DNA from: a virus
Lineage: Duplodnaviria; Caudoviricetes
IMG/VR virus record: IMGVR_UViG_3300042870_001240
Reading direction: 5' to 3' (one strand)
Length of the DNA stretch: 64,000 bases
This document shows, in pieces, positions 1 to 64,000 of this stretch (within the stretch, counting starts at the first letter, position 1; each line of letters begins with the position of its first letter). The translations under genes and the position numbers were made by a program. The notes beneath the pieces are model-generated. The model had not been told where the DNA came from. It ran no database searches and worked only from the letters and a program-made list of their open reading frames with translations.

Positions 1-200
1 CATTAAAAACATCTGACGAATCTGAAAGATTTATCGATATTTTAACAAAAAAATTTAATGATGATGGTAGAAAGGATTGTTTACTAGTAAAGGATTACTC
101 AACCCCTCAAAGAAAATATCTTTATGAACTACTAGTTAAAATGGGGTTTGAGAAATCTTATCTTCAGAGGAGTTCAACAACTTATCCTTCAAAAAAATAA
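1..200 (+). CDS. 3' end of a hypothetical protein, truncated at the window edge and absent from the ORF track; overlaps the convergent 136..402 gene
   Basis: Frame open from nt 3 (LKTSDESERF...KDYSTPQRKYLYELLVKMGFEKSYLQRSSTTYPSKK) to TAA at 198-200. Confidence 0.65.
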   Translation, partial: LKTSDESERFIDILTKKFNDDGRKDCLLVKDYSTPQRKYLYELLVKMGFEKSYLQRSSTTYPSKK

Positions 201-402
201 ATTCAGTTCCTGAAATATCAATTTTAAATTGAGTAGTATTATTATCAAAATTATTTACTTGGGCTTTGGTTCTATTAAAATCTTCATCATTTAAACAAAA
301 CACAACAACAGATTTTGCCTTAGGAAATATATCAACTAATGAGTCCGATAATACCGCAAATCTTTGTATCACCCCATTAACACCTTCTTTATTCTTTTCC
401 AT
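136..402 (-). CDS. hypothetical protein, 88 aa
   Basis: ORF in a tight minus-strand gene run. Confidence 0.6.
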   Translation of the reverse strand: MEKNKEGVNGVIQRFAVLSDSLVDIFPKAKSVVVFCLNDEDFNRTKAQVNNFDNNTTQFKIDISGTEFIFLKDKLLNSSEDKISQTPF

Positions 403-563
403 AGACTTAATTTTATATTTTCTTTTTTAGGAATTAATTCCTCTTTTTTATGTTTTTTGATTTCCTTAATTAAATCTAATTTACTTTTTTCAAGTAATAT
501 TTGGTCTTTTCTATTCTCCTTTTCCAACCACTCCAGTTGTATCAAGTTCTTCTTCATTGTCAA
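369..563 (-). CDS. hypothetical Lys/Glu-rich protein, 64 aa
   Basis: ORF in a tight minus-strand gene run. Confidence 0.6.
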   Translation of the reverse strand: MTMKKNLIQLEWLEKENRKDQILLEKSKLDLIKEIKKHKKEELIPKKENIKLSLWKRIKKVLMG

Positions 564-945
564 CTAATTCTATTTTATTTTGTTTAATATCAAAGTGTAA
601 ACTTTTTAAATTACTTAAGTTTTGTTTTTCAAATATCATTTTTAACTCATTCACCTTTGAGTCAAATAGTTTTTCTTTTTCCTCTCTTTCAAGATTGTAT
701 TTTATAATATTTTGAATATTACCGGAAACTTTTTCAACATCTTCTTCAGTTATTTCTGACACAAACGAAAATAATCTTTCATTTGGTATTGTTGTAGTTT
801 GTTCCATAACTTTTTCCTCATTTACAAATTTCTTAGGTAGTTTCCACGTATTTGGAAAACTAACATCAAAAGTTAGATAAGTTTTAATTTTCCTAACAGA
901 CTGTAGGTAAGGAAATAGTATCGAGAATTCTTTATATAAGCTCAT
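511..945 (-). CDS. hypothetical protein, 144 aa
   Basis: ORF in a tight minus-strand gene run. Confidence 0.7.
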   Translation of the reverse strand: MSLYKEFSILFPYLQSVRKIKTYLTFDVSFPNTWKLPKKFVNEEKVMEQTTTIPNERLFSFVSEITEEDVEKVSGNIQNIIKYNLEREEKEKLFDSKVNELKMIFEKQNLSNLKSLHFDIKQNKIELVDNEEELDTTGVVGKGE

Positions 946-947
946 AA

Positions 948-1145
948 TTAATTTTGTATTAAATAAGTTAAGGTGTAGGTAACCGCCAATCCTAAGGATA
1001 TAAGTTCCCTTCCACTTAACACCAATTTAGTTGGTGGTGATTGTGATAGGGCACTTACAAACCTAAAAACCGTTCTTACCACGGTTAATACCGAAAAGAT
1101 AAATATAAATAAAAATATACTATCTAAATTATTCATTATCGGCAC
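948..1145 (-). CDS. small two-TM membrane protein
   Basis: Two hydrophobic segments (IFLFIFIFSVLTVV; LISLGLAVTYTLTYL). Confidence 0.6.
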   Translation of the reverse strand: MPIMNNLDSIFLFIFIFSVLTVVRTVFRFVSALSQSPPTKLVLSGRELISLGLAVTYTLTYLIQN

Positions 1146-1311
1146 TTTTGTTTTCTTCCAAAATTTCTTTTCTCAAAGTTTGTAATAAGTCTTTTAACAC
1201 TTGTGCAGTTTTTCTAGCACGAGTTCCAGCGCTTTTATTCCCTTTGAAGAATTTTGTGGTATTAGCCGACAATTCTTCTGTCATTGTTTTAATTTTTTCT
1301 AATGTTTCCAT
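1129..1311 (-). CDS. histone H1-like (Hc1 family) nucleoid protein
   Basis: GNKSAGTRARK matches the GNKAAGTRARK core of Chlamydia Hc1 and Bacteroidota histone H1-like proteins; 60 aa helical hairpin. Confidence 0.75.
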   Translation of the reverse strand: METLEKIKTMTEELSANTTKFFKGNKSAGTRARKTAQVLKDLLQTLRKEILEENKSADNE

Positions 1312-1341
1312 TTGATTTTATTTATTAATTTTATTACTGAT

Positions 1342-1370
1342 AAAGTAAACTTTTTTTACTCTATAGTAAA
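1342..1370 (-). promoter_or_regulatory. putative promoter TTTACT-N17-TACTTT upstream of the Hc1-like gene
   Basis: Minus strand reads TTTACT, 17 nt, TACTTT in the 1312-1387 intergenic gap. Confidence 0.35.
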
Positions 1371-1387
1371 CAATACACATATTTTTT

Positions 1388-1855
1388 TTATTTTTTCATA
1401 TGTTTATCCAACATCTTATAAATTGAAGATATCATATCAATATCAGATTTAGTGAAGGGTTTTTTTGTGTCAAATAAATCACTGAAAAAACTTCCGATAG
1501 ATTTTCTAATCTTTTCATCTTTCTGATTATAAAAAATTTCATCAAAGAATGACTTGAAATAATCAAAATGTTCACCATCATATTCAAAAATTAATTCTTC
1601 CTTTTTAAAATTGTCAATGATTTTATTCCAACACCATTCAAAGTGTCGTTGATTATCATCCTCACTTAAAGTTATTTTAGTTTCATTTGATTTTGGTGGT
1701 TCCCCTAAATAAGTGTCAACTATTAAAATATTCAATGAGTGACTAAAATCAGAAAATAATTCCAATTTTTCGGGAATAATATTATTACTCCTGAACCAAA
1801 GGTCTACCTCTTCGGGGGTTAATGGTTTTGTTATATAATTAAAAAAATTCTCCAT
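1388..1855 (-). CDS. hypothetical protein, 155 aa
   Basis: ORF with globular composition. Confidence 0.75.
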   Translation of the reverse strand: MENFFNYITKPLTPEEVDLWFRSNNIIPEKLELFSDFSHSLNILIVDTYLGEPPKSNETKITLSEDDNQRHFEWCWNKIIDNFKKEELIFEYDGEHFDYFKSFFDEIFYNQKDEKIRKSIGSFFSDLFDTKKPFTKSDIDMISSIYKMLDKHMKK

Positions 1856-1875
1856 AAGAAATGTCTTATGGAGAA
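1841..1875 (-). terminator. intrinsic terminator overlapping the start codon of 1388..1855
   Basis: Perfect 12-bp stem TTCTCCATAAGA-4 nt loop-TCTTATGGAGAA followed by U7 on the minus strand. Confidence 0.7.
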
Positions 1876-1903
1876 AATATAATAACTATTATTTAAATGT
1901 ATA

Positions 1904-3391
1904 TTACTGAGTCTTTCTATCGTATGAAATTAATGATTTCATTTTTTCAAATTCTTCATTTAACTTCTTATCTGTTTTTGATTCAGTTGATTCAACTTTA
2001 ATGTCTAACCCTTTTCCTGACTCTTGACCTGGTTTATCTGTAACGACAGGTTGGGGTGATTTATTTGCCGCCATTCTTTTAGCTTTAGCAAATTTATTTT
2101 CTTTTCGTTTTTTATTAAGTTTTGCCCCTAATTCAGTTTTTTCAGCATTTATCCATTCAGGATTATTACCTGTTCTTGAAGACCCTTCGATATTATCTTT
2201 CATCCAATCTTCATTGGGATGTATTTCATCGTAATCAAGATTTTCCATACCAGGTCTCATGTAATCATCCAAAAATTCTTCACCATCTTTAGAAACTTCG
2301 TAAGCCATTTTTTTCATTTTTGCTAATCCACCATTACTTTTTGGGAAATGTTTAGGGTTTGTTTCGTAATCCCCTTTAGAACCGTCTTTTAAGTATTCTT
2401 TCATTTTCTTAGCAACAGATTTGATATAATCATCATTCTCTTTACCAGAACCTTTAAACGCTCTTTTATATGTGGTTAATCCTTTAGGTTCGGTTAAATT
2501 TTTAATATTAGATTTTACTTTGTCCTCTAATACAATTTTTTCAATCAAATCAATCATTTCTGATTCAGATAACTTAAGAGATTTTTTTAATTTAACACCT
2601 CTACCCATTAATACATCTTTACGAGTTACTTTACCGTCACCACTCAAATCAGGAAATTTTTTCTTACTTTCATTACTTTCACCAAACGCTTTATCTAATG
2701 CCCAAGTAGCAACCGATGGTGCCGCTGCAACTGCCATATCCGCAGCTAAAGCTTGCCATTGTTCATCCGTTTCTCCACCTTTTCTCAACATTCTGAAGTC
2801 TTCCGCATCAATCTTATTGTTTTTGTTCTTATCAATTTTTTTTTGATTACCTCGTAATCTTTCATTCATATTCATTTCCATACCTAAACATTTTTCTTGG
2901 TATCTCTCATCTTCAGGTCCGAACATTTTTTTCTGATATCTACAAAATTCACTATTTTCCTCTTCTTTTTCAGATTTTTCCTCTTCAAAATCAACATCAT
3001 CTTCTTCTTGGACATAATCGAACGATTGTTTTTTAGGAAAGTTTTTGGATACATCATAGATATCTTCATCCATATATGATTTACCACATTCCATACATTC
3101 ACCTTCATACATACCTCCACCACATTCACAAACTTCAGATTCTTCATCAAGTTCATTCCATTTCTCTTCATCGTCAGAACTCATTCCACCTCTAACAGGT
3201 TTCTTTAATAAGTCCTCGATTTCTTCATCAGTCATTTTTGATAAGTTAGGTTTATCAGACTTACGATGGTCATCATCCATTCCACCTAACTCATTTATTT
3301 TAGAAACTAAACTATTCGCTCTACCTTCTAAAGTTTCATTGATAATTTTACTCACTAAGTTATCAATATATGTGCTGTTAATTTTTTTCAT
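1904..3391 (-). CDS. acidic putative head-internal/scaffold-type protein with two EF-hand-like loops
   Basis: DKNKNNKIDAEDF and DLSGDGKVTRKD loops; many I/L-x-E motifs; TATTTAT upstream. Confidence 0.55.
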   Translation of the reverse strand: MKKINSTYIDNLVSKIINETLEGRANSLVSKINELGGMDDDHRKSDKPNLSKMTDEEIEDLLKKPVRGGMSSDDEEKWNELDEESEVCECGGGMYEGECMECGKSYMDEDIYDVSKNFPKKQSFDYVQEEDDVDFEEEKSEKEEENSEFCRYQKKMFGPEDERYQEKCLGMEMNMNERLRGNQKKIDKNKNNKIDAEDFRMLRKGGETDEQWQALAADMAVAAAPSVATWALDKAFGESNESKKKFPDLSGDGKVTRKDVLMGRGVKLKKSLKLSESEMIDLIEKIVLEDKVKSNIKNLTEPKGLTTYKRAFKGSGKENDDYIKSVAKKMKEYLKDGSKGDYETNPKHFPKSNGGLAKMKKMAYEVSKDGEEFLDDYMRPGMENLDYDEIHPNEDWMKDNIEGSSRTGNNPEWINAEKTELGAKLNKKRKENKFAKAKRMAANKSPQPVVTDKPGQESGKGLDIKVESTESKTDKKLNEEFEKMKSLISYDRKTQ

Positions 3392-3424
3392 GTTACTTTT
3401 TATTTAATAAATATCTTAAAATTT

Positions 3425-4351
3425 TTATTTGACATTATAATATTCATAAGACAAGATGGATTTAATAACATTTTCACTAATTCCGTGTTTCTCACTTATA
3501 TTTTTAATTACTTTTTTAAAGGTTTCATTCTCAAATATGTTCAAGGCTTTAATATCCCCCTGATTACAATATGGGAATTTTTTACATTTCTCTTTTACTT
3601 GAACAAACTTTCCTCCAGGGATTTGAGTTTTAGATTTACCTCTCCAATCTTTTTTATTGGTTGATTTCGCCCAAGCGGCAGTTGTTACATAAGACCCTGA
3701 GGAGGCCGAACCAGTCGCTTCTTTAGTTTCAACTTTTTTAACTTTTCCTTGACAGTGAGCCTTTTGACTAAACCCTTTTGGATTATCACAATCAATACTG
3801 TCTTTATATTTCTTAGACCATTTTTCTTCAACTTCTTCACTTTCTTTGATAGGAACACAATTAGGAACTTTTTTACCGTTCTTGTCTTTCATACCATTTT
3901 GTTTATACCCTTTCCAACATGACTCATTCATAGACTTTATTGGTTTTGGAGCCTCGTCTGAGAACATGGTTAACTTTGGAGCTTTGAAGGATGTTTGTTT
4001 CATCTCTTCCATTTCTTTTTTAGTGACCGAAAATAGTGGTGCCGAGTATCCTCCCGCAGAACCTGAACCTGTTGATTCTTTAGATTCTCCACCGATAAAA
4101 CTATACATCTTTCCAATAGGTTTATCTAATTTAGGTGTTCCAACTATTTTGTCAGATACTCCTCTTTTTATTTTTCGTTTAATCACTTGTTCTTTTTTGT
4201 TTTTATCTTTATTTTCACCAAGACTTCCAAGAGCGTTGTTAAAATCGTTTTGATTTTGCATTCTTTCGACAGGGTCAACACCACCAGTTTCACCAAATCT
4301 TTTATTCATGGTAATTTTTAAATTTGTAGTTAAATTTTCGTTGATTTTCAT
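3425..4351 (-). CDS. modular Cys-motif protein, putative head-internal protein
   Basis: ESCWKGY...VPNCVP, EKWSKKYKDSIDCDNPKGFSQKAHC and CKKFPYCNQG modules separated by xxE sites. Confidence 0.55.
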   Translation of the reverse strand: MKINENLTTNLKITMNKRFGETGGVDPVERMQNQNDFNNALGSLGENKDKNKKEQVIKRKIKRGVSDKIVGTPKLDKPIGKMYSFIGGESKESTGSGSAGGYSAPLFSVTKKEMEEMKQTSFKAPKLTMFSDEAPKPIKSMNESCWKGYKQNGMKDKNGKKVPNCVPIKESEEVEEKWSKKYKDSIDCDNPKGFSQKAHCQGKVKKVETKEATGSASSGSYVTTAAWAKSTNKKDWRGKSKTQIPGGKFVQVKEKCKKFPYCNQGDIKALNIFENETFKKVIKNISEKHGISENVIKSILSYEYYNVK

Positions 4352-4352
4352 A

Positions 4353-4598
4353 TTAAGCGTTTTTTAATCTAGGTGCCCAATACCCTCTCTGAGTATACAT
4401 AAATTGATAAAATTCACTGAAAACTCGAATAACAATGTCTTTAACATCCCCTTCAAGTTTTCCTCGTCTAATCTCTTTTGATAAGGTATCCATTAGTTTA
4501 TCTTCGTATTGTTTCATAGTATTATTCCCCATGAAATCTTTAATTTCTTTACGAATTATTACTTCAATTTGTTTTTTATCGGTATCAGTTAACGCCAT
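4353..4598 (-). CDS. hypothetical protein, 81 aa
   Basis: ORF tightly packed (1-nt gaps) between neighbours. Confidence 0.7.
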   Translation of the reverse strand: MALTDTDKKQIEVIIRKEIKDFMGNNTMKQYEDKLMDTLSKEIRRGKLEGDVKDIVIRVFSEFYQFMYTQRGYWAPRLKNA

Positions 4599-4599
4599 C

Positions 4600-5232
4600 T
4601 TATTTTTTTAATTTAATCTTCCAATAAATACCTCCTTGGATTGAAACGGTTTTTGCATTACTGTATCCAATCCCAATTGAATATACCTTATCTTTTTTAT
4701 CTTTAATTAGTAGAGATGGTCCAACAAAATTTACTATATTGACTTTGTCGAATCCAGCAACTCCACCAATAAATACCATAACTTTAGGTGGTTGTTCTAA
4801 ATACAATGTTTCTTTAATTGTTATTTTATTTACATGTGAAACAAATGTTCTATTTAAAATTTTATTTTTAAATATGGTATCGTTAATTGTAATAAACCCT
4901 AATCCCTCAGTAAGTTTAACCGTATCTTTATAAGGATATTTGGTATAATAATCTCGTAAGATTGCCACAGTATCAACATTAGTAGGCACTTTTACATAAA
5001 CAGGTTTATCAACAAAAATAACCTCACCCGGTCTATAAACAACTTGTTTTACGGGTTTATATACCGTATCAATGTCATGTTTAACCACAACGTATTTTTT
5101 ACCATTAACTTTAATTGTTCCCCCTTTTTTAGGTTTTACTGTTGAGGTGCACGCCCTCATTAATAAGATAACAATAATTAATACCAAGATTAATATTGTT
5201 TTTAAATCTAATTTTTTTAAAAAATATATCAT
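4600..5232 (-). CDS. membrane-anchored or lipoprotein, spanin-like candidate
   Basis: N-terminal hydrophobic helix ending LMRAC; beta-rich body; lies near the amidase-fold gene. Confidence 0.4.
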   Translation of the reverse strand: MIYFLKKLDLKTILILVLIIVILLMRACTSTVKPKKGGTIKVNGKKYVVVKHDIDTVYKPVKQVVYRPGEVIFVDKPVYVKVPTNVDTVAILRDYYTKYPYKDTVKLTEGLGFITINDTIFKNKILNRTFVSHVNKITIKETLYLEQPPKVMVFIGGVAGFDKVNIVNFVGPSLLIKDKKDKVYSIGIGYSNAKTVSIQGGIYWKIKLKK

Positions 5233-5843
5233 TAGTCTGTTTTTTTAGTTTTCTTTCTTGATGCTAATATTGTTGCCCACTTTGATTTAAATTTTTCATA
5301 ATAAGACTTTAGTTTTGTAACAAACTCAATAAACTTATCATCCATTTTCATCATTTCACCATCAATATAAATACCATTCTCTTCTCCAATTGAATATGTA
5401 AATTCAACATCAAAGTCGATAATTTTACCTGACCACTCAATATTATTTGGGTAGACGTTTAACTTATTAAAATCCACTAAGTCAGATACTTCAGTAACAA
5501 ATTCATCCATGGTTTCCTGAAAGGCGATTTTTTCATCAGTGGTTAATTCTAATTCAGTTTGGGTTTTTCCGTGTAACACCAAAATACCCCCTGAAATTCT
5601 ATATCCTTGTGATTTATCTTTCTCAGGAGTTTTTTCGTCATTATCATAATTAATAGCAGTTTCTATCTCATCACCAACATTAAATTTTTTAGTTATATCA
5701 CCAGATGTCATATTAACATCTTGTTCAGTTAAGATACCATACTGTTTCTTAATACTTATGGATTCTTTTAATGTCTCAGAGTTAGAAAGCATAGTTCTTG
5801 ACGCCTTCAATAAGTTTTTTATTTCATCATGTGAGTTGTTCAT
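5232..5843 (-). CDS. hypothetical protein, possible head-internal protein
   Basis: 203-aa ORF; LKES and LTEQ motifs in the N-terminal part. Confidence 0.6.
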   Translation of the reverse strand: MNNSHDEIKNLLKASRTMLSNSETLKESISIKKQYGILTEQDVNMTSGDITKKFNVGDEIETAINYDNDEKTPEKDKSQGYRISGGILVLHGKTQTELELTTDEKIAFQETMDEFVTEVSDLVDFNKLNVYPNNIEWSGKIIDFDVEFTYSIGEENGIYIDGEMMKMDDKFIEFVTKLKSYYEKFKSKWATILASRKKTKKTD

Positions 5844-6432
5844 TTTCTATTTTTTTTAAAAATTTTTCAAAATTAAAGGCCGGACTAACATCGGTAAAAT
5901 TAGAATCAAAATTACTTTTGGTTACCACTCCTTCAAACTTTTCAATACCATTTATTCTCGTATTATGTCCAATAACATTATCCTTTATCCCCAACTCATT
6001 AAACAACATTTTACATAAAATAACTGTAGAATCTATTTGTTTTTCTGTGTATGGTTCCCAAAAGAAATAATCTCTCCATTTTTTTTCGAACACATTACCT
6101 TTATAAATATCGCCAATCCAGTTAACGTAATAATCTTTTAGCGGTTCTTTTTGTAACCACCCTAAATTTTCCAATACAATAACCACTGAATTTTGATTTA
6201 CATTAGTTTCGGATAAGAATTTTGAGTGTTCGGTGTTTGAAAGTAGGTTTAATACCTTACCTTCTTTGGTAATAACGTAATTCGGAATCTTAGGGTTTTT
6301 CCCGTTATACCTAAATTTTAAAGATTGTAAATAATTTTCAACGTTTCTTGAGGTGTGAGAAAGAATAATTTGATGTTTCTTTTTCTGTTTACCTAACGGT
6401 TTAAAGTTCCCATATTTTATTATATCGACCAT
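5827..6432 (-). CDS. N-acetylmuramoyl-L-alanine amidase (Amidase_2) fold protein with a degenerate active site
   Basis: QIILSHTS, NYVITKEGKV, NSVVIVLENLGWL, YTEKQIDS and TDVSP follow the Amidase_2 layout. Confidence 0.7.
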   Translation of the reverse strand: MVDIIKYGNFKPLGKQKKKHQIILSHTSRNVENYLQSLKFRYNGKNPKIPNYVITKEGKVLNLLSNTEHSKFLSETNVNQNSVVIVLENLGWLQKEPLKDYYVNWIGDIYKGNVFEKKWRDYFFWEPYTEKQIDSTVILCKMLFNELGIKDNVIGHNTRINGIEKFEGVVTKSNFDSNFTDVSPAFNFEKFLKKIENEQLT

Positions 6433-6442
6433 TTAACATAAC

Positions 6443-7150
6443 TTAAAGGTTTATTAAATTAACTGGTTTACTATAGGTTAATCTTCTAACCCCATCATTG
6501 GTTGTTGTTGTTGTGATATTAGATATTAGATTTTCTTGGATGTCAAAGTATCTTAATGATTCCTCATCCATTATCTCACCTATTTCCGCCTTCCCATCCA
6601 AATCATCCACCAAATCAGTTATTTGAGTCTCTGATTCAACTTTGGGAGTATCATGTACGGTATCATGTACGGTTGTAGAGTCAGGTTTATCATCTTCATA
6701 TTTAATAAAAAAGTGTAAAGATGTTAATGAAATGATAGGTAATAATCCGCCTTCCAAAAACGCCAACCATCTTTTAAGTGAAATAACATCAGTTATGTCC
6801 GTTCCAAACGCATCCCAAACAGGTGATGTTAATTCAACCCATGATTTAAATAAATCTCCATTGGCGTCAATTTCTTTATAGGAAAAGAATATGTTCCCTA
6901 TCATTTGAATAAAGGTCACTAACCCAAACATAAACCATACCCCTCCTTTAATCTTGTTAGTTGCGGCAACCAATGCAGTCATCGCACCAATCTCAATTGC
7001 GATAGATAGGTAGATAGCCCAACTTATTGGATTTGCAAGATTATACCAAGAAACAACGTGTGAAATTGAAATACCCGCTACTAAAAGTATTGGAACCAAA
7101 AACATGGCTCTATTCGGATTTAATTTAATCCATTCCCAAATTTTTTTCAT
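6443..7150 (-). CDS. multi-pass membrane protein (about 4 TM) with an acidic tail; holin-like candidate
   Basis: Four hydrophobic segments in the N-terminal 150 aa. Confidence 0.5.
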   Translation of the reverse strand: MKKIWEWIKLNPNRAMFLVPILLVAGISISHVVSWYNLANPISWAIYLSIAIEIGAMTALVAATNKIKGGVWFMFGLVTFIQMIGNIFFSYKEIDANGDLFKSWVELTSPVWDAFGTDITDVISLKRWLAFLEGGLLPIISLTSLHFFIKYEDDKPDSTTVHDTVHDTPKVESETQITDLVDDLDGKAEIGEIMDEESLRYFDIQENLISNITTTTTNDGVRRLTYSKPVNLINL

Positions 7151-7476
7151 TTTTCTAAGTTTTTAAGATTTTGTTTAACAATCTTATGTAATTCCATTAA
7201 TTGTTCTCCTCTATTTTTAGATGAAATGTAGTTATCGTATTCGGTATGAATTTTGATTTTTTCAACTCTAATGACTTCAGAAATATTATTAATAGTGTCT
7301 TTCTGACCTTTTATAACTGTTGTCAAACTATCGATAACTTCAGTGGTTTTGGTTTTAGATTTTTCTAGTTTTCTAACCTCACTTGACTTGGAGCATGAAC
7401 GGAAGAAGAAAATGACCAACAAAGACGCTAAGATATGTATCTTATAATTTTTAACAAATTCAATAATTTTTTTCAT
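7147..7476 (-). CDS. putative lipoprotein or membrane-anchored coiled-coil protein, spanin-like candidate
   Basis: Hydrophobic helix ending FFRSC, then a heptad-like region. Confidence 0.45.
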   Translation of the reverse strand: MKKIIEFVKNYKIHILASLLVIFFFRSCSKSSEVRKLEKSKTKTTEVIDSLTTVIKGQKDTINNISEVIRVEKIKIHTEYDNYISSKNRGEQLMELHKIVKQNLKNLEK

Positions 7477-7497
7477 AATATTTTTCTATAAAAGTAA

Positions 7498-7529
7498 AAA
7501 ACCTTCTATTATAATAAATAGAAGGTTTT
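7498..7529 (-). terminator. intrinsic terminator after the sigma gene, with TATTTAT across the stem and loop
   Basis: 13-bp perfect stem AAAACCTTCTATT/AATAGAAGGTTTT, 6-nt loop, U-rich tail. Confidence 0.75.
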
Positions 7530-7537
7530 AAACTTTT

Positions 7538-8338
7538 TTACATGTAGTCGAATAACACCGAACTATCATTCCTTAATTTTCGTAGTGCCTTTTCTTTTAT
7601 CTGTCTGACCCTCTCTTTCGTAAGACTGAAATCTCCACCAATATCCTCTAAAGTTCTTGGTGACCCAGAGATACCAAAATAATCCTCAATAATAACCTTT
7701 TCTCGGTCATCTAACGAATTTAATAAACCAATTAACTTAGACTTTAACAAATCCTTACTGTTGAATACTTCGTCAGGCATATCCGCGTCTTTATTTTTAA
7801 TGATGTCGAATAATGTATCACCTTCTTCATTAATATCTATATCAAGGTAAATCATTGATGGTAGTCCTTGGAATTTGGCATCTAAATCCCCACCATTAGA
7901 TTCTATCGCTTTTTTGGCTCTGTGTAAGTCTTGTACTACATTAACAGGAAGTCGAATGGTTCTCGCGTTGTCATTCAGTGACTGTAAGATTGATTGTTTA
8001 ACCCACCAAACAGCATAAGAGATAAATCTTAAATCTTTATTCCAATCAAAGTTTTTAATCGCCTTCATTAACCCAAAATTCCCTTCAGCAATTAAATCAG
8101 GGAAATCCAACCCTTGGTTTTGATACTGTTTTGCGACCGTAATTACAAATCGTAAATTACCCTCAAGCAACTCTTTATGAACCTTCTCTTTTTGAGAGTC
8201 TGTCAATGTTCCTGACTTCATCATCCCCGCTAATTCTTTTTCTCGTTGTGGGGTCATAACTTTTATCCTACGGATGTCCTTAAGATAGTGCTGAATTTCT
8301 TCTTGATTAATTATAATTCCTGTGTTTTTGTCTTTCAT
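7538..8338 (-). CDS. sigma70-family (RpoD/SigA-like) RNA polymerase sigma factor, Bacteroidota type
   Basis: Region 1.2 (YLKDIRRIKVMTPQREKEL), region 2 (NLRFVITVAKQYQNQG...DLIAEGNFGLMKA...RFISYAVWWVKQSI), region 4 HTH (TLEDIGGDFSLTKERVRQIKEKALRKLR). Confidence 0.92.
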   Translation of the reverse strand: MKDKNTGIIINQEEIQHYLKDIRRIKVMTPQREKELAGMMKSGTLTDSQKEKVHKELLEGNLRFVITVAKQYQNQGLDFPDLIAEGNFGLMKAIKNFDWNKDLRFISYAVWWVKQSILQSLNDNARTIRLPVNVVQDLHRAKKAIESNGGDLDAKFQGLPSMIYLDIDINEEGDTLFDIIKNKDADMPDEVFNSKDLLKSKLIGLLNSLDDREKVIIEDYFGISGSPRTLEDIGGDFSLTKERVRQIKEKALRKLRNDSSVLFDYM

Positions 8339-8340
8339 AT

Positions 8341-8910
8341 TTATTTTTTAGAGTATTCGTTAAGTAATTTTATTTCAGAGTCGCACAAAGAGGGGTAACC
8401 CTCGTCAATTATTTTATCTAAAAGTTGGTCTAAAGTTTTTACTTTAGGTTTATCTTTATAGTTTATTTCTTTTAATATATCATCTTCATCTTGATTGATT
8501 ATTTCTTTTAATAAAGAATCTAAACCATTTTCAAGTTCTCTAATGAACAATTTTTGTACCTCAACCTGTTCTTCTTTAGTATTTTCAACAATTATACCTG
8601 TTTTGTCAGGATTAAAAAGATGTTTCTCCACACTTCTATCCAACCAATATGACATTTTGTCAGGTTCGTACGGGGATAAGAAATAAACAATTTCTGATGC
8701 TCCCAACATAAATTGAAAAAAATCTTTAATACTATCCAAACTTTCAAGTGAATTGAAAGTAATTATTGCGGATTCAGAACCAAAATAATATTGTACGTCA
8801 GTTGAGTCAGTTAATGTAACAATTTCTTCACCCAAAATTGTTACGAATTTTTCTTGTTCTTTGTGTTTCGCAAAAAGGAATAATATGTATTTCATATATT
8901 TATATTTCAT
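8341..8910 (-). CDS. hypothetical protein, 189 aa
   Basis: ORF; C-terminal LDQLLDKIIDEGYPSL...E helix motif. Confidence 0.7.
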   Translation of the reverse strand: MKYKYMKYILFLFAKHKEQEKFVTILGEEIVTLTDSTDVQYYFGSESAIITFNSLESLDSIKDFFQFMLGASEIVYFLSPYEPDKMSYWLDRSVEKHLFNPDKTGIIVENTKEEQVEVQKLFIRELENGLDSLLKEIINQDEDDILKEINYKDKPKVKTLDQLLDKIIDEGYPSLCDSEIKLLNEYSKK

Positions 8911-8914
8911 TCCA

Positions 8915-8945
8915 CAAATGTACTATTCTTTTATGGTTCTACAAA
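8915..8945 (-). promoter_or_regulatory. Bacteroidota-type primary-sigma promoter TTTG-N19-TACATTTG
   Basis: Exact match to the TTTG/TAnnTTTG consensus, ending 4 nt upstream of the ATG at 8910. Confidence 0.6.
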
Positions 8946-8946
8946 A

Positions 8947-11319
8947 TTATTGTGAGACAAAACTGACATTATCCTCTTTTTTGATTTTAACAACATTATC
9001 AGCCCAATTAGTTACCAAAGGATTATGTGTAATAACAAAAATTTTCTCGAAATATTCTTTAATCTTAGTGAAAAATTCTGCAACCATGTCCAAATTATCA
9101 TTTGATATTTTTCCAAATATTTCGTCAAACACTACGATATTTGGTTTTGGTAATGAACAAATTTTACTTAACACTGCTCTTAACGCTAAAGACGCAATGG
9201 TTCTTTCGTAACCTGAACCTGACGCCATCAGTTTTTCCACTTGGGTATTATTATCAATCATCAAGAACTCAACCTCATTCTTATCATTAATGTTAACTTC
9301 CAATCTGAAGTGAGAACTGTCCTCTAACAATCTTTGTAATTCAGAATTGATTAATGGCATCATGGTTTTCATAATCATTTTTGATACCCCATTTTTACCA
9401 TATATCTCCAAGTATATTTTGTATATTTTTTCTCGTTCAGCTTCTTCACCAATCTTAACAATTGTTTTTAGATTTTGTTCAATCTTATCTTTAAACGTTT
9501 GAATTTGATAATCGTTACTGTTTATTTTTTTAGTTGTGTTATTTTTTTCAACATCGAGGTCATCTAAACGTAAACCCGCCTTAATTAATTGGGTTTCAAT
9601 TTTTTCGTTAGATGTTATTTTATCTTGTAATTCATTATATTTCGTTAACTTCTCTTGAAGTCCTTTAATTTTTAAATCAAATCCTTCGATACTAAGTTCA
9701 TATTTTTCTTTGATTAATTTGTTTTTCTCATACTCATCAAACTCTTTTTTAAGGTGTACGAAACCTTGTTCTTTGACGGATAAATCCTGCATTAACCCCG
9801 AAATTTGGTCTTTTTGCATGATATATCCGTCAAGTTCGGCTATTTTAGATTGGGTAATTGATGCCATCATTAAATCAATTCCACAATGTTCACATTTGAT
9901 TCCACCGTCAACAGAACTTTTTAAATCCTCAATAGTTTTTATCTTATGGTCAACATCAACTTTTTTCTTATACTCCTCATTGTAGTCTTCCTTAACTTTA
10001 TCGTGTTCATCCTCATGATAAAAAGAGGATGGTTCCACAACCTTTATCTCAGATAATTGTTTTTCAACACCTTGTCTTTGACTTTTAAGAGTTATTATAT
10101 CCGTAGTTACTTTATCAGGAGAAAGTAAACTAATTTCTTTATCAATGTCAGTATGTTTACTTTTCAATAAATTATCTCTGTATTCCTGACCTTTAATGAT
10201 TCGGTCTTGAACATCAATTAAATCTTTTTGTAGTCGTTGGTTTTCTTCATTTAATTCAACTATTTTAGAATTATAATCCTCATTATCCGTTTTTAACTTC
10301 TCACTACTATAGATGTTAGACATCATTGATTTGGAGAAATCACTATAAATTTCTTTACCAGCATCTTCTTTCTTCTTAAGGAAGTCCAATCCCATAAATC
10401 TTGACAATACTTGTCCTCGAGCCGTTGGTTTAGAATCAATCAAATCTTCCAAGTTAGTCGCGGTAGTTAAGATTGTCATTAAGAAATCTTCTTTAGACCC
10501 AATAGACGTTTTAATGAACGCCTCAGTTTCTCGTCTTTGTTCTCCAGTAAAGTTTTGTAAACTACCGTCAAACAACTTTTTAAAGAAGTCCAATTCAGTC
10601 TTAACATTCCACTCACCTGCCTTAGATTTTTTTCTCTCAATGTTTCTAACAATGATGTATTCATCACCATCGATAATAATTTCCCCCTTAACGGATACTT
10701 TGTTCTTATCGGTAAATCGATTGAACACTTCTTCGGCTTTGGATGTTTTAGTTGTCTCATTAAAAAATAAGAACAATAGTAAATCCACCGTTAGGACTGT
10801 TTTTCCCCCAAAATTGGGCGGATTAGACTCAACAACAGAAATCCCATCACATTTTTCAAAATCCAATTTTTGATTCTCACCATATGAAAGGAAATTTGAG
10901 AACTCAATGTTCTTAATGAACCATCGTTTAAACGGACTGACTTCATTGTTATTAACTAATAATTTATTGTCAACAATCCCGTCAAGATGAATAACCTCAT
11001 CAAAATATTTCTCTAAAGATTTGGAGGTTAAATATGTTTTAACTAATTCGGACTGATAATTCTTGTCCAAGATATTAAAAGAGATATCGACTGTGTGAGT
11101 AACATCATCACTAGCCTTGGTCTTAGTAATAACATTTACATTAGTCGTGTTATATTTCTTTTGAAAGTAATGTCTAACGCTTTTAATCTTCTCTTGAGTA
11201 AAATTTTCAGCGTAGTCATCCCATACAACTTGCACATATGGATTATCTAAAGTTTCAAACTCTAATTCTTTATTCATTATTTTATAATTAAATTCTATTG
11301 GGGGATTGAACAAATCCAT
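8947..11319 (-). CDS. sbcC: SbcC/Rad50/gp46-like SMC ATPase with an extra N-terminal domain of about 130 aa
   Basis: IKNIEFSNFLSYG, Walker A NFGGKT, coiled coils, zinc hook CEHC, signature SGYE, Walker B VFDEIFG, H-loop ITHN. Confidence 0.9.
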   Translation of the reverse strand: MDLFNPPIEFNYKIMNKELEFETLDNPYVQVVWDDYAENFTQEKIKSVRHYFQKKYNTTNVNVITKTKASDDVTHTVDISFNILDKNYQSELVKTYLTSKSLEKYFDEVIHLDGIVDNKLLVNNNEVSPFKRWFIKNIEFSNFLSYGENQKLDFEKCDGISVVESNPPNFGGKTVLTVDLLLFLFFNETTKTSKAEEVFNRFTDKNKVSVKGEIIIDGDEYIIVRNIERKKSKAGEWNVKTELDFFKKLFDGSLQNFTGEQRRETEAFIKTSIGSKEDFLMTILTTATNLEDLIDSKPTARGQVLSRFMGLDFLKKKEDAGKEIYSDFSKSMMSNIYSSEKLKTDNEDYNSKIVELNEENQRLQKDLIDVQDRIIKGQEYRDNLLKSKHTDIDKEISLLSPDKVTTDIITLKSQRQGVEKQLSEIKVVEPSSFYHEDEHDKVKEDYNEEYKKKVDVDHKIKTIEDLKSSVDGGIKCEHCGIDLMMASITQSKIAELDGYIMQKDQISGLMQDLSVKEQGFVHLKKEFDEYEKNKLIKEKYELSIEGFDLKIKGLQEKLTKYNELQDKITSNEKIETQLIKAGLRLDDLDVEKNNTTKKINSNDYQIQTFKDKIEQNLKTIVKIGEEAEREKIYKIYLEIYGKNGVSKMIMKTMMPLINSELQRLLEDSSHFRLEVNINDKNEVEFLMIDNNTQVEKLMASGSGYERTIASLALRAVLSKICSLPKPNIVVFDEIFGKISNDNLDMVAEFFTKIKEYFEKIFVITHNPLVTNWADNVVKIKKEDNVSFVSQ

Positions 11320-11320
11320 T

Positions 11321-11563
11321 TTATTTCTCTAACTCCGAAACTTGGTCTTCAGTTGGGGTAACCTCTTCGTTACTAAGAACATCAATAATGTTCTCGGCAC
11401 TTAATTCATCATTTTCAGTTAATCCTGAAAATTTGTTTTGAAACGCTTGTAGTTGTTGTTCCATCATTTGAAGATATTTTTTCTCCGTTTGTTTTTTTTC
11501 GAGTCTAATGTTCTCGTTTCTTTTTGCGATTTTTGCTCTGTGAGCCTTTGATGCTTTACCCAT
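11321..11563 (-). CDS. hypothetical protein, 80 aa
   Basis: ORF in the gene run; basic N-terminus, acidic C-terminus. Confidence 0.65.
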   Translation of the reverse strand: MGKASKAHRAKIAKRNENIRLEKKQTEKKYLQMMEQQLQAFQNKFSGLTENDELSAENIIDVLSNEEVTPTEDQVSELEK

Positions 11564-11564
11564 G

Positions 11565-12080
11565 TTATATTGTATTATTTGTTAATTGTTCTATTAATTC
11601 TTCAGTTGATAACTCTCTTAACTTGTCTTGGTGTTTTTGATATTTTTCTTGTTCGAATTTTTTTCTGAATAATTCAATATTATTATCCAAAGTACTCATG
11701 TGTTTATTAATCTCCATTTGTTCTTCGTCATCATCAGTCATGTATACCTTCATAAAAGTATCATCCATGGTTGGTTTAAAATTATCCACCGTCTTTATGA
11801 AGTTTTTAATCCCGTCTTGGGCAATACCAATTCCTTTATTAAATTTGGTCTTTACCTCAATTCGTTTATATTGTTCGAACCTCACATGGTCACCAGTACT
11901 ATTAAAGTGAACATCAACGTTTTCGTTCTCCAAAAATTCAAAGATGTCTACCAATAAATCTTCATCATTAATAATACCCATATTTTCAAGTAAACTAAAA
12001 AATGTATTGGATTCAATGACCCATCGTTGTTTAATGTTTTCTTGTAATCGTTTTAAAACAAAGTCAGTTAGTTTTGACAT
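11565..12080 (-). CDS. hypothetical protein (likely start MSKLTDF at 12080)
   Basis: ORF track 11565..12113; the downstream ATG avoids overlap with the upstream gene. Confidence 0.6.
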   Translation of the reverse strand: MSKLTDFVLKRLQENIKQRWVIESNTFFSLLENMGIINDEDLLVDIFEFLENENVDVHFNSTGDHVRFEQYKRIEVKTKFNKGIGIAQDGIKNFIKTVDNFKPTMDDTFMKVYMTDDDEEQMEINKHMSTLDNNIELFRKKFEQEKYQKHQDKLRELSTEELIEQLTNNTI

Positions 12081-12087
12081 AGATTTA

Positions 12088-12438
12088 TTATTTTGTTGGT
12101 TTGTTTTCTTCAAACCATTCTACAATTGCGTTTATCGCCCACACAGCTCCTGATGATAATATACCATCAAAAAACCATCCACACCATAATGGCAATCCAA
12201 ATAATACCATAGATGGAGAGAATACCACTAATGATAAAAACCAACCGCCATGGAAACCAAAACACATGGGACAGGTTAATATACCTGAAATAAATTTACC
12301 AACAAATTGAAATGGTGTATATGGATTTTCTCCCCATTTATTAAAAAAATCTCTTAATCCTTGGAAAATACTTCCGAAGACCATAATGTTCATAAGTCCG
12401 TAACTTAAAATGAACCAAGTTAAAATGTTAATTGTCAT
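12088..12438 (-). CDS. membrane protein, DUF1360-like
   Basis: Three hydrophobic segments with an LTCPMCFGFHGGW CxxC motif. Confidence 0.55.
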   Translation of the reverse strand: MTINILTWFILSYGLMNIMVFGSIFQGLRDFFNKWGENPYTPFQFVGKFISGILTCPMCFGFHGGWFLSLVVFSPSMVLFGLPLWCGWFFDGILSSGAVWAINAIVEWFEENKPTK

Positions 12439-12441
12439 AAT

Positions 12442-13113
12442 TTATATGTTTTTTGTTAGGTTCGACCCTTTCATATAGACCGCACCTTGATTTATGTTTA
12501 GTTGTTCTAATTGTTTGATAGTCCCCTCAAGTTCTTGTATTTTTGTATTTTTATCTGTAAGTTCTTTTCTTAATTTATTCAAGGTATCTTGTAACATCAC
12601 CACTTTATCGTTAGACACACCAACTTCTTTAATCACCTCAACAATCTTTTCCACTTCAACAATCTTCTCAACCTCAACAATCTTCTCAATAATAATCGGT
12701 TCAGGATTGTCACAAATCTTTCCTATATTTGTGACAGAATTTTCTTCTTTTTTGTCGTAAATATATACTATTTTTTCGACAGGAACTTCCACTTTTATCT
12801 CTTTAATAACCTCTCTATCAACATACTCAATAACTTTAACTTCCGTGGGGGGTGTGGGAACTTCTTTAATGATTTCAACGATTTTTTCCACAATAACCTC
12901 AACAGGAACCTCCACCCGTTTTTCAACAATGATTTCTTTTACTTCATTATCAACCTCACCAATGATACCATATTTTTCTAAATTAAAACCTTTCTTAAAA
13001 CATTTATTAATAAATCCATCAATATCCATAATCTTGTTTAACAAACAAAAATCATAGATTTCTTTGGTATTTTTAATATCAATATTATACATTTGTGAGT
13101 TTTTCTTTTCCAT
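12442..13113 (-). CDS. EKIV/VEVP-repeat (articulin/alveolin-like) protein with a C-terminal coiled coil
   Basis: VEVPVEVIVEKIVEIIKEVP and IEKIVEVEKIVEVEKIVEV; alternative start at 13092. Confidence 0.7.
   Translation of the reverse strand: MEKKNSQMYNIDIKNTKEIYDFCLLNKIMDIDGFINKCFKKGFNLEKYGIIGEVDNEVKEIIVEKRVEVPVEVIVEKIVEIIKEVPTPPTEVKVIEYVDREVIKEIKVEVPVEKIVYIYDKKEENSVTNIGKICDNPEPIIIEKIVEVEKIVEVEKIVEVIKEVGVSNDKVVMLQDTLNKLRKELTDKNTKIQELEGTIKQLEQLNINQGAVYMKGSNLTKNI
12636..12689. repeat. 18-nt tandem repeat x3 encoding (V/I)EKIVE
   Basis: cctcaacaatcttttcca / cttcaacaatcttctcaa / cctcaacaatcttctcaa. Confidence 0.85.
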
Positions 13114-13867
13114 CTATAATATCCTCAAATGATTTTATTTTAAATGAAAGATACGGCTTTGGATTATGTAAATCAACAAATGAATATTCATCTGATTCTA
13201 AATTGTAGATTCCGAACCCGTGTTTAGTAACAGTTTCCCCAAAATTTTGTTGCAAACATGAACCTATCATGACACCCCTCTTACCATTTGGGATGTTAAA
13301 AACAGAACGTTTATGAACATCTCCACATAGAACAAGGTCTAACCCATTAAATTTTTCAACATCATAAGCATGTGAGCCAAAATCAAAACCTAAATCCGTA
13401 GTTAACCCCGCCACCGGGTCATGAAACAATCCAATCTTAAATCCAACCGCCGTATTAATTTCAGGAGGAACATTCCCTTGAAATTGTGAATACACACACC
13501 AAGACACATTTTCATCCTCATAGACACCTCTGTTCTTGTAATAAACAATATTTGGATTATTCAAATTATCAACAATAGGACTTATACTATCCAATCTATC
13601 ATTATTATTAATTAAGGCATCATGATTTCCAGGTATAAGTATTGTTTTAGCAATTAAAGAACATTCCGTTAATACCCAAGACGCGATTTCAATAACTTCC
13701 GGACTTAATTGATTTTTTGAGTGAAGTAGGTCACCAGTAAAGACTATTCTACAAGGTTTAATCTCTCTAAATTTTTCTAACATATCATTGAGTATTAACC
13801 TATAAAGGTCGTGGTCTTTGAATAATTTTAGATGTAAATCACTAAAATGACAAATGGTCTTAATCAT
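13085..13867 (-). CDS. sbcD: SbcD/Mre11/gp47-like metallophosphoesterase nuclease (catalytic domain only)
   Basis: HFSDLH, FTGDLLH, PGNHD, LFHDP and CGDVH motifs; proximity to SbcC. Confidence 0.85.
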   Translation of the reverse strand: MIKTICHFSDLHLKLFKDHDLYRLILNDMLEKFREIKPCRIVFTGDLLHSKNQLSPEVIEIASWVLTECSLIAKTILIPGNHDALINNNDRLDSISPIVDNLNNPNIVYYKNRGVYEDENVSWCVYSQFQGNVPPEINTAVGFKIGLFHDPVAGLTTDLGFDFGSHAYDVEKFNGLDLVLCGDVHKRSVFNIPNGKRGVMIGSCLQQNFGETVTKHGFGIYNLESDEYSFVDLHNPKPYLSFKIKSFEDIIDGKEKLTNV

Positions 13868-14810
13868 ATTTTTTACTTTCTTTTTTAAGTTTCATCATTT
13901 TTTTCACTTCTTTGTGATATTTTTCAACTTCATAAATCTTGTCTTCAACTTCCTTACCTTTTTTTAATATTTCCGCAAGTCTACCCGTATAACGATTAAT
14001 CCCTTGATTTTCCAAAAACTCATCAATTATTTTCTCAGTGATTATCTTAGGGTCAGTTCCAACCTCATCAATAAATTTATCTTTTAAATGTGATGGGATA
14101 ATTTTATTATTTAACCTCAATTCAATTTCACCAGGTTTAATCACATTTGTTTCTAAATAAAATACTTTATAACCAACATCTTCAGGTTTATTCACAGTTA
14201 AATCTACACCATAAACGTTTCTGTTAATTTCAGACCCATCATTGTTGTCTATCACCTCAAATAACCCTCTTACCAAAACACCTCTAAGTCCTTTAGTTTT
14301 GTATTCTTCAGGGTTATCCAAAACATCATCCAATAACTTATGAATGTCATTTCTTAATGTTAATTCATCATTAGCACCAGACACGTCTTGAGCCATTTCA
14401 GGTGACCAAGTTAATAAAATATGTTTTCTTGGTTCAAATGTGTCAATATCATAAATTGTCGGACCCATAGCAGCACCATTCTTAACAGGTTTAAGTAATC
14501 GACTTGGGTCATACATTTCAGGAGTTAAACCTAACGATAATAGATAACATCTACCTTTAAATTCTGTTAAATCAGAAAGTTTAATAGTGTTAGTTGTGTA
14601 AATTTCGCCATTTTTACCTTTAACCAACGGCATCGTTAAAATATCTAACGAATCGCATTTAGCAAATTCATCACATTCTTTAATTATGTTTTTATATTTA
14701 TCCAATTCATTACCATAAAAACAAGTCTCATCAGTAAACTTGTCATTGGTTAACATTGGATTATCTTTTTTACTAATTAAAGCTACTTCTAAAAATTCTT
14801 TTAATTTCAT
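13860..14810 (-). CDS. hypothetical protein, 316 aa
   Basis: Long ORF, no recognised motif. Confidence 0.8.
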   Translation of the reverse strand: MKLKEFLEVALISKKDNPMLTNDKFTDETCFYGNELDKYKNIIKECDEFAKCDSLDILTMPLVKGKNGEIYTTNTIKLSDLTEFKGRCYLLSLGLTPEMYDPSRLLKPVKNGAAMGPTIYDIDTFEPRKHILLTWSPEMAQDVSGANDELTLRNDIHKLLDDVLDNPEEYKTKGLRGVLVRGLFEVIDNNDGSEINRNVYGVDLTVNKPEDVGYKVFYLETNVIKPGEIELRLNNKIIPSHLKDKFIDEVGTDPKIITEKIIDEFLENQGINRYTGRLAEILKKGKEVEDKIYEVEKYHKEVKKMMKLKKESKKYD

Positions 14811-14857
14811 ATTTTTTATTATTTATTTTCTTTTATCAATCAAATCATTGATTCATA

Positions 14858-15097
14858 TTACATCACTATTTTTGGTGGTCTACCTAAATCATCATCGTCC
14901 TTAGTTGTTAAAGGTACTGAGATAGGATTAAAATATTGTTGTTGAGTTTTTGACAATTTAGAGAATTTCTCAAGGTCAAAGTCATCTTTCACCTCCCCCA
15001 TTTTTTCAACTATCGGGGTAATGTCGATGTGTTTATTTTCAAGTTTACCGTATAAGTAACCCTCTAACCAACTATAAAATTGTTTGTGATTTATCAT
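14858..15097 (-). CDS. hypothetical protein, 79 aa
   Basis: ORF in the gene run. Confidence 0.65.
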   Translation of the reverse strand: MINHKQFYSWLEGYLYGKLENKHIDITPIVEKMGEVKDDFDLEKFSKLSKTQQQYFNPISVPLTTKDDDDLGRPPKIVM

Positions 15098-15112
15098 TTT
15101 ACATATTAAAAT

Positions 15113-15322
15113 TTAGAATAATTCAAATTCAGGATTAACATGACCACATCCACTACACATATATGTTGGAAATGGGACAAGAGTATCTTCTGAACTACCT
15201 GTTAATATTTTACTTACTTTTTTTATCAATATAACTTCTTTAAAGTATTTTGAGTTACATTTCTCACACTCAACCGTTGGTTGTTGTTTTAGGTCAATTT
15301 TTGGTTTTAAAATATCGTCCAT
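15113..15322 (-). CDS. small zinc-ribbon protein
   Basis: CEKC...CSGC pair in 69 aa. Confidence 0.7.
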   Translation of the reverse strand: MDDILKPKIDLKQQPTVECEKCNSKYFKEVILIKKVSKILTGSSEDTLVPFPTYMCSGCGHVNPEFELF

Positions 15323-15323
15323 C

Positions 15324-15416
15324 TTATTTAATTATATAATTTATTTTTAATCCTTTTGAGAAATTATTATCCCAAGTTGTGGTATATACCCACGTAATTG
15401 TTATATCATTTTCCAT
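15324..15416 (-). CDS. 30-aa small ORF not in the ORF track (MENDITITWVYTTTWDNNFSKGLKINYIIK)
   Basis: Fills the intergenic gap, starts 5 nt after a promoter -10 box, and stops 1 nt before the next ATG. Confidence 0.5.
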   Translation of the reverse strand: MENDITITWVYTTTWDNNFSKGLKINYIIK

Positions 15417-15421
15417 ACTAA

Positions 15422-15451
15422 AATATAGTCATTTGGTTTTACTTAGTCAAA
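15422..15451 (-). promoter_or_regulatory. promoter (T)TTGACT-N17-TATATT(TT)
   Basis: Read on the minus strand; also fits TTTG-N20-TAnnTTTn. Confidence 0.6.
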
Positions 15452-16296
15452 TACTTTTTCATATCCATATCCATTATGGTTTGTTGAACTTCTTTTGGAA
15501 CTCGGAATTCCTCATAGTCACCAGTGTCTTTAACAAGAACTATAATACAACCATAAAGTTTGATATTCTCATATTTGGAACCTTGTAACATTTTAAGTAA
15601 TAATTTCCCATAAAACGGTAATTGTGTAAAATAATGCCCTAAAGCATTGTTTGGGTGTTTTTGGAAGGGATATTTCATTCTTGTCGTAAAATGACTCTCT
15701 TCAAAGTTCTTTTTTTTATTACTTTTCCAATCTGTTATCATTAAACCAACCTCAGTTTTTTCCTTATTCATAATTAACCATACCTTGTCAGGTTGTCCAG
15801 TGTAGGCCAGTTCTGGGTCACCTAATACAATCTCCGTATCAAGTAAAACCGCCCCTCTTTCAACCATAAGATTCAAATAATCAGTTCCGGCAGAAACCAT
15901 AGAGTCACTTTTAAGTATTTGGGTAAAATCACACTCAAAAATGGGTTGTCTTACTTCTTTATAAGAACCAAACATTTCAATAGTTTTCTTTTCCAACAGG
16001 TAATGAACCCTACTTCCCATATTGGTTGAATAATCTCCAGCAGCTTTCCATTCATCAAGTAATTGTCGTTGAACTTCGGGGTCTCCCTTAGCCTTCTTTA
16101 ATGAAATACCTTCACTATCAAACTCTTCGTAAAAATATTTCATCACCTTACTAACAGATGGATAATCACTTCGGATTACTCCGGTTTCATCCTTCATATA
16201 ATAGGTGTGAGTATCTTCAACAAATGTTAATTCTAACTCTTCTCTTCTTTTTTGTAATATGTCACGAATCTCGTTCGCAGTCTTATTTAAATCCAT
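15439..16296 (-). CDS. PD-(D/E)XK nuclease (RecB/Cas4-like exonuclease fold)
   Basis: E...GQPDKVW...ITDWKSN motif and a downstream YFTQLPFY helix. Confidence 0.75.
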   Translation of the reverse strand: MDLNKTANEIRDILQKRREELELTFVEDTHTYYMKDETGVIRSDYPSVSKVMKYFYEEFDSEGISLKKAKGDPEVQRQLLDEWKAAGDYSTNMGSRVHYLLEKKTIEMFGSYKEVRQPIFECDFTQILKSDSMVSAGTDYLNLMVERGAVLLDTEIVLGDPELAYTGQPDKVWLIMNKEKTEVGLMITDWKSNKKKNFEESHFTTRMKYPFQKHPNNALGHYFTQLPFYGKLLLKMLQGSKYENIKLYGCIIVLVKDTGDYEEFRVPKEVQQTIMDMDMKKYLTK

Positions 16297-17195
16297 TATC
16301 TTATTGTTATATAGTAATCATCAATCTGCCCCTTTAAATCAGCAACATCAGAATCACCTGTTAATTTTATTATTTTAATTTTACCGTATAATCTACCCCC
16401 ATTTAAATTATGATATAGTTTAACCGCATCTTGGAACGCATCACTATCCAAACAAAGAACGATATTACCGTTTGCTTTCTCATATAAAGTGGTTAATAAT
16501 AAGTCAGACATATGTTTACCCAACATAGCGATACTATTTGGTAGAAATATCGCATCAAACGCACCCTCACAAAGATAAATGTCTTCATCCCAATTAATCA
16601 TATTCTCAAAAAAAATTATCTCATCTTTAGGACACTCAGGGTTTTTGTATTTGGCACGACTATTTGGGTCCCAACTTCTGGCAATAAAATAATTTAATTG
16701 ATTCTTATTATTATAAGATGGGATTATAATCCTACCTGAGAACGAACCCTTATCACAAAAACCTATACCATACTTCTCAATAATATTATCAGTAATTCCA
16801 CGCTTAATTAAATAATTATATGCCTGTCTACGAATAGGATATACCAAACTACTATCTTTAAATTGGGTAAATCCTTCAGGTAATTTTAATTTGTTTTTTT
16901 GTTTTTCTTTTGGTTTTTGTTCTTCGGGTTGAAGTAGGTTGTAAATTTTCTTTTGTTTTTTATTACCATACTTATCAATCAACTTACCAAGAGTTCCGTG
17001 AGTCCCATTTATGTCTCCACACGCCCAACAATGAAACAAATGTTTTTCTAACGAAACTTCTAAATTACCTTTCCTCTCTTCTAAACCACATTCGGGACAA
17101 TTATATCCGTATTGCAATTTTGAATCATAGACTTTTTCAGGGTCACCCAAAATTTCGTGTAAAATCTCTAATAGTATTTCTTTATCATCAGACAT
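16296..17195 (-). CDS. dnaG: DNA primase (Zn-binding plus TOPRIM)
   Basis: CPEC...HCWAC zinc domain; YLCEGAFDA and CLDSDA TOPRIM motifs. Confidence 0.85.
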   Translation of the reverse strand: MSDDKEILLEILHEILGDPEKVYDSKLQYGYNCPECGLEERKGNLEVSLEKHLFHCWACGDINGTHGTLGKLIDKYGNKKQKKIYNLLQPEEQKPKEKQKNKLKLPEGFTQFKDSSLVYPIRRQAYNYLIKRGITDNIIEKYGIGFCDKGSFSGRIIIPSYNNKNQLNYFIARSWDPNSRAKYKNPECPKDEIIFFENMINWDEDIYLCEGAFDAIFLPNSIAMLGKHMSDLLLTTLYEKANGNIVLCLDSDAFQDAVKLYHNLNGGRLYGKIKIIKLTGDSDVADLKGQIDDYYITIR

Positions 17196-17201
17196 GGATT
17201 A

Positions 17202-17240
17202 AAAATAAGAAATATAATAATAGTTGTCAATCTTCACAAG
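17202..17240 (-). promoter_or_regulatory. overlapping promoter candidates for the primase operon (TTGTGA-N17-TATATT and TTGACA-N17-TATTTT)
   Basis: Read on the minus strand in the divergent intergenic region. Confidence 0.5.
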
Positions 17241-17277
17241 TTTTATAGGTTCATTATATTTATCTAAAAAGAATAAA

Positions 17278-17496
17278 ATGCCCACAGACATTACAATCAA
17301 CACAATTACGGGGTCGTCACCATTTGATGTTTATTTATGTGATAATCCGATTACAACATGTATATATATTGACACAATTTCGTCAACACCATATGTATTC
17401 GAAATTCCATCCATAATATCAAGTCAAAACGACTTTAATTTAAAAATTGTTGATAACAATAATTGTACTGTAATTGAAAACCTAAGTTTATTATGA
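17278..17496 (+). CDS. small Cys-containing beta protein, putative virion protein (paralog of 19485..19712)
   Basis: Likely start MPTDITI 14 nt after TATTTAT; ITGxxPxxVYxCD...C...KIxD...C pattern. Confidence 0.65.
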   Translation: MPTDITINTITGSSPFDVYLCDNPITTCIYIDTISSTPYVFEIPSIISSQNDFNLKIVDNNNCTVIENLSLL

Positions 17497-19475
17497 GTTG
17501 TTATTCCTATAGATTAACTAATGCAACATCTTCACCAATAACCCAAAATTTCACAGATTGTAATGGTAATCCGTGTAGCGTAACTGTTCTTAGTGGTGAT
17601 ACTCTTCCTAGTGGAAGTACCAAATACTATATAACCGCCGATTCAACAACTTTTGTCCCAAATCCAGCCTTTACCAATGTAACAACATACTCTGGAAATA
17701 CCCGAGCGTTCTCATTTAGTAGTTGTTGCACAAATGATGTTTTTTATATTTTAGGTGATACCACAACCCTTACATCAGGACAAACAGGTAATACTATTTG
17801 CGTAACCGAATTAACAAATGCTAACGATTGTACTATCAACAACACCTTAGTTAAAGGTTGTTACACATTTGTTAGTATTGAAAGTAACATTCTAAACGCT
17901 TTAGGTAACCAAGTTTATTTAGAATATTCATTGTTATTTAACAATTGTACAGCCTGTCTTACATCATGGGTAACAAAGGGAGTGGGTTGTGTTCCTTGTT
18001 GTAAATGTTACCAAATAGATGTAGTAGATGAGGCCGGTGATTACGTGTCTTATGTTGATTGTGACGGAAACCCATCTGGCCAAACTTTTTATGGGTTAAA
18101 TAACTATATTTGTTCCGTAGAATTACCATTAAAAACAAATCAATCAACTACTGTTACCGATTTAGGCCCTTGTTCAACTACAGAAGTTTGCGGCCCTTGT
18201 CCTGCTTATTGTATAACCAACACAGGTAACGAATATGACGATAACTACACCTTAGACGGTAACTATGATGGTTATTCCTATTGGATTAGTGGTTCAGGAC
18301 TTTGGTTTATCTACTATAACACAATAGATAAACAATGGTGTTTATCAGACAGTTTAGGTGGTGAACCTAAACTATCAGGTAAATCACCGTGTTTTTCAAT
18401 CTGTCCTGACTTATGTGAAGAAATTTTCTTTTCGGGGTCGTGTCCAACAACCACAACAACAACTGCCGCCTGTATAAATTTTGATTTTGATGCAATATTT
18501 GATTGTATGGCAGAACCAACCCCATCACCAACCCCAACACCATCTATCACCCCAACAATGACCGTAACACCAAGTTCAACAAATTATTGTTCAATGGTTG
18601 GTGTTGACGCAACAATCGATACTTATAGCCCGACACCTACTCCAACTCCAACAGTAACACCATCATCATCACCCATCATAATAAGACCTTGTAATGTATT
18701 GGGTGACGTTTCTTTTACCACACTTGATGGTCATATTGGTTGTCCAAGTAGTAAACAATTCCAAGACTGTGTTACAGGTATGATGTATTACACAACAGAA
18801 TTAGTACCAACTCCTTCTGGAGGTACTTTAACTGAGTTCATGATTTTTAAAGCATATGTTGACGATGTACTTAAGTGTATTTCATTTGTAGGTATAAACG
18901 ATAATATTATTGGTGTTAATACAATTGAATTAGTTGAAGGTCCAACAGGTTATTCTAACTTAGGTGAATGTGTTTCATGTGTTGTAATACCAAGTCCTAC
19001 ACCAACTCCAACCCCAACAATGACACCAACTCCAAGTGGAACACCTTGTTTTTGTTACGAATTAATTGCGAATGCACAAACAATATTTAATTATTTTGAT
19101 TGTAATGGGTTGGGAACAAGTGCAATAAGCCAAAAAACAATACCAACATATGTTTGTTCTTTAACATTACCAACAACAACTAGTTTAAACCCATATAGTA
19201 TTACAAAACTTGATATATGTTCTAATGATGTATGTCCACCATTAACATGTAATTGTTATACAGTATCAAATGGTGGTCCTATAAATGGACAAGGTTCAGA
19301 ATTCTCCTCAGTATATATGAGTTACATTGATTGCGATAACTTAGGACAGGTTATGGTAATTAATGATTACACAACAACACTACCATTCTGTTCATTAACA
19401 ACACCATTCATTAATAGTTCAACTAACATAATAACCGTAACATTACTTGGTAATTGTGCATCATGTTCATCATAA
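17493..19475 (+). CDS. Cys-rich, Pro/Thr-linker repeat protein; putative virion fibre/decoration protein
   Basis: Four CxCY...YxDCxG repeats and three PTPTPT linkers. Confidence 0.7.
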   Translation: MSCYSYRLTNATSSPITQNFTDCNGNPCSVTVLSGDTLPSGSTKYYITADSTTFVPNPAFTNVTTYSGNTRAFSFSSCCTNDVFYILGDTTTLTSGQTGNTICVTELTNANDCTINNTLVKGCYTFVSIESNILNALGNQVYLEYSLLFNNCTACLTSWVTKGVGCVPCCKCYQIDVVDEAGDYVSYVDCDGNPSGQTFYGLNNYICSVELPLKTNQSTTVTDLGPCSTTEVCGPCPAYCITNTGNEYDDNYTLDGNYDGYSYWISGSGLWFIYYNTIDKQWCLSDSLGGEPKLSGKSPCFSICPDLCEEIFFSGSCPTTTTTTAACINFDFDAIFDCMAEPTPSPTPTPSITPTMTVTPSSTNYCSMVGVDATIDTYSPTPTPTPTVTPSSSPIIIRPCNVLGDVSFTTLDGHIGCPSSKQFQDCVTGMMYYTTELVPTPSGGTLTEFMIFKAYVDDVLKCISFVGINDNIIGVNTIELVEGPTGYSNLGECVSCVVIPSPTPTPTPTMTPTPSGTPCFCYELIANAQTIFNYFDCNGLGTSAISQKTIPTYVCSLTLPTTTSLNPYSITKLDICSNDVCPPLTCNCYTVSNGGPINGQGSEFSSVYMSYIDCDNLGQVMVINDYTTTLPFCSLTTPFINSSTNIITVTLLGNCASCSS

Positions 19476-19484
19476 TATAAAGAA

Positions 19485-19712
19485 ATGACATCAATAGAAT
19501 TAACAGTCATAACAGGTAGTATAACAATTCCGTATTCGATTTACGCTTGTGATGTATACGGTAATAACTGTGTAATAATCGCAACTATTGTAACAACTGT
19601 TCCACCAACAAATACAATTTTTCTTCCACCTCAATTTAATACGGCACCAGCAGTTGGGATTAAAATAATAACTGATGATGGGTGTGAGCGATTTGAAATA
19701 TTTAATTGTTAA
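19485..19712 (+). CDS. small Cys-containing beta protein (paralog of 17278..17496)
   Basis: VITGSITIPYSIYACD...C...GIKIITDDGC. Confidence 0.65.
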   Translation: MTSIELTVITGSITIPYSIYACDVYGNNCVIIATIVTTVPPTNTIFLPPQFNTAPAVGIKIITDDGCERFEIFNC

Positions 19713-19716
19713 CCCT

Positions 19717-19747
19717 AAAAAAAAATATCGTCTAAAAAGACGATATT
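19717..19747 (-). terminator. terminator between the convergent cassette and ruvC
   Basis: 10-bp stem AATATCGTCT/AGACGATATT with a 4-nt loop and a U-tract on the minus strand. Confidence 0.7.
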
Positions 19748-19773
19748 CCAATTTATAATTCACTTAACCGATA

Positions 19774-20376
19774 TTACCTCCAAAGACCTTCTTGATTCAT
19801 AAAACCAAGAACACAACAATAAGCATCTGATTGGTCAAAATTCTCTTTCTTAAGAGTATTGTTTTTTGTATAACTCCAAACAATTTGTGGTTCTCTTTTG
19901 GCAACTAAATCCCAAATGATTTGTTTCTTATCAATGTCTTTTGGTAATCCTCCGAATAACACATGTTTACCTTTGTCATTCTCTCTAACTAATTCAGGGA
20001 AAGCAAATTTTCTTGAGTTGTATGTTGAGATATAGTCGGGCACAATACCTAATACATCATAGATTTGTTTGGTAACTAATGTATTGAATCTTAACAACGT
20101 TTGTATGGTGTACACATTATTACTATTCATTAAAGGTTCCTCAATGATAACCTTTGTAATACCCAATCCTTTATAATCTAAAAGTTTGGTTTTAAAGATT
20201 TCACTCTTAAGAAGTAATTCTTTTATTTTATTATCTTCCTTTGGCTTTGGTATAGGTGATATGTGTGTAAGCTCAAGTAACTCTTGGTTCCCAATGTCAA
20301 ATAACGCCCATCCAATCGTTCGGGTCGATACATCAAGTCCAAGAACCTTAGGACTTTCTTTAATAGATTTTTTCAT
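19774..20376 (-). CDS. ruvC: RuvC-like Holliday junction resolvase
   Basis: VLGLDVSTRTIGWA, VIIEEP and DQSDAY acidic catalytic set. Confidence 0.75.
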   Translation of the reverse strand: MKKSIKESPKVLGLDVSTRTIGWALFDIGNQELLELTHISPIPKPKEDNKIKELLLKSEIFKTKLLDYKGLGITKVIIEEPLMNSNNVYTIQTLLRFNTLVTKQIYDVLGIVPDYISTYNSRKFAFPELVRENDKGKHVLFGGLPKDIDKKQIIWDLVAKREPQIVWSYTKNNTLKKENFDQSDAYCCVLGFMNQEGLWR

Positions 20377-20379
20377 ATG

Positions 20380-22914
20380 TTAAATATCGAATTTAATCAA
20401 AAACTGCTGAATACCTTGTCTTAAAACGGGTGATTGCATTTTTGATATAATCATAAGATTTTTGTTCGAATCGTAAAGCCCTATTTCACTTACGAAAGTA
20501 GGTTTACCACTTGTCCATGTCGGATTCGATGTTGTTTGAAATTCCGCTTGACCTAAATTAATCTTATATTTCATTTCATAGATAGTTGCTTGGATGTCAG
20601 TTTCCAAAGAACCATAGAAATAATACTCATCACCAAAATTCAAAGAAGTTCCTGTATATCCTACAGGTGTTAATGGAATGTAAGTGTTTAAGTTATATGC
20701 CGGAGCATTGTCATACTCTTGTTGGGTGATAACAAATGTATTACCCGTCAACCCTTCTTGGGTGATATAACCATTAACCATTGTTGATGATAACTGACTT
20801 GTGAAATCAATAGCAACCCACTCAGAAGAGTTAGGTCTCTCATTACCAACAACTTTTTGACAAAGAATCTCAAATTTATTAGCCAAGAATCCTTGAGTTA
20901 CGTCACAGTATATCGGACATATTGATGTTGTTGTTGTAGTTACAGGATTATAAATTGTTGTTGTAGTCGTTGTAGGATTATAACTTGTTGTTGTAGTCGT
21001 TGTAGGATAATAAGATTGATTTAAACAACCAAATTCCCCACCGAATCTAACCGCAACATTTTGGGATGTAATCGTAGTACAATCAATATTAGGTCCTTGA
21101 ATAAACGAATAATAATTACAATGTAATGAATCGGTAAATAAATCTGTATTACTTAATCTATATGTGACATACAACGATTCTGTTAAACCTGTTAATATAC
21201 CCGTAACTGTTGAACTATCGTTACCACAAGTGTTTGGAGTAATTAATGATATCTTAGGTGATGGTATTGTCCAATTTCTATTTGATTTGTAGGACATTGC
21301 TGCAATGATTTCCTCATCATCAATAATAACCAACTTATCATCAGGGAATACTTTACCAACTCTATTAGGAATACCGTTAGCATTTGCGTTTGTGTCCCAT
21401 AGATGGTAATATCTCATACCAGGGTTATTCATATCAACATTCTTAGTTGACTGAAGGTATTGAACTTGGAAAAGATTTAAATCTTCAAATCCTGGAGGGT
21501 CAACCCAAAATGTTTGACCATTACAACAATCAGGATTTTTATGCCACATTAACCAAGGGATATGTACTTTAAAGTTTCTCGCCTCTCCCGTAGTATCAGC
21601 AGGATTTGATGGGTCAAATGGTTCCAATGCAAATTTTTCACCGTAGAATAAATCCACCGTTTGGTTTGTATAATGGATAATTCCAATCGCCTTTTGTTGT
21701 TCAGGTAACACATTAATTTTATCTCCAAAAGAGTTAAAATAATACACTGAACTACTATCTGTTTGTCCACTACTTGACGCATATCCAAAGTATTCTTTAG
21801 CCCCTAAGTAAGCGACAGAACCAAAATTAGTATAGTCTTTACTGATTGATGAGATTAGACCTGCAGGATTTTCTGACCATGGAATATTCATATTCCAAAC
21901 TTTAACATCAAACTCGTCAGTATAACAAACTGATTCAAAATTAATGACATTGTCATTCCAATGACGGCTAGGTGTAATACTATCGTATATCGTTGTCATG
22001 TTAGGAGGATAAACTATCACTCTACCATAACAAACGCTTGTTACATTTATAAAATTAGGTGTAGGTCTATCTAATGTTATCTCACCCAAACAAATGTTAA
22101 CAATTTTATATGTTAACATTGAGTAACAACTACTCATATCAACCAAACAATCAGGTGGTGATGGTAGTGGACATGCTCTACTTGTTGACGGTGTTAAACA
22201 AGGAGTTTTAGACGGTGTAGGAGTAGGTGTTGGTGAATCACAAGGGAACGAATTAGATGATGTTGGCGTAGGTGTTGGTGTTGAACCACTTTGAGGACTT
22301 ACCGAAGGCGTCACTGAGATTGTTGGTGTTGGTGTCGGTGTCGGGAGATTTAAACAAATACAATTATCCATACCTTTACCATCATAATAAATTGTGATAA
22401 TATCTCCAATAGCAGGCTCTCTAACTGAATCAGGATTACTTGGATTACTAATAAGAGTAATTTTATTGGTTCCAACTAATGAGTTCATCTGAACAACGTA
22501 GTTAGCATTGATAGCGTAAAAATTGTTAGTTAACGCACTCCAACTAATTGTCTCAGCACTTGTGTTACCAGTAAAGAACCCTCTCATTACCGCTCTATTA
22601 AATACAGGACTTACTTGAGAATCCATAAAAGGAATTCCATAAGTATTACCCGCTCTCCCATCAACATAATAAGGATATTTTACATTACTTTTATTTGATT
22701 CTGGAATCCCACTTGAATTTTGAGCATTGAAGCTCGGCTCTAATATTACAGTATCAAATTGATTATAACTTGTTGGTAAGGTATTGTATGAGACCTCACT
22801 ATCTCCAACTTGGAAATAGGAGATGTTAAAATTTCCTTGTGACAATTTTTCTCGTCCAATATCGGTTAATCTTGTATTAATTAACCCTGCAGTATTTTTT
22901 ATTATAAATCCCAT
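20380..22914 (-). CDS. virion structural protein (tail/baseplate-associated) with PT- and T-rich linkers
   Basis: C-terminal SEIGLYD...ISKM tail-collar-like motif; TATTTAT 5 nt upstream; structural gene context. Confidence 0.6.
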   Translation of the reverse strand: MGFIIKNTAGLINTRLTDIGREKLSQGNFNISYFQVGDSEVSYNTLPTSYNQFDTVILEPSFNAQNSSGIPESNKSNVKYPYYVDGRAGNTYGIPFMDSQVSPVFNRAVMRGFFTGNTSAETISWSALTNNFYAINANYVVQMNSLVGTNKITLISNPSNPDSVREPAIGDIITIYYDGKGMDNCICLNLPTPTPTPTISVTPSVSPQSGSTPTPTPTSSNSFPCDSPTPTPTPSKTPCLTPSTSRACPLPSPPDCLVDMSSCYSMLTYKIVNICLGEITLDRPTPNFINVTSVCYGRVIVYPPNMTTIYDSITPSRHWNDNVINFESVCYTDEFDVKVWNMNIPWSENPAGLISSISKDYTNFGSVAYLGAKEYFGYASSSGQTDSSSVYYFNSFGDKINVLPEQQKAIGIIHYTNQTVDLFYGEKFALEPFDPSNPADTTGEARNFKVHIPWLMWHKNPDCCNGQTFWVDPPGFEDLNLFQVQYLQSTKNVDMNNPGMRYYHLWDTNANANGIPNRVGKVFPDDKLVIIDDEEIIAAMSYKSNRNWTIPSPKISLITPNTCGNDSSTVTGILTGLTESLYVTYRLSNTDLFTDSLHCNYYSFIQGPNIDCTTITSQNVAVRFGGEFGCLNQSYYPTTTTTTSYNPTTTTTTIYNPVTTTTTSICPIYCDVTQGFLANKFEILCQKVVGNERPNSSEWVAIDFTSQLSSTMVNGYITQEGLTGNTFVITQQEYDNAPAYNLNTYIPLTPVGYTGTSLNFGDEYYFYGSLETDIQATIYEMKYKINLGQAEFQTTSNPTWTSGKPTFVSEIGLYDSNKNLMIISKMQSPVLRQGIQQFLIKFDI
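20925..21014. repeat. 30-nt tandem repeat x3 encoding YxP(T)5-6x
   Basis: ttgttgttgtagtcgttgtaggattataac-type units. Confidence 0.8.
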
Positions 22915-22940
22915 TGACTATAAATATGTATATTTCTTTT

Positions 22941-24356
22941 TTATGTAGTAATTACGGTACAACAATTACAACCTGATAATTTTAAATTCGTTATTGAATA
23001 TTTTTCATCGCTCGTCCCAATATAACAATTAATTGATTCATTTTTTGTTACAGAAGTTATTGTAGTTAAACTTAAAATATCCGCGTTAGTGATAATGACT
23101 TGAGTCCATTGTTCTGAATTTGAATAAACATAAACATCATTTGATTGACACCCAGGTATTATACTTTTTGTTTCTGACTCATCAAACCCCACAATTGGTT
23201 CAAGAGAATCTCCGTTTATAACTAAATCACTATCACTTTGAAATGTTGCCGATTCTGAATTTGGTGATGATTTTGAAACATTTAAATGAGTAATATTAAA
23301 CGTTAAAGACACTCCGTCAGGTAGTGGTGGGGTTATTTTAATAGTCGTCTCATATTGTTTTGTAACACTATTATTTGATATTTCAACTGTTTTTGATGTT
23401 GTATTTAAACTAACATTATATGTTGTAGGTTTTGATGGTGAGTTAAGAATAATACTTGAACTAGTAATAATTCCACTATCATCAACAACAAGAACATTAT
23501 ACGTCCCAGAACATAAATTATTAAAAATTGGCATATTTTTATATGTCAATCCTGCATCTATAGAATACGTATACGGTGGTGTACCCCCATTTGCAGTTAT
23601 TGTAATCCCTCCATCACATCCACAAATAGTTTGATTTTTGGTCACATTCATAGTTAACGGAGTAATTCCTTCTCCAAGTTTAAGTTTACCTTCAACAGGT
23701 AATGATTGACAAAGACCTTCATAAACAATAACGCTACCCGTATTACCAATTAGGAACCAACTACCGTAAATCGGTGGATATGTCGGATTTAAATTCGATA
23801 TCACATATAGAGTTGGTGTTGCAGCGGACACTAACCATTGTGATTGAGATGTATCCCAAATTATTGCTTGTTGACTGTCGTCAGAAATCCATGCCGGTTT
23901 TCCATCATAAATTCCATTTGGGTTAAAATGTGTTTGTGTTTCCACATAAACCCCTTGTACTAACATGTTTGTAACCATACATAATTCGTATTCATTAGGA
24001 TATGGTGAAGTTGTACTAGTACTTGTTGTAGTTGTAGTTGGGGTTACTCCTGTCAAAATACATGTCGTATTTGCCGTAAAATCTCCGTAATAATCTACAA
24101 CCGTTGCTCCGTATGACCCCGCACTTAAATTATAAATAATCGGACCAATTCCCCCATTCAACCAAATAATAGTATATGGAGGAGTCCCACCTGTTATTGT
24201 TAACGAAGCTATTCCGTCAGTCGATTCGGGTAATGTTGGGTGTGATACGTTACATTCAACACCCATTTGAAATAATGTGATAACATTACAATCGTTAACA
24301 CCTGTTGTTAGACAAGATGTTTCACCAGTCATTTTATATGGGGACTTATTACTCAT
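22941..24356 (-). CDS. SprB-repeat virion protein (fibre/adhesin-like)
   Basis: Two DGx(A/I)xxTxxGGTPPYT...NLx(A/S)G(S/T)Y...VVD repeats and a T-rich linker. Confidence 0.7.
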   Translation of the reverse strand: MSNKSPYKMTGETSCLTTGVNDCNVITLFQMGVECNVSHPTLPESTDGIASLTITGGTPPYTIIWLNGGIGPIIYNLSAGSYGATVVDYYGDFTANTTCILTGVTPTTTTTSTSTTSPYPNEYELCMVTNMLVQGVYVETQTHFNPNGIYDGKPAWISDDSQQAIIWDTSQSQWLVSAATPTLYVISNLNPTYPPIYGSWFLIGNTGSVIVYEGLCQSLPVEGKLKLGEGITPLTMNVTKNQTICGCDGGITITANGGTPPYTYSIDAGLTYKNMPIFNNLCSGTYNVLVVDDSGIITSSSIILNSPSKPTTYNVSLNTTSKTVEISNNSVTKQYETTIKITPPLPDGVSLTFNITHLNVSKSSPNSESATFQSDSDLVINGDSLEPIVGFDESETKSIIPGCQSNDVYVYSNSEQWTQVIITNADILSLTTITSVTKNESINCYIGTSDEKYSITNLKLSGCNCCTVITT

Positions 24357-24371
24357 TTACGATAAATACAT

Positions 24372-25352
24372 TTACAATTGATTTTTTACAATCCTTTTCA
24401 TTATCTCAACGTATTTTATTGTTGAACTATTAGTATCAACAAAATCAAAATAATTCATATCTTCTTTTAATTTATTTAAAGGATTGACGTTGATGAACTC
24501 TCCCTTATAGAACTTGGAGCCCTTTAAATCGTGAGTTACTCCCGCCATATGTAATATGGGTTGTTTCTCATAAATATTAACATTATCAGTTGCCCAAGAA
24601 AACCCCAATTCATTTGTTATTTTTGTTTCAATCCCAAAGTACCAAAGATTCCACAATAAAGACCACATCTCAGCAGTCCAAAACTGTATCTCTCCCGGAC
24701 TTATTGGGAATCTTTTTTGGTAACTCATCATTTGGTCATATAATGGAGTGCAATCTTCATAAATTTTATTCCATATAAACGAATCAGTGTTTTTTATAAT
24801 ATATTGACCTCCACCTGAGTTTTCTTGATTACATTTAACACAATCAACCGATACTCCAACAACATCCACCATCTCTTGAATCAATTGTCCCTTATCAGAG
24901 GTCGGGTGATGTTTCTCGTATCGAATACAACAGTCATTAATGTAGTTGTAACCAATGTATCCGACAGTGTCGGATAAATAGGTTATATCGTCAGATAACA
25001 AACTTTCGAAGTCAGGTAGTTCCCTAAAAATAATGTCCGCATCATGTAAGAAAAAACATTTTCCAAATTCAGGAAATTGTTCTAACCATTTATAAATTAA
25101 AAATGGTTTAATGTTCGGGATGTAATGTTTTTGATGTCGAGCATCTAAATAATGGTGAACATTAATTCCCATAGATTTAAGTTCTAAAGATTCTTTTGTT
25201 GGTTCTGTATTACCATTAACCATTGCAAAAATTACATGGATTTGACTAGGGTCGATACCCATTTCTATAAAATTGTATGAATATACTTTGACTTGCCAAT
25301 GAAAATATGGGACATCAGGTTGTGCGGTTACAAATACTAAATCTTGAGTCAT
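24372..25352 (-). CDS. GT-A fold glycosyltransferase resembling GT96/GT95 peptidyl-Ser/Hyp O-glycosyltransferases
   Basis: YFHWQ, YIPNIKP..IYKWL, HDADIIF (DxD), SGGG, WTAEMW and ILHMAG motifs; likely start MTQDL at 25352. Confidence 0.65.
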   Translation of the reverse strand: MTQDLVFVTAQPDVPYFHWQVKVYSYNFIEMGIDPSQIHVIFAMVNGNTEPTKESLELKSMGINVHHYLDARHQKHYIPNIKPFLIYKWLEQFPEFGKCFFLHDADIIFRELPDFESLLSDDITYLSDTVGYIGYNYINDCCIRYEKHHPTSDKGQLIQEMVDVVGVSVDCVKCNQENSGGGQYIIKNTDSFIWNKIYEDCTPLYDQMMSYQKRFPISPGEIQFWTAEMWSLLWNLWYFGIETKITNELGFSWATDNVNIYEKQPILHMAGVTHDLKGSKFYKGEFINVNPLNKLKEDMNYFDFVDTNSSTIKYVEIMKRIVKNQL

Positions 25353-25423
25353 AATAGAGTTTGTTTTAAATATATTAAACATTAAATTTTAATAAATGGT
25401 GTGTTGGTATATATTTATTAGAT

Positions 25424-25597
25424 ATGAAACTACTTAAAACAATTTCTAAATTAGTTGTTGAATCTCAAAGAGCTTTTGATGAAGCAGCTGAAAAAGGGGT
25501 TAGCGAAAAAGAATTAGATAGATTAGAAAAAAACTATAAAGAGTCCCTTAAACTAATGAGACTTTATGGTAATTTAAGTAAAAAACAAATCAAATAA
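25424..25597 (+). CDS. 57-aa helical protein not in the ORF track
   Basis: MKLLKTISKLVVESQ...; TATTTAT 5 nt upstream; hairpin after the stop. Confidence 0.65.
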   Translation: MKLLKTISKLVVESQRAFDEAAEKGVSEKELDRLEKNYKESLKLMRLYGNLSKKQIK

Positions 25598-25612
25598 CCC
25601 TTTGGGGGTTAT
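25594..25612. terminator. short hairpin between convergent genes
   Basis: ATAACCC-tttgg-GGGTTAT. Confidence 0.4.
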
Positions 25613-25636
25613 ATCACTCACCTTTCATCCCAACCA

Positions 25637-26119
25637 CTAAAGATGTCCGGGGGTTTCGGTGAATTTATATAAATAATCTATTATCCTTTTCTTTATTCCT
25701 TCCTCCTTTATACCCTTTTTTGAATCCTCAATCCAAACAAAGTTTGATAGATGTTTTCCCATATCAAGGTCGTCTATTGCAACCCAAGATGTAATATTCC
25801 CTGTAGAATCTAACCACTTTTTTATCTCCTTAGCTCTTAAATAAGCAATATCGTCTAAATACTTAATATTAGTTATTGGCGTATATCCGATTGGAGATTT
25901 TATTATTCCCTGTTTAATATAAAAGGATTTCATTTTAGGTAAATCTGCCCACGTTTTCCAATCAGAAGAGATAACTATTTCACAATCCACCTCTCTTATT
26001 ATTTCATTAAGAATACTAACCGCCCCTTGGTCAAAATCTAAGAGTATTGGTTTACCATCTGGCCAAATCGCTTTCCCTAAGTATATTACTCCTTGATGGT
26101 CAAGAAAGAGAATTTTCAT
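25637..26119 (-). CDS. HAD-superfamily protein (HAD_SAK_2-like)
   Basis: ILFLDHQGV (motif I, DxQ), IVISSDWK, RAKEIKKWL and WVAIDDLD. Confidence 0.75.
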   Translation of the reverse strand: MKILFLDHQGVIYLGKAIWPDGKPILLDFDQGAVSILNEIIREVDCEIVISSDWKTWADLPKMKSFYIKQGIIKSPIGYTPITNIKYLDDIAYLRAKEIKKWLDSTGNITSWVAIDDLDMGKHLSNFVWIEDSKKGIKEEGIKKRIIDYLYKFTETPGHL

Positions 26120-26126
26120 GAGTAAG

Positions 26127-29100
26127 TTACAACTTTTTCTTTATAAATTCCACAGTCCATTGTGTTAACTCACCGACAGTAGGAAGAGTATAGGCCAATT
26201 CTTTTGGTGTTTTTACTAAGAATCCTTCTGAGTTAGTTGCTAGTGGTTGTTCACCTAATCTTAAACCTTCATAGTATTCAACAGGAACACCTTTAAATTC
26301 TTCTATTGAAGTAATAGACCTTTCGTCTTTAATAAACTTCATATCCGCGATAGGGTAAAGATTATTTAATCTTCGTGAAGTAAGAATACCTTCTGCAAAT
26401 ATATTAAGATGACGGTTTGTTACTACGTTATAAATTTCTTCAACCTCGGTAGATTCTTCTTTACCTACTATTGTTACTATGTTTCCTTTATCATTAAATG
26501 TACGAGTTCCTATAGGGCTATGTTCGTTAGGTATGGCGTAAGTAAATTCTCCCTTATCTAAGTTAAAGATACGGTGACCTCCGTCATGATTTAAATGTCC
26601 GGATATTCCAAGTTTTGAACCATCACTAAAGAGAATATTTACGTATTGAGTAAGTACTGGAGTCATTATCCAAAGAGGGGTCGCAGAATCAAATCTTCCT
26701 TCATCAAAGTTCCACACTAAAAGAGAATCTTCATAAGATATATCTTCTATGTTCTTTTTAAGTCCGCTTGCTAGAGTTATTTTGGTTCCTTTAATAAAAC
26801 AAGGCATAGTAAAACTAACTTGAGCACCATACGATGTACCAACCGCATTAGTAGCATATATTCTTACATATACGGGAATATGTGGGTTCGGTATGATATA
26901 GGTGTGTATGAATTGTCCTAATGCGTCAGGATTACCTGAACCATCAGATACTATATTATTAGCAATAGTAGGATTTGGAGAAGTGCCCCAAACAATACCT
27001 CTTTGGGTTATTGTTGACCCTCCATTACTCACTATCGTTCCTGTTATTTGAGCACTACCATTACCTAAATTTGCATATCCATCAGTAGTAACTGTTGGTA
27101 ATGTTGCTAGAGTTGGTGTTGGTGTTGGTGTTGGAGTTAGAGTTGGAGTTGGAGTTGGAGTTGGAGTTGGTAACCCACAACTTTGACAATCAATATCGTA
27201 AGATATTTTTAAGTCAATTTTAACATCCACATCAATTAACGATACATTTGAATTACAGTTAGTGTCGATAGTTATTATGTTGTTTAAATAATCTAAAAGA
27301 ACTTCTCCAACACCTTCATAAGATAATAAAATTTCTTTAACCACATCGTAAAACAAACTATCTAAAGGATAGTCATTTAATGTTGTTCCCGTATAAAAAG
27401 GTTGAGTCTGAGTATTACCACTAACCGTCACTTCGGCATAAAATATTGTTTGTTGTAATAAACAATTAGTATCACCGCTAGTTAAATCGTAAAATCCTTC
27501 AGTTAACATTTGTTGAGGACCTTTTCTAACGGTTTGTCCCGTATTCATAAAATCTTCATCACAAATATTGAATGTTTGGTAAGTAGATATCACGTTGAAT
27601 CCATTAATTATAATGTCTCTTGTTTGAACACACCCATTATCATCAATAACGGTTAGAGTATATGTTCCTGCGGATAAAGAATTAATTGTTAATCCTGTTT
27701 GTCCATTAACATTTGAACTCCAATTTAAAATAAATGGAGGTTCTCCACTTGTAATAAAAGTATCGATAGTTCCATTAGTCCCATCCGTAGAGTCTCCTCC
27801 AACTAACACAAAATCAACTGTACTTGAGTTGTTTATCGTGAATGGTAGTATTTGCGCACAACCATTATTATCGGTAACTGTCGCAGTATAATTACCTGAA
27901 GGTAAATCAGTAAATGTGTAAGATAAATCACTTATAATTGTAAATTGTCCATCAATTTCATAATTATAAGGTCCCGTTCCTCCTGAAGTAATATTCAAAG
28001 TAACCGCACCATCACTTAAATTACAAGTTGTACCAGTGGTCTCAACCGATAACGTAAATAACTCAACATTATTAATGGTATAGGCATGTGTAAAAACGCA
28101 TGGCCCCATATCAGATATTGTTAGAGTATAATTACCCGAAGACAAACCATTAAATGTCCATGAAGTAAAACTACCTGTTATTACTGTTGAATTACCTAAC
28201 GAATCTGTTAAAGTATATGTATATGGTGCAGAACCTCCAAAAATGGTTACTTGTATTTTACCTGAAGTATTGTTACACGCCGAATTAGTTATATTGACCG
28301 AGGTCACCGAAAGTCCTCCTGGAGTTAATAATGATGTGGATGATGTAAAATTACATAACCCCGCATCAGTTACTTGTACACTAAACACACCTGAAGATAA
28401 TCCCGTAAAAGTATATGTTGTTGCAAAACTAACCGCAACTGTCCCATTAGAACCTGAATAATAATATGGAGCAGTTCCACCTGTTATTGTTATTGTCACT
28501 TCTCCATCGGCAGAAAAACAAGATGGACTTTCAACCGTGAAAGCACCCAATCCGACATTAGGAACTGTTGTTACAGTTACTCCACTACTTTGCACACATC
28601 CCGAACCATCGGTTACTGTGACAATATATGGTCCCGCGGTTAATCCTGTTATTGATTGAGTTGTTTGGCCACCTGGTGACCATAGATAAGTATAAGGTGG
28701 CGTTCCTGTTAATCCTGTTATATGTATAGAACCTGAATTAACCGCACAACCCGCATCATTTACGGTGTATAAACCAATTTCAAGTGGTAATGAATCTTTA
28801 ATAATACATGTCTCAGATTTACCTGTGCATCCACCACCGTCATTTGCCACCACATAATAAGTTCCTGCCGATAAACTTCCAAAACCATATGAAGAACTTA
28901 AAGTAATACCTGAAGTAATATACCCATCAGACATTTCATATAAATAAAAACTACCTGTTCCATATAAGTTAGATGTTGTTGCGGTAACAGAACCATTGTT
29001 TAATCCACATAAAGTATTTTGTTGACTCACAATACTAACACACGTTCCTGTTGAAATATAAACATTGACGGGTAAGACAGTATTTGCCGGTGAACAACTA

Positions 29101-29312
29101 TCAATAATCTTAAACGTATATGTTCCTCCTGATAACCCTGTTTCAGAGTAATTAACTATTCCAACCCCTAATGATGTAGTCCCCGTATAAGGGCTAATCC
29201 ACTGTATTGTATAGTCAGGAGCACTTCCCAAGATATCAAGACTAAACGCTCCTGATAAATCATTTAAACAGTCACCTGTTATGCTTATAGTATATGATAA
29301 AAGACACGACAT
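26127..29312 (-). CDS. SprB-repeat fibre-like virion protein with PT linker, FN3-like domain and C-terminal Hint domain
   Basis: Seven SprB-like repeats; (PT)n; GGSTITQRGIVWGTSPNPT...YVRIYATNAVGTSYG; P/CFIKGTKITLASG...IYNVVT..HLNIFAEGILTS. Confidence 0.8.
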   Translation of the reverse strand: MSCLLSYTISITGDCLNDLSGAFSLDILGSAPDYTIQWISPYTGTTSLGVGIVNYSETGLSGGTYTFKIIDSCSPANTVLPVNVYISTGTCVSIVSQQNTLCGLNNGSVTATTSNLYGTGSFYLYEMSDGYITSGITLSSSYGFGSLSAGTYYVVANDGGGCTGKSETCIIKDSLPLEIGLYTVNDAGCAVNSGSIHITGLTGTPPYTYLWSPGGQTTQSITGLTAGPYIVTVTDGSGCVQSSGVTVTTVPNVGLGAFTVESPSCFSADGEVTITITGGTAPYYYSGSNGTVAVSFATTYTFTGLSSGVFSVQVTDAGLCNFTSSTSLLTPGGLSVTSVNITNSACNNTSGKIQVTIFGGSAPYTYTLTDSLGNSTVITGSFTSWTFNGLSSGNYTLTISDMGPCVFTHAYTINNVELFTLSVETTGTTCNLSDGAVTLNITSGGTGPYNYEIDGQFTIISDLSYTFTDLPSGNYTATVTDNNGCAQILPFTINNSSTVDFVLVGGDSTDGTNGTIDTFITSGEPPFILNWSSNVNGQTGLTINSLSAGTYTLTVIDDNGCVQTRDIIINGFNVISTYQTFNICDEDFMNTGQTVRKGPQQMLTEGFYDLTSGDTNCLLQQTIFYAEVTVSGNTQTQPFYTGTTLNDYPLDSLFYDVVKEILLSYEGVGEVLLDYLNNIITIDTNCNSNVSLIDVDVKIDLKISYDIDCQSCGLPTPTPTPTPTLTPTPTPTPTLATLPTVTTDGYANLGNGSAQITGTIVSNGGSTITQRGIVWGTSPNPTIANNIVSDGSGNPDALGQFIHTYIIPNPHIPVYVRIYATNAVGTSYGAQVSFTMPCFIKGTKITLASGLKKNIEDISYEDSLLVWNFDEGRFDSATPLWIMTPVLTQYVNILFSDGSKLGISGHLNHDGGHRIFNLDKGEFTYAIPNEHSPIGTRTFNDKGNIVTIVGKEESTEVEEIYNVVTNRHLNIFAEGILTSRRLNNLYPIADMKFIKDERSITSIEEFKGVPVEYYEGLRLGEQPLATNSEGFLVKTPKELAYTLPTVGELTQWTVEFIKKKL
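27109..27170. repeat. hexamer microsatellite x10 encoding (PT)n
   Basis: agagtt (ggtgtt)3 ggagtt agagtt (ggagtt)4. Confidence 0.85.
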
Positions 29313-32300
29313 TAATTACATAAAATATTAAAGTTTATTCCGATATTCAATTTAAAATTGATACCTTGTTCTGACACCGTACACACTTGATTAGATAACA
29401 CTACGGTATCAGTAGTTGTTAAATAATAATCATAACCGTAATCTTTTAAACTCTCTAAAGCAATTAAAAGACCATCATTATACGTTGTTCCTGTTGGCAC
29501 ACTATAAATTGGGCTACTATATCCAATACCATTAAAGAATGGATATTTTACAACCGTTACATTATCAATTTGTAAATCAACAAACCATTCACTAGTCATT
29601 CCGTTAAAATCACAATCATTTAAATTATAACCATTTGCTGTTAAATAATTTGTCATTAATTGTCCTAAAACTCCGTTAAAAGTCGTTATAGTTGGATGAT
29701 TAGTCCATGGATAAATAGGACACTCAACAGTTTCTAATGGACAATCATGCGAGAATAAACCTGAAGTGATTGAGCATGGTTTACAAGGTATTTTTATTAA
29801 TTGGCACCCCTCTTGTCTTCTCCAAACAAATTTTTGTCTATGAAAGATTGAGTTTTCAAGTCTAACTCCGGTATTCCAAATTGTTGTTGCTGGAACCATT
29901 TGTTCAACTAATCGTATCCAATAATCACCCAAACCATTAACATATTCCATCATAGTTTTATACGTAAAATTATCGTTTGGAATTCCAATGGTCTCATTTG
30001 ATTGTAGGTATCTCCAAAAAATAGATTCTAAAGTAGGGTAACCACCTGTTTTACCATTAGACGAATATTGTCTATTTCTAACATTAATTGTATTTAACCA
30101 AAATGTTTGGGCAAATTCAAAGAAAGTTTTTCTTTTAGGTTGAGGGTTAATTTCGGTCCAATCCACCCCACCTCTACTTGGATAAGGACTATAAGGTTTT
30201 GGGTCACATGGTGTCGGTGGCACATAATTCAACCCTTCATTAGGTATTGGATAGTTATACTGTTGAGACATATACCATATATCGTAAGCAATTCCTTGAG
30301 CAGGATTTAAGAATAAATCCACATTTTTAACGTTTAATACTAATCTTTCATCTGAAACATAATACCTAGCGTTAAAGTTACCATCAAGATTTGTTCTAAT
30401 ACCAATCTCATTATTAACCCAACTTTTATTATTATCAATTGTCTCCCTTAATGTATACCCCAAATCCATAAACGGAAACTTACGATATCTATTCAAATAC
30501 TCTTGACCATACGAATACGGTAACAATACTGTTTGATAATTTGGGTTATTACCAACAAAAACACTATTTGTAAGGTCAATATTTTCAGGTGCCCTATGTT
30601 GAGGTGTTTGCTCAAACCATCCACTACCCATTTGAAAAAAATAACTCTCAGAGTTAATAGGGGTTGTTGGGTAACCATATTCATCCATAGGATATTCATC
30701 AAGGGTAATATTAACGTCTTGAATATCTCCAGTTGTTGTAAACCCTGTATAGGTTTGTCCAAAAATTGAGAATATGTTCCCCGCTTCTAAAATTGGGATT
30801 TGTTGCACATATGTTCCTCCTGATATTTGGGCAAATTGGGTATCAAATTGTGATAAATTAATTTTTTGGTCGGCAAGGTAAACATACTCATTAAATTCAA
30901 CTAATGCCTCAGGAGCACCAATTAATCTCATTAAAATTTCAATTGATTTTCTTGTTCCTTTTGATTTAAATAAAAACGCGGAATTTAAAATCAAGTTCCT
31001 ATAGTATTGGTAATTTAATTCATCAGGAGTCTGTTGTTGTGAAATACCTGGATAAACCGAAGCGTTATTATTTGTTGTTCCAAATACTGAGGTTAATAAT
31101 TCTGTTTCGGATATTGGTGAAATATTTATATTCCACCCAAGAGTTTGTGCAAGATTCTTAAGTAATTGTGATGGAATATCATTACCAACATTATAATTAA
31201 CCGAAGTCATATAAGATAATGCGGTGATGTATTTCTTAACATCGTCAAAACTTTTACCGTAAATTTGTAACACTTTTTCAACCTTTTGGTCAGGAGTATC
31301 AAATTCTTTAAACGCACCCGTAGTTAAAAATCTTGATACTAAATTTGTTCTATATAAATCAAAAGATTCACTAATATTATTTATCGTTGTGATATATGTT
31401 TCAAAAGATTTTGTTATAATATCAATATTCCATTCTCCATATAAAGGCCAAGAAATGTTTGTGTTTTGAATATAATAACTCCCGTCCTCAGCTTCTTTTG
31501 GCACTTTAAATGTTGCAGTATATTTTGGCGACACATTCCTATTTAATAAGAAATTTTCAACCTCATCTAAATTCTCATTGAATACTTTATTAACCTCCAA
31601 ATCGTTTGGTCGTATTACTAAATCATCATTGGTAAATGTCTTACCTGAAAATGGATTACCATAAACATATAACTTTAGTGTTCCACTTGTCAAACTTGTT
31701 GTCGGCACAATACCGACCACATTATAACCAACACCTTTATAGTAAAGTGAATATTTTAAATATTCTACTCTCATATCTCGTAAAGAAGATACTTGAATTT
31801 CTTTTAATTGTAAGTTTCTTGTCGAATTAACGGTAAAATCAATATCAAAAGGATTTCGTAATCTTGATAAGTCTAAATCAAAACTTGTCTCGTTGTTTGT
31901 TTTACTATATAAAATATTATTGGCCGTAGGTCCTGTAATATAATTTGTTCCCATAAAAGTCGATTCTAACGCTCCCGGGAAATAACTAATTATTGTGGTT
32001 ATAGATGCCGACATTCTTTTAACCATAGAACCATACATTGTAAAGTTCGTAACCTGTGTTAAATCAAAATTAGGATAAACCTTAAAATTATTTTCAACAA
32101 TAGTTTTTGATTGATTAATAGATTCAATTCCTAACGAATTTAAATTAATCGGTTCAGAAAAAGTCCCCGTATTAAAAGTTCTATTTGTTTTTTCATTTGT
32201 AGATGTAGTAAACTCAAAATTACCTTGTGTAAGACCTCCTCCCGCAACAAGTTGTAAACCAACTAAATTGTCAGAAAAAGTACCAGCTCCTGTTGCAGAC

Positions 32301-32332
32301 TGTGGTGGACAAGTATATTTTTTAATTGCCAT
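29312..32332 (-). CDS. baseplate wedge protein (T4 gp7 / P2 gpI-like motif)
   Basis: LLKNLAQTLGW...YYRNLILNSAFLFKSKGTRKSIEILMRLIG. Confidence 0.6.
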   Translation of the reverse strand: MAIKKYTCPPQSATGAGTFSDNLVGLQLVAGGGLTQGNFEFTTSTNEKTNRTFNTGTFSEPINLNSLGIESINQSKTIVENNFKVYPNFDLTQVTNFTMYGSMVKRMSASITTIISYFPGALESTFMGTNYITGPTANNILYSKTNNETSFDLDLSRLRNPFDIDFTVNSTRNLQLKEIQVSSLRDMRVEYLKYSLYYKGVGYNVVGIVPTTSLTSGTLKLYVYGNPFSGKTFTNDDLVIRPNDLEVNKVFNENLDEVENFLLNRNVSPKYTATFKVPKEAEDGSYYIQNTNISWPLYGEWNIDIITKSFETYITTINNISESFDLYRTNLVSRFLTTGAFKEFDTPDQKVEKVLQIYGKSFDDVKKYITALSYMTSVNYNVGNDIPSQLLKNLAQTLGWNINISPISETELLTSVFGTTNNNASVYPGISQQQTPDELNYQYYRNLILNSAFLFKSKGTRKSIEILMRLIGAPEALVEFNEYVYLADQKINLSQFDTQFAQISGGTYVQQIPILEAGNIFSIFGQTYTGFTTTGDIQDVNITLDEYPMDEYGYPTTPINSESYFFQMGSGWFEQTPQHRAPENIDLTNSVFVGNNPNYQTVLLPYSYGQEYLNRYRKFPFMDLGYTLRETIDNNKSWVNNEIGIRTNLDGNFNARYYVSDERLVLNVKNVDLFLNPAQGIAYDIWYMSQQYNYPIPNEGLNYVPPTPCDPKPYSPYPSRGGVDWTEINPQPKRKTFFEFAQTFWLNTINVRNRQYSSNGKTGGYPTLESIFWRYLQSNETIGIPNDNFTYKTMMEYVNGLGDYWIRLVEQMVPATTIWNTGVRLENSIFHRQKFVWRRQEGCQLIKIPCKPCSITSGLFSHDCPLETVECPIYPWTNHPTITTFNGVLGQLMTNYLTANGYNLNDCDFNGMTSEWFVDLQIDNVTVVKYPFFNGIGYSSPIYSVPTGTTYNDGLLIALESLKDYGYDYYLTTTDTVVLSNQVCTVSEQGINFKLNIGINFNILCN

Positions 32333-33240
32333 TACTGAGTTATGTTTGTAAAGTTTTTACTAAAATCAATATTATCATTCCTATCTTGTCTAACCTCATA
32401 TAACAACTCATTAAATTGATTTCTAATTTCATATAAATTGTATTGTTTGTAAATATTATTTTGACTGTCGTATAATGTGTAAATACCATCATCAATTGAC
32501 TTGGTCTGATTACCAAATAAAGCAATTGCCAATGTTGAGAAGTCATGTTCAGCAATTTCTATATCCAAAGTAATCGGATTAAAGAACGTATTTGTTATTG
32601 TTATCTCTTGGTCAGGTTGTCCTATATAAGGTATTGCGTTTGGCTTATTTGTTGGTGCCGATGATGGTGATAAAGTACAAAAAATTAAATTAGTATTATT
32701 ATCGGTATATCGGTATCTAATCGCCTTCTGTGAAGTATTTGTTAAATTTTGTACGATAGGTTCACAGAAAAAAGAAGACGTTATCAATCTAAAGAAATTA
32801 GGGATTTTTGTTCCATCTGAGTTTAAATACTCAATTCTAAAACCAATTAATCCTTGATTAATAAATTTATTTCTAAATTCAGTTGGTACTGAATTTAAAT
32901 CAATAACAATTCCTCTGACATTAGGTAATGCCGATAAAACACCGCAATCTAATATTGTAGTTCTAATTTGAGCGGGTCTAATTAATAAAGTGTAGATACC
33001 AATCTTATTAAATTGGTCAGCTGGTAATTTTAAATTATATAAACCCCCTAAAATCTCAACACCAGCGTTTCCTCCCGTACTCGCATTATTAAAGTAAGGT
33101 CTTAGGATAGACGGTGCGTCTAATTTAGTTAAAACAAAATTATCTGTATCATCCCTCGATGGGGTATAATTTAAGATTATCTCTACATCTTCTGGAGAGA
33201 CATCAGCTGGTCTTATTGTTCCGTAGGTTCCTGTTGCCAT
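32332..33240 (-). CDS. conserved-looking virion structural protein, 302 aa
   Basis: Coupled gene in the structural operon; beta-rich. Confidence 0.6.
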   Translation of the reverse strand: MATGTYGTIRPADVSPEDVEIILNYTPSRDDTDNFVLTKLDAPSILRPYFNNASTGGNAGVEILGGLYNLKLPADQFNKIGIYTLLIRPAQIRTTILDCGVLSALPNVRGIVIDLNSVPTEFRNKFINQGLIGFRIEYLNSDGTKIPNFFRLITSSFFCEPIVQNLTNTSQKAIRYRYTDNNTNLIFCTLSPSSAPTNKPNAIPYIGQPDQEITITNTFFNPITLDIEIAEHDFSTLAIALFGNQTKSIDDGIYTLYDSQNNIYKQYNLYEIRNQFNELLYEVRQDRNDNIDFSKNFTNITQ

Positions 33241-33762
33241 TTATATAATTATTTTATTTGACTTCTTTAAATTTTCTTCCGCCCATAATGGTCTTAAGTT
33301 TAAATAGTGGTTTAGTCCTTCAATTTCTTCTTTATTTTTACCAACACTAATTGGTATTATATGGTCAATATGCCATTCACCGTAATTATCCCAAGACATA
33401 TCATCAACAAACTGATTTTCAAGATGTTTCTTTAAATCAGTTATGGGTAAGCCAATACATTCTAATGTATTTTTTGTTTTACCCTTAATAATATTACATA
33501 TTCTTGCTCTTAAATTTCCAATTAATCTATAATTTATATCGTTAAACCGTCTTTCCTTCTGATAATCAGTATTATATGTCGGATTTTTTTTGCGATAATC
33601 TACTTGGTATTTATAAATCTTTTCTTTATTTTTTAAATCATATTCCTTTTTTAATATCGATTGGCATACTTTACAATACGAACGTTTACCCTGTTTACCT
33701 AATTTTTGATTATTAAACTCGGGTAAAGATTTTTCAATATTACATTTAGTACAAACTTTCAT
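33241..33762 (-). mobile_element. free-standing HNH (homing) endonuclease gene
   Basis: N-terminal CTKC...CKVC Zn finger; MSWDNYGEWHIDHIIP...LNHYLNLRPLWAEENLKKSN HNH motif. Confidence 0.8.
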
Positions 33763-33779
33763 AACAATAAATATCCTTT

Positions 33780-34967
33780 TTATATTTTTATCACATTAAA
33801 AAATTTATATCCGTATTTTTCGAGGTCACCAACATTATCAACTTCACCTAATCTTTCAAGTCTTTCTAACACTGAGTTTTTACCTCTTTCAATGAAAACG
33901 TTGGATTGTATTTCTGCTTCATCAATTACATTTAATAATACTTCATTTTTTGTTATTGCTGAACAAACCATCATGTCGGGTGTCATTCCTGAAGAATAAA
34001 CCGTAAACACAGTGGTTCCATCATTATAATCATAGTAGTTAATATCATTAATTGTATAGGCGGTGTATAGGTTATCTACCGATGGTCCAAAAAATGTCCC
34101 AACATTTCCTGAAGTTCCTGTTACCTGAACACCTATCTTATATTTTCCCGCAAACCTTGTTGGGTCGTACTTACTACCATATTGTTCAAGGTCACTTATC
34201 GTTGAATTGGTATATCCAGTAATTAAGAATGGGACAGTTGTGTAATTGTAACTTGATTGGTCATACACATCACAATTAGAATCACCCGTAAATAAATAAT
34301 CATACATCAATGAAGTCCCCGACCAACTACCTCCCGCGGGAGTAAAATAAGCCGTCCCATTAGGGTTAGTTGCAATAACATTTGTAAACGGTACCGTAAC
34401 ATCTTTTTTAATGACGTTATATCCCCAAGGACTCATTCCCGACATTGTAATAGTATATTCACCACTTGAAGCATAAGTATGGTTATAATAGTTGGGTGCC
34501 GTAATAGGAACCAATTGTGGTGGGGAACCATCCCCCCAATCAATCTGATAAGTTGCAAAGGCCAAATACTTTTTAAACTCGGTGTCTGAAGTATTATAAA
34601 AATAATATGTGTTCGGAGCATAGGTTGAGGCGGAAAATAAGAAATTAGTCATCGTATCTTTTTGTAACACCATTCCATCAAATACCGAATAATACCCAAT
34701 ATCGATTGTGGTTTCACTAAGAAATATTGGGATAGTCAAACCCGTCAATAATGAAGTTCCTCCCGTACCACCTGTTACTATTTGAGTCATTGCAGAATAT
34801 ACTCGAGTATAACCTGTGTATTGACTAGTCGTAGTCGTTGTTGTCACATCACAACAAGGGTCACCACTTATATTAAATTGTGATGTGCCAGCATCATAAG
34901 GTGCAAGAAATAAATCACCACTAATAACTTCGGGGGAAATTCGTATACTATAATATCTATCGTCCAT
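33780..34967 (-). CDS. virion structural protein with a PKD-like domain
   Basis: YQIDWGDGS...NHTYASSGEYTITMSG; TTTTTT linker. Confidence 0.6.
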   Translation of the reverse strand: MDDRYYSIRISPEVISGDLFLAPYDAGTSQFNISGDPCCDVTTTTTTSQYTGYTRVYSAMTQIVTGGTGGTSLLTGLTIPIFLSETTIDIGYYSVFDGMVLQKDTMTNFLFSASTYAPNTYYFYNTSDTEFKKYLAFATYQIDWGDGSPPQLVPITAPNYYNHTYASSGEYTITMSGMSPWGYNVIKKDVTVPFTNVIATNPNGTAYFTPAGGSWSGTSLMYDYLFTGDSNCDVYDQSSYNYTTVPFLITGYTNSTISDLEQYGSKYDPTRFAGKYKIGVQVTGTSGNVGTFFGPSVDNLYTAYTINDINYYDYNDGTTVFTVYSSGMTPDMMVCSAITKNEVLLNVIDEAEIQSNVFIERGKNSVLERLERLGEVDNVGDLEKYGYKFFNVIKI

Positions 34968-35779
34968 TATGGGTTAATATATTCATACCATTTTATTGGT
35001 GTTCCCGCACCTATACGGTTATCAAGGTAATCAAAAACCTGATAAGTTTTTGTAGTATAATCTAAAACTACTTTATTATAAAAATATCGACTACTTTCAA
35101 ATATAAATTTATCAGATAATACTGATTGTGGTTCATTCATCATCTTGACAAAAACACCAAGTCTACCATCAAAAAATTTAGCGGACATATAAAACGTATC
35201 AATATTTAAAAACGCCTCATTTTTTAACCAATAAATAAAAAACCCTTCTTTATCACCAACAAAATCTAAGGTGTATGACGGTTTTCTTATATTAACATTT
35301 GGTCTTAATGGTGAAATACTTGCACTTTCTGTCGCTCCTTGTTGCACAGGAATTATTATTGTAAAATAATTTGTTTGGCTTTGGGTGTCCTTCGTGTCAT
35401 AAAAATCAAGTTTAAAAAATGATTTAGTGAACGGTTTTTCATAATAATAAATTTGAGTGCTTGAAAAGCCTGAAGGGTTTGCATTTGGAAATAGATAACT
35501 ATTTACCCAATCAGTTGATACCGTTGACGCACTTACCGGAGTACTAGAATCATAGAAATAAAAATCATATTTAATTTCTGTCTTTTGATTCGAGATGTAT
35601 GGTGAATGACTAAATCTTAATATTTCAAAGTCTTTTGCCACCCCAATAATATCAACCAAAACTTCTTCTTCATAAAGTTCAATACTATCATCTCTACCAT
35701 AGAAATCCCACTTGATTTCGATAGGTAAATCAATTGACTTATCTCCTTTTGGTATGGTAAATAAAAATTTGTTACTCAC
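34967..35779 (-). CDS. putative virion structural protein, 270 aa
   Basis: Coupled gene in the baseplate cluster. Confidence 0.55.
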   Translation of the reverse strand: MSNKFLFTIPKGDKSIDLPIEIKWDFYGRDDSIELYEEEVLVDIIGVAKDFEILRFSHSPYISNQKTEIKYDFYFYDSSTPVSASTVSTDWVNSYLFPNANPSGFSSTQIYYYEKPFTKSFFKLDFYDTKDTQSQTNYFTIIIPVQQGATESASISPLRPNVNIRKPSYTLDFVGDKEGFFIYWLKNEAFLNIDTFYMSAKFFDGRLGVFVKMMNEPQSVLSDKFIFESSRYFYNKVVLDYTTKTYQVFDYLDNRIGAGTPIKWYEYINP

Positions 35780-37559
35780 AAGGGTCTATTGTTGGTTCTG
35801 CGATTATGGTCTGTTCATTATAATTAGTTCCTTCAGGTATTATTCTAAAAATAATATTCTTAAAAGGATAATGAACACCGTTTAAAAAAGGATAAGTAAC
35901 TCCAATACCTCCACTATCAACAAAACCATATGGGTATAAATCCCTCCATATAAATAAATTTTTGGTGGTTGAAAAATGTGAATAATCCGGAATTCCGACA
36001 ACGCTCCTAATATCACCATCTTCAATATAATCCGAATAAACTCTTGTTGTTAACACATGATGTGGTTGATAATAATACCCAAGTTGATTTGCCGTATTTA
36101 CACCAATCCTAAATGAAAAAGGATTAAAGGTTAGTTTATGAAATATATTAGAAATTACTCTTTCTTTTTGGTCATAATCATTCCATTCACAACAATCACC
36201 ATCAACTATGTCTCCCTCTTTAATAGATTCGACATACGTAAAAGTTATTGGTCCTGATGCTGGTCCATACCCAGAACTAATTGGTGTTGTATAAGACCCC
36301 ATAGGAAAATCAGTGTCCGAATTACTATTAGAATTACTCCACCAATAATCAGGAGCCCCAAAAGAATTAAGTGGTAAGTTAAATTCCCAACCTTGTTTTA
36401 ATCCGTAATAACTACCTGAACCGTTGGGTATTCCAAACATCCATCCAAAATAACCTTTATATATAACGGTAAAGAATAATTCAGTAATCGGTCTTTTTTG
36501 GTTATCTCTAATTGGGTTAACTCTAATATCTTTATTAAAAGATAATGTGTATGATTGTGACCCTTCTTTAACCGATACTCGCGCAACTTTGTCAGGAGTA
36601 AATCCGCTACTCTCATATTTTTTCTTTTCTCCAAAAATATTTTGTTCAAATCCAGCTTTAACTAATACCGCGTTTTCCGATTCTGTTAATATTTTATTTT
36701 TTCTAACATAATATGTTGAAATGGTGTCCAACTCATTATCTTGTAAAATTACCCTTTTGGCGGTTCCCGTTACACCATCATCAAAAGTTCCACCTAAATA
36801 TCCAACATCAATTATATTAAAAACGTATTCTTCACTACCAAAAGTACTAACCCCTAAAGAATCTATTTGGAATAAGTCGGTTCCATTATAAGAGAAACTT
36901 AATTTAACAAATTCTCCAACCGACATCCCATGTTTAACAGGACATCTAAATGAAACGGTATTTCTACCATTATATACAGTATTCTCAATAATAAACGGTA
37001 TACCATCACCAACAATCCAATTTAAAATAATATTAGTTTTTTTATCGGTAGCCCTCATTGGTTTTGTATAATCATTTTCATAACCATAACTAACAAAGAA
37101 ATTCCAATTGTAACTTGATGCACTTTTTGGTATAAAAGTTAGATGTTCGTTCGGTGGTTGTGTATATCCACTAACATTATAATCAGTCCTAATAAAATCA
37201 AATTCATTGTATTGAGGAACCCCTGTCCATGAGATTGTTGTTGCTCCACTGAGACATTGTAAGGCAGCCGCTGAAGCAGAATTCAAATAATATAAATTAT
37301 TTTCAAATGGGGGATAGTTGGTAAATCCTGAATACACGTTTTGGAATAAAAGTGAAAATTTACATGTAGGTCTGATAATATCAGAATTTTGTCGTTCGTC
37401 ATCAAAAACCTGTTCTAAATCCACATCAATACTTCTATCGAACTCAACATTTTCTTTCGCTGTCTGTATTAACGGTACATTGAACAGTAATGTTGTGTTA
37501 GGTGCGGATTTATATCGTAATGAACCTAAAATTACTCTTATATCTTGTCTATTTCCCAT
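35772..37559 (-). CDS. putative virion structural protein, 595 aa
   Basis: Coupled gene in the baseplate cluster; beta-rich. Confidence 0.55.
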   Translation of the reverse strand: MGNRQDIRVILGSLRYKSAPNTTLLFNVPLIQTAKENVEFDRSIDVDLEQVFDDERQNSDIIRPTCKFSLLFQNVYSGFTNYPPFENNLYYLNSASAAALQCLSGATTISWTGVPQYNEFDFIRTDYNVSGYTQPPNEHLTFIPKSASSYNWNFFVSYGYENDYTKPMRATDKKTNIILNWIVGDGIPFIIENTVYNGRNTVSFRCPVKHGMSVGEFVKLSFSYNGTDLFQIDSLGVSTFGSEEYVFNIIDVGYLGGTFDDGVTGTAKRVILQDNELDTISTYYVRKNKILTESENAVLVKAGFEQNIFGEKKKYESSGFTPDKVARVSVKEGSQSYTLSFNKDIRVNPIRDNQKRPITELFFTVIYKGYFGWMFGIPNGSGSYYGLKQGWEFNLPLNSFGAPDYWWSNSNSNSDTDFPMGSYTTPISSGYGPASGPITFTYVESIKEGDIVDGDCCEWNDYDQKERVISNIFHKLTFNPFSFRIGVNTANQLGYYYQPHHVLTTRVYSDYIEDGDIRSVVGIPDYSHFSTTKNLFIWRDLYPYGFVDSGGIGVTYPFLNGVHYPFKNIIFRIIPEGTNYNEQTIIAEPTIDPCE

Positions 37560-37560
37560 A

Positions 37561-40500
37561 TTAATCAGTTATTATTTCGAATCCAATCCATTTAATTGCA
37601 AACCTATCAAATGACGTTTTACCTTTTTTAAGCCCAAAATAAAAGTGGTATGGAGCACCTACAGTAATAATTCTACTAATAGGATTACTAAATGGAGCGG
37701 TATTAGGGTCTTGTGAAGTAAAATTAGGGTTATAATTACCCAAACTATCAACAGAATAAATGTATCCTTTATAGTCTTTGATTAAAGTACTACCGTTTGT
37801 TCTAAAGTATCTTGAGTTTTGTTCTATTCTATCTAAGGTCTGATATTTGTGAGTAAAAAATTCTGTATTTAGAGTATTAGTGTACCAATCATTACTTTGT
37901 GAACCAAAAATACTATACGGAAATGAACCTTCTTTTATTTCCCACTGATAAAAAGGTACGGATTGTGTAAACACATTAAAGTAATTGAATGCACAGGTGT
38001 CGGTAACCATTGCTGAGTCATTAATAATGGTTCTTTTAGGACTAATAAAATCTCTAACCTGTGTGTCAGAAGAAAAGAAAATCCCAATAATACCATCTGC
38101 AACACCCCCACCATTAAAGAAAATTGGGTCTTGAGCTCCAATAATTGACGGATAATTAGCCGACTCAAAGTCCGCAACACCTAACTCTGAACTTATTGAT
38201 ATCATTTGAGCGTAATCCGCATCAACAAACAGTTTAGTTCTTTGGTTAAAATATGAAAGAATGTTTCCTCCTCCAGCACCTAATAACTGTTCCAAAAAAC
38301 TTGTACTCGCTAATCGACTAATAATAAGTAGATTTAGTATTTCCGAAACATCGGTAAAAGTTGTTGACCCCATTTTCTTAACAACGTACCCATCATAATC
38401 ATCTGACATAACAATCTCTTGAAGAAATTGACTTCTAGGACCTAAATCCATAATAGTTGTTGGAAATTTTAAGTTCTTAACATTCCCTTTATATGCCGAA
38501 TAGTCTGGTGCATCCGCCCCAATAAATTTGGTACCATCCCAAGGACTACTTCTATAATAGAAATTATTTGTTGGGTGTAGAATCACAGTATCCCTACAAT
38601 ATACACTATAAGGAGCGTTTGGTGGGGTTGAGGTAGGACTTGTAAAAAATCTATCGTTTTTGATATTGAATGCGTATAATGTTCCATTAATCCAATTGTT
38701 TGTGAAAATATGTGACCAAACATCTCTACAAGCACCAAAGGTAATTTGTATTCTTGATGACCATTCTGCGACTATTTTAATATCTTTACCTAACGATGAG
38801 AAAATTTTTGTTATTGTTATATAACAACCATTTTCCATAATTAATTCATTGTTTGATGTACCATTTTCATAACAAGGGTTTGGTGACGGATAATAATTAA
38901 ATTCATTAGGTACAACGTCATTATAACATCCTAACGGTATCATTGTATTACAATTAAACGTATCTAAAACAGACCCCGTCATTGTTGATGAATCTACTGG
39001 GTCAGGTCCTGCCTCAGCGACAGATGGTGTGTTACTTTGAATTCCTTCTGTATTGGTTACCGTTCCATCATCACCAATTTGGTATGCGGAAAAATTAGCG
39101 TTTTGTTGTAATGCGTAACTATTACCCGCATTATCAAGGGTTAACGTTGATGTCGGAAGTCTATCAGACCTCATAATAATTTGTCTACCACTAGACCCTA
39201 GGTTACTGTAAAAATACGTGCCAGAATATCTTGGTGCGTAATAATACCCAATAATTGTTGGTGGTGTGATACTGTTTACAGGTATATAGACTTCTTGTAA
39301 CATTACCGAACCACCGTCAACGATTTCATTTTCAAAATACCCTCTATTATCAGGCGGCGGAGGTGTGTAACTATTAACCGAAGAAATAAAATATTGACTA
39401 GTAGGTGAGGATGAACAATACGAACCAGAACCACTAATACCATCCCACTCTATTGTGAAACCATTATAAGGACTGCCAAATAGTTTAATCGAATAAGCAT
39501 TATCTAATCCATCTTGACAAGCCACAGATAATTGTGGCGCACTTAACGGTGTAAAAGTAGGTATACTATTATCCAACGATGAATAATAACTTGGGAAATT
39601 TGACGTGAATGACGAAAATGATGCGGGTCCCGATAATGCTGGTTGGAAGTGGAACGATTTGTAATAAAGATATTCCGAAGTTACCGCATCAATTAAGGTA
39701 ACATCACCTGTCATTGTATGTCTAACCGATTTTACCCCACCTTGAATAGGATGATTTAATTTGTACTGGCCTGTAACCGTTTTTCCTGCGGTTCCCATTG
39801 AGTATCCTAATAAAACACTTAAATCATAACTATTCTGACATCTTGAGGAATACGGGTCAACCCCTCTAACCATTATCACTATAACTTGTTTATCGGCATC
39901 AATAAATATTGATAAAGGATTATAATATAATGGTGATGGATATTGAGCACAGTTATCGGCAGACAAATATGTAAACGTCATATTATTATACAAATACCTT
40001 TTATTTAGACTTAAATCACTTGCGGAAGGATTACATGCTCCTGAAAAAGTATTATAGGTCATTGCGGTAATAACTTGAAAATATTCTACGTCCATAGGGA
40101 ACTTAGCGTAAGTCGCGTCATCCGGGTCTTGGGTTATTTGATATAAAGAGTTCAGAGGTGATATAGTACCACTTCCGTCTGGATTTGCATAACTTACTTG
40201 AATAGTACTACCTGGCAAATCATTAATTGAAGTTCCCGTAATACTCCTGGTACCGTATTGGTTGTAAGGTGTAAAACCCGTTAAATTTACATCCTGAGAT
40301 AATGAAGGGTCTTGGAAAGAAATGAGTTGTCCCACAGGAAAATTCGCCAATTGACTTGCTTGACATGAGATAACCACAACATTATCATAATGGTATTTTG
40401 TTGCGGAAGCATTTAATGATGTGTCAAAAGTAACTTTAATTCTATTATACCCACCACCAGGGTTTACTCCACTAAAATCATCAAAGTATTTCGCTTTGTT

Positions 40501-42642
40501 ATTAAATAAATTTATTCTTTCAGCTAAAGTAATACTTGATGTGAACATATATCTATCATCCCCATTTGAGTCTTGTCCATAAGTTTTTAAAGAGGGTACT
40601 AATGACTGTGATGTAGGGTTAACAGTATCAATCCCTTTACCTGACATCATCGAAGTAAATGCGTTAGGGTAAGTAGCAGTTGGGTCAAAATGAATAAGAT
40701 TATAATTTGTTGCGTTATCATATTGAGATAAAACACCATTAATTCCTGAAGTAGCAACAATTTCTTCAGTATTAACTCCTTCAGCGGAATCATCTTGAAC
40801 ATCTCCATCAATAGTATCACCCTCCTTACACGCACATAACTCACAATCGGGATAAGATAAATTAGGTAAACGTAAATGAGTAAATGTTTTCCATAAAGTT
40901 ACCAGTTTTTTAATTAGATTCTTCATGTCTTTAAAGTCGGGACAAGGTCCAAATTCTATACCCGCACCAAAAACATTAATAACATCTATAATTGCGCTTA
41001 TAATGGGACATATAAAGGCGATTATACTAAAAACAATTGCCACAACAACCGCTAAGATTGGCCCTAAAATATACTTCAATAACCAAGCTAAAATATGTGA
41101 AATAATTAATAATAAAATGAGAATAGGTTTAAAAACAAACATCATAATAACAAATAAAAGATATATAATGTCAAATCTTAAAAATGAATCGTTTGTTGGA
41201 AATTTAACATTTTCACTTTCACAAGAATCATCCAAAATGTTTTTTATTGTTATCATTCTATTTGGAAGATATCCTTTTCTATATTGGTCTATCATCTGTG
41301 ACACGGTATACACTTTGTTATACAACATCTCATAAAATGTGTCCTCACAATTAATTGCCGCCTGTACGTCAGCATAATCATTCCAATCTAAACTAAAGGC
41401 ATATGACTTAATCGCAGTGGCATATCCAATACCTGTTTTTAATGGGTCAGTATCAGAAGTTGTCCACCCATATTCTCGAACATTAGGAACTAAAAAATAA
41501 CCTCGTTTAATTGCCTCACTTAATGAAGGTGATTGATTCCACTTAACTTTAAATCGATACTTTCCTTTAGTCGGTATACCTTTATTAGGGTCATTCGATA
41601 AAACTCTTTCACCAAATTCATTTGTTATGATATAATCCAAATTCATCGGAACATCTATTAACCAAGTACCATTTTCATCAATAACTTGTCCTCCACTTTC
41701 TAATGAAACAGTTTCTAAAATAGGTTGTCCATTAATATCTTGAGCAATGGTTTGTCTTATCGCCAAAATTTCTCCAGGACCCGCAACTAAACTACAGAAG
41801 TTACCTTGTTTTAATTTTGGTTTACAACTTCTTTTTTGGAATTGAGTTTCAGCATTTGATATAATTGACCCCATAAAAATTGATGTTGGAGTTATGGTAA
41901 TATTTGCCTCATCAGTTAAATCAAAGTCGGTTCTTGTCACACCTAAATTACACACCTCAGGTTGACCCCATAATGGTTCAACTTCTATAACACGGTTAAT
42001 TGTGACAATCTGAGGTAACTCATTTAAATTAGCAGAACTTTTAAACTTTGTTCCCGCAACTTGAGCGGGAGTGGCAACACCCATCCGAATTAAATCTTGA
42101 GGCGATAATGAAAATTCTCCAATATCTGATAAATCAACATCGACATGGATTGTTTGTGACCCAGTAGGAACACCAAAAATCATGTAATCACCACTATCGT
42201 TAGTTTTTGCAGTATATTTAAAGTACTTGTCATAAACTTCAATTAATGTCGGGTCAACTAATACATCATGTTTATCGAAAAAAGTTCCTGTGGGAGAGTG
42301 ATTACTATATGACGGTAGATATGGTAATAAATTATATCTATATCCGTCTTCATTTAATTCAGATAAAGTTTTATAGGGATATAAGTCAGAAATGATTGGA
42401 TTTGTGATGTCTTCGTTAGTTAACGGAATAAAGACTGATACTTTGGCGTTAGGTATACCAAAACCATCATTTGCACTAACCCTACCAATAATTACTCCGT
42501 AATCAGAACACTGTCTTGTGTAAATTTGACTCTGTAATACTTTAAGTGATAAAATTTCAAGATATTCAAATTCTTGGTCAATTAAAACCTTAATTGACTT
42601 ATCTACACCTATTTGAGTTCTTATTCTATATGAATTCGACAT
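37561..42642 (-). CDS. large baseplate/tail-associated protein with a carboxypeptidase-regulatory-like N-domain and an internal hydrophobic hairpin
   Basis: IIGRVSANDGFGIPNAKVSVF...KTNDSGDYMIFGVP; about 70-aa hydrophobic stretch; TATTTAT upstream. Confidence 0.55.
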   Translation of the reverse strand: MSNSYRIRTQIGVDKSIKVLIDQEFEYLEILSLKVLQSQIYTRQCSDYGVIIGRVSANDGFGIPNAKVSVFIPLTNEDITNPIISDLYPYKTLSELNEDGYRYNLLPYLPSYSNHSPTGTFFDKHDVLVDPTLIEVYDKYFKYTAKTNDSGDYMIFGVPTGSQTIHVDVDLSDIGEFSLSPQDLIRMGVATPAQVAGTKFKSSANLNELPQIVTINRVIEVEPLWGQPEVCNLGVTRTDFDLTDEANITITPTSIFMGSIISNAETQFQKRSCKPKLKQGNFCSLVAGPGEILAIRQTIAQDINGQPILETVSLESGGQVIDENGTWLIDVPMNLDYIITNEFGERVLSNDPNKGIPTKGKYRFKVKWNQSPSLSEAIKRGYFLVPNVREYGWTTSDTDPLKTGIGYATAIKSYAFSLDWNDYADVQAAINCEDTFYEMLYNKVYTVSQMIDQYRKGYLPNRMITIKNILDDSCESENVKFPTNDSFLRFDIIYLLFVIMMFVFKPILILLLIISHILAWLLKYILGPILAVVVAIVFSIIAFICPIISAIIDVINVFGAGIEFGPCPDFKDMKNLIKKLVTLWKTFTHLRLPNLSYPDCELCACKEGDTIDGDVQDDSAEGVNTEEIVATSGINGVLSQYDNATNYNLIHFDPTATYPNAFTSMMSGKGIDTVNPTSQSLVPSLKTYGQDSNGDDRYMFTSSITLAERINLFNNKAKYFDDFSGVNPGGGYNRIKVTFDTSLNASATKYHYDNVVVISCQASQLANFPVGQLISFQDPSLSQDVNLTGFTPYNQYGTRSITGTSINDLPGSTIQVSYANPDGSGTISPLNSLYQITQDPDDATYAKFPMDVEYFQVITAMTYNTFSGACNPSASDLSLNKRYLYNNMTFTYLSADNCAQYPSPLYYNPLSIFIDADKQVIVIMVRGVDPYSSRCQNSYDLSVLLGYSMGTAGKTVTGQYKLNHPIQGGVKSVRHTMTGDVTLIDAVTSEYLYYKSFHFQPALSGPASFSSFTSNFPSYYSSLDNSIPTFTPLSAPQLSVACQDGLDNAYSIKLFGSPYNGFTIEWDGISGSGSYCSSSPTSQYFISSVNSYTPPPPDNRGYFENEIVDGGSVMLQEVYIPVNSITPPTIIGYYYAPRYSGTYFYSNLGSSGRQIIMRSDRLPTSTLTLDNAGNSYALQQNANFSAYQIGDDGTVTNTEGIQSNTPSVAEAGPDPVDSSTMTGSVLDTFNCNTMIPLGCYNDVVPNEFNYYPSPNPCYENGTSNNELIMENGCYITITKIFSSLGKDIKIVAEWSSRIQITFGACRDVWSHIFTNNWINGTLYAFNIKNDRFFTSPTSTPPNAPYSVYCRDTVILHPTNNFYYRSSPWDGTKFIGADAPDYSAYKGNVKNLKFPTTIMDLGPRSQFLQEIVMSDDYDGYVVKKMGSTTFTDVSEILNLLIISRLASTSFLEQLLGAGGGNILSYFNQRTKLFVDADYAQMISISSELGVADFESANYPSIIGAQDPIFFNGGGVADGIIGIFFSSDTQVRDFISPKRTIINDSAMVTDTCAFNYFNVFTQSVPFYQWEIKEGSFPYSIFGSQSNDWYTNTLNTEFFTHKYQTLDRIEQNSRYFRTNGSTLIKDYKGYIYSVDSLGNYNPNFTSQDPNTAPFSNPISRIITVGAPYHFYFGLKKGKTSFDRFAIKWIGFEIITD

Positions 42643-42715
42643 TATTAATCTTTTTTGATAAATAGTTTATATGCTACTTTCAAAAAGATAAATCATTTTT
42701 TAATAAAATAAATTA

Positions 42716-44554
42716 TCAGGAGAAATTAACTGTTTTTAAATTCTTAACCCTTACATTGATGTCTTTACCCGGAAATCTGACTTGGTATGTCTGACTTGGT
42801 TCGGCAAAAATTGTTTCATCAATCAAATCAATTTCTCGTGTTTCAGAGTCTAAATATTTTTGGGATGTTTGAGATGATGAGTATTGTCCTCCGACTTTAT
42901 TGAATACTTGTATACTTGAAACCGAGATTACCCCATTCTCACTTTGTATTTGTCTTCTAATTTCTGAAATATAAACATTTTGACCCATCTGTCTATGTGA
43001 AGGGTCAAAATAAGTTGACACTATATTAACAATCTGTGAAATTACCGCCCCTTGATTTTGACTATTATCTAAAACAACGTCAAGGTTCATAGATAAATCA
43101 ATAACACTCGCAGTCTCAACTGAGATATAATCATTAATCATTCTATAGTTAGATAAGTAATTCGCAACATTATTTTTTAAAGTATTCGACACGATTTCAG
43201 TTAATTTACCCGAATCATCGTAAGATAACATTTTAATTTTAATCTTATTATTTTCCTCAGTAATTGCCGCTTTAGCAGGTGCTCCGAATTGTGATGGCAT
43301 TGTTCGAATTAAAGAATCGTAATCGTTTACAGTAACCGCTCTATTTTGTGCTGAAAAATTAAAACTAACTAAATTTCTAACTTCTTCCGTTGTTGGAGAC
43401 GCAGCCCCACCAATTGCCGCAGTAACATTAATACAACTTAATGAGTTAACAACACTTGTATTTACAGAATCTGATGGACCATTAACAAAGAAAGAAACCG
43501 TACCAATTTGTGTGATAACATTAACACCTAAATTACTTCCTGTACCACCACCAATTCTATATTGTATAAACATAGTTGTATTAGCTTTAACCGTACTACC
43601 TAACGCTAAGTTATTAGAGTACTTGTAAAGATTTAAATTATATCCGTTTCTTGCGAATTCTCGTAATTGTTCATCAGCCGATTGTGTACCACCACCGAAA
43701 GTCATTTTCATAAATCCTTCAGGAGTATATTCAGTTATAAACTTATCACTTGTTGTAATATACCTACCAACTTTAATTCCAGGTTGGTCAGAAACTTTAG
43801 TGGGGTCCTCAATGAAAACTCTATCCTCAATTAATGCTTTAACCTCATACCATCTATTATCTAAACCTAAAAATTCTTGTGATGAAGGCATGTTAGCATA
43901 TTGTGTGCCGTCTTTTAATAAAACACTTGTTACCCCTAAAACATTTTTTTCAGGTAGGAACATTTCAAAGAATGGTTTAACATCGTTAGGTGTCATCACT
44001 CTTTTATAAACTTTAGTAATACCATTAACAATCGTCTCTCGTTTTACAATGGTATAATTAAGTAATTTATTATTTGAATCGAAATTAGGTATTTTTAATC
44101 TATTTGGGAATCCATCTGCATTAATTGCCGACGCAAAATCAATATCGTAAACCGTTTCAAATACTTGACCCGCACCACTAACTTGTGAACCTCTTCTTAA
44201 AATACCACAATATCTTAAATCTTCTTTATCCCCAAAAGCAGGTACTGTAATCGAAAAATCGACTAAAGCAACTGAAGGTCTTTGACCCGGCACTTTTAAT
44301 CCATATGTTCTTGCAATATTAAAGATTGATGACCTTTGTTGGGCGTATTGTAAAACAGTTTCCTGAATACTTCGGTCAATATTGAATTGTAAGTTATCAC
44401 TAACTGCGGCGTTTAAGTCCAATAACGCTGAGAACACTGACGCATCATTAAAATTGTCAATTAACTCGGGATAGTATGTTCGGGTAAAATTAATTAACTC
44501 AGTTCTTATTGACTGAAAATCCCTTGTCGTATACGATATTTTTTTATTAGCCAT
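42716..44554 (-). CDS. baseplate wedge protein, gp6 / baseplate J-like
   Basis: YTTRDFQSIRTELINF N-terminus; FSAQNRAVTVNDY motif; follows the gp25-like gene. Confidence 0.85.
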   Translation of the reverse strand: MANKKISYTTRDFQSIRTELINFTRTYYPELIDNFNDASVFSALLDLNAAVSDNLQFNIDRSIQETVLQYAQQRSSIFNIARTYGLKVPGQRPSVALVDFSITVPAFGDKEDLRYCGILRRGSQVSGAGQVFETVYDIDFASAINADGFPNRLKIPNFDSNNKLLNYTIVKRETIVNGITKVYKRVMTPNDVKPFFEMFLPEKNVLGVTSVLLKDGTQYANMPSSQEFLGLDNRWYEVKALIEDRVFIEDPTKVSDQPGIKVGRYITTSDKFITEYTPEGFMKMTFGGGTQSADEQLREFARNGYNLNLYKYSNNLALGSTVKANTTMFIQYRIGGGTGSNLGVNVITQIGTVSFFVNGPSDSVNTSVVNSLSCINVTAAIGGAASPTTEEVRNLVSFNFSAQNRAVTVNDYDSLIRTMPSQFGAPAKAAITEENNKIKIKMLSYDDSGKLTEIVSNTLKNNVANYLSNYRMINDYISVETASVIDLSMNLDVVLDNSQNQGAVISQIVNIVSTYFDPSHRQMGQNVYISEIRRQIQSENGVISVSSIQVFNKVGGQYSSSQTSQKYLDSETREIDLIDETIFAEPSQTYQVRFPGKDINVRVKNLKTVNFS

Positions 44555-44560
44555 ATATTA

Positions 44561-45016
44561 TTAAATATTAATGATTACGAAATCACTCTGATTAAATGCC
44601 GAATCTGTAATTATATAATCAATTTTAATTTTAGCGGTATGTTCTTTCTCACTTATACCAGGAACTCGATAAACTCTTACGTCTCCTTGGACGTAGGTTC
44701 CTTTATCTTCTTCCCCATCAGACGCGGCAGTTACACTTATTTTTGTTATAGTAATTCCTGGAATATATTCAGAAACCGAGTCTCTTATTTCCGCTTCAAT
44801 ATCTGAAAATGTCGGACCATCCATAGGTTCAAAAATATACTCATAAAGTCTTGTCCCAAAATCAGGTAAATAATATCTTGTACCTTTTCTAGTTAATAAT
44901 AAATGAATTAAATTTGCTCTAACCTCTTGGTCACCATCTTGTGATAACGAAAGATAATTACCTTTTAAAGAATCTCTAAAAGGGAAGTTAATTCCATATG
45001 TTTTTCCTTCTGCCAT
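44561..45016 (-). CDS. baseplate wedge protein, gp25-like
   Basis: VRANLIHLLLTRKGTRYYLPDFGTRLYEYIFEP. Confidence 0.88.
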   Translation of the reverse strand: MAEGKTYGINFPFRDSLKGNYLSLSQDGDQEVRANLIHLLLTRKGTRYYLPDFGTRLYEYIFEPMDGPTFSDIEAEIRDSVSEYIPGITITKISVTAASDGEEDKGTYVQGDVRVYRVPGISEKEHTAKIKIDYIITDSAFNQSDFVIINI

Positions 45017-45057
45017 ATACTATAAATATAGTGTTACAATATTTTCGGTGAATAGAT

Positions 45058-45092
45058 ATAAAATAAAAAATCACGACATATGCCGTGATTTT
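45058..45092 (-). terminator. intrinsic terminator ending the replication operon
   Basis: AAAATCACG(GC)...(GT)CGTGATTTT stem with a U-tract on the minus strand. Confidence 0.7.
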
Positions 45093-45103
45093 CTTATTAG
45101 TAA

Positions 45104-45325
45104 TTATTTTATATTAAGAACCACATTTCCTTTTTTGTGTTTTGGTTCATATGGACAATGTAAACAACCATTCCCACAACAACTACCCCTTCGTTTATGA
45201 TAACTTTCCGTCATCACTATTCTACCTTGTTCCCAATAAAAATCGGTAGGTAAAAGTTTGTTTTTGGGAGTTATTTCTTTAATATGTAATCGGACAATCC
45301 AATCGTTAGATGCGTTTATATTCAT
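45104..45325 (-). CDS. DUF5522-like small Cys-rich protein
   Basis: YHKRRGSCCGNGCLHCPYEP. Confidence 0.75.
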   Translation of the reverse strand: MNINASNDWIVRLHIKEITPKNKLLPTDFYWEQGRIVMTESYHKRRGSCCGNGCLHCPYEPKHKKGNVVLNIK

Positions 45326-45415
45326 TTAATTCTTCTTTCTCTGATTATAAAACGCTAACAATACTTGGTATGTTATCGTTACATTATTTCCCCACGATAT
45401 TTTTACCTCACTCAT
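45326..45415 (-). CDS. 29-aa small ORF not in the ORF track (MSEVKISWGNNVTITYQVLLAFYNQRKKN)
   Basis: Fills the gap between nrdJ and DUF5522; its stop abuts the next ATG. Confidence 0.5.
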   Translation of the reverse strand: MSEVKISWGNNVTITYQVLLAFYNQRKKN

Positions 45416-45423
45416 TTTAAAGA

Positions 45424-47283
45424 TTATTTTATCTCACATCCATCAGCCCCACAAGCGATTTCACCACTTAGGTTTGTTTCATCAGAATGTTCAACAACTT
45501 TAGTTAAATCAATCGAATGTAATTTTGAATAAAGTAATTCAAACTCTTCTTTTGTACAATCAGTGAATGGTGCTTGGATGTAAGAACCATTATCGTAAGG
45601 TAATACTGATAATCCATTATAGAAATCACGATTATTCCAAAACCATTCTCCCACTAACCCCCAATCTTCCGCCTTCAAACTAATTGTTGCCGATACGTTG
45701 TGCATATTTGAACCTCCTCTATGTCCTGGTCTAACCCACTCTTGAGTTACTTTTTTAACTCTTTCCAATAATTGGAATGGACTTTCCGTTCTTAATATCG
45801 CTCCTTCAGGTGCCTTTTGCGGTACCGAAATTACTGCAGTATCGTGAGGTCTAAAGAATTCGTCTTCAACTAATTCAGGGTGAAACTTACTCAAATATTG
45901 GTAAATAGACTCATTTTTTCCAACACGAATTCTTCTGATATAATAATCGTTATGCCAAGCATGAATTCCTGAAGATGTACCTAAAGTTAATGATGTTGTT
46001 CCCGCAGGTTTTACTGTCGTAGTTCTTGCAGATTTATTAATACCAATTAATTTAGCCACTCTTTCGTTTTCTTCTTTAACAATTTTTGCCGACTCTTTCA
46101 TGTTATAACCTAAAACTACTCCAGAACCGATTCCCGTCATAGAAACACCGATTAATGCGTCTTTCTCAGTTGTTCTTTTCCAAATATCTCTTAAATAATG
46201 GAAGTTAGTGTAACCCGCTTGTAATGTCCCAATAAAAGCCGCCGCTCTAACACGGTTATTTAAATCTTCTTGTGATTCAATGTCAGAAACATTTACTTCA
46301 CATAAATTACAAAACTGATTAGGTCTTAGTGCGATTTCACAACAAGGGTTTGTTCCCCAATCTTTATCATTTGTAAAATAAATTCCTGGTTCACCTGCTC
46401 CTGACGCCTCAATACGTTTCCATAAATCCATGAAAAATTCTTGGGTAATTTTATGTCTTAATAACGCCGCTGAGTTATTTGCTCTACCTCTTTGTGGATT
46501 TGTTTCCCACCAATTACCTGACTTACAAGAAATCATTTCTTGGTCATCAGCACTAAACAATGAAATTAATGCCGCTCGTCTAATACCTCCTGCAAGAACT
46601 GCGTCAGCAATATGACAAACCATATCATGAACTTCAATAGGTGTTAATCTGTCTCCATCTTGTTTTGATTCTAAAATTCCTTTTAATTTATGTAAACAAT
46701 CTTTAAGTGGTTGAGGTCCTGGTGCTTTTCCTCCTGATGTTACAAGTTGAGCTCCTTTCTGTCTGATATCTGAGAAATCAAAATCAGGTGTTGATACTTG
46801 TTCTCCAAAATAGGATTTGAATAATACTTTAATTGCGTCCGCCCATCCTTCGATTGAGTCCCCAATTAAGTATCGTCTTTTTCTGTTCTCACTTGGTTTT
46901 CTAACTTCAGGTAATTTTTCTACGTGGTGTTTTTGTACTGAGTAACCAACACCTGTTCCACCTAATAATAGGAACATCGATTCAGAAAATGCGTCCAAGT
47001 GGTCGATTGGTAAATAAGCACAGTTATAAATTCTGTTTGGTGATATTTCAATTGGTTTTCCACCAAATTGCATTGACCTCATTGAGGGTAATACTTTCTT
47101 ATCATACACCAACTTATACACCTCTTTAATCTCACTTTCAAGTGATGGGTATTTTTTAATGTGCATGTTTATGTTTCGGGTTACTAATTCTTCCCAAGTT
47201 TCACGTCTGTTTAATTCAGGTACAAATTTTGCGTACTTCATATAGACTGTTAAGTCCGATAAAATCTTTTGTGATGCGTCCAT
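45424..47283 (-). CDS. nrdJ: class II (adenosylcobalamin-dependent) ribonucleotide reductase
   Basis: YNCAY, NPCCEI, FCNLCE, TTVKPAGTTS and C-terminal CGADGC; likely start MDASQ at 47283 (track gives 47349). Confidence 0.88.
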   Translation of the reverse strand: MDASQKILSDLTVYMKYAKFVPELNRRETWEELVTRNINMHIKKYPSLESEIKEVYKLVYDKKVLPSMRSMQFGGKPIEISPNRIYNCAYLPIDHLDAFSESMFLLLGGTGVGYSVQKHHVEKLPEVRKPSENRKRRYLIGDSIEGWADAIKVLFKSYFGEQVSTPDFDFSDIRQKGAQLVTSGGKAPGPQPLKDCLHKLKGILESKQDGDRLTPIEVHDMVCHIADAVLAGGIRRAALISLFSADDQEMISCKSGNWWETNPQRGRANNSAALLRHKITQEFFMDLWKRIEASGAGEPGIYFTNDKDWGTNPCCEIALRPNQFCNLCEVNVSDIESQEDLNNRVRAAAFIGTLQAGYTNFHYLRDIWKRTTEKDALIGVSMTGIGSGVVLGYNMKESAKIVKEENERVAKLIGINKSARTTTVKPAGTTSLTLGTSSGIHAWHNDYYIRRIRVGKNESIYQYLSKFHPELVEDEFFRPHDTAVISVPQKAPEGAILRTESPFQLLERVKKVTQEWVRPGHRGGSNMHNVSATISLKAEDWGLVGEWFWNNRDFYNGLSVLPYDNGSYIQAPFTDCTKEEFELLYSKLHSIDLTKVVEHSDETNLSGEIACGADGCEIK

Positions 47284-47317
47284 AGTTCTACTAATTCTTA
47301 TTTTTTTATTTTTTTGG

Positions 47318-48694
47318 TTATTGTTTTTCTCTTTCTTTTCTTTTATCAATCAAATCCTTAATTCGTTGTCTATTTCTTTCTTCTGTCTGTTCTTCAAGAC
47401 CTAAGAATGTCACTGATGATTCTGTATCGATATCTAACATACCGTTATCAAATTTACAGTTTTCAAATACAACACCGTCATCACCAATTCTTGATTTAGT
47501 AATAGCAATTGTCGCCAATTTCATTTCTTTTTGTTGTAGTGATTTTGCCACGGAAATGATTACGTGTCCAACCTGAGCTTTCTTGATTGACCCACCCATT
47601 TGGTCTGTGGTAACTACCTCTGAAGATATTGAACTTCTGTTACCTTGAGTCGCAGTCCAACCAACTAAATCTAACTCATGACACATAGATTCAAAACCTC
47701 TCATAACCGAACCTTCTGACTTCCATTCGTCACCTAAATTTTTATCAGGCACCACACAATCAATATAATCAAGTAATACCATGTCAATCTTAATACCGTC
47801 AGCAATCATTTTTCTAATTTGTCCTTTGATTTGTAACATAGTTACGGTATCAGATGGTAATTTTTTAAGTATTAACTTATTCTCCATAGAATCTTTAATC
47901 TCTTTGACTTTAGCCATTACTTCTTCTTTCTTCGTAGTTAACTCATCAGGATGCACTTTCGTCCATAATGTGATATGTTTTCTTTGAATAATTTTAGGGT
48001 TGTCCTCAAAAAATATTTGTAGAACATTATAACCTAAATTAAATGCGTGATTTGAGATTTTAGTTAACAATGTTGACTTACCAACACCTGTTGGTGCTAA
48101 TATTACACCGATTTCACCTCGTGCTAAACCACCTTTTAAGAGTCTATCAATACCTGGGATACCCATTGGTATTGGATGTCTATAATCTTCGTTTAAAACC
48201 TCATCTAAGTTGTTAAAAACGTCTTCCATACCATCTTGTCTCTCACCAACTTGTAACGCCTCTCTAACGAGTGTTTCCAAAGTATCGTAATTCTCAAACT
48301 CACCACCGTCAATTACTTTTTGAGCCTTTGTAATCGCCTTCTGCAATTCTTGTTGTTTACAGAATTTCAACGCTTTCTCTTGAACAAATTCTTGTCCATC
48401 AGTCGGAGCATCTTTAATTTTTGTTAAAGTATCTAAGACAATTTTAGACGCTAATTCTTGTTGTAGTTCTGATTTTGTAATTTGTTCTAAAGTATCAAAC
48501 GTTGGTGTGTGTTCGTATTTAGAGTAATACTCCTTAACCATTTGAATAATTATCTTAAAATATTTATTTTCAAAATAATTATTCTCAATTACATCAATAA
48601 TTGACCTTGAAAAGTCTTTATCAACGATGATTTGGTTTAATAATTGTATCTGAAAAGTGCTTCCTAGATAATCAAAATTTTTGTTTGACGCCAT
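47318..48694 (-). CDS. dnaB: replicative DNA helicase, DnaB/gp41-like
   Basis: Walker A APTGVGKS, LLDYID and WTATQGNR. Confidence 0.9.
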   Translation of the reverse strand: MASNKNFDYLGSTFQIQLLNQIIVDKDFSRSIIDVIENNYFENKYFKIIIQMVKEYYSKYEHTPTFDTLEQITKSELQQELASKIVLDTLTKIKDAPTDGQEFVQEKALKFCKQQELQKAITKAQKVIDGGEFENYDTLETLVREALQVGERQDGMEDVFNNLDEVLNEDYRHPIPMGIPGIDRLLKGGLARGEIGVILAPTGVGKSTLLTKISNHAFNLGYNVLQIFFEDNPKIIQRKHITLWTKVHPDELTTKKEEVMAKVKEIKDSMENKLILKKLPSDTVTMLQIKGQIRKMIADGIKIDMVLLDYIDCVVPDKNLGDEWKSEGSVMRGFESMCHELDLVGWTATQGNRSSISSEVVTTDQMGGSIKKAQVGHVIISVAKSLQQKEMKLATIAITKSRIGDDGVVFENCKFDNGMLDIDTESSVTFLGLEEQTEERNRQRIKDLIDKRKEREKQ

Positions 48695-48722
48695 GTGTGT
48701 TTAGTATTGTTTAAAATAAATA

Positions 48723-49181
48723 TTAGACATTAGTCGGAATTCCAAGGTACTCGTACGTTAAATTTTCTCTTGAAAAAATGTCAGTTAATTCCGAAAGTAT
48801 ACTTTTTATATGAGGGCGTATGTCTACGGTGTATCTTATCTTTGGCGGGAAGATTTTTGCATCCATCTGTCTATGACAAATTGTCATGTCTCCATCCTTA
48901 ATAAAAATGTTAAATTTTTCAGGACCGTCAGTATTTGATGTTTCAAGCATCATTGGGTTATGTGTAATCTCGTAAGAATTCTCCAACAAATAAATTGTCG
49001 ACTTCATTTTTAACTCATACTCTAAAGATTCTTTTAACTCATAAAGATACTCATATAACTCAAGCGAATTTTTCGCATCAGAGTTATAATTTCTTACGTT
49101 AAAAAATCTTTGGACAATGATGTTGTCGTTAACCATCATTAAAAATTCTAACTTTGTTATTTCTTGGTTTTTCATAATCAT
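48723..49181 (-). CDS. hypothetical protein, 152 aa
   Basis: ORF within the replication operon. Confidence 0.75.
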   Translation of the reverse strand: MIMKNQEITKLEFLMMVNDNIIVQRFFNVRNYNSDAKNSLELYEYLYELKESLEYELKMKSTIYLLENSYEITHNPMMLETSNTDGPEKFNIFIKDGDMTICHRQMDAKIFPPKIRYTVDIRPHIKSILSELTDIFSRENLTYEYLGIPTNV

Positions 49182-49183
49182 TA

Positions 49184-50188
49184 TTATTTTTGTTTATAAT
49201 TTTTCTTTTCTTTTCTTGTTAATTTTAAAAATGGGGTCAAGAAGTTTACCCAATTATTATCCCCTTTAGGTAGATACTTAAAAAACCCATCTTCCATCAT
49301 CATTTTAATGATATTCCTATGTCCTCTCCCATCTGGGTCTAAAGATTCTGTATAATATAATTCTACGAGTGTTTTACCTTCATCGGTAATTAATGGGTTT
49401 GATAAGTCTACAATTTTTTCATTGATTTCAAAAAATTCGTTTCCGTAAATTCCTGTTTTTGTTTTTCCTGACAAAAGATTTTTTAATACTGTATTGTCTT
49501 TATCCTCAGACAACAATCTTTCAGCCTTTGATAAAATATCGGTTATATTAACCGTTTCGTCAAGTATCTCAGGAAATAATTTAATTAAAGTTTTTTCCCC
49601 TAAATAATAAATTCCATCAATATTATCGGACTTATCTCCAGATAATATCTTATAGGTTTTTACGTTCTCATGTGGAATGGAATAGTCGTAGATTTTGATT
49701 TTATCCCCGTTCTTATACGTTTGTTTTGCCGATGGGGAATAGACACTCACCTTATCTGAAATAAGTTGTGTAAGGTCTTTATCTGACGAAAAAATGGTTT
49801 TAAACTCGTTGTGAGAAATCTGACAATAGTATGCGATTAAATCATCAGCCTCGTTGTTAGTAATGTTTATCTGTCTAATAAACATCTCTTCTAAATATTG
49901 TTTTACCCTTTCGTTTTGATACTGAAATGAAGTCTCTTTATAAACATTAACTTCCTTTACTCTATTTTCTTTGTATCTAGGATAGAGAAGTTTTCTACTT
50001 AAAGAATTATCATCTCCATCCCAAAATACAACTACCTTATCAAAATTTTGTTCTTCAATAAATCTTCTGATAGTATTTAAAAAATGCCATATACCACCAA
50101 TATGTTTACCATTATGATAAAAATCTTTTACCCCATGAAATCCAATCTTAAGGAGGTTATTCCCATCGACTAATAATGTTTTTATCAC
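49184..50188 (-). CDS. 5'-3' exonuclease / flap endonuclease (PolA N-domain, T4 RNase H-like)
   Basis: LLVDGNN, EADDLIA, SSDKDLTQL and GDKSDNIDGI...GEKT. Confidence 0.9.
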   Translation of the reverse strand: MIKTLLVDGNNLLKIGFHGVKDFYHNGKHIGGIWHFLNTIRRFIEEQNFDKVVVFWDGDDNSLSRKLLYPRYKENRVKEVNVYKETSFQYQNERVKQYLEEMFIRQINITNNEADDLIAYYCQISHNEFKTIFSSDKDLTQLISDKVSVYSPSAKQTYKNGDKIKIYDYSIPHENVKTYKILSGDKSDNIDGIYYLGEKTLIKLFPEILDETVNITDILSKAERLLSEDKDNTVLKNLLSGKTKTGIYGNEFFEINEKIVDLSNPLITDEGKTLVELYYTESLDPDGRGHRNIIKMMMEDGFFKYLPKGDNNWVNFLTPFLKLTRKEKKNYKQK

Positions 50189-50204
50189 TTATGTTGGTTT
50201 ATAG

Positions 50205-51209
50205 TTATGACTGTTCTCTTTCTTCTTTTAAATCAAAATCACCATCTGTTCCAATGATTTCTTTCCAATAGTCGGCGTACTCTTTCTTGTATTTTTCGAT
50301 AGATGCTTTTTCTTCTGTTGCTTCTTTTCCCGCAATAAATCCATGAGGTGTTACGATGATTTTTCCATCTTCATAACCTAAACCATTAATATGGTTTTTC
50401 ATTACAGATACTTTAGTTCTTGACGCAAATTTAATTGTTCTTTTATCTTTAGTTGCGGTTATTTTAGTTGTCCCAGCACCTTTTTGATTACCAAATAAAA
50501 ATACTAAAGAAGAGTTTAACCAAATAGCCTCACCACCCTTCGCTTTAATCTTAGGTTGTCCAAATGGATTATCGGGTAATTCCACCCAAGGTTGGTTCAC
50601 TATAATTAAAGTGTTTTCGTATTTTGAATCAGCCTTACGACTTCCTGAAATACGTTGGTTAATACCCATACCTATTTTATCGGCTAATGTAGAGGCGTTA
50701 TGTTGCTTCCCACCTTTTCCTTCAAAAGTCATTTTACAAGGTACAGAACCAACTGAATCCCACATAAAACATAAACTGTAATCTAACTCTCCTTTCTCTT
50801 GAGCATCCAATAAACTATTGATGTAATCTGTAATTTGTTCAATATAACTGAAGTTATTATTGAATATGTAGAATCCGTCCCAATCTAATTCTCCCGTTCC
50901 TTCGTCAACCACTTGCTCACAGTCAAAACCCATTAGTTTTGCGTGCTCAAACGACCATTTTTGTTCCGTAATAATAAACACAGGAAGTATACCTTTCTTT
51001 TGAGCATCAACCGCAGTCTTTACCAATGCCGTTGTTTTTCCTGTATCTGAGTGACCTAAAAACATATTCAAATGTCCTATTGCGGGTCCTGGTAAACCGA
51101 CCGCATCTAAGAAATCATTACCCAAATCAAAAAACCTTTGGGGTTTATATTTCGCAGACGTTGAGAATTTATCTTTAATTGACTTAAAGTCATTTTTCTT
51201 AATTGCCAT
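50205..51209 (-). CDS. recA: RecA/UvsX-like recombinase
   Basis: Walker A GHSDTGKT, MWDSVGS, IIVNQ and KGGEAI; likely start MAIKK at 51209. Confidence 0.85.
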   Translation of the reverse strand: MAIKKNDFKSIKDKFSTSAKYKPQRFFDLGNDFLDAVGLPGPAIGHLNMFLGHSDTGKTTALVKTAVDAQKKGILPVFIITEQKWSFEHAKLMGFDCEQVVDEGTGELDWDGFYIFNNNFSYIEQITDYINSLLDAQEKGELDYSLCFMWDSVGSVPCKMTFEGKGGKQHNASTLADKIGMGINQRISGSRKADSKYENTLIIVNQPWVELPDNPFGQPKIKAKGGEAIWLNSSLVFLFGNQKGAGTTKITATKDKRTIKFASRTKVSVMKNHINGLGYEDGKIIVTPHGFIAGKEATEEKASIEKYKKEYADYWKEIIGTDGDFDLKEEREQS

Positions 51210-51240
51210 ATTGTCTATGTATTTGTTAAATGTTTTGTTA

Positions 51241-51296
51241 AAAAATAAAAACTTGGACATATACATGGACACAATGTCCTAGTAAGTGTCCAAGTT
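51241..51296 (-). terminator. long interrupted hairpin plus U-tract between ssb and recA
   Basis: AACTTGGACA...TGTCCAAGTT outer stem with an inner GGACA-ttg-TGTCC stem. Confidence 0.6.
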
Positions 51297-51303
51297 CAAT
51301 AAC

Positions 51304-52164
51304 TTAAAATGGGAGGTCTTCGTCAGGTGCACTATTTGCTTGTAAATCAGTTGTCGGTTGTTTTTCAGATTTACCCCCCATAGAAATTTCTGACTCATCA
51401 GAGTTTCCATATGAGTATCCACCTTTGTCACTATCCCAACGTGGAGTTTCTCCTCGTGCAATTGCTTCAAGATATTCTACAGGTTTTTTAGAATAAACGT
51501 CAGACCAAGTAAGTTCATCTGTAATCCAAGATTTTGCAGTATCAGCATCTTCGTGAACAGGTCCTGCGTCTTCATACATAACAGTTTGGATAACTGTGTA
51601 AACCGCCCCTTTTGGGGTTTTTGCTTTGGTTAATTCAAGGATAATGTCACGACCTGTTGTTGCGTCTGTAATATCACCTTTAGCTCTCCAAATAGGAATA
51701 ATTTTGTCAAGGATTCCTTCGTTTTTGTAATTGTGTTTAAAACGCCAGAATTTAACTCCGTCCGCCTCATTATCACGGTCAATTACTTTTACGATGTAAA
51801 ATTTACGAGGTTTGTATTGTTTAGCAAGTTCCTTGTCAGAATCTCTGCCCGTAGACATAAGTTCTTCGTTAACTTCACTCAAAGGTGAACGTTCGTTGTC
51901 ATTCTTGCCTGGGTCAAATAACTTTACCCATTTTCCATCCACTTGAATCTCATGGAACCATACTTCTTTAAAAGGTGAAGAACCATCAGGTGTTGGTAAG
52001 ATTCTTAATCTTTTTTGACCTTGTTTCTCGTTATCCTTAAGGATTGCCGCGAAATACTTTTTCAATCTATCTTCTTGAGATATTTTTGAGGTGGAAGTAT
52101 AACCACCTTGTTTTGATTGTTCGTACTGTGCTAGTACCGAATCTAGGGATTTGTTTGTCGCCAT
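51304..52164 (-). CDS. single-stranded DNA-binding protein, T4 gp32-like
   Basis: RLRILP...PF.EVWFH, FYIVKVIDR...GVKFWRF, GRDIIL and acidic DEDLPF tail. Confidence 0.82.
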   Translation of the reverse strand: MATNKSLDSVLAQYEQSKQGGYTSTSKISQEDRLKKYFAAILKDNEKQGQKRLRILPTPDGSSPFKEVWFHEIQVDGKWVKLFDPGKNDNERSPLSEVNEELMSTGRDSDKELAKQYKPRKFYIVKVIDRDNEADGVKFWRFKHNYKNEGILDKIIPIWRAKGDITDATTGRDIILELTKAKTPKGAVYTVIQTVMYEDAGPVHEDADTAKSWITDELTWSDVYSKKPVEYLEAIARGETPRWDSDKGGYSYGNSDESEISMGGKSEKQPTTDLQANSAPDEDLPF

Positions 52165-52190
52165 ATAATATAAGTTTTAATTGTTTACTA

Positions 52191-52220
52191 AGTATAAGTG
52201 TCAGCCTTTGTTTTGTCAAA
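52191..52220 (-). promoter_or_regulatory. strong promoter (T)TTGACA-N17-TATACT for the replication operon
   Basis: Read directly on the minus strand, just downstream of a terminator. Confidence 0.75.
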
Positions 52221-52230
52221 TAATTTAAAG

Positions 52231-52257
52231 AAAAAAAAACGGTCACTTAAGACCGTT
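52231..52257 (-). terminator. intrinsic terminator after 52261..52941
   Basis: AACGGTC-6 nt-GACCGTT followed by a long U-tract on the minus strand. Confidence 0.75.
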
Positions 52258-52260
52258 AAT

Positions 52261-52941
52261 TTACTTTAATCTCGAAAAAGTATCGATATCGGTGTCGGTG
52301 TTTTCAAAGTTTCTAAAACTTTTTTTAATATCACCAGGAGAATATGCTTCAACATCATCTTTGGTTAAAATATACTCATTTTTTCCCGACTTTTCCATAT
52401 CTTCTTGTTTATCTTCAAAAAAATCGGTTAGTTTTTGATTAAATGGTCCTGAATCCAAACTTCTCAATTCTAATTTTTCTTCAGGGGTTTTTACTCTATA
52501 TTTTTCAACCTTAGTTTCAAGGTCATTTAATTTATTCATAATTGAATCCATATCAGAAAGTTTACTCTCTAAACCTTCAAGGTGCTTAAATAAATTATCA
52601 AAATATTCTTCTTGTTTTTTCTCAACATTTTGTTGTGATTTAACTAAATCAGTTATATCAAGTTCTTTAGACTTTTTAGTTTCACCTCCAAGTTTTTCAA
52701 CGTCAGGGTCAGATGAAACATCTACAGATTCAGGTGGAACATCCCCTCCAACAGGTGGTGGTGGCATTGCTCCCGCAACAGGTGGCGGTGGAACTGCTCC
52801 CGCATCAGGTGGTGGAGGAACCGCTCCTGCGTCAGGCGGTGGTGGTAATGTAGCATCTTGCTCAGTGATATAATTGTTAATACTCTTATATCTCATGACT
52901 TCATTTAAGATTTTTACGTCTATTTTCATTTTCTTATCCAT
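52261..52941 (-). CDS. polyproline-repeat protein, putative head-internal/structural protein
   Basis: PPPPDAGAV-type repeats after ITEQ; C-terminal coiled coil. Confidence 0.7.
   Translation of the reverse strand: MDKKMKIDVKILNEVMRYKSINNYITEQDATLPPPPDAGAVPPPPDAGAVPPPPVAGAMPPPPVGGDVPPESVDVSSDPDVEKLGGETKKSKELDITDLVKSQQNVEKKQEEYFDNLFKHLEGLESKLSDMDSIMNKLNDLETKVEKYRVKTPEEKLELRSLDSGPFNQKLTDFFEDKQEDMEKSGKNEYILTKDDVEAYSPGDIKKSFRNFENTDTDIDTFSRLK
52751..52858. repeat. 27-nt imperfect tandem repeat (about 4 units) encoding PPPP(D/V)AGA(V/M)
   Basis: acaggtggtggtggcattgctcccgca / acaggtggcggtggaactgctcccgca / tcaggtggtggaggaaccgctcctgcg. Confidence 0.8.
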
Positions 52942-53158
52942 TTAATAATTGTTTTACTCCAGTAGTTGTCTCAACTTGGATTTTTTTATTTTTAGACATA
53001 GTATTGTCCACTCTTTCGATTAGACCGTCTTTCATTCTGATTGTATAACAATCTCCTGTATCTAAATCACAAACTTGCTTATTACCGTCACCTAAATCTT
53101 TTTCGGTGTGTCGAGTATTTTTACCTAAGTAGTTATCTAAAATTAATTTTGTATTCAT
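52934..53158 (-). CDS. hypothetical protein, 74 aa
   Basis: ORF with TATTTAT 14 nt upstream. Confidence 0.7.
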   Translation of the reverse strand: MNTKLILDNYLGKNTRHTEKDLGDGNKQVCDLDTGDCYTIRMKDGLIERVDNTMSKNKKIQVETTTGVKQLLNG

Positions 53159-53200
53159 AATTTCTTTTTTATATAAATATCTTTATTCTGTTAAAAATTT

Positions 53201-56200
53201 TTAAGTAAATTTAAATGTTACTGGAAACAATTTATAAAAATCAGTTCTGCTAGTGTCAGTAGTTGTCCCGTCAGCTAAAACGGGTTTACTTAACACAGTA
53301 ATACTAAACGAATAGGTCCCTTTAATATCTGCCGATGATGTACTAAGAATATTACACCCTACCTCCTCTAATAACGTCTCAATATCTACCGTAAAAGTTT
53401 GTTTGTTACTTGAAATTAACGAATTAAGATTATTAAATCCTGCTCCAGTCCCACTACCATCCCCACATTCAGAATCAATATTATAATCGAAATGAGCTCC
53501 AAATATATTATATAACCCTGTTGACCCATTAACCGTAACCGTTAACTTTTCAAACATTGGCGGATTTGCCACAGTATAAGAATTAACACCATTTAATGGT
53601 ACAACAGTATTAGATGGTACGGGTGTTGGTGAAGGTGTCGGTGTTGGTGTCGGTACTATCTGCGAGACTCCATTCCAAATATCTAAAGATTTTTGAACTT
53701 TAGATTCAATATTAGATAATTGAGTTGGGTCCATAGTGGTGTAAACATTTGAATCATTTTGTTTTGCCCCAAAATATAATATCCAAAATTTAGTAATCTC
53801 TTTTGCCGAATTATTAGGTAAAACAACCATACTGTTTTTCCATTTTTCTAATAAAATTGTAATATTATTAGTTAAATCATCAAACAATGCGTATGGTAAT
53901 GTTGTTGTGTCAGATTTTAAACAAAAATAATTTTGTGCTCCGAAATATGTTGACGGTTTTTCTCCCCAATATTTTGATAAGTCGATACCCGCAAAATTAT
54001 TTTCATATGCTTCAAACCCTGTCGAAGTTCCTGACTCTAAATATAATGCTGCAAACACCGCGTATTTTAATTTACCATCATCAGGAATGTTTCTAGAGGA
54101 TAATAAATTAACTATCGTATCCTTAACCTCTTTAAAAGTTACCTTACTACTTTGTGGTGTTATTGGGGTATATCTACTATAGTCTGATGCGGGAGTACAA
54201 GCTTGTGTCTGTGTTAACTCTTTACTACCATTAGCGTTTGATACCACTTTATTTTTTTGAGATATAACGTTTCCACTTGCATCCTTAGTCAATTGTTTTT
54301 TCGCCTCTTTGTTTTTAGTAATAATCGATTGTAACAAATTTGTTTTAAGTGATTGTAAATACGCATCAATTTTAGGTAACGATGCAATAGGTTGTCTAAC
54401 CCCTTCAATAATAGTATCAAAATTACCAGGACTTATATTATGATTAACACTTAATATCATATATGGTCCACTAAACATTGGGACATGTCTTAAGTTAAAA
54501 TACATTGTAGGTTGTATCATAGCGTTACCCATCATAGTTATTTGACATCCATAACTCCTATTTTTATATAAATTATATAAAGATGTACTTTGTGTTGACC
54601 CTTTTCTACCTCCACCTTGATTTGCCATCTGATTTAGTATTTCCATCCCTTCCGCAGTCGCCTTACCAGCACTTTGGTCTACTTGGAAACTTTTAAATAT
54701 CTGTTGGTTTTGTGGTCCAATATCAACATTAAATCCGACCACCTTATTAGATTTATCCCAATCTTTTTTACCCACTTGATTTTCGACTAACGGATTATCA
54801 CTAGCTCTACGTAAATCAAACGCATCATTTCTATAACGATAATCAACATTATTTTTTAAATCTAATTGTTCACTTGGTTTACCCGCATAAAAACAAACCA
54901 ATTTTGAAGAGGAATCCCTATAATCAACATTTAAAAAGGTGCCAAACAAATTATTTGCAAAGTCTGCGGTTCCATCAATTCTTGGTATTGGGTTTTTCAC
55001 CGCATTTTGTACGTTATAAAAATTAATATATGATGGGATATTCATTACCACAAAATGATTTTCAATTAAAATACTTTGGACAAAAGATAACATAGACGCT
55101 TTTACAGGTAAGTTTAATAATCTATCCTTTAATTTGTAAACATCGATTAAAACTTTTTCTCCAATATTCCTACTCGCCCTATCTAATAATAAAACGTCTT
55201 CAAATAATGTTTTTGTTTTAAAATCATTTCCTGAAATCCATTTATCATTTAAGGCTTTAAATGTTTCCCATAATTCAACTTTAGGTTGGTTTCCTTGTAA
55301 ATCAGACTCGACTTGACCTTCAGTACCAATTGTTGTTGTGGGTAACGATGATTGTAATTTAGGTATTAAATTATTAACGATTTTTGATTGAAAATTATTA
55401 ATATCCAATAAATAATTTGTCATCGCTTTATAAAACGCCCCTTCACCCGCTTTATTTATTGGGTTAGGTACTTGGGGATATTCATCTTGTCGAGCAAACA
55501 CCGTTTCAACAATGAATTGTTTATCAGTAGGTCCTGTAGATAAAGAACCAAAGAATGCAATGATGGTTTCATTTATTAATGTTTGAGTATTACCTGTGGT
55601 TGTTGGCAAAATGCTTGGTAAACTTTCATACAATATAACACCCTCTTTGTTTGATAAATATGAAATTTTTTGTGGTCCAACTTGTCTAACCGTAATTGTG
55701 TCTCCACTTAAAAGAGTGGTAAATGAAACTTTTTTACTTGGTGATGATATCGGTGCGTCAGGTGGTGCAATCGGATTACTTTGAAATTGGTTTAACTTCT
55801 GAGTTGCATATATTTTTATTACTGTAGCAAATAATTTAATGTTATCCACCGTAAAAGCAACATTTAAATCCACAAAAAAATCCGTTATATAAGAACCATT
55901 GTCATCATAAACTAATTCAGGTATCTCTGAAAATCCCACATAGGTATATAATGTTGACCATTCATTAGGATAGTTTGTTTTAGATGTTATTAGTGACACT
56001 CCCCCACCATTAGTTGGTATTGCATTAGGTGTCATAACAGTATATGGTTCCCAAGTATATGGGTCAGTTAATGGTAATGATGAAAAAGTATAAAATAGTT
56101 TCTTATCATATAAAGACGGATTACCATATTTGAATACGACATCATAATTTAAAAATTGTCTTAAAATATTAGTTATATTATTTGTTTGGTCGTCTTGTAT

Positions 56201-59200
56201 TTTTTTTACAATGTTAGACCCAATATCACCTGTCACCTTTGGTATCTTTAATAAACTTCTAAATAACATCTGAAAGTTTTTAAACGTTAGAGTGGTTTCA
56301 GTTTCAGGACTATTTGCTTGATTTGATATGGTACTTGAAACATCAGAAGTACTAACCCCCAATGCTCCCGCAATAGCGTTTGCCTGTCCAATATCGTTAG
56401 TTGAATTATTTGGAGTATAATCGTAAATTGATTTTGAGAATTTTAAAAACTCTGTTTCAAATCCATCTAAAACATCTTTTTCAAAAACAGATAACATTTC
56501 ACTCATTTGTGAGTAATCCTTGTCAACACCATTTATTGAGAAATTTTCTTGTTGGCTTTGTCCTGAGAAAATGTGTTTCATATACGCAAACGGTGAGGGT
56601 TTTTTAAGTTTTGACCCATCAAAGTATCCGTAGTTCGGTGCTCCCCAAAATAATCTAACAGACCCATCATACATTGCTTGATTTGAGTTTACCTCAAATT
56701 TCATTTCGTATGACGACCCACTTGGTTTAAAACATTCATTTTTTGTTTGATTTAAAAGAGACCCTTGTGACGGCATCAAATATATATATTTTTTATCTAG
56801 TGTATCAACACTAACCGACCAAGGAATTATTCTTAAATCTCTTGATGGTATTGTTGGGTCAAACCCTTCATTAAGACTAATAATTGCATCATCAACGTAA
56901 TTAATTGAAACTCCTGAGGTTATCCCTGATTGTATTGCACTATCAGTATACCCTGAAAAAACTTCATACCCTTGACAAAAGACATTGAAGTCGTTTATCA
57001 ATTTAGGATAAAATCCTGTATTAATTAATGTTGAAATTTCAGACCCAATAGTGGTGTCTTTTTGTAATACAATATCGATTGGTGCTCCATTAATAATTAA
57101 CCCATAATTTCGAGTATTTGCACTTGTTACAGGGTCAAAATTGGTCGTATAACTAAACCCTGTCCAAGAGGTATCTAATATATCAATATTTTTTTCAACA
57201 TACATTTTATATCTATGCCAAATAGACCCAAACTTTAATATCCATGCGTAAGGTAATTTATGTACAGCACCAAATTTCTTAAGAGCCGCAAAAATATAAT
57301 CTAAATCAGTTGTGGTATTATTATCATACGTTTTAAACTTCTCCCTCATTGTTGCCAATGGTAAACTATTAATGAAAAGATATGCAGAAGCGATGAATGG
57401 ATGTTCATCATTATTTCTGAAATTTTTAACCCCCTCTTGAATTGAGTTGATAAAATATGGTGTATTCATTATTGAGGTAGTTTGGTTATCGCTAACCTCC
57501 CCACTATAGTTAAAATATCTAACATTCCCTTCAGTAATCAATTGAGTTTCAAAAGTTCTATTTTGATACCATGTTTTTAAATCCGTTGAATTAATAACAT
57601 TTGGTGTTTGTCCTGCAAGATAAACAAAGTTAGTTATTGGTCGAATACTATTAGGGGTGTTTGTGGTAACAAAACTTGTTATTAATTTTATGTTTGGATT
57701 ATATTTTAAAACTTTAGTAGTATTAAGAGCCCCGTTAGCATCTAAAATTGTTGTCCCATTTGCCAAATATGTTTTATCCCAAGTTCTATTAGTAAATGGA
57801 AAAGTATCACCTAAATCAAATTTGTTTGATGTTGTGGAATCTTCAATATATTCCGACATAGCGATTTCATTTGGCAATGAGACCGATGGTTGTGATTCAG
57901 AACTATTTAAAATATTCACATTAATAAATTGGAATCCTCCGTTTGTAACAGTATTTTTAATGTATGGAGTATTAAAAATTCCTCTAATATAGTTTTGCCA
58001 ACTTTCTCCTAATCCGCTATTTGAGAATTGTCTTAAGATTGTTGGGAAGTTAGTCGCATTAAACCCATACTCTTTTAGTTTTTGAATAATAAAAGGATTA
58101 TCATTTGATAAACTTTTAACAATGTTATTGTTTTCGGCTTCGGCAATCAGATTAGTAATCTTATCTGCATCCGATGTAAATCCATTACTCCTTGATAGTC
58201 TTGAGTAGTATGATGTTAAAATTATTCGTTCATAAATCTCAAAGAAAAATTTAACCTCTTCCTTATTTCCATAAACCCAATTTCCAATTGGGAATTCGAT
58301 AGCATCTAATGAAACCCTTTGTGGTTGGGTCAATTCATTTGAGTTTGCCGTTGGGTCGGCAGGAGGTAATGTTCTTTCAGTAAAACCTTTAATAAACTCC
58401 TCCACAAATTCTATTTCTGGCCAAACATTGAATAAATACCCCTTACTTCGATTAATAATCTTAGGGTCACCTGGATAAGTAATTTCATATTTTTCTTGAC
58501 CATCTTCTCCTGATGTTTCAACGATTAATTGTGGCCATGGATATACAGGTTCTTTAGAATTATCTCCCGAGGAAAGATTATCTGTAGATGCTCCCGCAAC
58601 TTGTTTGTCAAAAATAATATCTTTTCGATATTTATTATCTCTTTGGTTCCAAGCACTAGTATGAACATCATCCATCAATCTTAAAAACGCCTCTCCATTA
58701 GCAAAAATAACCGCCAAAACATTTCTTATGTTTGGGACAAATCCAATTCCACTGTCCTTACTTTGTAATAACTTAGATAATGCTTCTGTTAATTCTACCT
58801 CAATCTGTTGTTCTTTTTCGGTTAATATTTTGGTTAACTTATCTATTTTATCAACAAATCGTTTATTCCCTTCAAAAACATGATAAACATAAATTGGTTG
58901 TTGTTTACCGTCACGGTCAACATATTTACCTGAATTAAAATTTTTATTCTTATCTAACTCTGCCTGTAGCTCGGTTAAATCAGTTGGGTCTAAAGGTTCT
59001 TTATCATTATTTTTTTCCTTAAATGTTGTTACTAAATCAACGTCATTTGATGTTATTTCTATTGTAAAATCACTATAATCAATATCACAAACTATTTGAC
59101 ATTGTTTGGTTTTATCGTCAATTTTATATGAACCGTTTTTACCAACAGAAGTATTTTCATTTAATTTTGTATTGTATTCCGCGATAAGTTTTTTTAATTC

Positions 59201-60421
59201 TGAAATAGCGGTATTTTGTTGTTGAAGAGTTTTAAATTCAGGTTTAAATGAATAAATTTTAGTATCACTATTATTTAAACTAACTCCACTTGATAACATC
59301 GACCCTTTCTTTAATACAAAAAAATTTTTCTTATCCATGTACTTATCAAACCAAGATACTTTATCAGCATAATAAACATCTTTTTGGTAGGCAATTAATT
59401 GACTTCTATACGTGTCAACATTAGTTAATGGGTCTAAATTTTGTTTACTAAAAGAATCTAAAATATTTTTAATAAAATTCTCAATCCTGTTTTGCATTTG
59501 AACAAGAGTCAATTCTGGAAAATCATCAGGAATTAATCCTTTAGTTTTATACTCACTATACATCTCCCTAACTTTTTGATATCCTCTTTCATAAATTGTA
59601 TCGTCAACATTAGAAAATTGGCTTGCATTACCACTTGTTGTCTGTATTTTTACCCTTGATTTATACATGTGCGGAGCAGCAATTAAGTATCCCATTGACA
59701 CTTCACTTAAAATTGTGTACTTGTAAGTTAAAAAATTCAATTCAATATGGAAATTACCTGAGCTAGTGTTATATCTCGAAGTAAAATCTTTTAACATTAT
59801 CGGTAATCGAACTGCTTTACCATAATACCCTTTTATAGTTAAATAAAATAGTGGATACGGTAAATTAAAAAACGCGGCATAAGGTGAATTATCACCACCT
59901 TCAAATAACGCCCTTCCTTTTATGTCCTCCATAGATATATGAATGGTTGACATAAACGAAGTGTTTTGTCTTATAGAAATACTTGTAATACCTAACAATC
60001 CATTATCAGTCGAACCTGGTTTACCACCTGAGTTAATTGTTTGTCTGATATAAAAATCGGTATCGTTTTTAGGGTTGGTTACTGAGGTCTGTTTTGGTTG
60101 GTTAACTCCCTTCCCTTGAATGGTGTCTTTTCCTGTGAACTCATCGGTGTATTCATTATCCAAAAAAGTCTTTCCCGCAGGCTTTAAAAAATTCATAGAC
60201 GCCACTGAAATAGTTTGGATGGCATCATTACTTGCGGTTCCCACGGATAACTTAGTCCTTGGAAGAACTTTACACTCCAAATTGGCATACATTACTAAGT
60301 CTTCTTGTCTAACATGTCTGTCAGAGGCAACACCTTGCTCGTCAACAACTTTGTTTGGGTCAATTATTGTAATGTTATTGTAGTCGAGTTCGACCAATAT
60401 GTTTTCTGGTTTACCTACCAT
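53201..60421 (-). CDS. giant baseplate hub-like protein (gp27/gpD-type C-terminal motif) with a lysozyme-like (GH73-like) domain
   Basis: CQITMMGNAMIQPTMYFNL...FSGPYMILSVNHNISPGNFDTIIEGVR; LYLESG...NNFAGIDL...YALF. Confidence 0.6.
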   Translation of the reverse strand: MVGKPENILVELDYNNITIIDPNKVVDEQGVASDRHVRQEDLVMYANLECKVLPRTKLSVGTASNDAIQTISVASMNFLKPAGKTFLDNEYTDEFTGKDTIQGKGVNQPKQTSVTNPKNDTDFYIRQTINSGGKPGSTDNGLLGITSISIRQNTSFMSTIHISMEDIKGRALFEGGDNSPYAAFFNLPYPLFYLTIKGYYGKAVRLPIMLKDFTSRYNTSSGNFHIELNFLTYKYTILSEVSMGYLIAAPHMYKSRVKIQTTSGNASQFSNVDDTIYERGYQKVREMYSEYKTKGLIPDDFPELTLVQMQNRIENFIKNILDSFSKQNLDPLTNVDTYRSQLIAYQKDVYYADKVSWFDKYMDKKNFFVLKKGSMLSSGVSLNNSDTKIYSFKPEFKTLQQQNTAISELKKLIAEYNTKLNENTSVGKNGSYKIDDKTKQCQIVCDIDYSDFTIEITSNDVDLVTTFKEKNNDKEPLDPTDLTELQAELDKNKNFNSGKYVDRDGKQQPIYVYHVFEGNKRFVDKIDKLTKILTEKEQQIEVELTEALSKLLQSKDSGIGFVPNIRNVLAVIFANGEAFLRLMDDVHTSAWNQRDNKYRKDIIFDKQVAGASTDNLSSGDNSKEPVYPWPQLIVETSGEDGQEKYEITYPGDPKIINRSKGYLFNVWPEIEFVEEFIKGFTERTLPPADPTANSNELTQPQRVSLDAIEFPIGNWVYGNKEEVKFFFEIYERIILTSYYSRLSRSNGFTSDADKITNLIAEAENNNIVKSLSNDNPFIIQKLKEYGFNATNFPTILRQFSNSGLGESWQNYIRGIFNTPYIKNTVTNGGFQFINVNILNSSESQPSVSLPNEIAMSEYIEDSTTSNKFDLGDTFPFTNRTWDKTYLANGTTILDANGALNTTKVLKYNPNIKLITSFVTTNTPNSIRPITNFVYLAGQTPNVINSTDLKTWYQNRTFETQLITEGNVRYFNYSGEVSDNQTTSIMNTPYFINSIQEGVKNFRNNDEHPFIASAYLFINSLPLATMREKFKTYDNNTTTDLDYIFAALKKFGAVHKLPYAWILKFGSIWHRYKMYVEKNIDILDTSWTGFSYTTNFDPVTSANTRNYGLIINGAPIDIVLQKDTTIGSEISTLINTGFYPKLINDFNVFCQGYEVFSGYTDSAIQSGITSGVSINYVDDAIISLNEGFDPTIPSRDLRIIPWSVSVDTLDKKYIYLMPSQGSLLNQTKNECFKPSGSSYEMKFEVNSNQAMYDGSVRLFWGAPNYGYFDGSKLKKPSPFAYMKHIFSGQSQQENFSINGVDKDYSQMSEMLSVFEKDVLDGFETEFLKFSKSIYDYTPNNSTNDIGQANAIAGALGVSTSDVSSTISNQANSPETETTLTFKNFQMLFRSLLKIPKVTGDIGSNIVKKIQDDQTNNITNILRQFLNYDVVFKYGNPSLYDKKLFYTFSSLPLTDPYTWEPYTVMTPNAIPTNGGGVSLITSKTNYPNEWSTLYTYVGFSEIPELVYDDNGSYITDFFVDLNVAFTVDNIKLFATVIKIYATQKLNQFQSNPIAPPDAPISSPSKKVSFTTLLSGDTITVRQVGPQKISYLSNKEGVILYESLPSILPTTTGNTQTLINETIIAFFGSLSTGPTDKQFIVETVFARQDEYPQVPNPINKAGEGAFYKAMTNYLLDINNFQSKIVNNLIPKLQSSLPTTTIGTEGQVESDLQGNQPKVELWETFKALNDKWISGNDFKTKTLFEDVLLLDRASRNIGEKVLIDVYKLKDRLLNLPVKASMLSFVQSILIENHFVVMNIPSYINFYNVQNAVKNPIPRIDGTADFANNLFGTFLNVDYRDSSSKLVCFYAGKPSEQLDLKNNVDYRYRNDAFDLRRASDNPLVENQVGKKDWDKSNKVVGFNVDIGPQNQQIFKSFQVDQSAGKATAEGMEILNQMANQGGGRKGSTQSTSLYNLYKNRSYGCQITMMGNAMIQPTMYFNLRHVPMFSGPYMILSVNHNISPGNFDTIIEGVRQPIASLPKIDAYLQSLKTNLLQSIITKNKEAKKQLTKDASGNVISQKNKVVSNANGSKELTQTQACTPASDYSRYTPITPQSSKVTFKEVKDTIVNLLSSRNIPDDGKLKYAVFAALYLESGTSTGFEAYENNFAGIDLSKYWGEKPSTYFGAQNYFCLKSDTTTLPYALFDDLTNNITILLEKWKNSMVVLPNNSAKEITKFWILYFGAKQNDSNVYTTMDPTQLSNIESKVQKSLDIWNGVSQIVPTPTPTPSPTPVPSNTVVPLNGVNSYTVANPPMFEKLTVTVNGSTGLYNIFGAHFDYNIDSECGDGSGTGAGFNNLNSLISSNKQTFTVDIETLLEEVGCNILSTSSADIKGTYSFSITVLSKPVLADGTTTDTSRTDFYKLFPVTFKFT

Positions 60422-60734
60422 AATAGAAGAAATGATTGTCTAATTGATTTTTATAGTCCTGTAAAGAAGCTACTAAAGGAAATGGAATTGTCAAGATAGC
60501 ACCGTCAGGAATATTCCATTCTTGTCCTCCATATGTTGGATTACCTTGCATAATCAACCACCCAAAAGTTGGCGAGCCATAATATTGTTGGGAAACTTTA
60601 TCCATTCTTGACTGTCCAACCTTATATATATACCTTTTATCGGTAGATTTAGTGGGTAATGTGATATAAGGAACAACTGTTTGCTGACCATCAAGAATAA
60701 AATTGCTATATCTGTTATAATTTTGTTTTGCCAT
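60411..60734 (-). CDS. baseplate wedge gp53 / tail X-like LysM-type protein
   Basis: RMDKVSQQYYGSPTFGWLIMQGNP...IPDGAILTIP. Confidence 0.75.
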   Translation of the reverse strand: MAKQNYNRYSNFILDGQQTVVPYITLPTKSTDKRYIYKVGQSRMDKVSQQYYGSPTFGWLIMQGNPTYGGQEWNIPDGAILTIPFPLVASLQDYKNQLDNHFFYYGR

Positions 60735-60736
60735 GG

Positions 60737-63700
60737 TTAATCAAATTTAATTTTTCCAAGATAAGTCTTTTTATTATCAGGCTCAATATTAACAGTTTTA
60801 TATAAATCACTTATCCAACCTGATTGTTCTTTAACTTTAGCAGCATCGGTTAATGGAATAGTCGTATAAGCAAATTTTCTTGTCTTACCTTTAGGATACA
60901 TGGTTTCCTCAATACCGTCAGTTAATTTTTTATAATCTGAAGATTTTTTTAATTTTGTAAACATTTTTTCTTCATCCTTTAGTTCTGATTTATAATCGTC
61001 AGATAAATCATTAACAATTTTTTCAAATTTATTTTTTAAATTTACAGGGTCTTTTAATGTTGTTAAATCACCTTTAATCACATAGTTAATAAATTCATCT
61101 TTTTTATTTTTATCGGAAAGAATTCTTGCCATAATAAAGAAAAAGGTTTTATCGTAATTTCCAGGAACTGATGGGAACTTATCCTGATTCAACACCTTAA
61201 AGTCACCACCACGATATGGGTCACCAATAAATGCTATTTGATAGTCATTACTACCTAATAAAGCATTAAATTTAGTGGTTGCAGCGTTTAGTGATTGGAA
61301 ATCAAATACTAATTCTCTATAGGTTGTGTCAGGTATATTAGTTCCCGTTTTACTTGATTCGCTAACTTGGGTTGTTGCCGACAAATTATAAATTCTGGGT
61401 GTATTAGTATCTAAAAGTTTACCGTCAGTCAAATTCGTAACCAAATTAATTTTTCTAATTATCTGAACATAGTTTTGTTCAAAAACCACGACTTCTTGCA
61501 TAATTGTAGTAATTCCATTTGAAAATGTTGTTTCCAAACTATTAACATAATCAACCATATTAGTTCTAACGTCTCTGATAGCTTTTGAATTCGGGTCAAA
61601 GTTTTTTAATAAACCTTTAATGATTGGGTTATTAGTACTATTTATTGCGGCAATTGCGTCAGTAAATTGTTTTTTAATTAAATCAGTATCTTTTTCTGTA
61701 TAATTTGATTTACCATATATTTCCACCGCTCTCGGAACGGGATTAACTGTACCTCCGCTTGCAACACCTTCATTATAGTTTCGTTTTGAATTTAACATTT
61801 GTACAACCCCATAGTTATAACTTGAGTTAACACTCTCTAATTTATTGGTAACTAATTCGAAATAATTTTTAGTTTCTGTTAATAAACTATCCATAATTTT
61901 TTGATACCCAATTTCACCTGTTTGTCCACTAGGAACGGGGATATTAGTTATAATTTCTCCAATAGTTGTTCCACCATTATTTGTCGGAGGATTGTCAACA
62001 TTTGCAACAGTTGCAGGTGTCTGAGACGCTAAAATAGCATCAACAACACTTTTATCTAATGCTGAAGTATCTTCAGTCCAAACTGACCTTTCATCATATA
62101 TTTCTGTATTTGCATAATAATTAAACGATAGTGCGTTTTGTAATCTTTCTACAGGTTCTTTTAGACCCATACCACCAATAATGTTGAATCCCATACTGAC
62201 ATTGGCAAGCATAGGTTGTATACCAATACCTTCAGGGTTCATATCAAATAATAAAGGTTCATATGAAAAAGATAATGATGTTGGGATAATCTTACTATTA
62301 ACAAAATCACCTAATCTTAGAATTAATACGGGTGGTGCACCAAATGACGTATTAACTGCATCATTATATTTTGGTTTACCGTCAGTGCCAATTGTTGGAA
62401 TGGTTTCTCCAGGTCTAACACATTGATTTAAAAAGGTTAGACGAGCGTTTAACCCTTCAGGAGTTGTTGAGTGGAACGCAGGATTAAAGTATTTAATCTT
62501 TTCTTTAAACGAGTCATATACCATTGGTGACTCTTGTTTAATAACTTCAAAATAATCACACTCAGATAAAAGTCCTCTTAATATTTTCTTAGTAATCCCT
62601 TCCTTAATTTTCTTAATTGTATCAACTGTTGGTACTGGTTTTGGAACATCAACATTCACAGTTTTAATTTCTTTAATTGGGTCAGGTGTTGGAGCAGGTT
62701 TAGGGGGTATAACAACATCAATTGTTTTAACTCTAACTCGTCTACAAGCCATAGCACTTACCGCATATATTTGTGAATTTGAGGTTACTTTACCTGTCTT
62801 ATCTTTTTGATTAACTCTACAATCAACATCAAATCCTGTCGTTGTTCCTGCTATAGGGATGACAGTTTCTTCTCCTGTTCCAGGGTCTGCCTTTATAATA
62901 AACCTACCATTAGTTATAAATGGTCCTAATGAAGCGTCCCCATCTTTGTAATTTTGGAAGAAGTTTTTAATTGAACTGATTCTTCTTTCAGACAAGGCTT
63001 TGTTATATGGAACAGTTGCAACTGCGGATGCGGAACCCTCCATAACAACACTAATTTTTGCTTCAGGATTACTTGTTAATAAATTAAACGCATCTTTAAC
63101 AAAACCTTTACTAAAAGTATTAAAGTTAGTTATTACTACAGTGTTGAAGAACTGTTCAACATTAACCTCTCTATCATCTGAGTTAAATGTGCTTTTTGCT
63201 CTATCCACGTATTTGTCAATATTACTCGTTGAGGTATAAGTCCCATATATAGATTGATAATCAACTGTGGTTGTTGTCTCAGGATTTTTACCAGGAATAT
63301 CATTTTCAAAATAGAAAGCAAAATCTAAATACTTATTTTCAAACTCCGCACCTGAAGTATCGTCAGTTACCGCAGTTTTAGTGTTTGTATTCGGATTATT
63401 ACCTGTAGTATCAGTATTTTCTTTGGAAAGTTCCGTATTAATACCTGCCCACTCTTCATCGGTCAATCTTGGGTTATTTAAAACTTGTTGATATGTAAAT
63501 AAATCCGCAGCAGGAATTGTATTATATTTTTTCGCCAATTCATAGATATCGAATTTAACACATCCCGCAAAAAACGAATCCATAATTGAGTTTAGTTTCT
63601 CTTTGTTTTGACCCTTTAATTGTTTTTCCGCAACAATATTCATTACTGATGGGTGGTCAACAATCATCTTCCAAGATAAAGTCCCTGTTCTTGAGGTACT

Positions 63701-64000
63701 TTTATATGTGTAAATTGGTTCAGGTCTACCTAAGAAATCGGTTGGTTGGAAAGACGGCGTACTCGATTCATTAAATTTAATATCATATGGTGGGAACCAC
63801 ATAACTCTTCCTCCATTTGGACCTTTTTCACAAACAGGTAATTCGTCATATGTAAATCCTGGTCTACTTGATGTTCTCCACGCTAAGTTTTCAATCGAAA
63901 ACATATATTTTTTGGCATACCCACCTCTTCCGTTTATATCGTCAGGCATAATGTTTGTCGACCCAGGATTTTTTAACGGAGCAATGTTTAGGTTGAATGT
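60737..64000 (-). CDS. large tail/baseplate protein (tube-initiator-like domains) with an OmpA-like domain; 5' end beyond the window
   Basis: Frame stays open from 63949 to 64000; EGSAS...YNKALSERRISSIKNFF...CRRV; FGAPPVLILRLGDF. Confidence 0.6.
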   Translation of the reverse strand, partial: TFNLNIAPLKNPGSTNIMPDDINGRGGYAKKYMFSIENLAWRTSSRPGFTYDELPVCEKGPNGGRVMWFPPYDIKFNESSTPSFQPTDFLGRPEPIYTYKSTSRTGTLSWKMIVDHPSVMNIVAEKQLKGQNKEKLNSIMDSFFAGCVKFDIYELAKKYNTIPAADLFTYQQVLNNPRLTDEEWAGINTELSKENTDTTGNNPNTNTKTAVTDDTSGAEFENKYLDFAFYFENDIPGKNPETTTTVDYQSIYGTYTSTSNIDKYVDRAKSTFNSDDREVNVEQFFNTVVITNFNTFSKGFVKDAFNLLTSNPEAKISVVMEGSASAVATVPYNKALSERRISSIKNFFQNYKDGDASLGPFITNGRFIIKADPGTGEETVIPIAGTTTGFDVDCRVNQKDKTGKVTSNSQIYAVSAMACRRVRVKTIDVVIPPKPAPTPDPIKEIKTVNVDVPKPVPTVDTIKKIKEGITKKILRGLLSECDYFEVIKQESPMVYDSFKEKIKYFNPAFHSTTPEGLNARLTFLNQCVRPGETIPTIGTDGKPKYNDAVNTSFGAPPVLILRLGDFVNSKIIPTSLSFSYEPLLFDMNPEGIGIQPMLANVSMGFNIIGGMGLKEPVERLQNALSFNYYANTEIYDERSVWTEDTSALDKSVVDAILASQTPATVANVDNPPTNNGGTTIGEIITNIPVPSGQTGEIGYQKIMDSLLTETKNYFELVTNKLESVNSSYNYGVVQMLNSKRNYNEGVASGGTVNPVPRAVEIYGKSNYTEKDTDLIKKQFTDAIAAINSTNNPIIKGLLKNFDPNSKAIRDVRTNMVDYVNSLETTFSNGITTIMQEVVVFEQNYVQIIRKINLVTNLTDGKLLDTNTPRIYNLSATTQVSESSKTGTNIPDTTYRELVFDFQSLNAATTKFNALLGSNDYQIAFIGDPYRGGDFKVLNQDKFPSVPGNYDKTFFFIMARILSDKNKKDEFINYVIKGDLTTLKDPVNLKNKFEKIVNDLSDDYKSELKDEEKMFTKLKKSSDYKKLTDGIEETMYPKGKTRKFAYTTIPLTDAAKVKEQSGWISDLYKTVNIEPDNKKTYLGKIKFD

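Follow-up and report, generated by a model that had tools for sequence, protein, structure and literature searches.

Can a bacterial virus coat its own particle with sugar by means of a single soluble enzyme and a simple Thr-rich tag? This question is raised by a stretch of 64,000 nt, referred to here as the window, from the IMG/VR record IMGVR_UViG_3300042870_001240 (Duplodnaviria; Caudoviricetes), in which a predicted glycosyltransferase (GT) is encoded among proteins with Thr- and Pro-rich tracts. The window belongs to a lineage of large aquatic phages with genomes of roughly 300 kb. It is considered likely that phages with this enzyme glycosylate their own virion proteins at Thr-rich tracts; experimental evidence for a glycan, a donor or an acceptor is lacking throughout the enzyme family.

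The GT gene (24372..25382, minus strand) encodes a protein of 336 aa with a predicted GT-A fold. Its translation contains, in this order, the motifs YFHWQ (residues 26-30), YIPNIKP (87-93), IYKWL (96-100), HDADII (113-118), SGGG (189-192), WTAEMW (235-240) and ILHMAG (276-281). In an alignment of 87 sequences, which are 27-82% identical to the enzyme, W29, Y87, D114, D116, G191, W235, M239, H278 and G281 are invariant, and on this basis the motifs are not due to chance. Position 25352 corresponds to a second in-frame ATG (M11), and since the alignment of the homologues begins at about residue 13-15, either start codon is possible. The DxD motif D114-A-D116 (25035..25043, minus strand) is predicted to bind the metal and the nucleotide-sugar by analogy with GT-A and GT8 enzymes, in the absence of binding data. 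It is known that GT8 enzymes such as LgtC and glycogenin have an Asp-x-Asp plus His metal site, and by analogy His278 of ILHMAG (24549..24551, minus strand) is the predicted third metal ligand, the geometry of which was not measured. No signal peptide, transmembrane segment or hydrophobic N- or C-terminal stretch is visible in the translation, and the protein is inferred from sequence alone to be soluble.

The enzyme matches PHROG 4417, a family of "unknown function", with an E value of 3e-69 (residues 17-331 against positions 3-291 of the 293-position profile). In one database search, over 1,400 homologues of this family reached E <= 0.001. In Pfam, no match was found for the enzyme at E <= 1, neither with Glyco_transf_8 (PF01501) nor with HPAT (PF23452). 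A weak match to PF23452 (E 0.09) was seen in two of 87 relatives, and sequence clusters neighbouring the phage family contain this domain in 10% and 58% of their members, which can be taken only as a lead. The link of the family to GT95 is hence marginal at the level of sequence. Distant relatives occur as fusions with further GT domains (PF11397, O-FucT, GT6 and GT7C), and the gene clusters in which cellular relatives lie are of the glycan type, containing epimerase and sulfotransferase genes as well as further GT genes.

The AF2 model of the enzyme (pLDDT 96.6) predicts a single Rossmann-like domain of the GT-A type. On comparing it with the Swiss-Prot models by Foldseek, the best match was the peptidyl-Ser alpha-galactosyltransferase SGT1 (GT96) of Arabidopsis, with an E value of 5.8e-10 and a TM score of 0.60; the match spans residues 394-699 of the 802-aa protein at 15% identity, and it was not verified that this is the catalytic part of SGT1. 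Among predicted structures, the GT95 proteins HPAT1-3, RDN1 and NOD3 match with TM scores of 0.55-0.62, and GT8, LPS and small-molecule enzymes rank below GT95 and GT96 at about 0.40-0.46. Several AFDB cluster entries that do not belong to the enzyme's own family bear the name HPAT-like domain protein. In the PDB, 213 chains match the model at E <= 0.001, the top-ranked being GT-A enzymes, and 99 chains reach Z >= 8, with GT8-like enzymes in the lead; no solved structure of plant GT95 or GT96 is present among these matches. At the top of the solved chains stand retaining enzymes of the GT8-like type, a number of them protein-directed, namely Skp1 Gat1 (Z 14.2), glycogenin (14.2), UGGT (13.7) and GlyE (12.9). 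LgtC, which acts on lipo-oligosaccharide, and WbbM, which acts on O-antigen, tie with the protein-directed enzymes, and the fold alone therefore leaves the acceptor undecided.

The tracts are found in the proteins encoded around the GT gene. Directly downstream lies a gene for an SprB-repeat protein of 471 aa (22941..24356, minus strand; Pfam SprB, E 6e-10), a candidate acceptor with the Thr/Ser tract TPTTTTTSTSTTSP at residues 105-118 (24003..24044, minus strand). It is followed by a candidate acceptor of 844 aa and unknown fold (20380..22914, minus strand), which is kept in relatives and has a (PT)n-rich linker at residues 191-235 (22210..22344, minus strand) and three poly-Thr runs, PTTTTTTS, PTTTTTT and TTTTTS, at residues 637-664 (20923..21006, minus strand). 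Both of its tract regions are conserved in an alignment of 28 sequences, the consensus of which shows three runs of six Thr. Upstream of the GT gene, a third candidate, an SprB-repeat protein of 1061 aa (26127..29312, minus strand; Pfam SprB, E 8.5e-27, and Ig_J), matches PHROG 26672 "virion structural protein" with an E value of 7.6e-7 and contains a C-terminal Hint-like region as well as the (PT)n linker PTPTPTPTPT-L-TPTPTPTPT at residues 715-734 (27111..27170, minus strand), the first half of which is a (CCA ACT)5 repeat at the DNA level. Most tracts of the window are encoded by mixed synonymous codons. The fourth candidate, a Cys-rich protein of 660 aa, is encoded on the strand opposite to the GT gene (17493..19475, plus strand); in it, a single poly-Thr run (18444..18464) is accompanied by several (PT)n linkers (18516..18674 and 18990..19019).

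Further away, a PKD-like protein of 395 aa (33780..34967) carries the run TTTTTTS at residues 42-48 (34824..34844, minus strand), and a protein of 2406 aa (53201..60421), the gene of which adjoins a baseplate-wedge gene, carries the linker PTPTPTPSPTP at residues 2257-2267 (53621..53653, minus strand). In all, P/T/S tracts of at least six residues occur in the ORFs starting at 17493, 20380, 22941, 26127, 33780 and 53201, and also in that at 37561, and are absent from the other 38 window ORFs of at least 100 aa. The assignment of the tract proteins to the virion is an inference from their SprB, PKD and Ig_J domains, the PHROG match and the nearby baseplate-wedge genes; the neighbourhood also holds replication and repair genes. 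No prolyl hydroxylase was seen in the window.

The original prediction had placed a SERGT/HPAT-like enzyme in 24372..25352, between two SprB-repeat genes and near at least six tract-bearing structural proteins. All the motifs listed were present in order, in an ORF spanning 24372..25382, and both the position of the gene and the tracts in the six neighbours were confirmed, although the label "structural" remains inferred. As their counterparts in plant GT96 it had given YFDWQ, YPAINKP..V..WL, LDADMI, GG, WISEMY and LMHYG. The likeness to the plant enzymes held at the level of the predicted fold, where GT96 and GT95 rank at the top, but its support in sequence, as judged for GT95, is marginal. 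A best structural match to a DNA, LPS or small-molecule GT, which would have spoken against the proposal, was not obtained among predicted structures, although LgtC ties among the solved ones.

The arrangement of the locus is conserved within the aquatic lineage. A homologue of the 471-aa SprB protein is encoded just downstream of the GT gene in 76 of 80 relatives, and homologues of the 844-aa protein (about +3 kb from the GT gene), the 1061-aa protein and the Cys-rich 660-aa protein were found in 73, 73 and 64 of the 80, respectively. The conserved order is SprB/PT protein, GT, SprB poly-Thr protein, and 844-aa protein with PT and poly-Thr tracts. Runs of at least five Thr occur in 74/80 of these relatives vs 5/117 control viral-contig pieces (1.03 Mb), and (PT)3 occurs in 76/80 vs 0/117 of the same pieces, which shows that such tracts are rare in viral DNA. 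In the lineage the tracts are concentrated within -4 to +8 kb of the GT gene, and in two complete relatives (291-318 kb) the stretch within about 6 kb of it holds roughly one quarter to three sevenths of the poly-Thr sites.

The association of the enzyme with poly-Thr extends to unrelated phages. A tblastn search of 50,697 phage records with the enzyme as query gave 77 matching records, none of which is from a Mycobacterium phage. Ten records of cultured phages were sampled, with Enterococcus, Lactococcus (two), Lacticaseibacillus, Lactobacillus, Staphylococcus, Clostridium, Arcanobacterium and Chryseobacterium among the hosts. In all ten, the gene immediately before the homologue encodes the major capsid protein, the major tail protein or a Thr-repeat protein, and runs of at least six Thr are found in ORFs nearby. 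In temperate and virulent phages alike, the homologue is part of a late head/tail operon, in which it either follows the capsid gene immediately or separates the tail-tube gene from the tail chaperones. The tail proteins of these phages mostly have no BLAST relationship to each other, and hence the poly-Thr tails arose convergently. In a blind scan for (ACN)8, in which pieces were picked by pattern alone, the GT was present in 7/118 viral-contig pieces vs 0/117 with the (GAN)8 control (Fisher p 0.014), and in all seven it lay directly downstream of the poly-Thr ORF or overlapped its end.

Comparison within families of tail proteins gave the same result. Among bIL285-type tail proteins, 14 loci have both the poly-Thr tail and the GT, 66 have neither, and none is discordant. 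The flanking DNA of L337 and L338 is 93.5% identical, and what sets the two apart is exactly the GT gene and the poly-Thr tails of both the capsid and the tail protein. The phiFL1A-type tail proteins comprise 12 with both and 15 with neither; their tree requires four changes and provides three independent supported pairs, all concordant. Over three tail-protein families, poly-Thr was found in 59/59 loci with the GT vs 6/104 loci without it. A poly-Thr tail without the GT is present in five Lacticaseibacillus prophage loci sharing one identical tail-protein C-terminal sequence, and one further locus without the GT also has a Thr run; hence, the tag can exist unmodified. The counts of association take in related contigs, so that raw p-values overstate independence. 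Only three contrasts are independent and well supported (four on the best tree), all from one family, with a sign test p of 0.25. These data show that enzyme and tag co-occur and are gained and lost jointly, and the fold, the catalytic motifs and the gene order are likewise established. The link between (PT)n and the GT was observed only inside the aquatic lineage, the signal across lineages being runs of Thr (or Thr/Ser).

It can be proposed that the gene product is a soluble, metal-dependent and probably retaining glycosyltransferase, the retaining chemistry being inferred. It would act in the cytoplasm of the infected cell and would move sugar from a host nucleotide-sugar, the inferred donor, onto the hydroxyls of Thr, and perhaps Ser, in poly-Thr runs of the phage's own virion proteins, which are the inferred acceptors; (PT)n linkers would probably be acceptors as well. 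In the phage of the window, the likely acceptors would be products of the genes around the GT gene, namely the SprB-repeat proteins and those resembling fibre or baseplate proteins. The enzyme together with its tag would make up a two-part, portable module. Its tag takes the form of a poly-Thr tail in small phages, where the major capsid and tail-tube proteins bear it, and of an internal linker in the aquatic lineage; exposed parts of the particle would end up with a sugar coat resembling mucin. Benefits such as protease resistance, rigidity or host interaction are inferred, without experimental data. The claim that this phage O-glycosylates its Thr/Ser linkers finds support with respect to poly-Thr, and more indirect support with respect to (PT)n, without biochemical proof. 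The predicted co-occurrence with PT-rich genes was strongly borne out for poly-Thr, across independent lineages and within families, and for (PT)n in the aquatic lineage only. In agreement with the further claim that the route is undescribed in phages, no publication on it was found in the literature searched.

To date, mycobacteriophages are the only phages in which virion glycosylation by phage enzymes has been demonstrated, and there it protects the particles against antibodies; it was reported for Che8, Corndog and Myrna (Freeman et al. 2023, Cell Host Microbe, via PMC12619734). In that system, too, a phage-encoded GT modifies the C-termini of the phage's own capsid and tail-tube subunits in the cytoplasm, and the layout is matched by the relatives from Gram-positive phages, in which capsid and tail-tube proteins with poly-Thr C-terminal tails are encoded beside the GT. 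The mycobacteriophage-type criterion, a GT gene linked to virion genes with Ser/Thr-rich segments, is met. The enzyme family appears to be different, judging by the absence of Mycobacterium phages from the tblastn matches and without direct comparison with the Che8 proteins. The module described here also differs in its tag, a near-pure poly-Thr run, and in its range, which covers phages of Bacillota, Actinomycetota (Arcanobacterium) and Bacteroidota and the roughly 300-kb aquatic phages. Unlike in mycobacteriophages, the tracts of the window lie inside fibre-like proteins, as internal linkers, and not at the C-terminus, and no glycan has been shown.

The closest predicted structures, the plant and algal SGT1/SERGT1 (GT96) and HPAT/RDN/PLENTY (GT95, PF23452) enzymes, share the GT-A fold and DxD motif. 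They are known to act on hydroxyls in repetitive Pro/Ser-rich extended protein segments, and these substrates resemble the Thr/Pro tracts of the phage. However, they are only about 15% identical to the phage enzyme, are membrane-anchored Golgi proteins rather than soluble in the bacterial cytoplasm, and use Ser or Hyp as the acceptor, whereas the phage enzyme likely uses Thr, as inferred from the Thr runs that travel with it across lineages. The best solved matches, the GT8-type glycogenin, Skp1 Gat1 (6mw8) and GlyE (5gvv), with Z of 12.9-14.2 over 210-233 residues, are cytoplasmic, protein-modifying and have DxD plus a His metal site. GlyE belongs to the pneumococcal serine-rich-repeat protein pathway and is known to decorate a Ser-rich repeat adhesin, which makes it a close functional analogue for a poly-Thr tag. 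Identity to the GT8-type enzymes is nevertheless about 11-12%, the Pfam GT8 profile finds no match, about 100 residues of the phage enzyme lie outside the common core, and GlyE and Gat1 extend an existing sugar instead of starting on the peptide.

Two virus-encoded GT-A enzymes, A64R from the capsid glycosylation of the chlorovirus PBCV-1 (2p6w, Z 10.9) and R699 of mimivirus (9dyt, Z 10.5), also match. Both are known to add sugars to surface proteins of the virus that encodes them, without recourse to the secretory pathway of the host, but they come from eukaryotic giant viruses and are structurally less similar than GT8, GT95 and GT96; PBCV-1 glycans are N-linked. For the tracts in the SprB proteins, a model is provided by the Pro-Thr linkers of bacterial cellulases and by mucin-type domains, which likewise are (PT)n or Thr-rich extended segments between globular domains. 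These are known to be O-glycosylated, the glycans stiffening them and protecting them from proteases, although they are modified during secretion by membrane-associated systems of the host and not by a dedicated soluble phage enzyme.

Among the other explanations, the enzyme might act on a polymer of the host envelope, be it wall teichoic acid, cell-wall polysaccharide, LPS or capsule, the glycosylation of which would block superinfection or change the receptor; the Thr-rich tracts would then be unrelated linkers or parts binding the modified polymer. It is well known that phages encode soluble GT-A and GT-B enzymes for the modification of teichoic acids or O-antigens, the LOS enzyme LgtC and the O-antigen enzyme WbbM are among the best solved matches, and the cellular relatives lie in glycan-type clusters. 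This explanation is unlikely, however, in view of the placement of the gene within the late operons of temperate and virulent phages, and it does not predict that presence or absence of the GT tracks the poly-Thr tails in near-identical phages.

It is likewise improbable that the GT merely extends a glycan after a host or another phage enzyme has added the first sugar to the Thr-rich tracts or another acceptor. In favour of this are GlyE and Gat1, both top matches, which extend protein-linked glycans; the frequent fusion of relatives to further GT domains; a GT2 gene near that of Lactobacillus phage LpeD; and the known general O-glycosylation system of Bacteroidota hosts. Yet no other glycosyltransferase is annotated within the sampled 6-10 kb on each side in the small siphophages with the module, protein O-glycosylation by Bacteroidota hosts is known to take place outside the cytoplasm, in a location that phage proteins do not reach, and GT95 and GT96 are initiating enzymes. 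Glycosylation of phage DNA (hypermodified bases) against restriction is the commonest annotated role of phage glycosyltransferases (PMC12619734) and would fit the replication and repair genes near the locus, but it is very unlikely, as the homologues lie within the morphogenesis module of 35-40 kb temperate siphophages, no hydroxymethylase is annotated in the siphophage stretches examined, no base-modification genes were found among the scanned window ORFs, the T4 alpha- and beta-glucosyltransferases are not among the predicted or solved fold matches, and the link to poly-Thr would be left unexplained.

Glycosylation of the phage's own virion proteins thus remains the preferred reading, and it is directly testable since cultured carriers exist, among them Lactococcus 1706 and bIL285, Enterococcus phiFL1A, Lacticaseibacillus iLp84 and Staphylococcus SA2. 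If it is correct, self-glycosylation would be common among phages, including dairy and gut phages of Lactococcus, Lactobacillus and Enterococcus, phages of staphylococci that are under consideration for therapy, and the abundant jumbo phages of aquatic habitats. PHROG 4417 would gain a function, the odd poly-Thr tails of many capsid and tail proteins would find an explanation, and there would be a bearing on phage stability, immune recognition and mucus adherence. A short poly-Thr tail together with one soluble enzyme would also be a very simple genetically encoded glycosylation tag for engineering, and the plant GT95 and GT96 enzymes would have a relative in bacterial viruses. In a bolder reading, which taken as a whole may as well be wrong as right, a poly-Thr (or Thr/Pro) tract and one soluble GT95/GT96-like enzyme constitute a widespread mobile module that coats capsids, tails and fibres with mucin-like sugar and that recombination passes around among the roughly 300-kb aquatic phages and phages of Bacillota, Actinomycetota and Bacteroidota, and the family is a prokaryotic or viral sister of the extensin-glycosylating families of plants. 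Peptide O-glycosylation of repetitive hydroxy-amino-acid tracts by this GT fold would then be older than its use in the plant cell wall.

The glycosyltransferase (GT) considered here, P0001, is the 336-amino-acid translation of ORF 24372..25382 on the minus strand, and it is likely, with no biochemistry at hand, that the phage uses it to sugar Thr-rich tracts of its own virion proteins, namely poly-Thr and probably (PT)n. The original prediction had placed a GT95/GT96-like transferase among structural proteins rich in PT and Thr. All seven motifs that it named were found in P0001 in the order claimed, and the end coordinate it gave for the gene, 25352, proved to be the second in-frame ATG of the ORF. 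The SprB repeats claimed for both neighbors of the GT also held, at 22941..24356 (Pfam E 6e-10) and 26127..29312 (Pfam E 8.5e-27), as did the claim about the tracts: in a scripted scan of the 45 ORFs of at least 100 amino acids, P/T/S runs of six or more residues were confined to ORFs 17493, 20380, 22941, 26127, 33780, 37561 and 53201. The placement of these tract proteins in the virion is inferred. The window is AT-rich (GC about 32%) and synonymous codons are mixed in most tracts, the exception being ORF 26127 with its DNA repeat (CCA ACT)5.

Pfam gave nothing for P0001 at E ≤ 1, and searches of PDB sequences with the single sequence and with a profile returned only spurious matches, those to TALE repeats arising from a common 'NSGG' stretch. 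The protein belongs to PHROG 4417, described as "unknown function" (E 3e-69). The family is extensive: at E ≤ 0.001, a database clustered at 90% identity contains 1,453 homologues, and 812 clusters are counted at 50% identity; 77 records of cultured phages carry a homologue and a functional annotation is given in none of them. In an alignment of 87 homologues, residues W29, Y87, D114, D116, G191, W235, M239, H278 and G281 are invariant. By analogy, the DxD motif and the downstream His among them would form the metal site of a GT-A enzyme.

An AlphaFold2 model built on this alignment reached a pLDDT of 96.6 and a pTM of 0.93. When it was searched against Swiss-Prot models, the first match was the Arabidopsis peptidyl-serine alpha-galactosyltransferase (GT96; E 5.8e-10, TM 0.60), followed by hydroxyproline O-arabinosyltransferases (GT95; TM 0.55-0.62), while GT8 and GT24 enzymes were clearly weaker (TM about 0.40-0.46). 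The search of AFDB clusters gave three members of the family itself and then a list including several proteins named as HPAT-like domain proteins. The best solved structures were the retaining GT8-like enzymes Skp1 Gat1, LgtC, glycogenin, WbbM, UGGT and GlyE, tied at Z of about 14. At the sequence level, Pfam HPAT was marginal (E 0.09, in two of the 87 relatives), and PF23452 was found in 10% and 58% of the members of the Atlas neighbor clusters. From fold and sequence together, P0001 is read as belonging to a family of its own among the retaining GT-A enzymes of GT8/GT95/GT96-like type, outside GT95 and GT96 proper. Neither a signal peptide nor a membrane segment was detected in it, so that action in the cytoplasm is expected.

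Distant cellular relatives are fused with additional GT domains (PF11397, O-FucT, GT6, GT7C) and adjoined by other glycan genes, which confirms a role in glycosylation for the superfamily and leaves the acceptor unidentified. Two of them, L406 (bacterial assembly GCA_039208045.1, 26..4135) and L407 (689..3748), are giant multi-domain proteins; one of the pair combines O-FucT, a PF11397 GlcNAc-transferase, an F5/8 type C domain and the present GT domain. Genes for GT_PLOD, Nucleotid_trans, a sulfotransferase and an epimerase lie next to these giants. These families are familiar chiefly from protein glycosylation in eukaryotes.

In ten cultured-phage records with a homologue, the GT gene always lay within the morphogenesis module. 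In Enterococcus phiFL1A, Clostridium phiCTP1, Staphylococcus SA2, Arcanobacterium TPWB06 and Lactococcus 1706 it immediately follows the major tail protein and precedes the tail chaperones and tape measure. In Lacticaseibacillus iLp84, Enterococcus 9183 and Lactococcus bIL285 it comes immediately after the major capsid protein or a decoration protein, and in Lactobacillus LpeD and Chryseobacterium MA9V-3 immediately after a Thr-repeat protein, which in LpeD is annotated "glycoprotein". Neighboring proteins contained poly-Thr runs in all ten, usually as the last 10-30 residues of a tail-tube or capsid protein. BLAST shows no relationship among most of the tail proteins, so these poly-Thr tails arose repeatedly.

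Some of these phages show further peculiarities. In LpeD, two Thr-repeat ORFs (8989..9991 and 18206..19690) lie directly ahead of the GT homologue; the 'glycoprotein' label on one of them stems from a spurious resemblance to herpesvirus gp2. This myophage also has a GT2 gene 8 kb downstream, and a longer glycan is therefore conceivable there. A short ORF consisting almost entirely of Thr runs is present in SA2 (5685..5948) and TPWB06 (9720..9926), where it runs in a different frame across the 3' end of the tail-protein gene; as a frameshift extension, it could give some of the subunits a longer poly-Thr tail.

The association was also approached from the opposite side. In a blind reverse test, IMG/VR was scanned for the DNA pattern (ACN)8 and 118 pieces were returned; seven contained the GT, and in all seven a poly-Thr ORF lay directly upstream of it on the same strand. 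The control pattern (GAN)8 gave the GT in none of 117 pieces (Fisher p 0.014). Among loci with bIL285-type tail proteins, the poly-Thr tail and the GT occurred together in 14, both were missing from 66 and no locus was discordant. The compared loci L337 and L338 are 93.5% identical at the nucleotide level downstream, and what sets them apart is exactly the GT gene plus the poly-Thr tails of both capsid and tail protein. For the phiFL1A type, both features occurred in 12 loci and neither in 15; on the tree of the tail-protein core they change at the same four places, and all three independent, well-supported pairs were concordant.

The iLp84 type gave 31 loci with both, 25 with neither and eight that were discordant, all of them mosaics. 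Three of the eight carry the GT beside a tail protein without a long Thr run, but in these the capsid or decoration protein bears poly-Thr. The other five lack the GT in their head module and have a poly-Thr tail protein, with one identical C-terminal sequence throughout. These orphan tags (L437, L438, L439, L443 and L444, from Lacticaseibacillus-type prophages in IMG/VR) are found in loci whose capsid is also without a poly-Thr tail, and the loci are probably recombinants of GT-carrying and GT-less modules. At the level of loci, a poly-Thr ORF was present near the tail gene in 59 of 59 with the GT versus 6 of 104 without it. The raw p of 6e-38 overstates independence, because the contigs are kin; independent events number about four inside families, to which convergent tail-protein families add at least six.

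For the lineage of the window, 80 IMG/VR relatives of 55-88% identity were compared with 117 control pieces. Thr runs of five or more were found within 10 kb in 74 relatives versus five controls, and (PT)3 or longer in 76 versus none. The relatives keep the order of a large SprB/PT protein, the GT, a SprB poly-Thr protein, an 844-amino-acid protein with PT and poly-Thr (20380..22914 on the minus strand) and RuvC. Tracts cluster between -4 and +8 kb relative to the GT, and in two complete relatives of roughly 300 kb about 1/4 to 3/7 of all poly-Thr sites fall within about 6 kb of it. The tract positions of the 844-amino-acid protein are kept across 28 homologues. Its AlphaFold2 model, built on these 28 sequences, had a mean pLDDT of only 46.7 and was left out of the fold search; its PT and poly-Thr regions lie below 50, as does most of the protein.

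Complete relatives measure 291-318 kb, so the window comes from a jumbo myovirus-type phage. SprB repeats and the nearest cultured match, a Chryseobacterium phage, suggest that the host is probably one of the Bacteroidota. Baseplate-wedge genes (42716, 44561 and 60411) are interleaved with replication genes (RNR, DnaB, UvsX, SSB, SbcCD and primase). By Pfam, no sugar-nucleotide or further GT gene was seen in ten additional ORFs of the window. A phosphatase-like HAD_SAK_2 gene (25637..26119, minus strand; Pfam E 4e-20) lies directly upstream of the GT; it was rejected as a partner, being missing from all 80 relatives. An endonuclease VII/HNH-like gene (33241..33762, minus strand) is missing from all 80 as well, and both are likely recent insertions outside the GT system. 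Between the HAD gene and the GT, a gap of 254 nt contains a small plus-strand ORF of about 58 amino acids (about 25417..25593), rich in Lys and Glu and helical-looking by eye.

Several other proteins of the window were recorded. The C-terminal region of the 1061-amino-acid SprB protein (residues about 838-1061; 26127..26800, minus strand) opens with a Hint/intein-like 'CFIKGTKITLASG' motif and weakly matches Pfam Hom_end_hint (E 0.016), and this fiber-like repeat protein may undergo autoproteolytic self-processing through a terminal Hint-type domain. The 660-amino-acid protein at 17493..19475, among the few plus-strand ORFs of at least 100 amino acids, has a Cys content of 7% and, spaced by (PT)n linkers, several small modules rich in Cys; it has no match in Pfam or PHROG and is kept in 64 of the 80 relatives. 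On the minus strand are also a phage sigma-70 family factor with regions 1.2, 2 and 4 (7538..8338), an N-acetylmuramoyl-L-alanine amidase (5827..6432; Pfam Amidase_2, E 1.6e-9) and a 495-amino-acid protein with weak dockerin and EF-hand-like calcium-binding motifs (1904..3391).

Other roles for the enzyme were considered. Sugaring of the host envelope would fit some of the fold matches and the cellular relatives, but it leaves unexplained why the gene sits in head and tail operons and is gained and lost together with the tags, and it is held to be unlikely. That the enzyme extends a glycan rather than initiating one is likewise not favored, although the fold cannot exclude it. Glycosylation of phage DNA is very improbable and was rejected on gene position, presence in small temperate phages and the link to poly-Thr.

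Modification of the phage's own virion proteins remains the preferred reading. The functionally nearest known system is the glycosylation of mycobacteriophage virions (Freeman et al. 2023, cited via PMC12619734), whose enzyme family, tag and host range are different from those seen here; by fold, the nearest are the plant GT96 and GT95 enzymes, together with the GT8 enzymes glycogenin, Gat1 and GlyE. No description of this GT family or of poly-Thr tags was found in the literature searched. Acceptor, donor, linkage and benefit to the phage are all inferred, there being no biochemistry for any family member. As acceptors, (PT)n linkers are less well supported than poly-Thr, because their pairing with the GT is seen only in the window lineage, and hydroxyproline is unlikely since no prolyl hydroxylase was seen.

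In the proposed mechanism, the soluble GT would work during late gene expression, taking a host UDP-sugar as donor with a divalent metal held by D114, D116 and H278, and would place sugars on consecutive Thr hydroxyls in the disordered tracts of freshly synthesized virion proteins. An alpha linkage is probable, since the fold group is retaining. For most small carrier phages, no second GT was annotated in the stretches examined, so the simplest product would be an array of single sugars, a mucin-like brush covering exposed tails and linkers.

Follow-up and report, generated by a model that had tools for sequence, protein, structure and literature searches.

Hint domains are known as inteins, as BIL domains, as pretoxin peptidases and as the autoprocessing domain of Hedgehog proteins. 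Until now, to our knowledge, terminal Hint domains that end in a Hedgehog-type Ser-Cys and are followed by a conserved region were regarded as characteristic of eukaryotes. Hedgehog requires Cys143 (PMC12054796), and in A-type BILs the C-terminal His-Asn is conserved (PMC7765530, citing Amitai 2003 and Dassa 2004). Another group of divergent C-terminal Hint-like domains, distinct from those of inteins, Hog and BIL, was described by Buerglin (2008) for secreted proteins of Stigmatella, Myxococcus, Photorhabdus, Serratia and Yersinia (PMC2362128, Additional files 16-17). A different solution is found in phage tailspikes and fibres, where Peptidase S74, a C-terminal domain of unrelated fold, helps assembly and then cuts itself off with a Ser-Lys dyad (PMC7824862). 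Here we describe a Hint domain with a conserved extension at the C terminus of a viral protein. It differs from each of these systems.

The Hint module of the window protein

The gene lies on the minus strand of the window, which is the whole stretch of 64,000 nucleotides that was analyzed. Its open reading frame is uninterrupted and codes for 1061 amino acids. The features of the gene and its surroundings are as follows.

26127-29312, minus strand: whole gene, with SprB-repeat N-terminal part, Pro/Thr linker, FN3-like domain and Hint module (open reading frame list and translation)
27093-27176, minus strand: Pro/Thr-rich linker, residues 713-740, left edge of the shared cassette (sequence and coordinates)
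26802-27095, minus strand: FN3-like domain, residues 740-837, the presumed cargo (AlphaFold2 and Foldseek)
26367-26801, minus strand: Hint domain, residues 838-982, module residues 1-145 (fold and profile matches, conservation)
26799-26801, minus strand: Cys838, which opens CFIKGTKITLASG, with Pro837 just before it
26574-26576, minus strand: His913, the block-B His in DGGHRIF (sequence and coordinates)
26427-26429, minus strand: Asn962 in block F, IYNVVT (sequence and coordinates)
26373-26378, minus strand: Ser979-Arg980, where inteins have His-Asn (sequence and coordinates)
26130-26366, minus strand: conserved C-terminal extension, residues 983-1061, module residues 146-224, 79 residues to the stop codon (alignments and AlphaFold2)
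25637-26119, minus strand: HAD_SAK_2-type small HAD phosphatase-like gene (Pfam PF18143, E 4.3e-20; phrog_1818)
25667-27155, minus strand: 1489-bp cassette of FN3-like domain, Hint module and HAD gene (blastn against contigs L001 and L013)

SprB repeats occupy four stretches of the window protein (Pfam, E 8.5e-27), and the protein matches phrog_26672, a virion structural protein (PHROGs, E 7.6e-7). The gene is part of a run of abutting genes, with 1-base overlaps between the reading frames, downstream of a baseplate wedge gene. From this context, that is, the repeats, the structural PHROG and the gene neighborhood, we infer that the window protein is a fibre. Residues 740-837 are predicted by AlphaFold2 with a pLDDT of 91.8 and match FN3 domains in Foldseek with E values of 2e-4 to 1e-3 and TM scores of about 0.64, among them an FN3 domain of Ihog (E 2e-4, TM 0.64). 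An FN3-like domain thus directly precedes the Hint domain, as the initial annotation had proposed, and a homologous domain ends 0-10 residues ahead of Cys1 in 100 of the 221 family representatives.

The AlphaFold2 model of the module, built on an alignment of 65 sequences, has a mean pLDDT of 94.8 and a pTM of 0.91. When Foldseek was run with this model, it retrieved BIL2 of Tetrahymena BUBL1 (E 1e-9), the BIL of Clostridium thermocellum, inteins and Hedgehog (1at0, E 6e-7), all with E values between 1e-9 and 1e-6. Structural alignment with VIA-align over model residues 1-143/145 gives Z scores of 12-16.5 across the Hint-fold matches, with BIL2 at 16.5, the Ssp DnaB mini-intein at 15.7, the C. 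thermocellum BIL at 15.0 and Hedgehog at 14.3. The family profile also matches BIL2 by sequence (E 1.3e-7), and blocks A, B, F and G line up in this match. Because the predicted fold, Foldseek, VIA and the profile agree, the Hint motifs are not a chance resemblance. The motifs on which the domain had originally been recognized, namely the Cys1 block, the His of DGGHRIF, IYNVVT and the GILTS ending without His-Asn, are all present in the translation. The Hint superfamily is marked by a horseshoe-shaped fold of about 130-150 residues, with Cys or Ser as first residue and a block-B His. With a Hint fold in the model, a Cys as its first residue and the block-B His, residues 838-982 are confirmed as a Hint domain.

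Conservation was followed in 222 representatives of the family. Cys1, His76 and Asn133 are present in all of them and Asn125 in 218, so both residues expected to carry out an N-S acyl shift, Cys1 and the block-B His, are retained throughout, in line with the earlier reading of this one protein. His76 of the family aligns with the block-B His of BIL2, and Cys1 is kept even in a Bacillota sub-clade that bears an inserted Lys-rich loop. Position 142 is Ser in all but one of the sequences (221/222). The next position is variable, with Cys in 103 (46%), Arg in 42, Leu in 21 and Asn in only 12, and position 144 is Arg in 199. The final Hint strand of the window protein, GILTS, is followed by Arg980 rather than ending in His-Asn, and the protein reads Ser979-Arg980-Arg981 here. 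Since Ser979-Arg980 replaces His-Asn and a conserved downstream nucleophile is missing, nothing can splice. Judged by sequence, splicing by the module is excluded; the proposal that the domain is non-splicing holds for the window protein and also for 95% of the 222 relatives, which have neither a terminal Asn nor a conserved +1 nucleophile. The residue preceding Cys1 is most commonly Pro (81/221, 37%) and seldom Gly (6 sequences); it is Pro837 in the window protein. The block-B Thr is off the canonical -3 position, and 7 residues are inserted there in the window protein.

The extension equals the catalytic core in its conservation. Tyr149 (Tyr986 of the window protein) and Glu184 (Glu1021) occur in all 222 representatives, Arg181 in 220, Gln185 in 219 and Lys158 in 218, and the invariant or near-invariant polar and basic residues comprise Arg144, Asn147, Tyr149, Lys158, Arg161, Arg181, Glu184 and Gln185. 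The predicted structure is well defined, with pLDDT values of 95-98 for module residues 140-190, lower values for about 190-210 and 95-96 for the last helix. Helices are predicted at module residues 174-179, 199-202 and 209-221, the last of which is amphipathic. The extension matches no family or fold in Pfam, NCBIfam or the atlas search, and when module residues 143-224 were used alone, the atlas returned only scores of 0.79 or less. The tail of about 80 residues that had been noticed behind the Hint domain is therefore 79 residues long and conserved, and the layout resembles the Hint domain and sterol-recognition region of Hedgehog.

Comparison with other Hint domains

The best structural match of the module is BIL2 (6tmm, 6y75), with a Z score of 16.5 at 20% identity. 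Among solved structures, it is also the sole one with a significant match by sequence, in which blocks A, B and F are aligned together with the H-R after block B and an N-x-F-A-N-G motif. The two differ in their setting, as BIL2 is internal, ends in His-Asn and is flanked by ubiquitin-like domains, whereas the module is terminal, ends in Ser-x and has the additional extension. The A-type BIL of C. thermocellum (2lwy) likewise shares the Hint fold, and such BILs are found in variable secreted or surface proteins of bacteria and undergo autocleavage rather than homing. In contrast to A-type BILs, the module family has no His-Asn, and A-type BILs do not carry a conserved C-terminal extension. B-type BIL (Hint_2, PF13403) is matched by 14 of 65 members, at best with E 6.3e-4 and always below the cut-off, and not by the window protein.

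The Hog domain of Hedgehog (1at0, 6tyy; PMC12054796; PMC2362128) has the same fold, with an rmsd of 2.0 over 133 residues when model residues 1-145 are placed on residues 258-402 of 1at0. Like the module, it is C-terminal to a secreted or surface cargo, contains Cys1 and the block-B His, and lacks a terminal Asn. The end of the Hint domain corresponds in the family consensus, which reads N/E-G-I-L-T-S142-C143, and the Drosophila HhC construct reads N137-S-V-A-A-S142-C143 (PMC12054796). Both are followed by a conserved extension, of about 65-80 residues in the module family, but the extension of the module has no sequence similarity to that of Hog. Further differences are that Hog has Gly at -1, where the module has Pro or a hydrophobic residue; that Cys143 is present in less than half of the module family and is Arg in the window protein; that the family has no conserved counterpart of Asp46, as judged by linear position and not by superposition; and that the module occurs in phages, giant-virus bins and bacteria. 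The Hedgehog family of Pfam (PF01079) is approached most closely by the L116 member, with 28.1 bits against a cut-off of 29.7; 10 of 65 members match it weakly and the window protein does not. Because a phmmer search of the PDB with the L116 member did not reach Hedgehog, the comparison is based on the VIA ranges and on residue counting in the construct of PMC12054796.

Pretoxin HINT domains (PF07591; PMC3482391) are also peptidases, with a filament or fibre carrier on one side and a C-terminal part on the other, and they are matched weakly by 6 of 65 members, all below the Pfam cut-off; neighbors in the atlas carry PT-HINT. Unlike these, the Hint domain of the module is followed by a short conserved extension, plus HAD in viruses, and not by a polymorphic toxin with an immunity gene. 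Peptidase S74 resembles the module only in function, as envisaged below, since a Hint thioester would be formed by Cys and His; Pfam finds no S74 match in the window protein. Finally, the group of Buerglin (2008) is probably a different subgroup, set apart by genera and not by sequences, as none of its genera is among the 62 genome loci with the module, all of which are metagenome-assembled genomes.

Distribution of the family and the HAD cassette

The initial annotation had treated the Hint domain as a feature of one fibre. It belongs instead to a very large family, with at least 2033 clusters at 50% identity, which also caps pilin-like proteins of bacteria. In every case the module is C-terminal; from Cys1 onward it measures about 208 residues, and the carriers to which it is attached range from 10 to 2241 residues. 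These carriers are unrelated to each other, with domains of adhesin, fibre or pilin type, and comprise phage proteins, proteins of giant-virus bins and, in uncultured bacteria, type IV pilin-like proteins. The module remains about 50% identical between phages, giant-virus bins and four bacterial phyla, while everything upstream varies. It was not found in eukaryotic genomes, as far as these were searched. The 62 genome loci come from a scan of genome contigs with a 10-row alignment of the family.

The module reaches no cut-off in Pfam or NCBIfam, and PHROGs and PADLOC return nothing for it; for the window protein, the only Pfam match within the module is a sub-threshold one to Hom_end_hint over module residues 1-28. 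A tblastn search of 50,697 deposited phage genomes with the module gave no match, and the whole window protein matched these genomes solely through its SprB and FN3 parts. No description of the family was found in the literature. The family is thus large and, as far as searched, undescribed.

The HAD gene begins 7 bases past the stop codon of the window fibre. Of 69 viral loci, 22 have a HAD homologue directly downstream of the module. In-frame fusions of HAD to the module occur in 13 protein clusters and at locus L049. The cassette that runs from 25667 to 27155 is 86.6% identical on the DNA level to two otherwise dissimilar viral contigs, L001 and L013, and is the sole segment shared when window positions 18000-36000 are compared with them by blastn. 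The DNA similarity begins at 27155, and the protein similarity to relatives begins at residues 735-744. A cassette of about 1.5 kb, consisting of FN3-like domain, Hint module and HAD gene, therefore sits on unrelated fibre genes. Neither the HAD link nor the cassette had been part of the initial annotation.

HAD phosphatases carry a DxD in motif I, a Ser or Thr as motif II and an acidic pair as motif IV. In the HAD protein here, motif I reads FLDHQGV; the nucleophile Asp7, an SSDW motif and a DD motif are conserved. In place of the second Asp of motif I, most homologues have Gln, Tyr or Gly, and only L005 and L006 have Asp. Four loci (L077, L081, L091 and L134) have a His_Phos_1 gene directly downstream of the module. 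A complex prediction for the Hint module and the HAD protein scored 0.00, which is uninformative either way. Simple shared descent explains part of the adjacency, as in the cassette. That there is more to it is indicated by the HAD-linked modules being scattered over the module tree, by an adjacency that holds while HAD identity falls to 24-30%, and by the independent in-frame fusions. The HAD phosphatase-like protein is therefore a candidate partner of the module.

Possible reactions of the module

The reading that we prefer, and to which we give somewhat less than an even chance, is that residues 838-1061 form a Hog-like autoprocessing module, not an intein, which acts as a removable cap or folding aid, has its thioester mostly hydrolyzed and works with the HAD protein in viruses. 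Cys838 would attack the carbonyl of Pro837 in an N-to-S acyl shift, helped by the block-B His913, and so turn the peptide bond at the end of the FN3-like fibre tip into a thioester, with Pro837 carrying the scissile carbonyl. Cleavage between Pro837 and Cys838 is probable. As the module cannot splice, the thioester would have to be resolved from outside. The resolving nucleophile may most often be water, which is favored because it is the sole nucleophile common to phage and giant-virus-bin proteins made in the cytoplasm and to exported pilin-like proteins. The extension would pack on the Hint domain, and Tyr986 and Glu1021, whose closeness to Cys838 is assumed, could aid hydrolysis. The expected products are a fibre of 837 residues ending in Pro837 and a free 224-residue fragment, which would by then have served the tip as a C-terminal cap or folding aid. 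The initial annotation had raised such processing, a chaperone role of the released piece and a covalent link of the tip to a small molecule or partner protein as possibilities. In viruses, the small HAD phosphatase-like protein, whether encoded downstream or fused to the module C terminus, may act in concert with the module.

Several observations speak against this reading. In inteins in common use, N-terminal cleavage suffers when Pro occupies -1, and Pro is the commonest residue at this position in the family and the one present here; the shifted block-B Thr and the insertion in the window protein also count against it. With Arg at position 143, a Hedgehog-like branched intermediate is impossible in the window protein. 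In addition, an invariant, polar-rich extension and a linked phosphatase would be superfluous for a mere throw-away cap and hint that more chemistry takes place or that the released fragment has a function.

A rival possibility is a transfer as in Hedgehog, in which a specific acceptor bound by the extension would resolve the Pro837 thioester. The tip would then be attached covalently to a small molecule, lipid, glycan or other protein, and the HAD or histidine phosphatases would make or process a phosphorylated acceptor. BIL domains of the Tetrahymena BUBL loci have been proposed to mediate conjugation, and BIL2, the closest solved relative of the module, is part of such a ubiquitin-like locus. 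The architecture equals that of a Hog domain, with a Hint domain and then a conserved extension of 65-80 residues; Ser142-Cys143 occurs with Hedgehog spacing (sequence in PMC12054796) in 46% of the family; the conserved polar and basic residues would suit an anionic ligand; and HAD genes follow the module or are fused to it, and His_Phos_1 genes follow it, in the loci and clusters given above. However, the window protein and half of the family lack Cys143, a counterpart of the Hedgehog general base Asp46 is not conserved by linear position (family positions 46 and 47 are variable), the -1 residue is not Gly, and most bacterial loci show no phosphatase neighbor. Few possible acceptors are common to cytoplasmic virus assembly and to extracytoplasmic pilins of Gram-positive and Gram-negative lineages. 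We consider transfer rather unlikely on balance. The more specific form of it, a prokaryotic and viral counterpart of Hog that esterifies or amidates the C-terminal ends of fibre and pilus tips to a defined acceptor recognized by the extension, with a HAD or histidine phosphatase that prepares or finishes the phosphorylated acceptor, is plainly improbable.

A slightly smaller chance goes to a release of payload, in which the N-terminal part is only the carrier and N-terminal cleavage, possibly triggered by contact with the host surface or by a reducing environment, frees the Hint domain and extension, with HAD fused or bound, as the working product. The conserved and horizontally shared unit is indeed the C-terminal one, on unrelated carriers; where HAD is fused, a cut at Cys1 would free a Hint-extension-HAD enzyme; and the layout recalls that of polymorphic toxins, with carrier, HINT peptidase and C-terminal effector (PMC3482391). 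Yet what follows the Hint domain in most members is some 65-80 residues long and conserved rather than polymorphic, most viral loci encode the HAD separately and the bacterial loci lack it, and no toxin or defence family was matched in Pfam, NCBIfam or PADLOC. Receptor binding by fibres often resides in their C-terminal domains, and the module could stay in place as a distal tip, for example for receptor binding or oligomerization, with its Cys and His structural or metal-binding. The Pro at -1 and the displaced Thr, which could mean a poor acyl shift, would fit this, but a receptor-binding tip is expected to vary, whereas here it is the upstream parts that do so, and a Cys that is exactly the first residue of the fold is invariant together with the block-B His; we regard an uncleaved module as very unlikely. 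Splicing or C-terminal cleavage, as by a true intein or an A-type BIL, has next to no chance. Although the fold and block F are intein-like, Ser-Arg stands for His-Asn, Asn143 is rare (12/222), the prevalent Arg144 leaves no +1 Cys, Ser or Thr, and the module never interrupts a conserved host protein.

New here are the cassette on unrelated fibre genes, the downstream HAD linkage and the in-frame HAD fusions, and the tightness of this linkage together with the repeated fusion provides a concrete handle for experiments. If the module only cuts itself off, it would be a second, chemically different self-removing chaperone of fibres after S74, and a ready-made self-cleaving tag. If transfer takes place, it would be the first Hedgehog-style ligation of a protein to an adduct outside eukaryotes, and the module, which also occurs in giant-virus bins, could be a possible origin of the eukaryotic Hog domain.

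The window protein and its Hint module

The features to which the analysis refers are the following (window coordinates).

26127..29312, minus strand: window protein ORF, 1061 residues
26799..26801, minus strand: Cys838, first residue of the 224-residue module, with Pro837 immediately before it
25637..26119, minus strand: HAD_SAK_2-type gene, 160 residues, 7 bases past the stop of the window protein (PF18143, E 4e-20; phrog_1818)
42716..44554: baseplate wedge protein

The window resembles a segment of a large tailed phage genome, and it also encodes a ribonucleotide reductase, a DnaB-like helicase, a UvsX-like recombinase and an SSB. Large minus-strand genes lie in an abutting run, in which ORF coordinates overlap by one base. 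Because the window protein contains four or more SprB repeats (Pfam), matches a virion-structural PHROG and carries a Pro/Thr linker (residues 713-740), "fibre" would be a reasonable label for it. Among the large structural genes there is an endonuclease VII/HNH-like ORF (33241..33762, minus strand; phrog_1035, E 8e-26), which may be a homing-type nuclease that stands free. The class II-like ribonucleotide reductase (45424..47349, minus strand) is 67.5% identical to the enzyme of Microcystis phage Mel-JY01, the closest cultured relative seen for any window gene.

In translation, CFIKGTKITLASG opens the module at Cys838, His913 lies within DGGHRIF and Asn962 within IYNVVT. GILTS is followed by Arg-Arg, where His-Asn would stand, and then by 79 residues to the stop. 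The AlphaFold2 model of the module is confident (pLDDT 94.8, pTM 0.91; alignment of 65 homologues), and Foldseek matches it to Tetrahymena BIL2 (a bacterial intein-like domain, BIL), the C. thermocellum BIL, many inteins and the Hedgehog 17-kDa fragment with E 1e-9 to 1e-6. Aligned with VIA-align over residues 1 to 143-145, the model gives Z scores of 16.5 with BIL2, 15.7 with Ssp DnaB, 15.0 with the Cth BIL and 14.3 with Hedgehog. By sequence alone, a family profile also retrieves BIL2 (E 1.3e-7) and aligns blocks A, B, F and G in register. Directly N-terminal of Cys838, residues 740-837 are predicted to form an FN3-like sandwich (model pLDDT 91.8; Foldseek matches to FN3 domains, E 2e-4). 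The initial annotation had proposed that genuine Hint motifs cap this protein behind an FN3-like domain; every motif that it listed is present, and the observation is confirmed.

A Hedgehog-like end and a conserved extension

Residue counts were made on 222 family representatives, in module numbering.

Conservation of module residues (number of 222 representatives)
Cys1: 222
Trp30 and Phe32: 222 each
Asp33: 221
His76: 222
Asn125: 218
His131: 215
Asn133: 222
Ser142: 221
Position 143: Cys 103, Arg 42, Leu 21, Ser 12, Asn 12, Thr 10, Val 8
Arg144: 199
Extension: Asn147 217, Tyr149 222, Lys158 218, Arg161 206, Arg181 220, Glu184 222, Gln185 219

The extension is as conserved as the core in these representatives, and its model has a pLDDT of 95-98 to about module residue 190 and is high again in the final helix. 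The residue at -1 is Pro in 81 of 221 representatives, mostly hydrophobic in the rest and Gly in only 6. One sub-clade from Bacillota metagenome-assembled genomes (MAGs; loci L097-L119 and L131) keeps Cys1 and has a Lys-rich insertion, with runs of four to ten Lys/Arg, in the first Hint hairpin.

Judged by sequence, splicing and Asn-driven C-terminal cleavage are excluded for the window protein and about 95% of the family, because the His-Asn pair of inteins and A-type BILs and the +1 nucleophile are missing; the module had been taken as non-splicing from the outset, and this holds. In the Hedgehog autoprocessing domain, the conserved Cys143 forms a branched thioester before cholesterol attack, a role like that of the intein +1 Cys (PMC12054796). 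The Methods of that 2025 paper print the construct sequence, which allows the residues of Drosophila HhC to be counted as Asn137-Ser-Val-Ala-Ala-Ser142-Cys143-Tyr. In the family consensus, Asn/Glu137-Gly-Ile-Leu-Thr-Ser142-Cys143-Arg, the Ser-Cys pair recurs at the same spacing, and VIA aligns residues 1..145 of the module model with residues 258..402 of 1at0, which are HhC 1..145. On these two grounds the family Hint domain appears to end in the Hedgehog manner ("motif J" of PMC2362128) and not in that of inteins.

As in Hedgehog, a conserved region of 65-80 residues follows the Hint domain. There are real differences. The extension has no similarity to anything searched (Pfam, NCBIfam and an atlas). 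The family also lacks the Gly at -1 and, by linear position, a counterpart of Asp46, its block-B Thr is displaced, and Cys143 is kept in only 46% of members, with Arg in the window protein. We therefore describe the module as Hog-like in architecture and do not assign it to the Hog family.

Carriers, hosts and neighbouring genes

An exhaustive HMMER search of 1.84 billion cluster representatives returned 2033 proteins at E < 1e-3, 577 of them below 1e-30. The match is always C-terminal; the stretch from Cys1 to the protein end has a median length of 208 residues, and the carriers span 10 to 2241 residues. No Pfam cut-off is reached by the window protein or by its relatives; matches below threshold to Hom_end_hint, Hint_2, Intein_splicing, Hint and PT-HINT are scattered among the members, and NCBIfam has no match for the module. 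It was absent from the deposited phage genomes searched, and in UniProt one protein from a giant-virus bin (Gaeavirus), 44% identical, is automatically labelled "Hint domain-containing". Carrier domains are of adhesin or fibre type: Laminin_G_3, LRR_5, Flg_new, YadA head, collagen, phage-tail repeats, DUF285, SPRY and EGF-teneurin. One HAD-fused cluster, P0127 (758 aa), has a Glyco_transf_25 domain (precomputed Pfam), placed upstream of the Hint module by elimination; therefore the cargo would not always be a fibre or adhesin.

Comparison of the window protein with its closest relatives reveals similarity only from residues 735-744 onward. Over 18 kb, the only DNA that the window shares with the viral contigs L001 and L013 is window 27155..25667 (1489 bp, 86.6% identity); this segment starts within the Pro/Thr linker, takes in the FN3-like domain and the Hint module, and reaches into the gene that follows. 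The neighbouring 24372..25382 gene (minus strand; phrog_4417, E 3e-69), a conserved phage protein of unassigned function between two SprB-repeat genes, lies outside this cassette. In 100 of 221 representatives, Cys1 is preceded, at a distance of 0-10 residues, by the end of a homologous FN3-like domain.

In 22 of 69 viral loci (among L001-L033, L049 and L068), the gene directly following the module gene on the same strand encodes a HAD homologue, often overlapping the stop codon of the module gene; no homologue was found elsewhere within those loci. Module and HAD share one ORF in L049, and a search for longer HAD homologues gave 13 distinct clusters with in-frame fusions (P0093, P0127, P0239-P0248 and P0250), 12 of them new, in which HAD begins 0-8 residues past the last helix of the module. 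HAD-linked modules are dispersed in a quick maximum-likelihood tree of 112 modules, with at least 7 label changes, at least 2 of them forced by well-supported branches, and adjacency is retained at HAD identities down to 24-30%. HAD retains the nucleophile Asp and the SSDW and DD motifs; in motif I, most copies have Gln, Tyr or Gly in place of the second Asp.

A histidine phosphatase is a second kind of phosphatase linked to the module, with His_Phos_1 genes directly downstream in L077 (1514..2116), L081 (1290..1871), L091 (6624..7214) and L134 (11905..12480), that is, in three alphaproteobacterial MAG loci and after a Hint-HAD fusion on a giant-virus-like contig. Two related viral loci have a small P-loop NTPase or kinase-like gene in this position (L007, 6560..6979; L008, 8627..9007). 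In four other viral loci the gene directly downstream encodes a papain-family Peptidase_C1 (L019, 8654..9448; L024; L058; L065).

IMG/VR contains at least 69 module loci, some on contigs of up to 573 kb and two binned as giant viruses. The gene content of a 90-kb contig with a fused member is what a giant virus would be expected to have: eukaryote-type kinases, ELO, a fatty-acid hydroxylase and a dual-specificity phosphatase. The species-genome collection adds 62 loci, all in MAGs, mostly of gut Clostridia and Bacilli, Alphaproteobacteria, Gastranaerophilaceae and Atopobiaceae, with a few Betaproteobacteria. Their contexts are truly cellular, with RNase R, CtpA, SecA, SufB and seryl-tRNA synthetase as neighbours. 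A class III prepilin signal is present at the N terminus of 21 of the 53 complete proteins from bacteria (L095, L092, L101, L072, L076 and others) and in none of the 65 from viruses, and Pfam N_methyl exceeds its cut-off in L113 (5197..6561) and L116 (4570..6570). By these signals, the proteins that the module caps in bacteria are type IV pilin-like.

Module genes sometimes form tandem arrays of two or three (L070, L071). SecA lies directly downstream in about ten Clostridia loci (L070, L071, L074, L079, L080, L082, L088, L089 and L090; farther on in L091), where the adjoining gut Clostridia module genes encode Flg_new-repeat, pilin-like proteins in tandem sets of up to three paralogues, an arrangement reminiscent of accessory-SecA loci beside surface-layer genes. 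In two unrelated bacterial MAGs, the first or second gene downstream of a pilin-like member encodes a PpiC-type peptidyl-prolyl isomerase (L132, 12171..13118; L133, 11557..11865), a linkage that may be chance and is notable given the frequent Pro at -1.

Proposed fate of the thioester

The sequence excludes splicing and supports the step with which all Hint chemistry begins: Cys838 would attack the Pro837 carbonyl with the help of His913, giving a thioester. In the reading that we tentatively prefer, the thioester would then be hydrolysed, a step that the invariant Tyr and Glu of the extension would accelerate, and the module would be a C-terminal cap or folding aid that removes itself, comparable in role to the S74 chaperone domain and different in chemistry. 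Some family members fold in the cytoplasm of bacteria or protists, and others are exported from Gram-positive and Gram-negative cells. Hydrolysis is preferred because water is the sole nucleophile common to these settings, and because the carriers share only that they are surface fibres or adhesins.

The main rival, which we consider unlikely, is transfer in the Hedgehog manner to an acceptor that the extension would hold; the Hog-like layout, the phosphatase links and the invariant basic and polar residues of the extension speak for it. That the released Hint-extension unit, with or without HAD, is itself the working product seems improbable. The Pro at -1 and the shifted block-B Thr would fit a module that is not cleaved at all, to which we give little credence.

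A literature search found no paper on this Hint-plus-extension family; what comes closest is the general literature on BIL types (PMC7765530) and a brief mention, for a few Proteobacteria and Myxobacteria, of divergent Hint-like domains at the C terminus (PMC2362128). What is new is the phage setting, the apparently Hedgehog-type Ser-Cys ending, the cassette of FN3, Hint and HAD, the recurrent fusions to HAD, the other phosphatase neighbours and the pilin-type carriers in bacteria.
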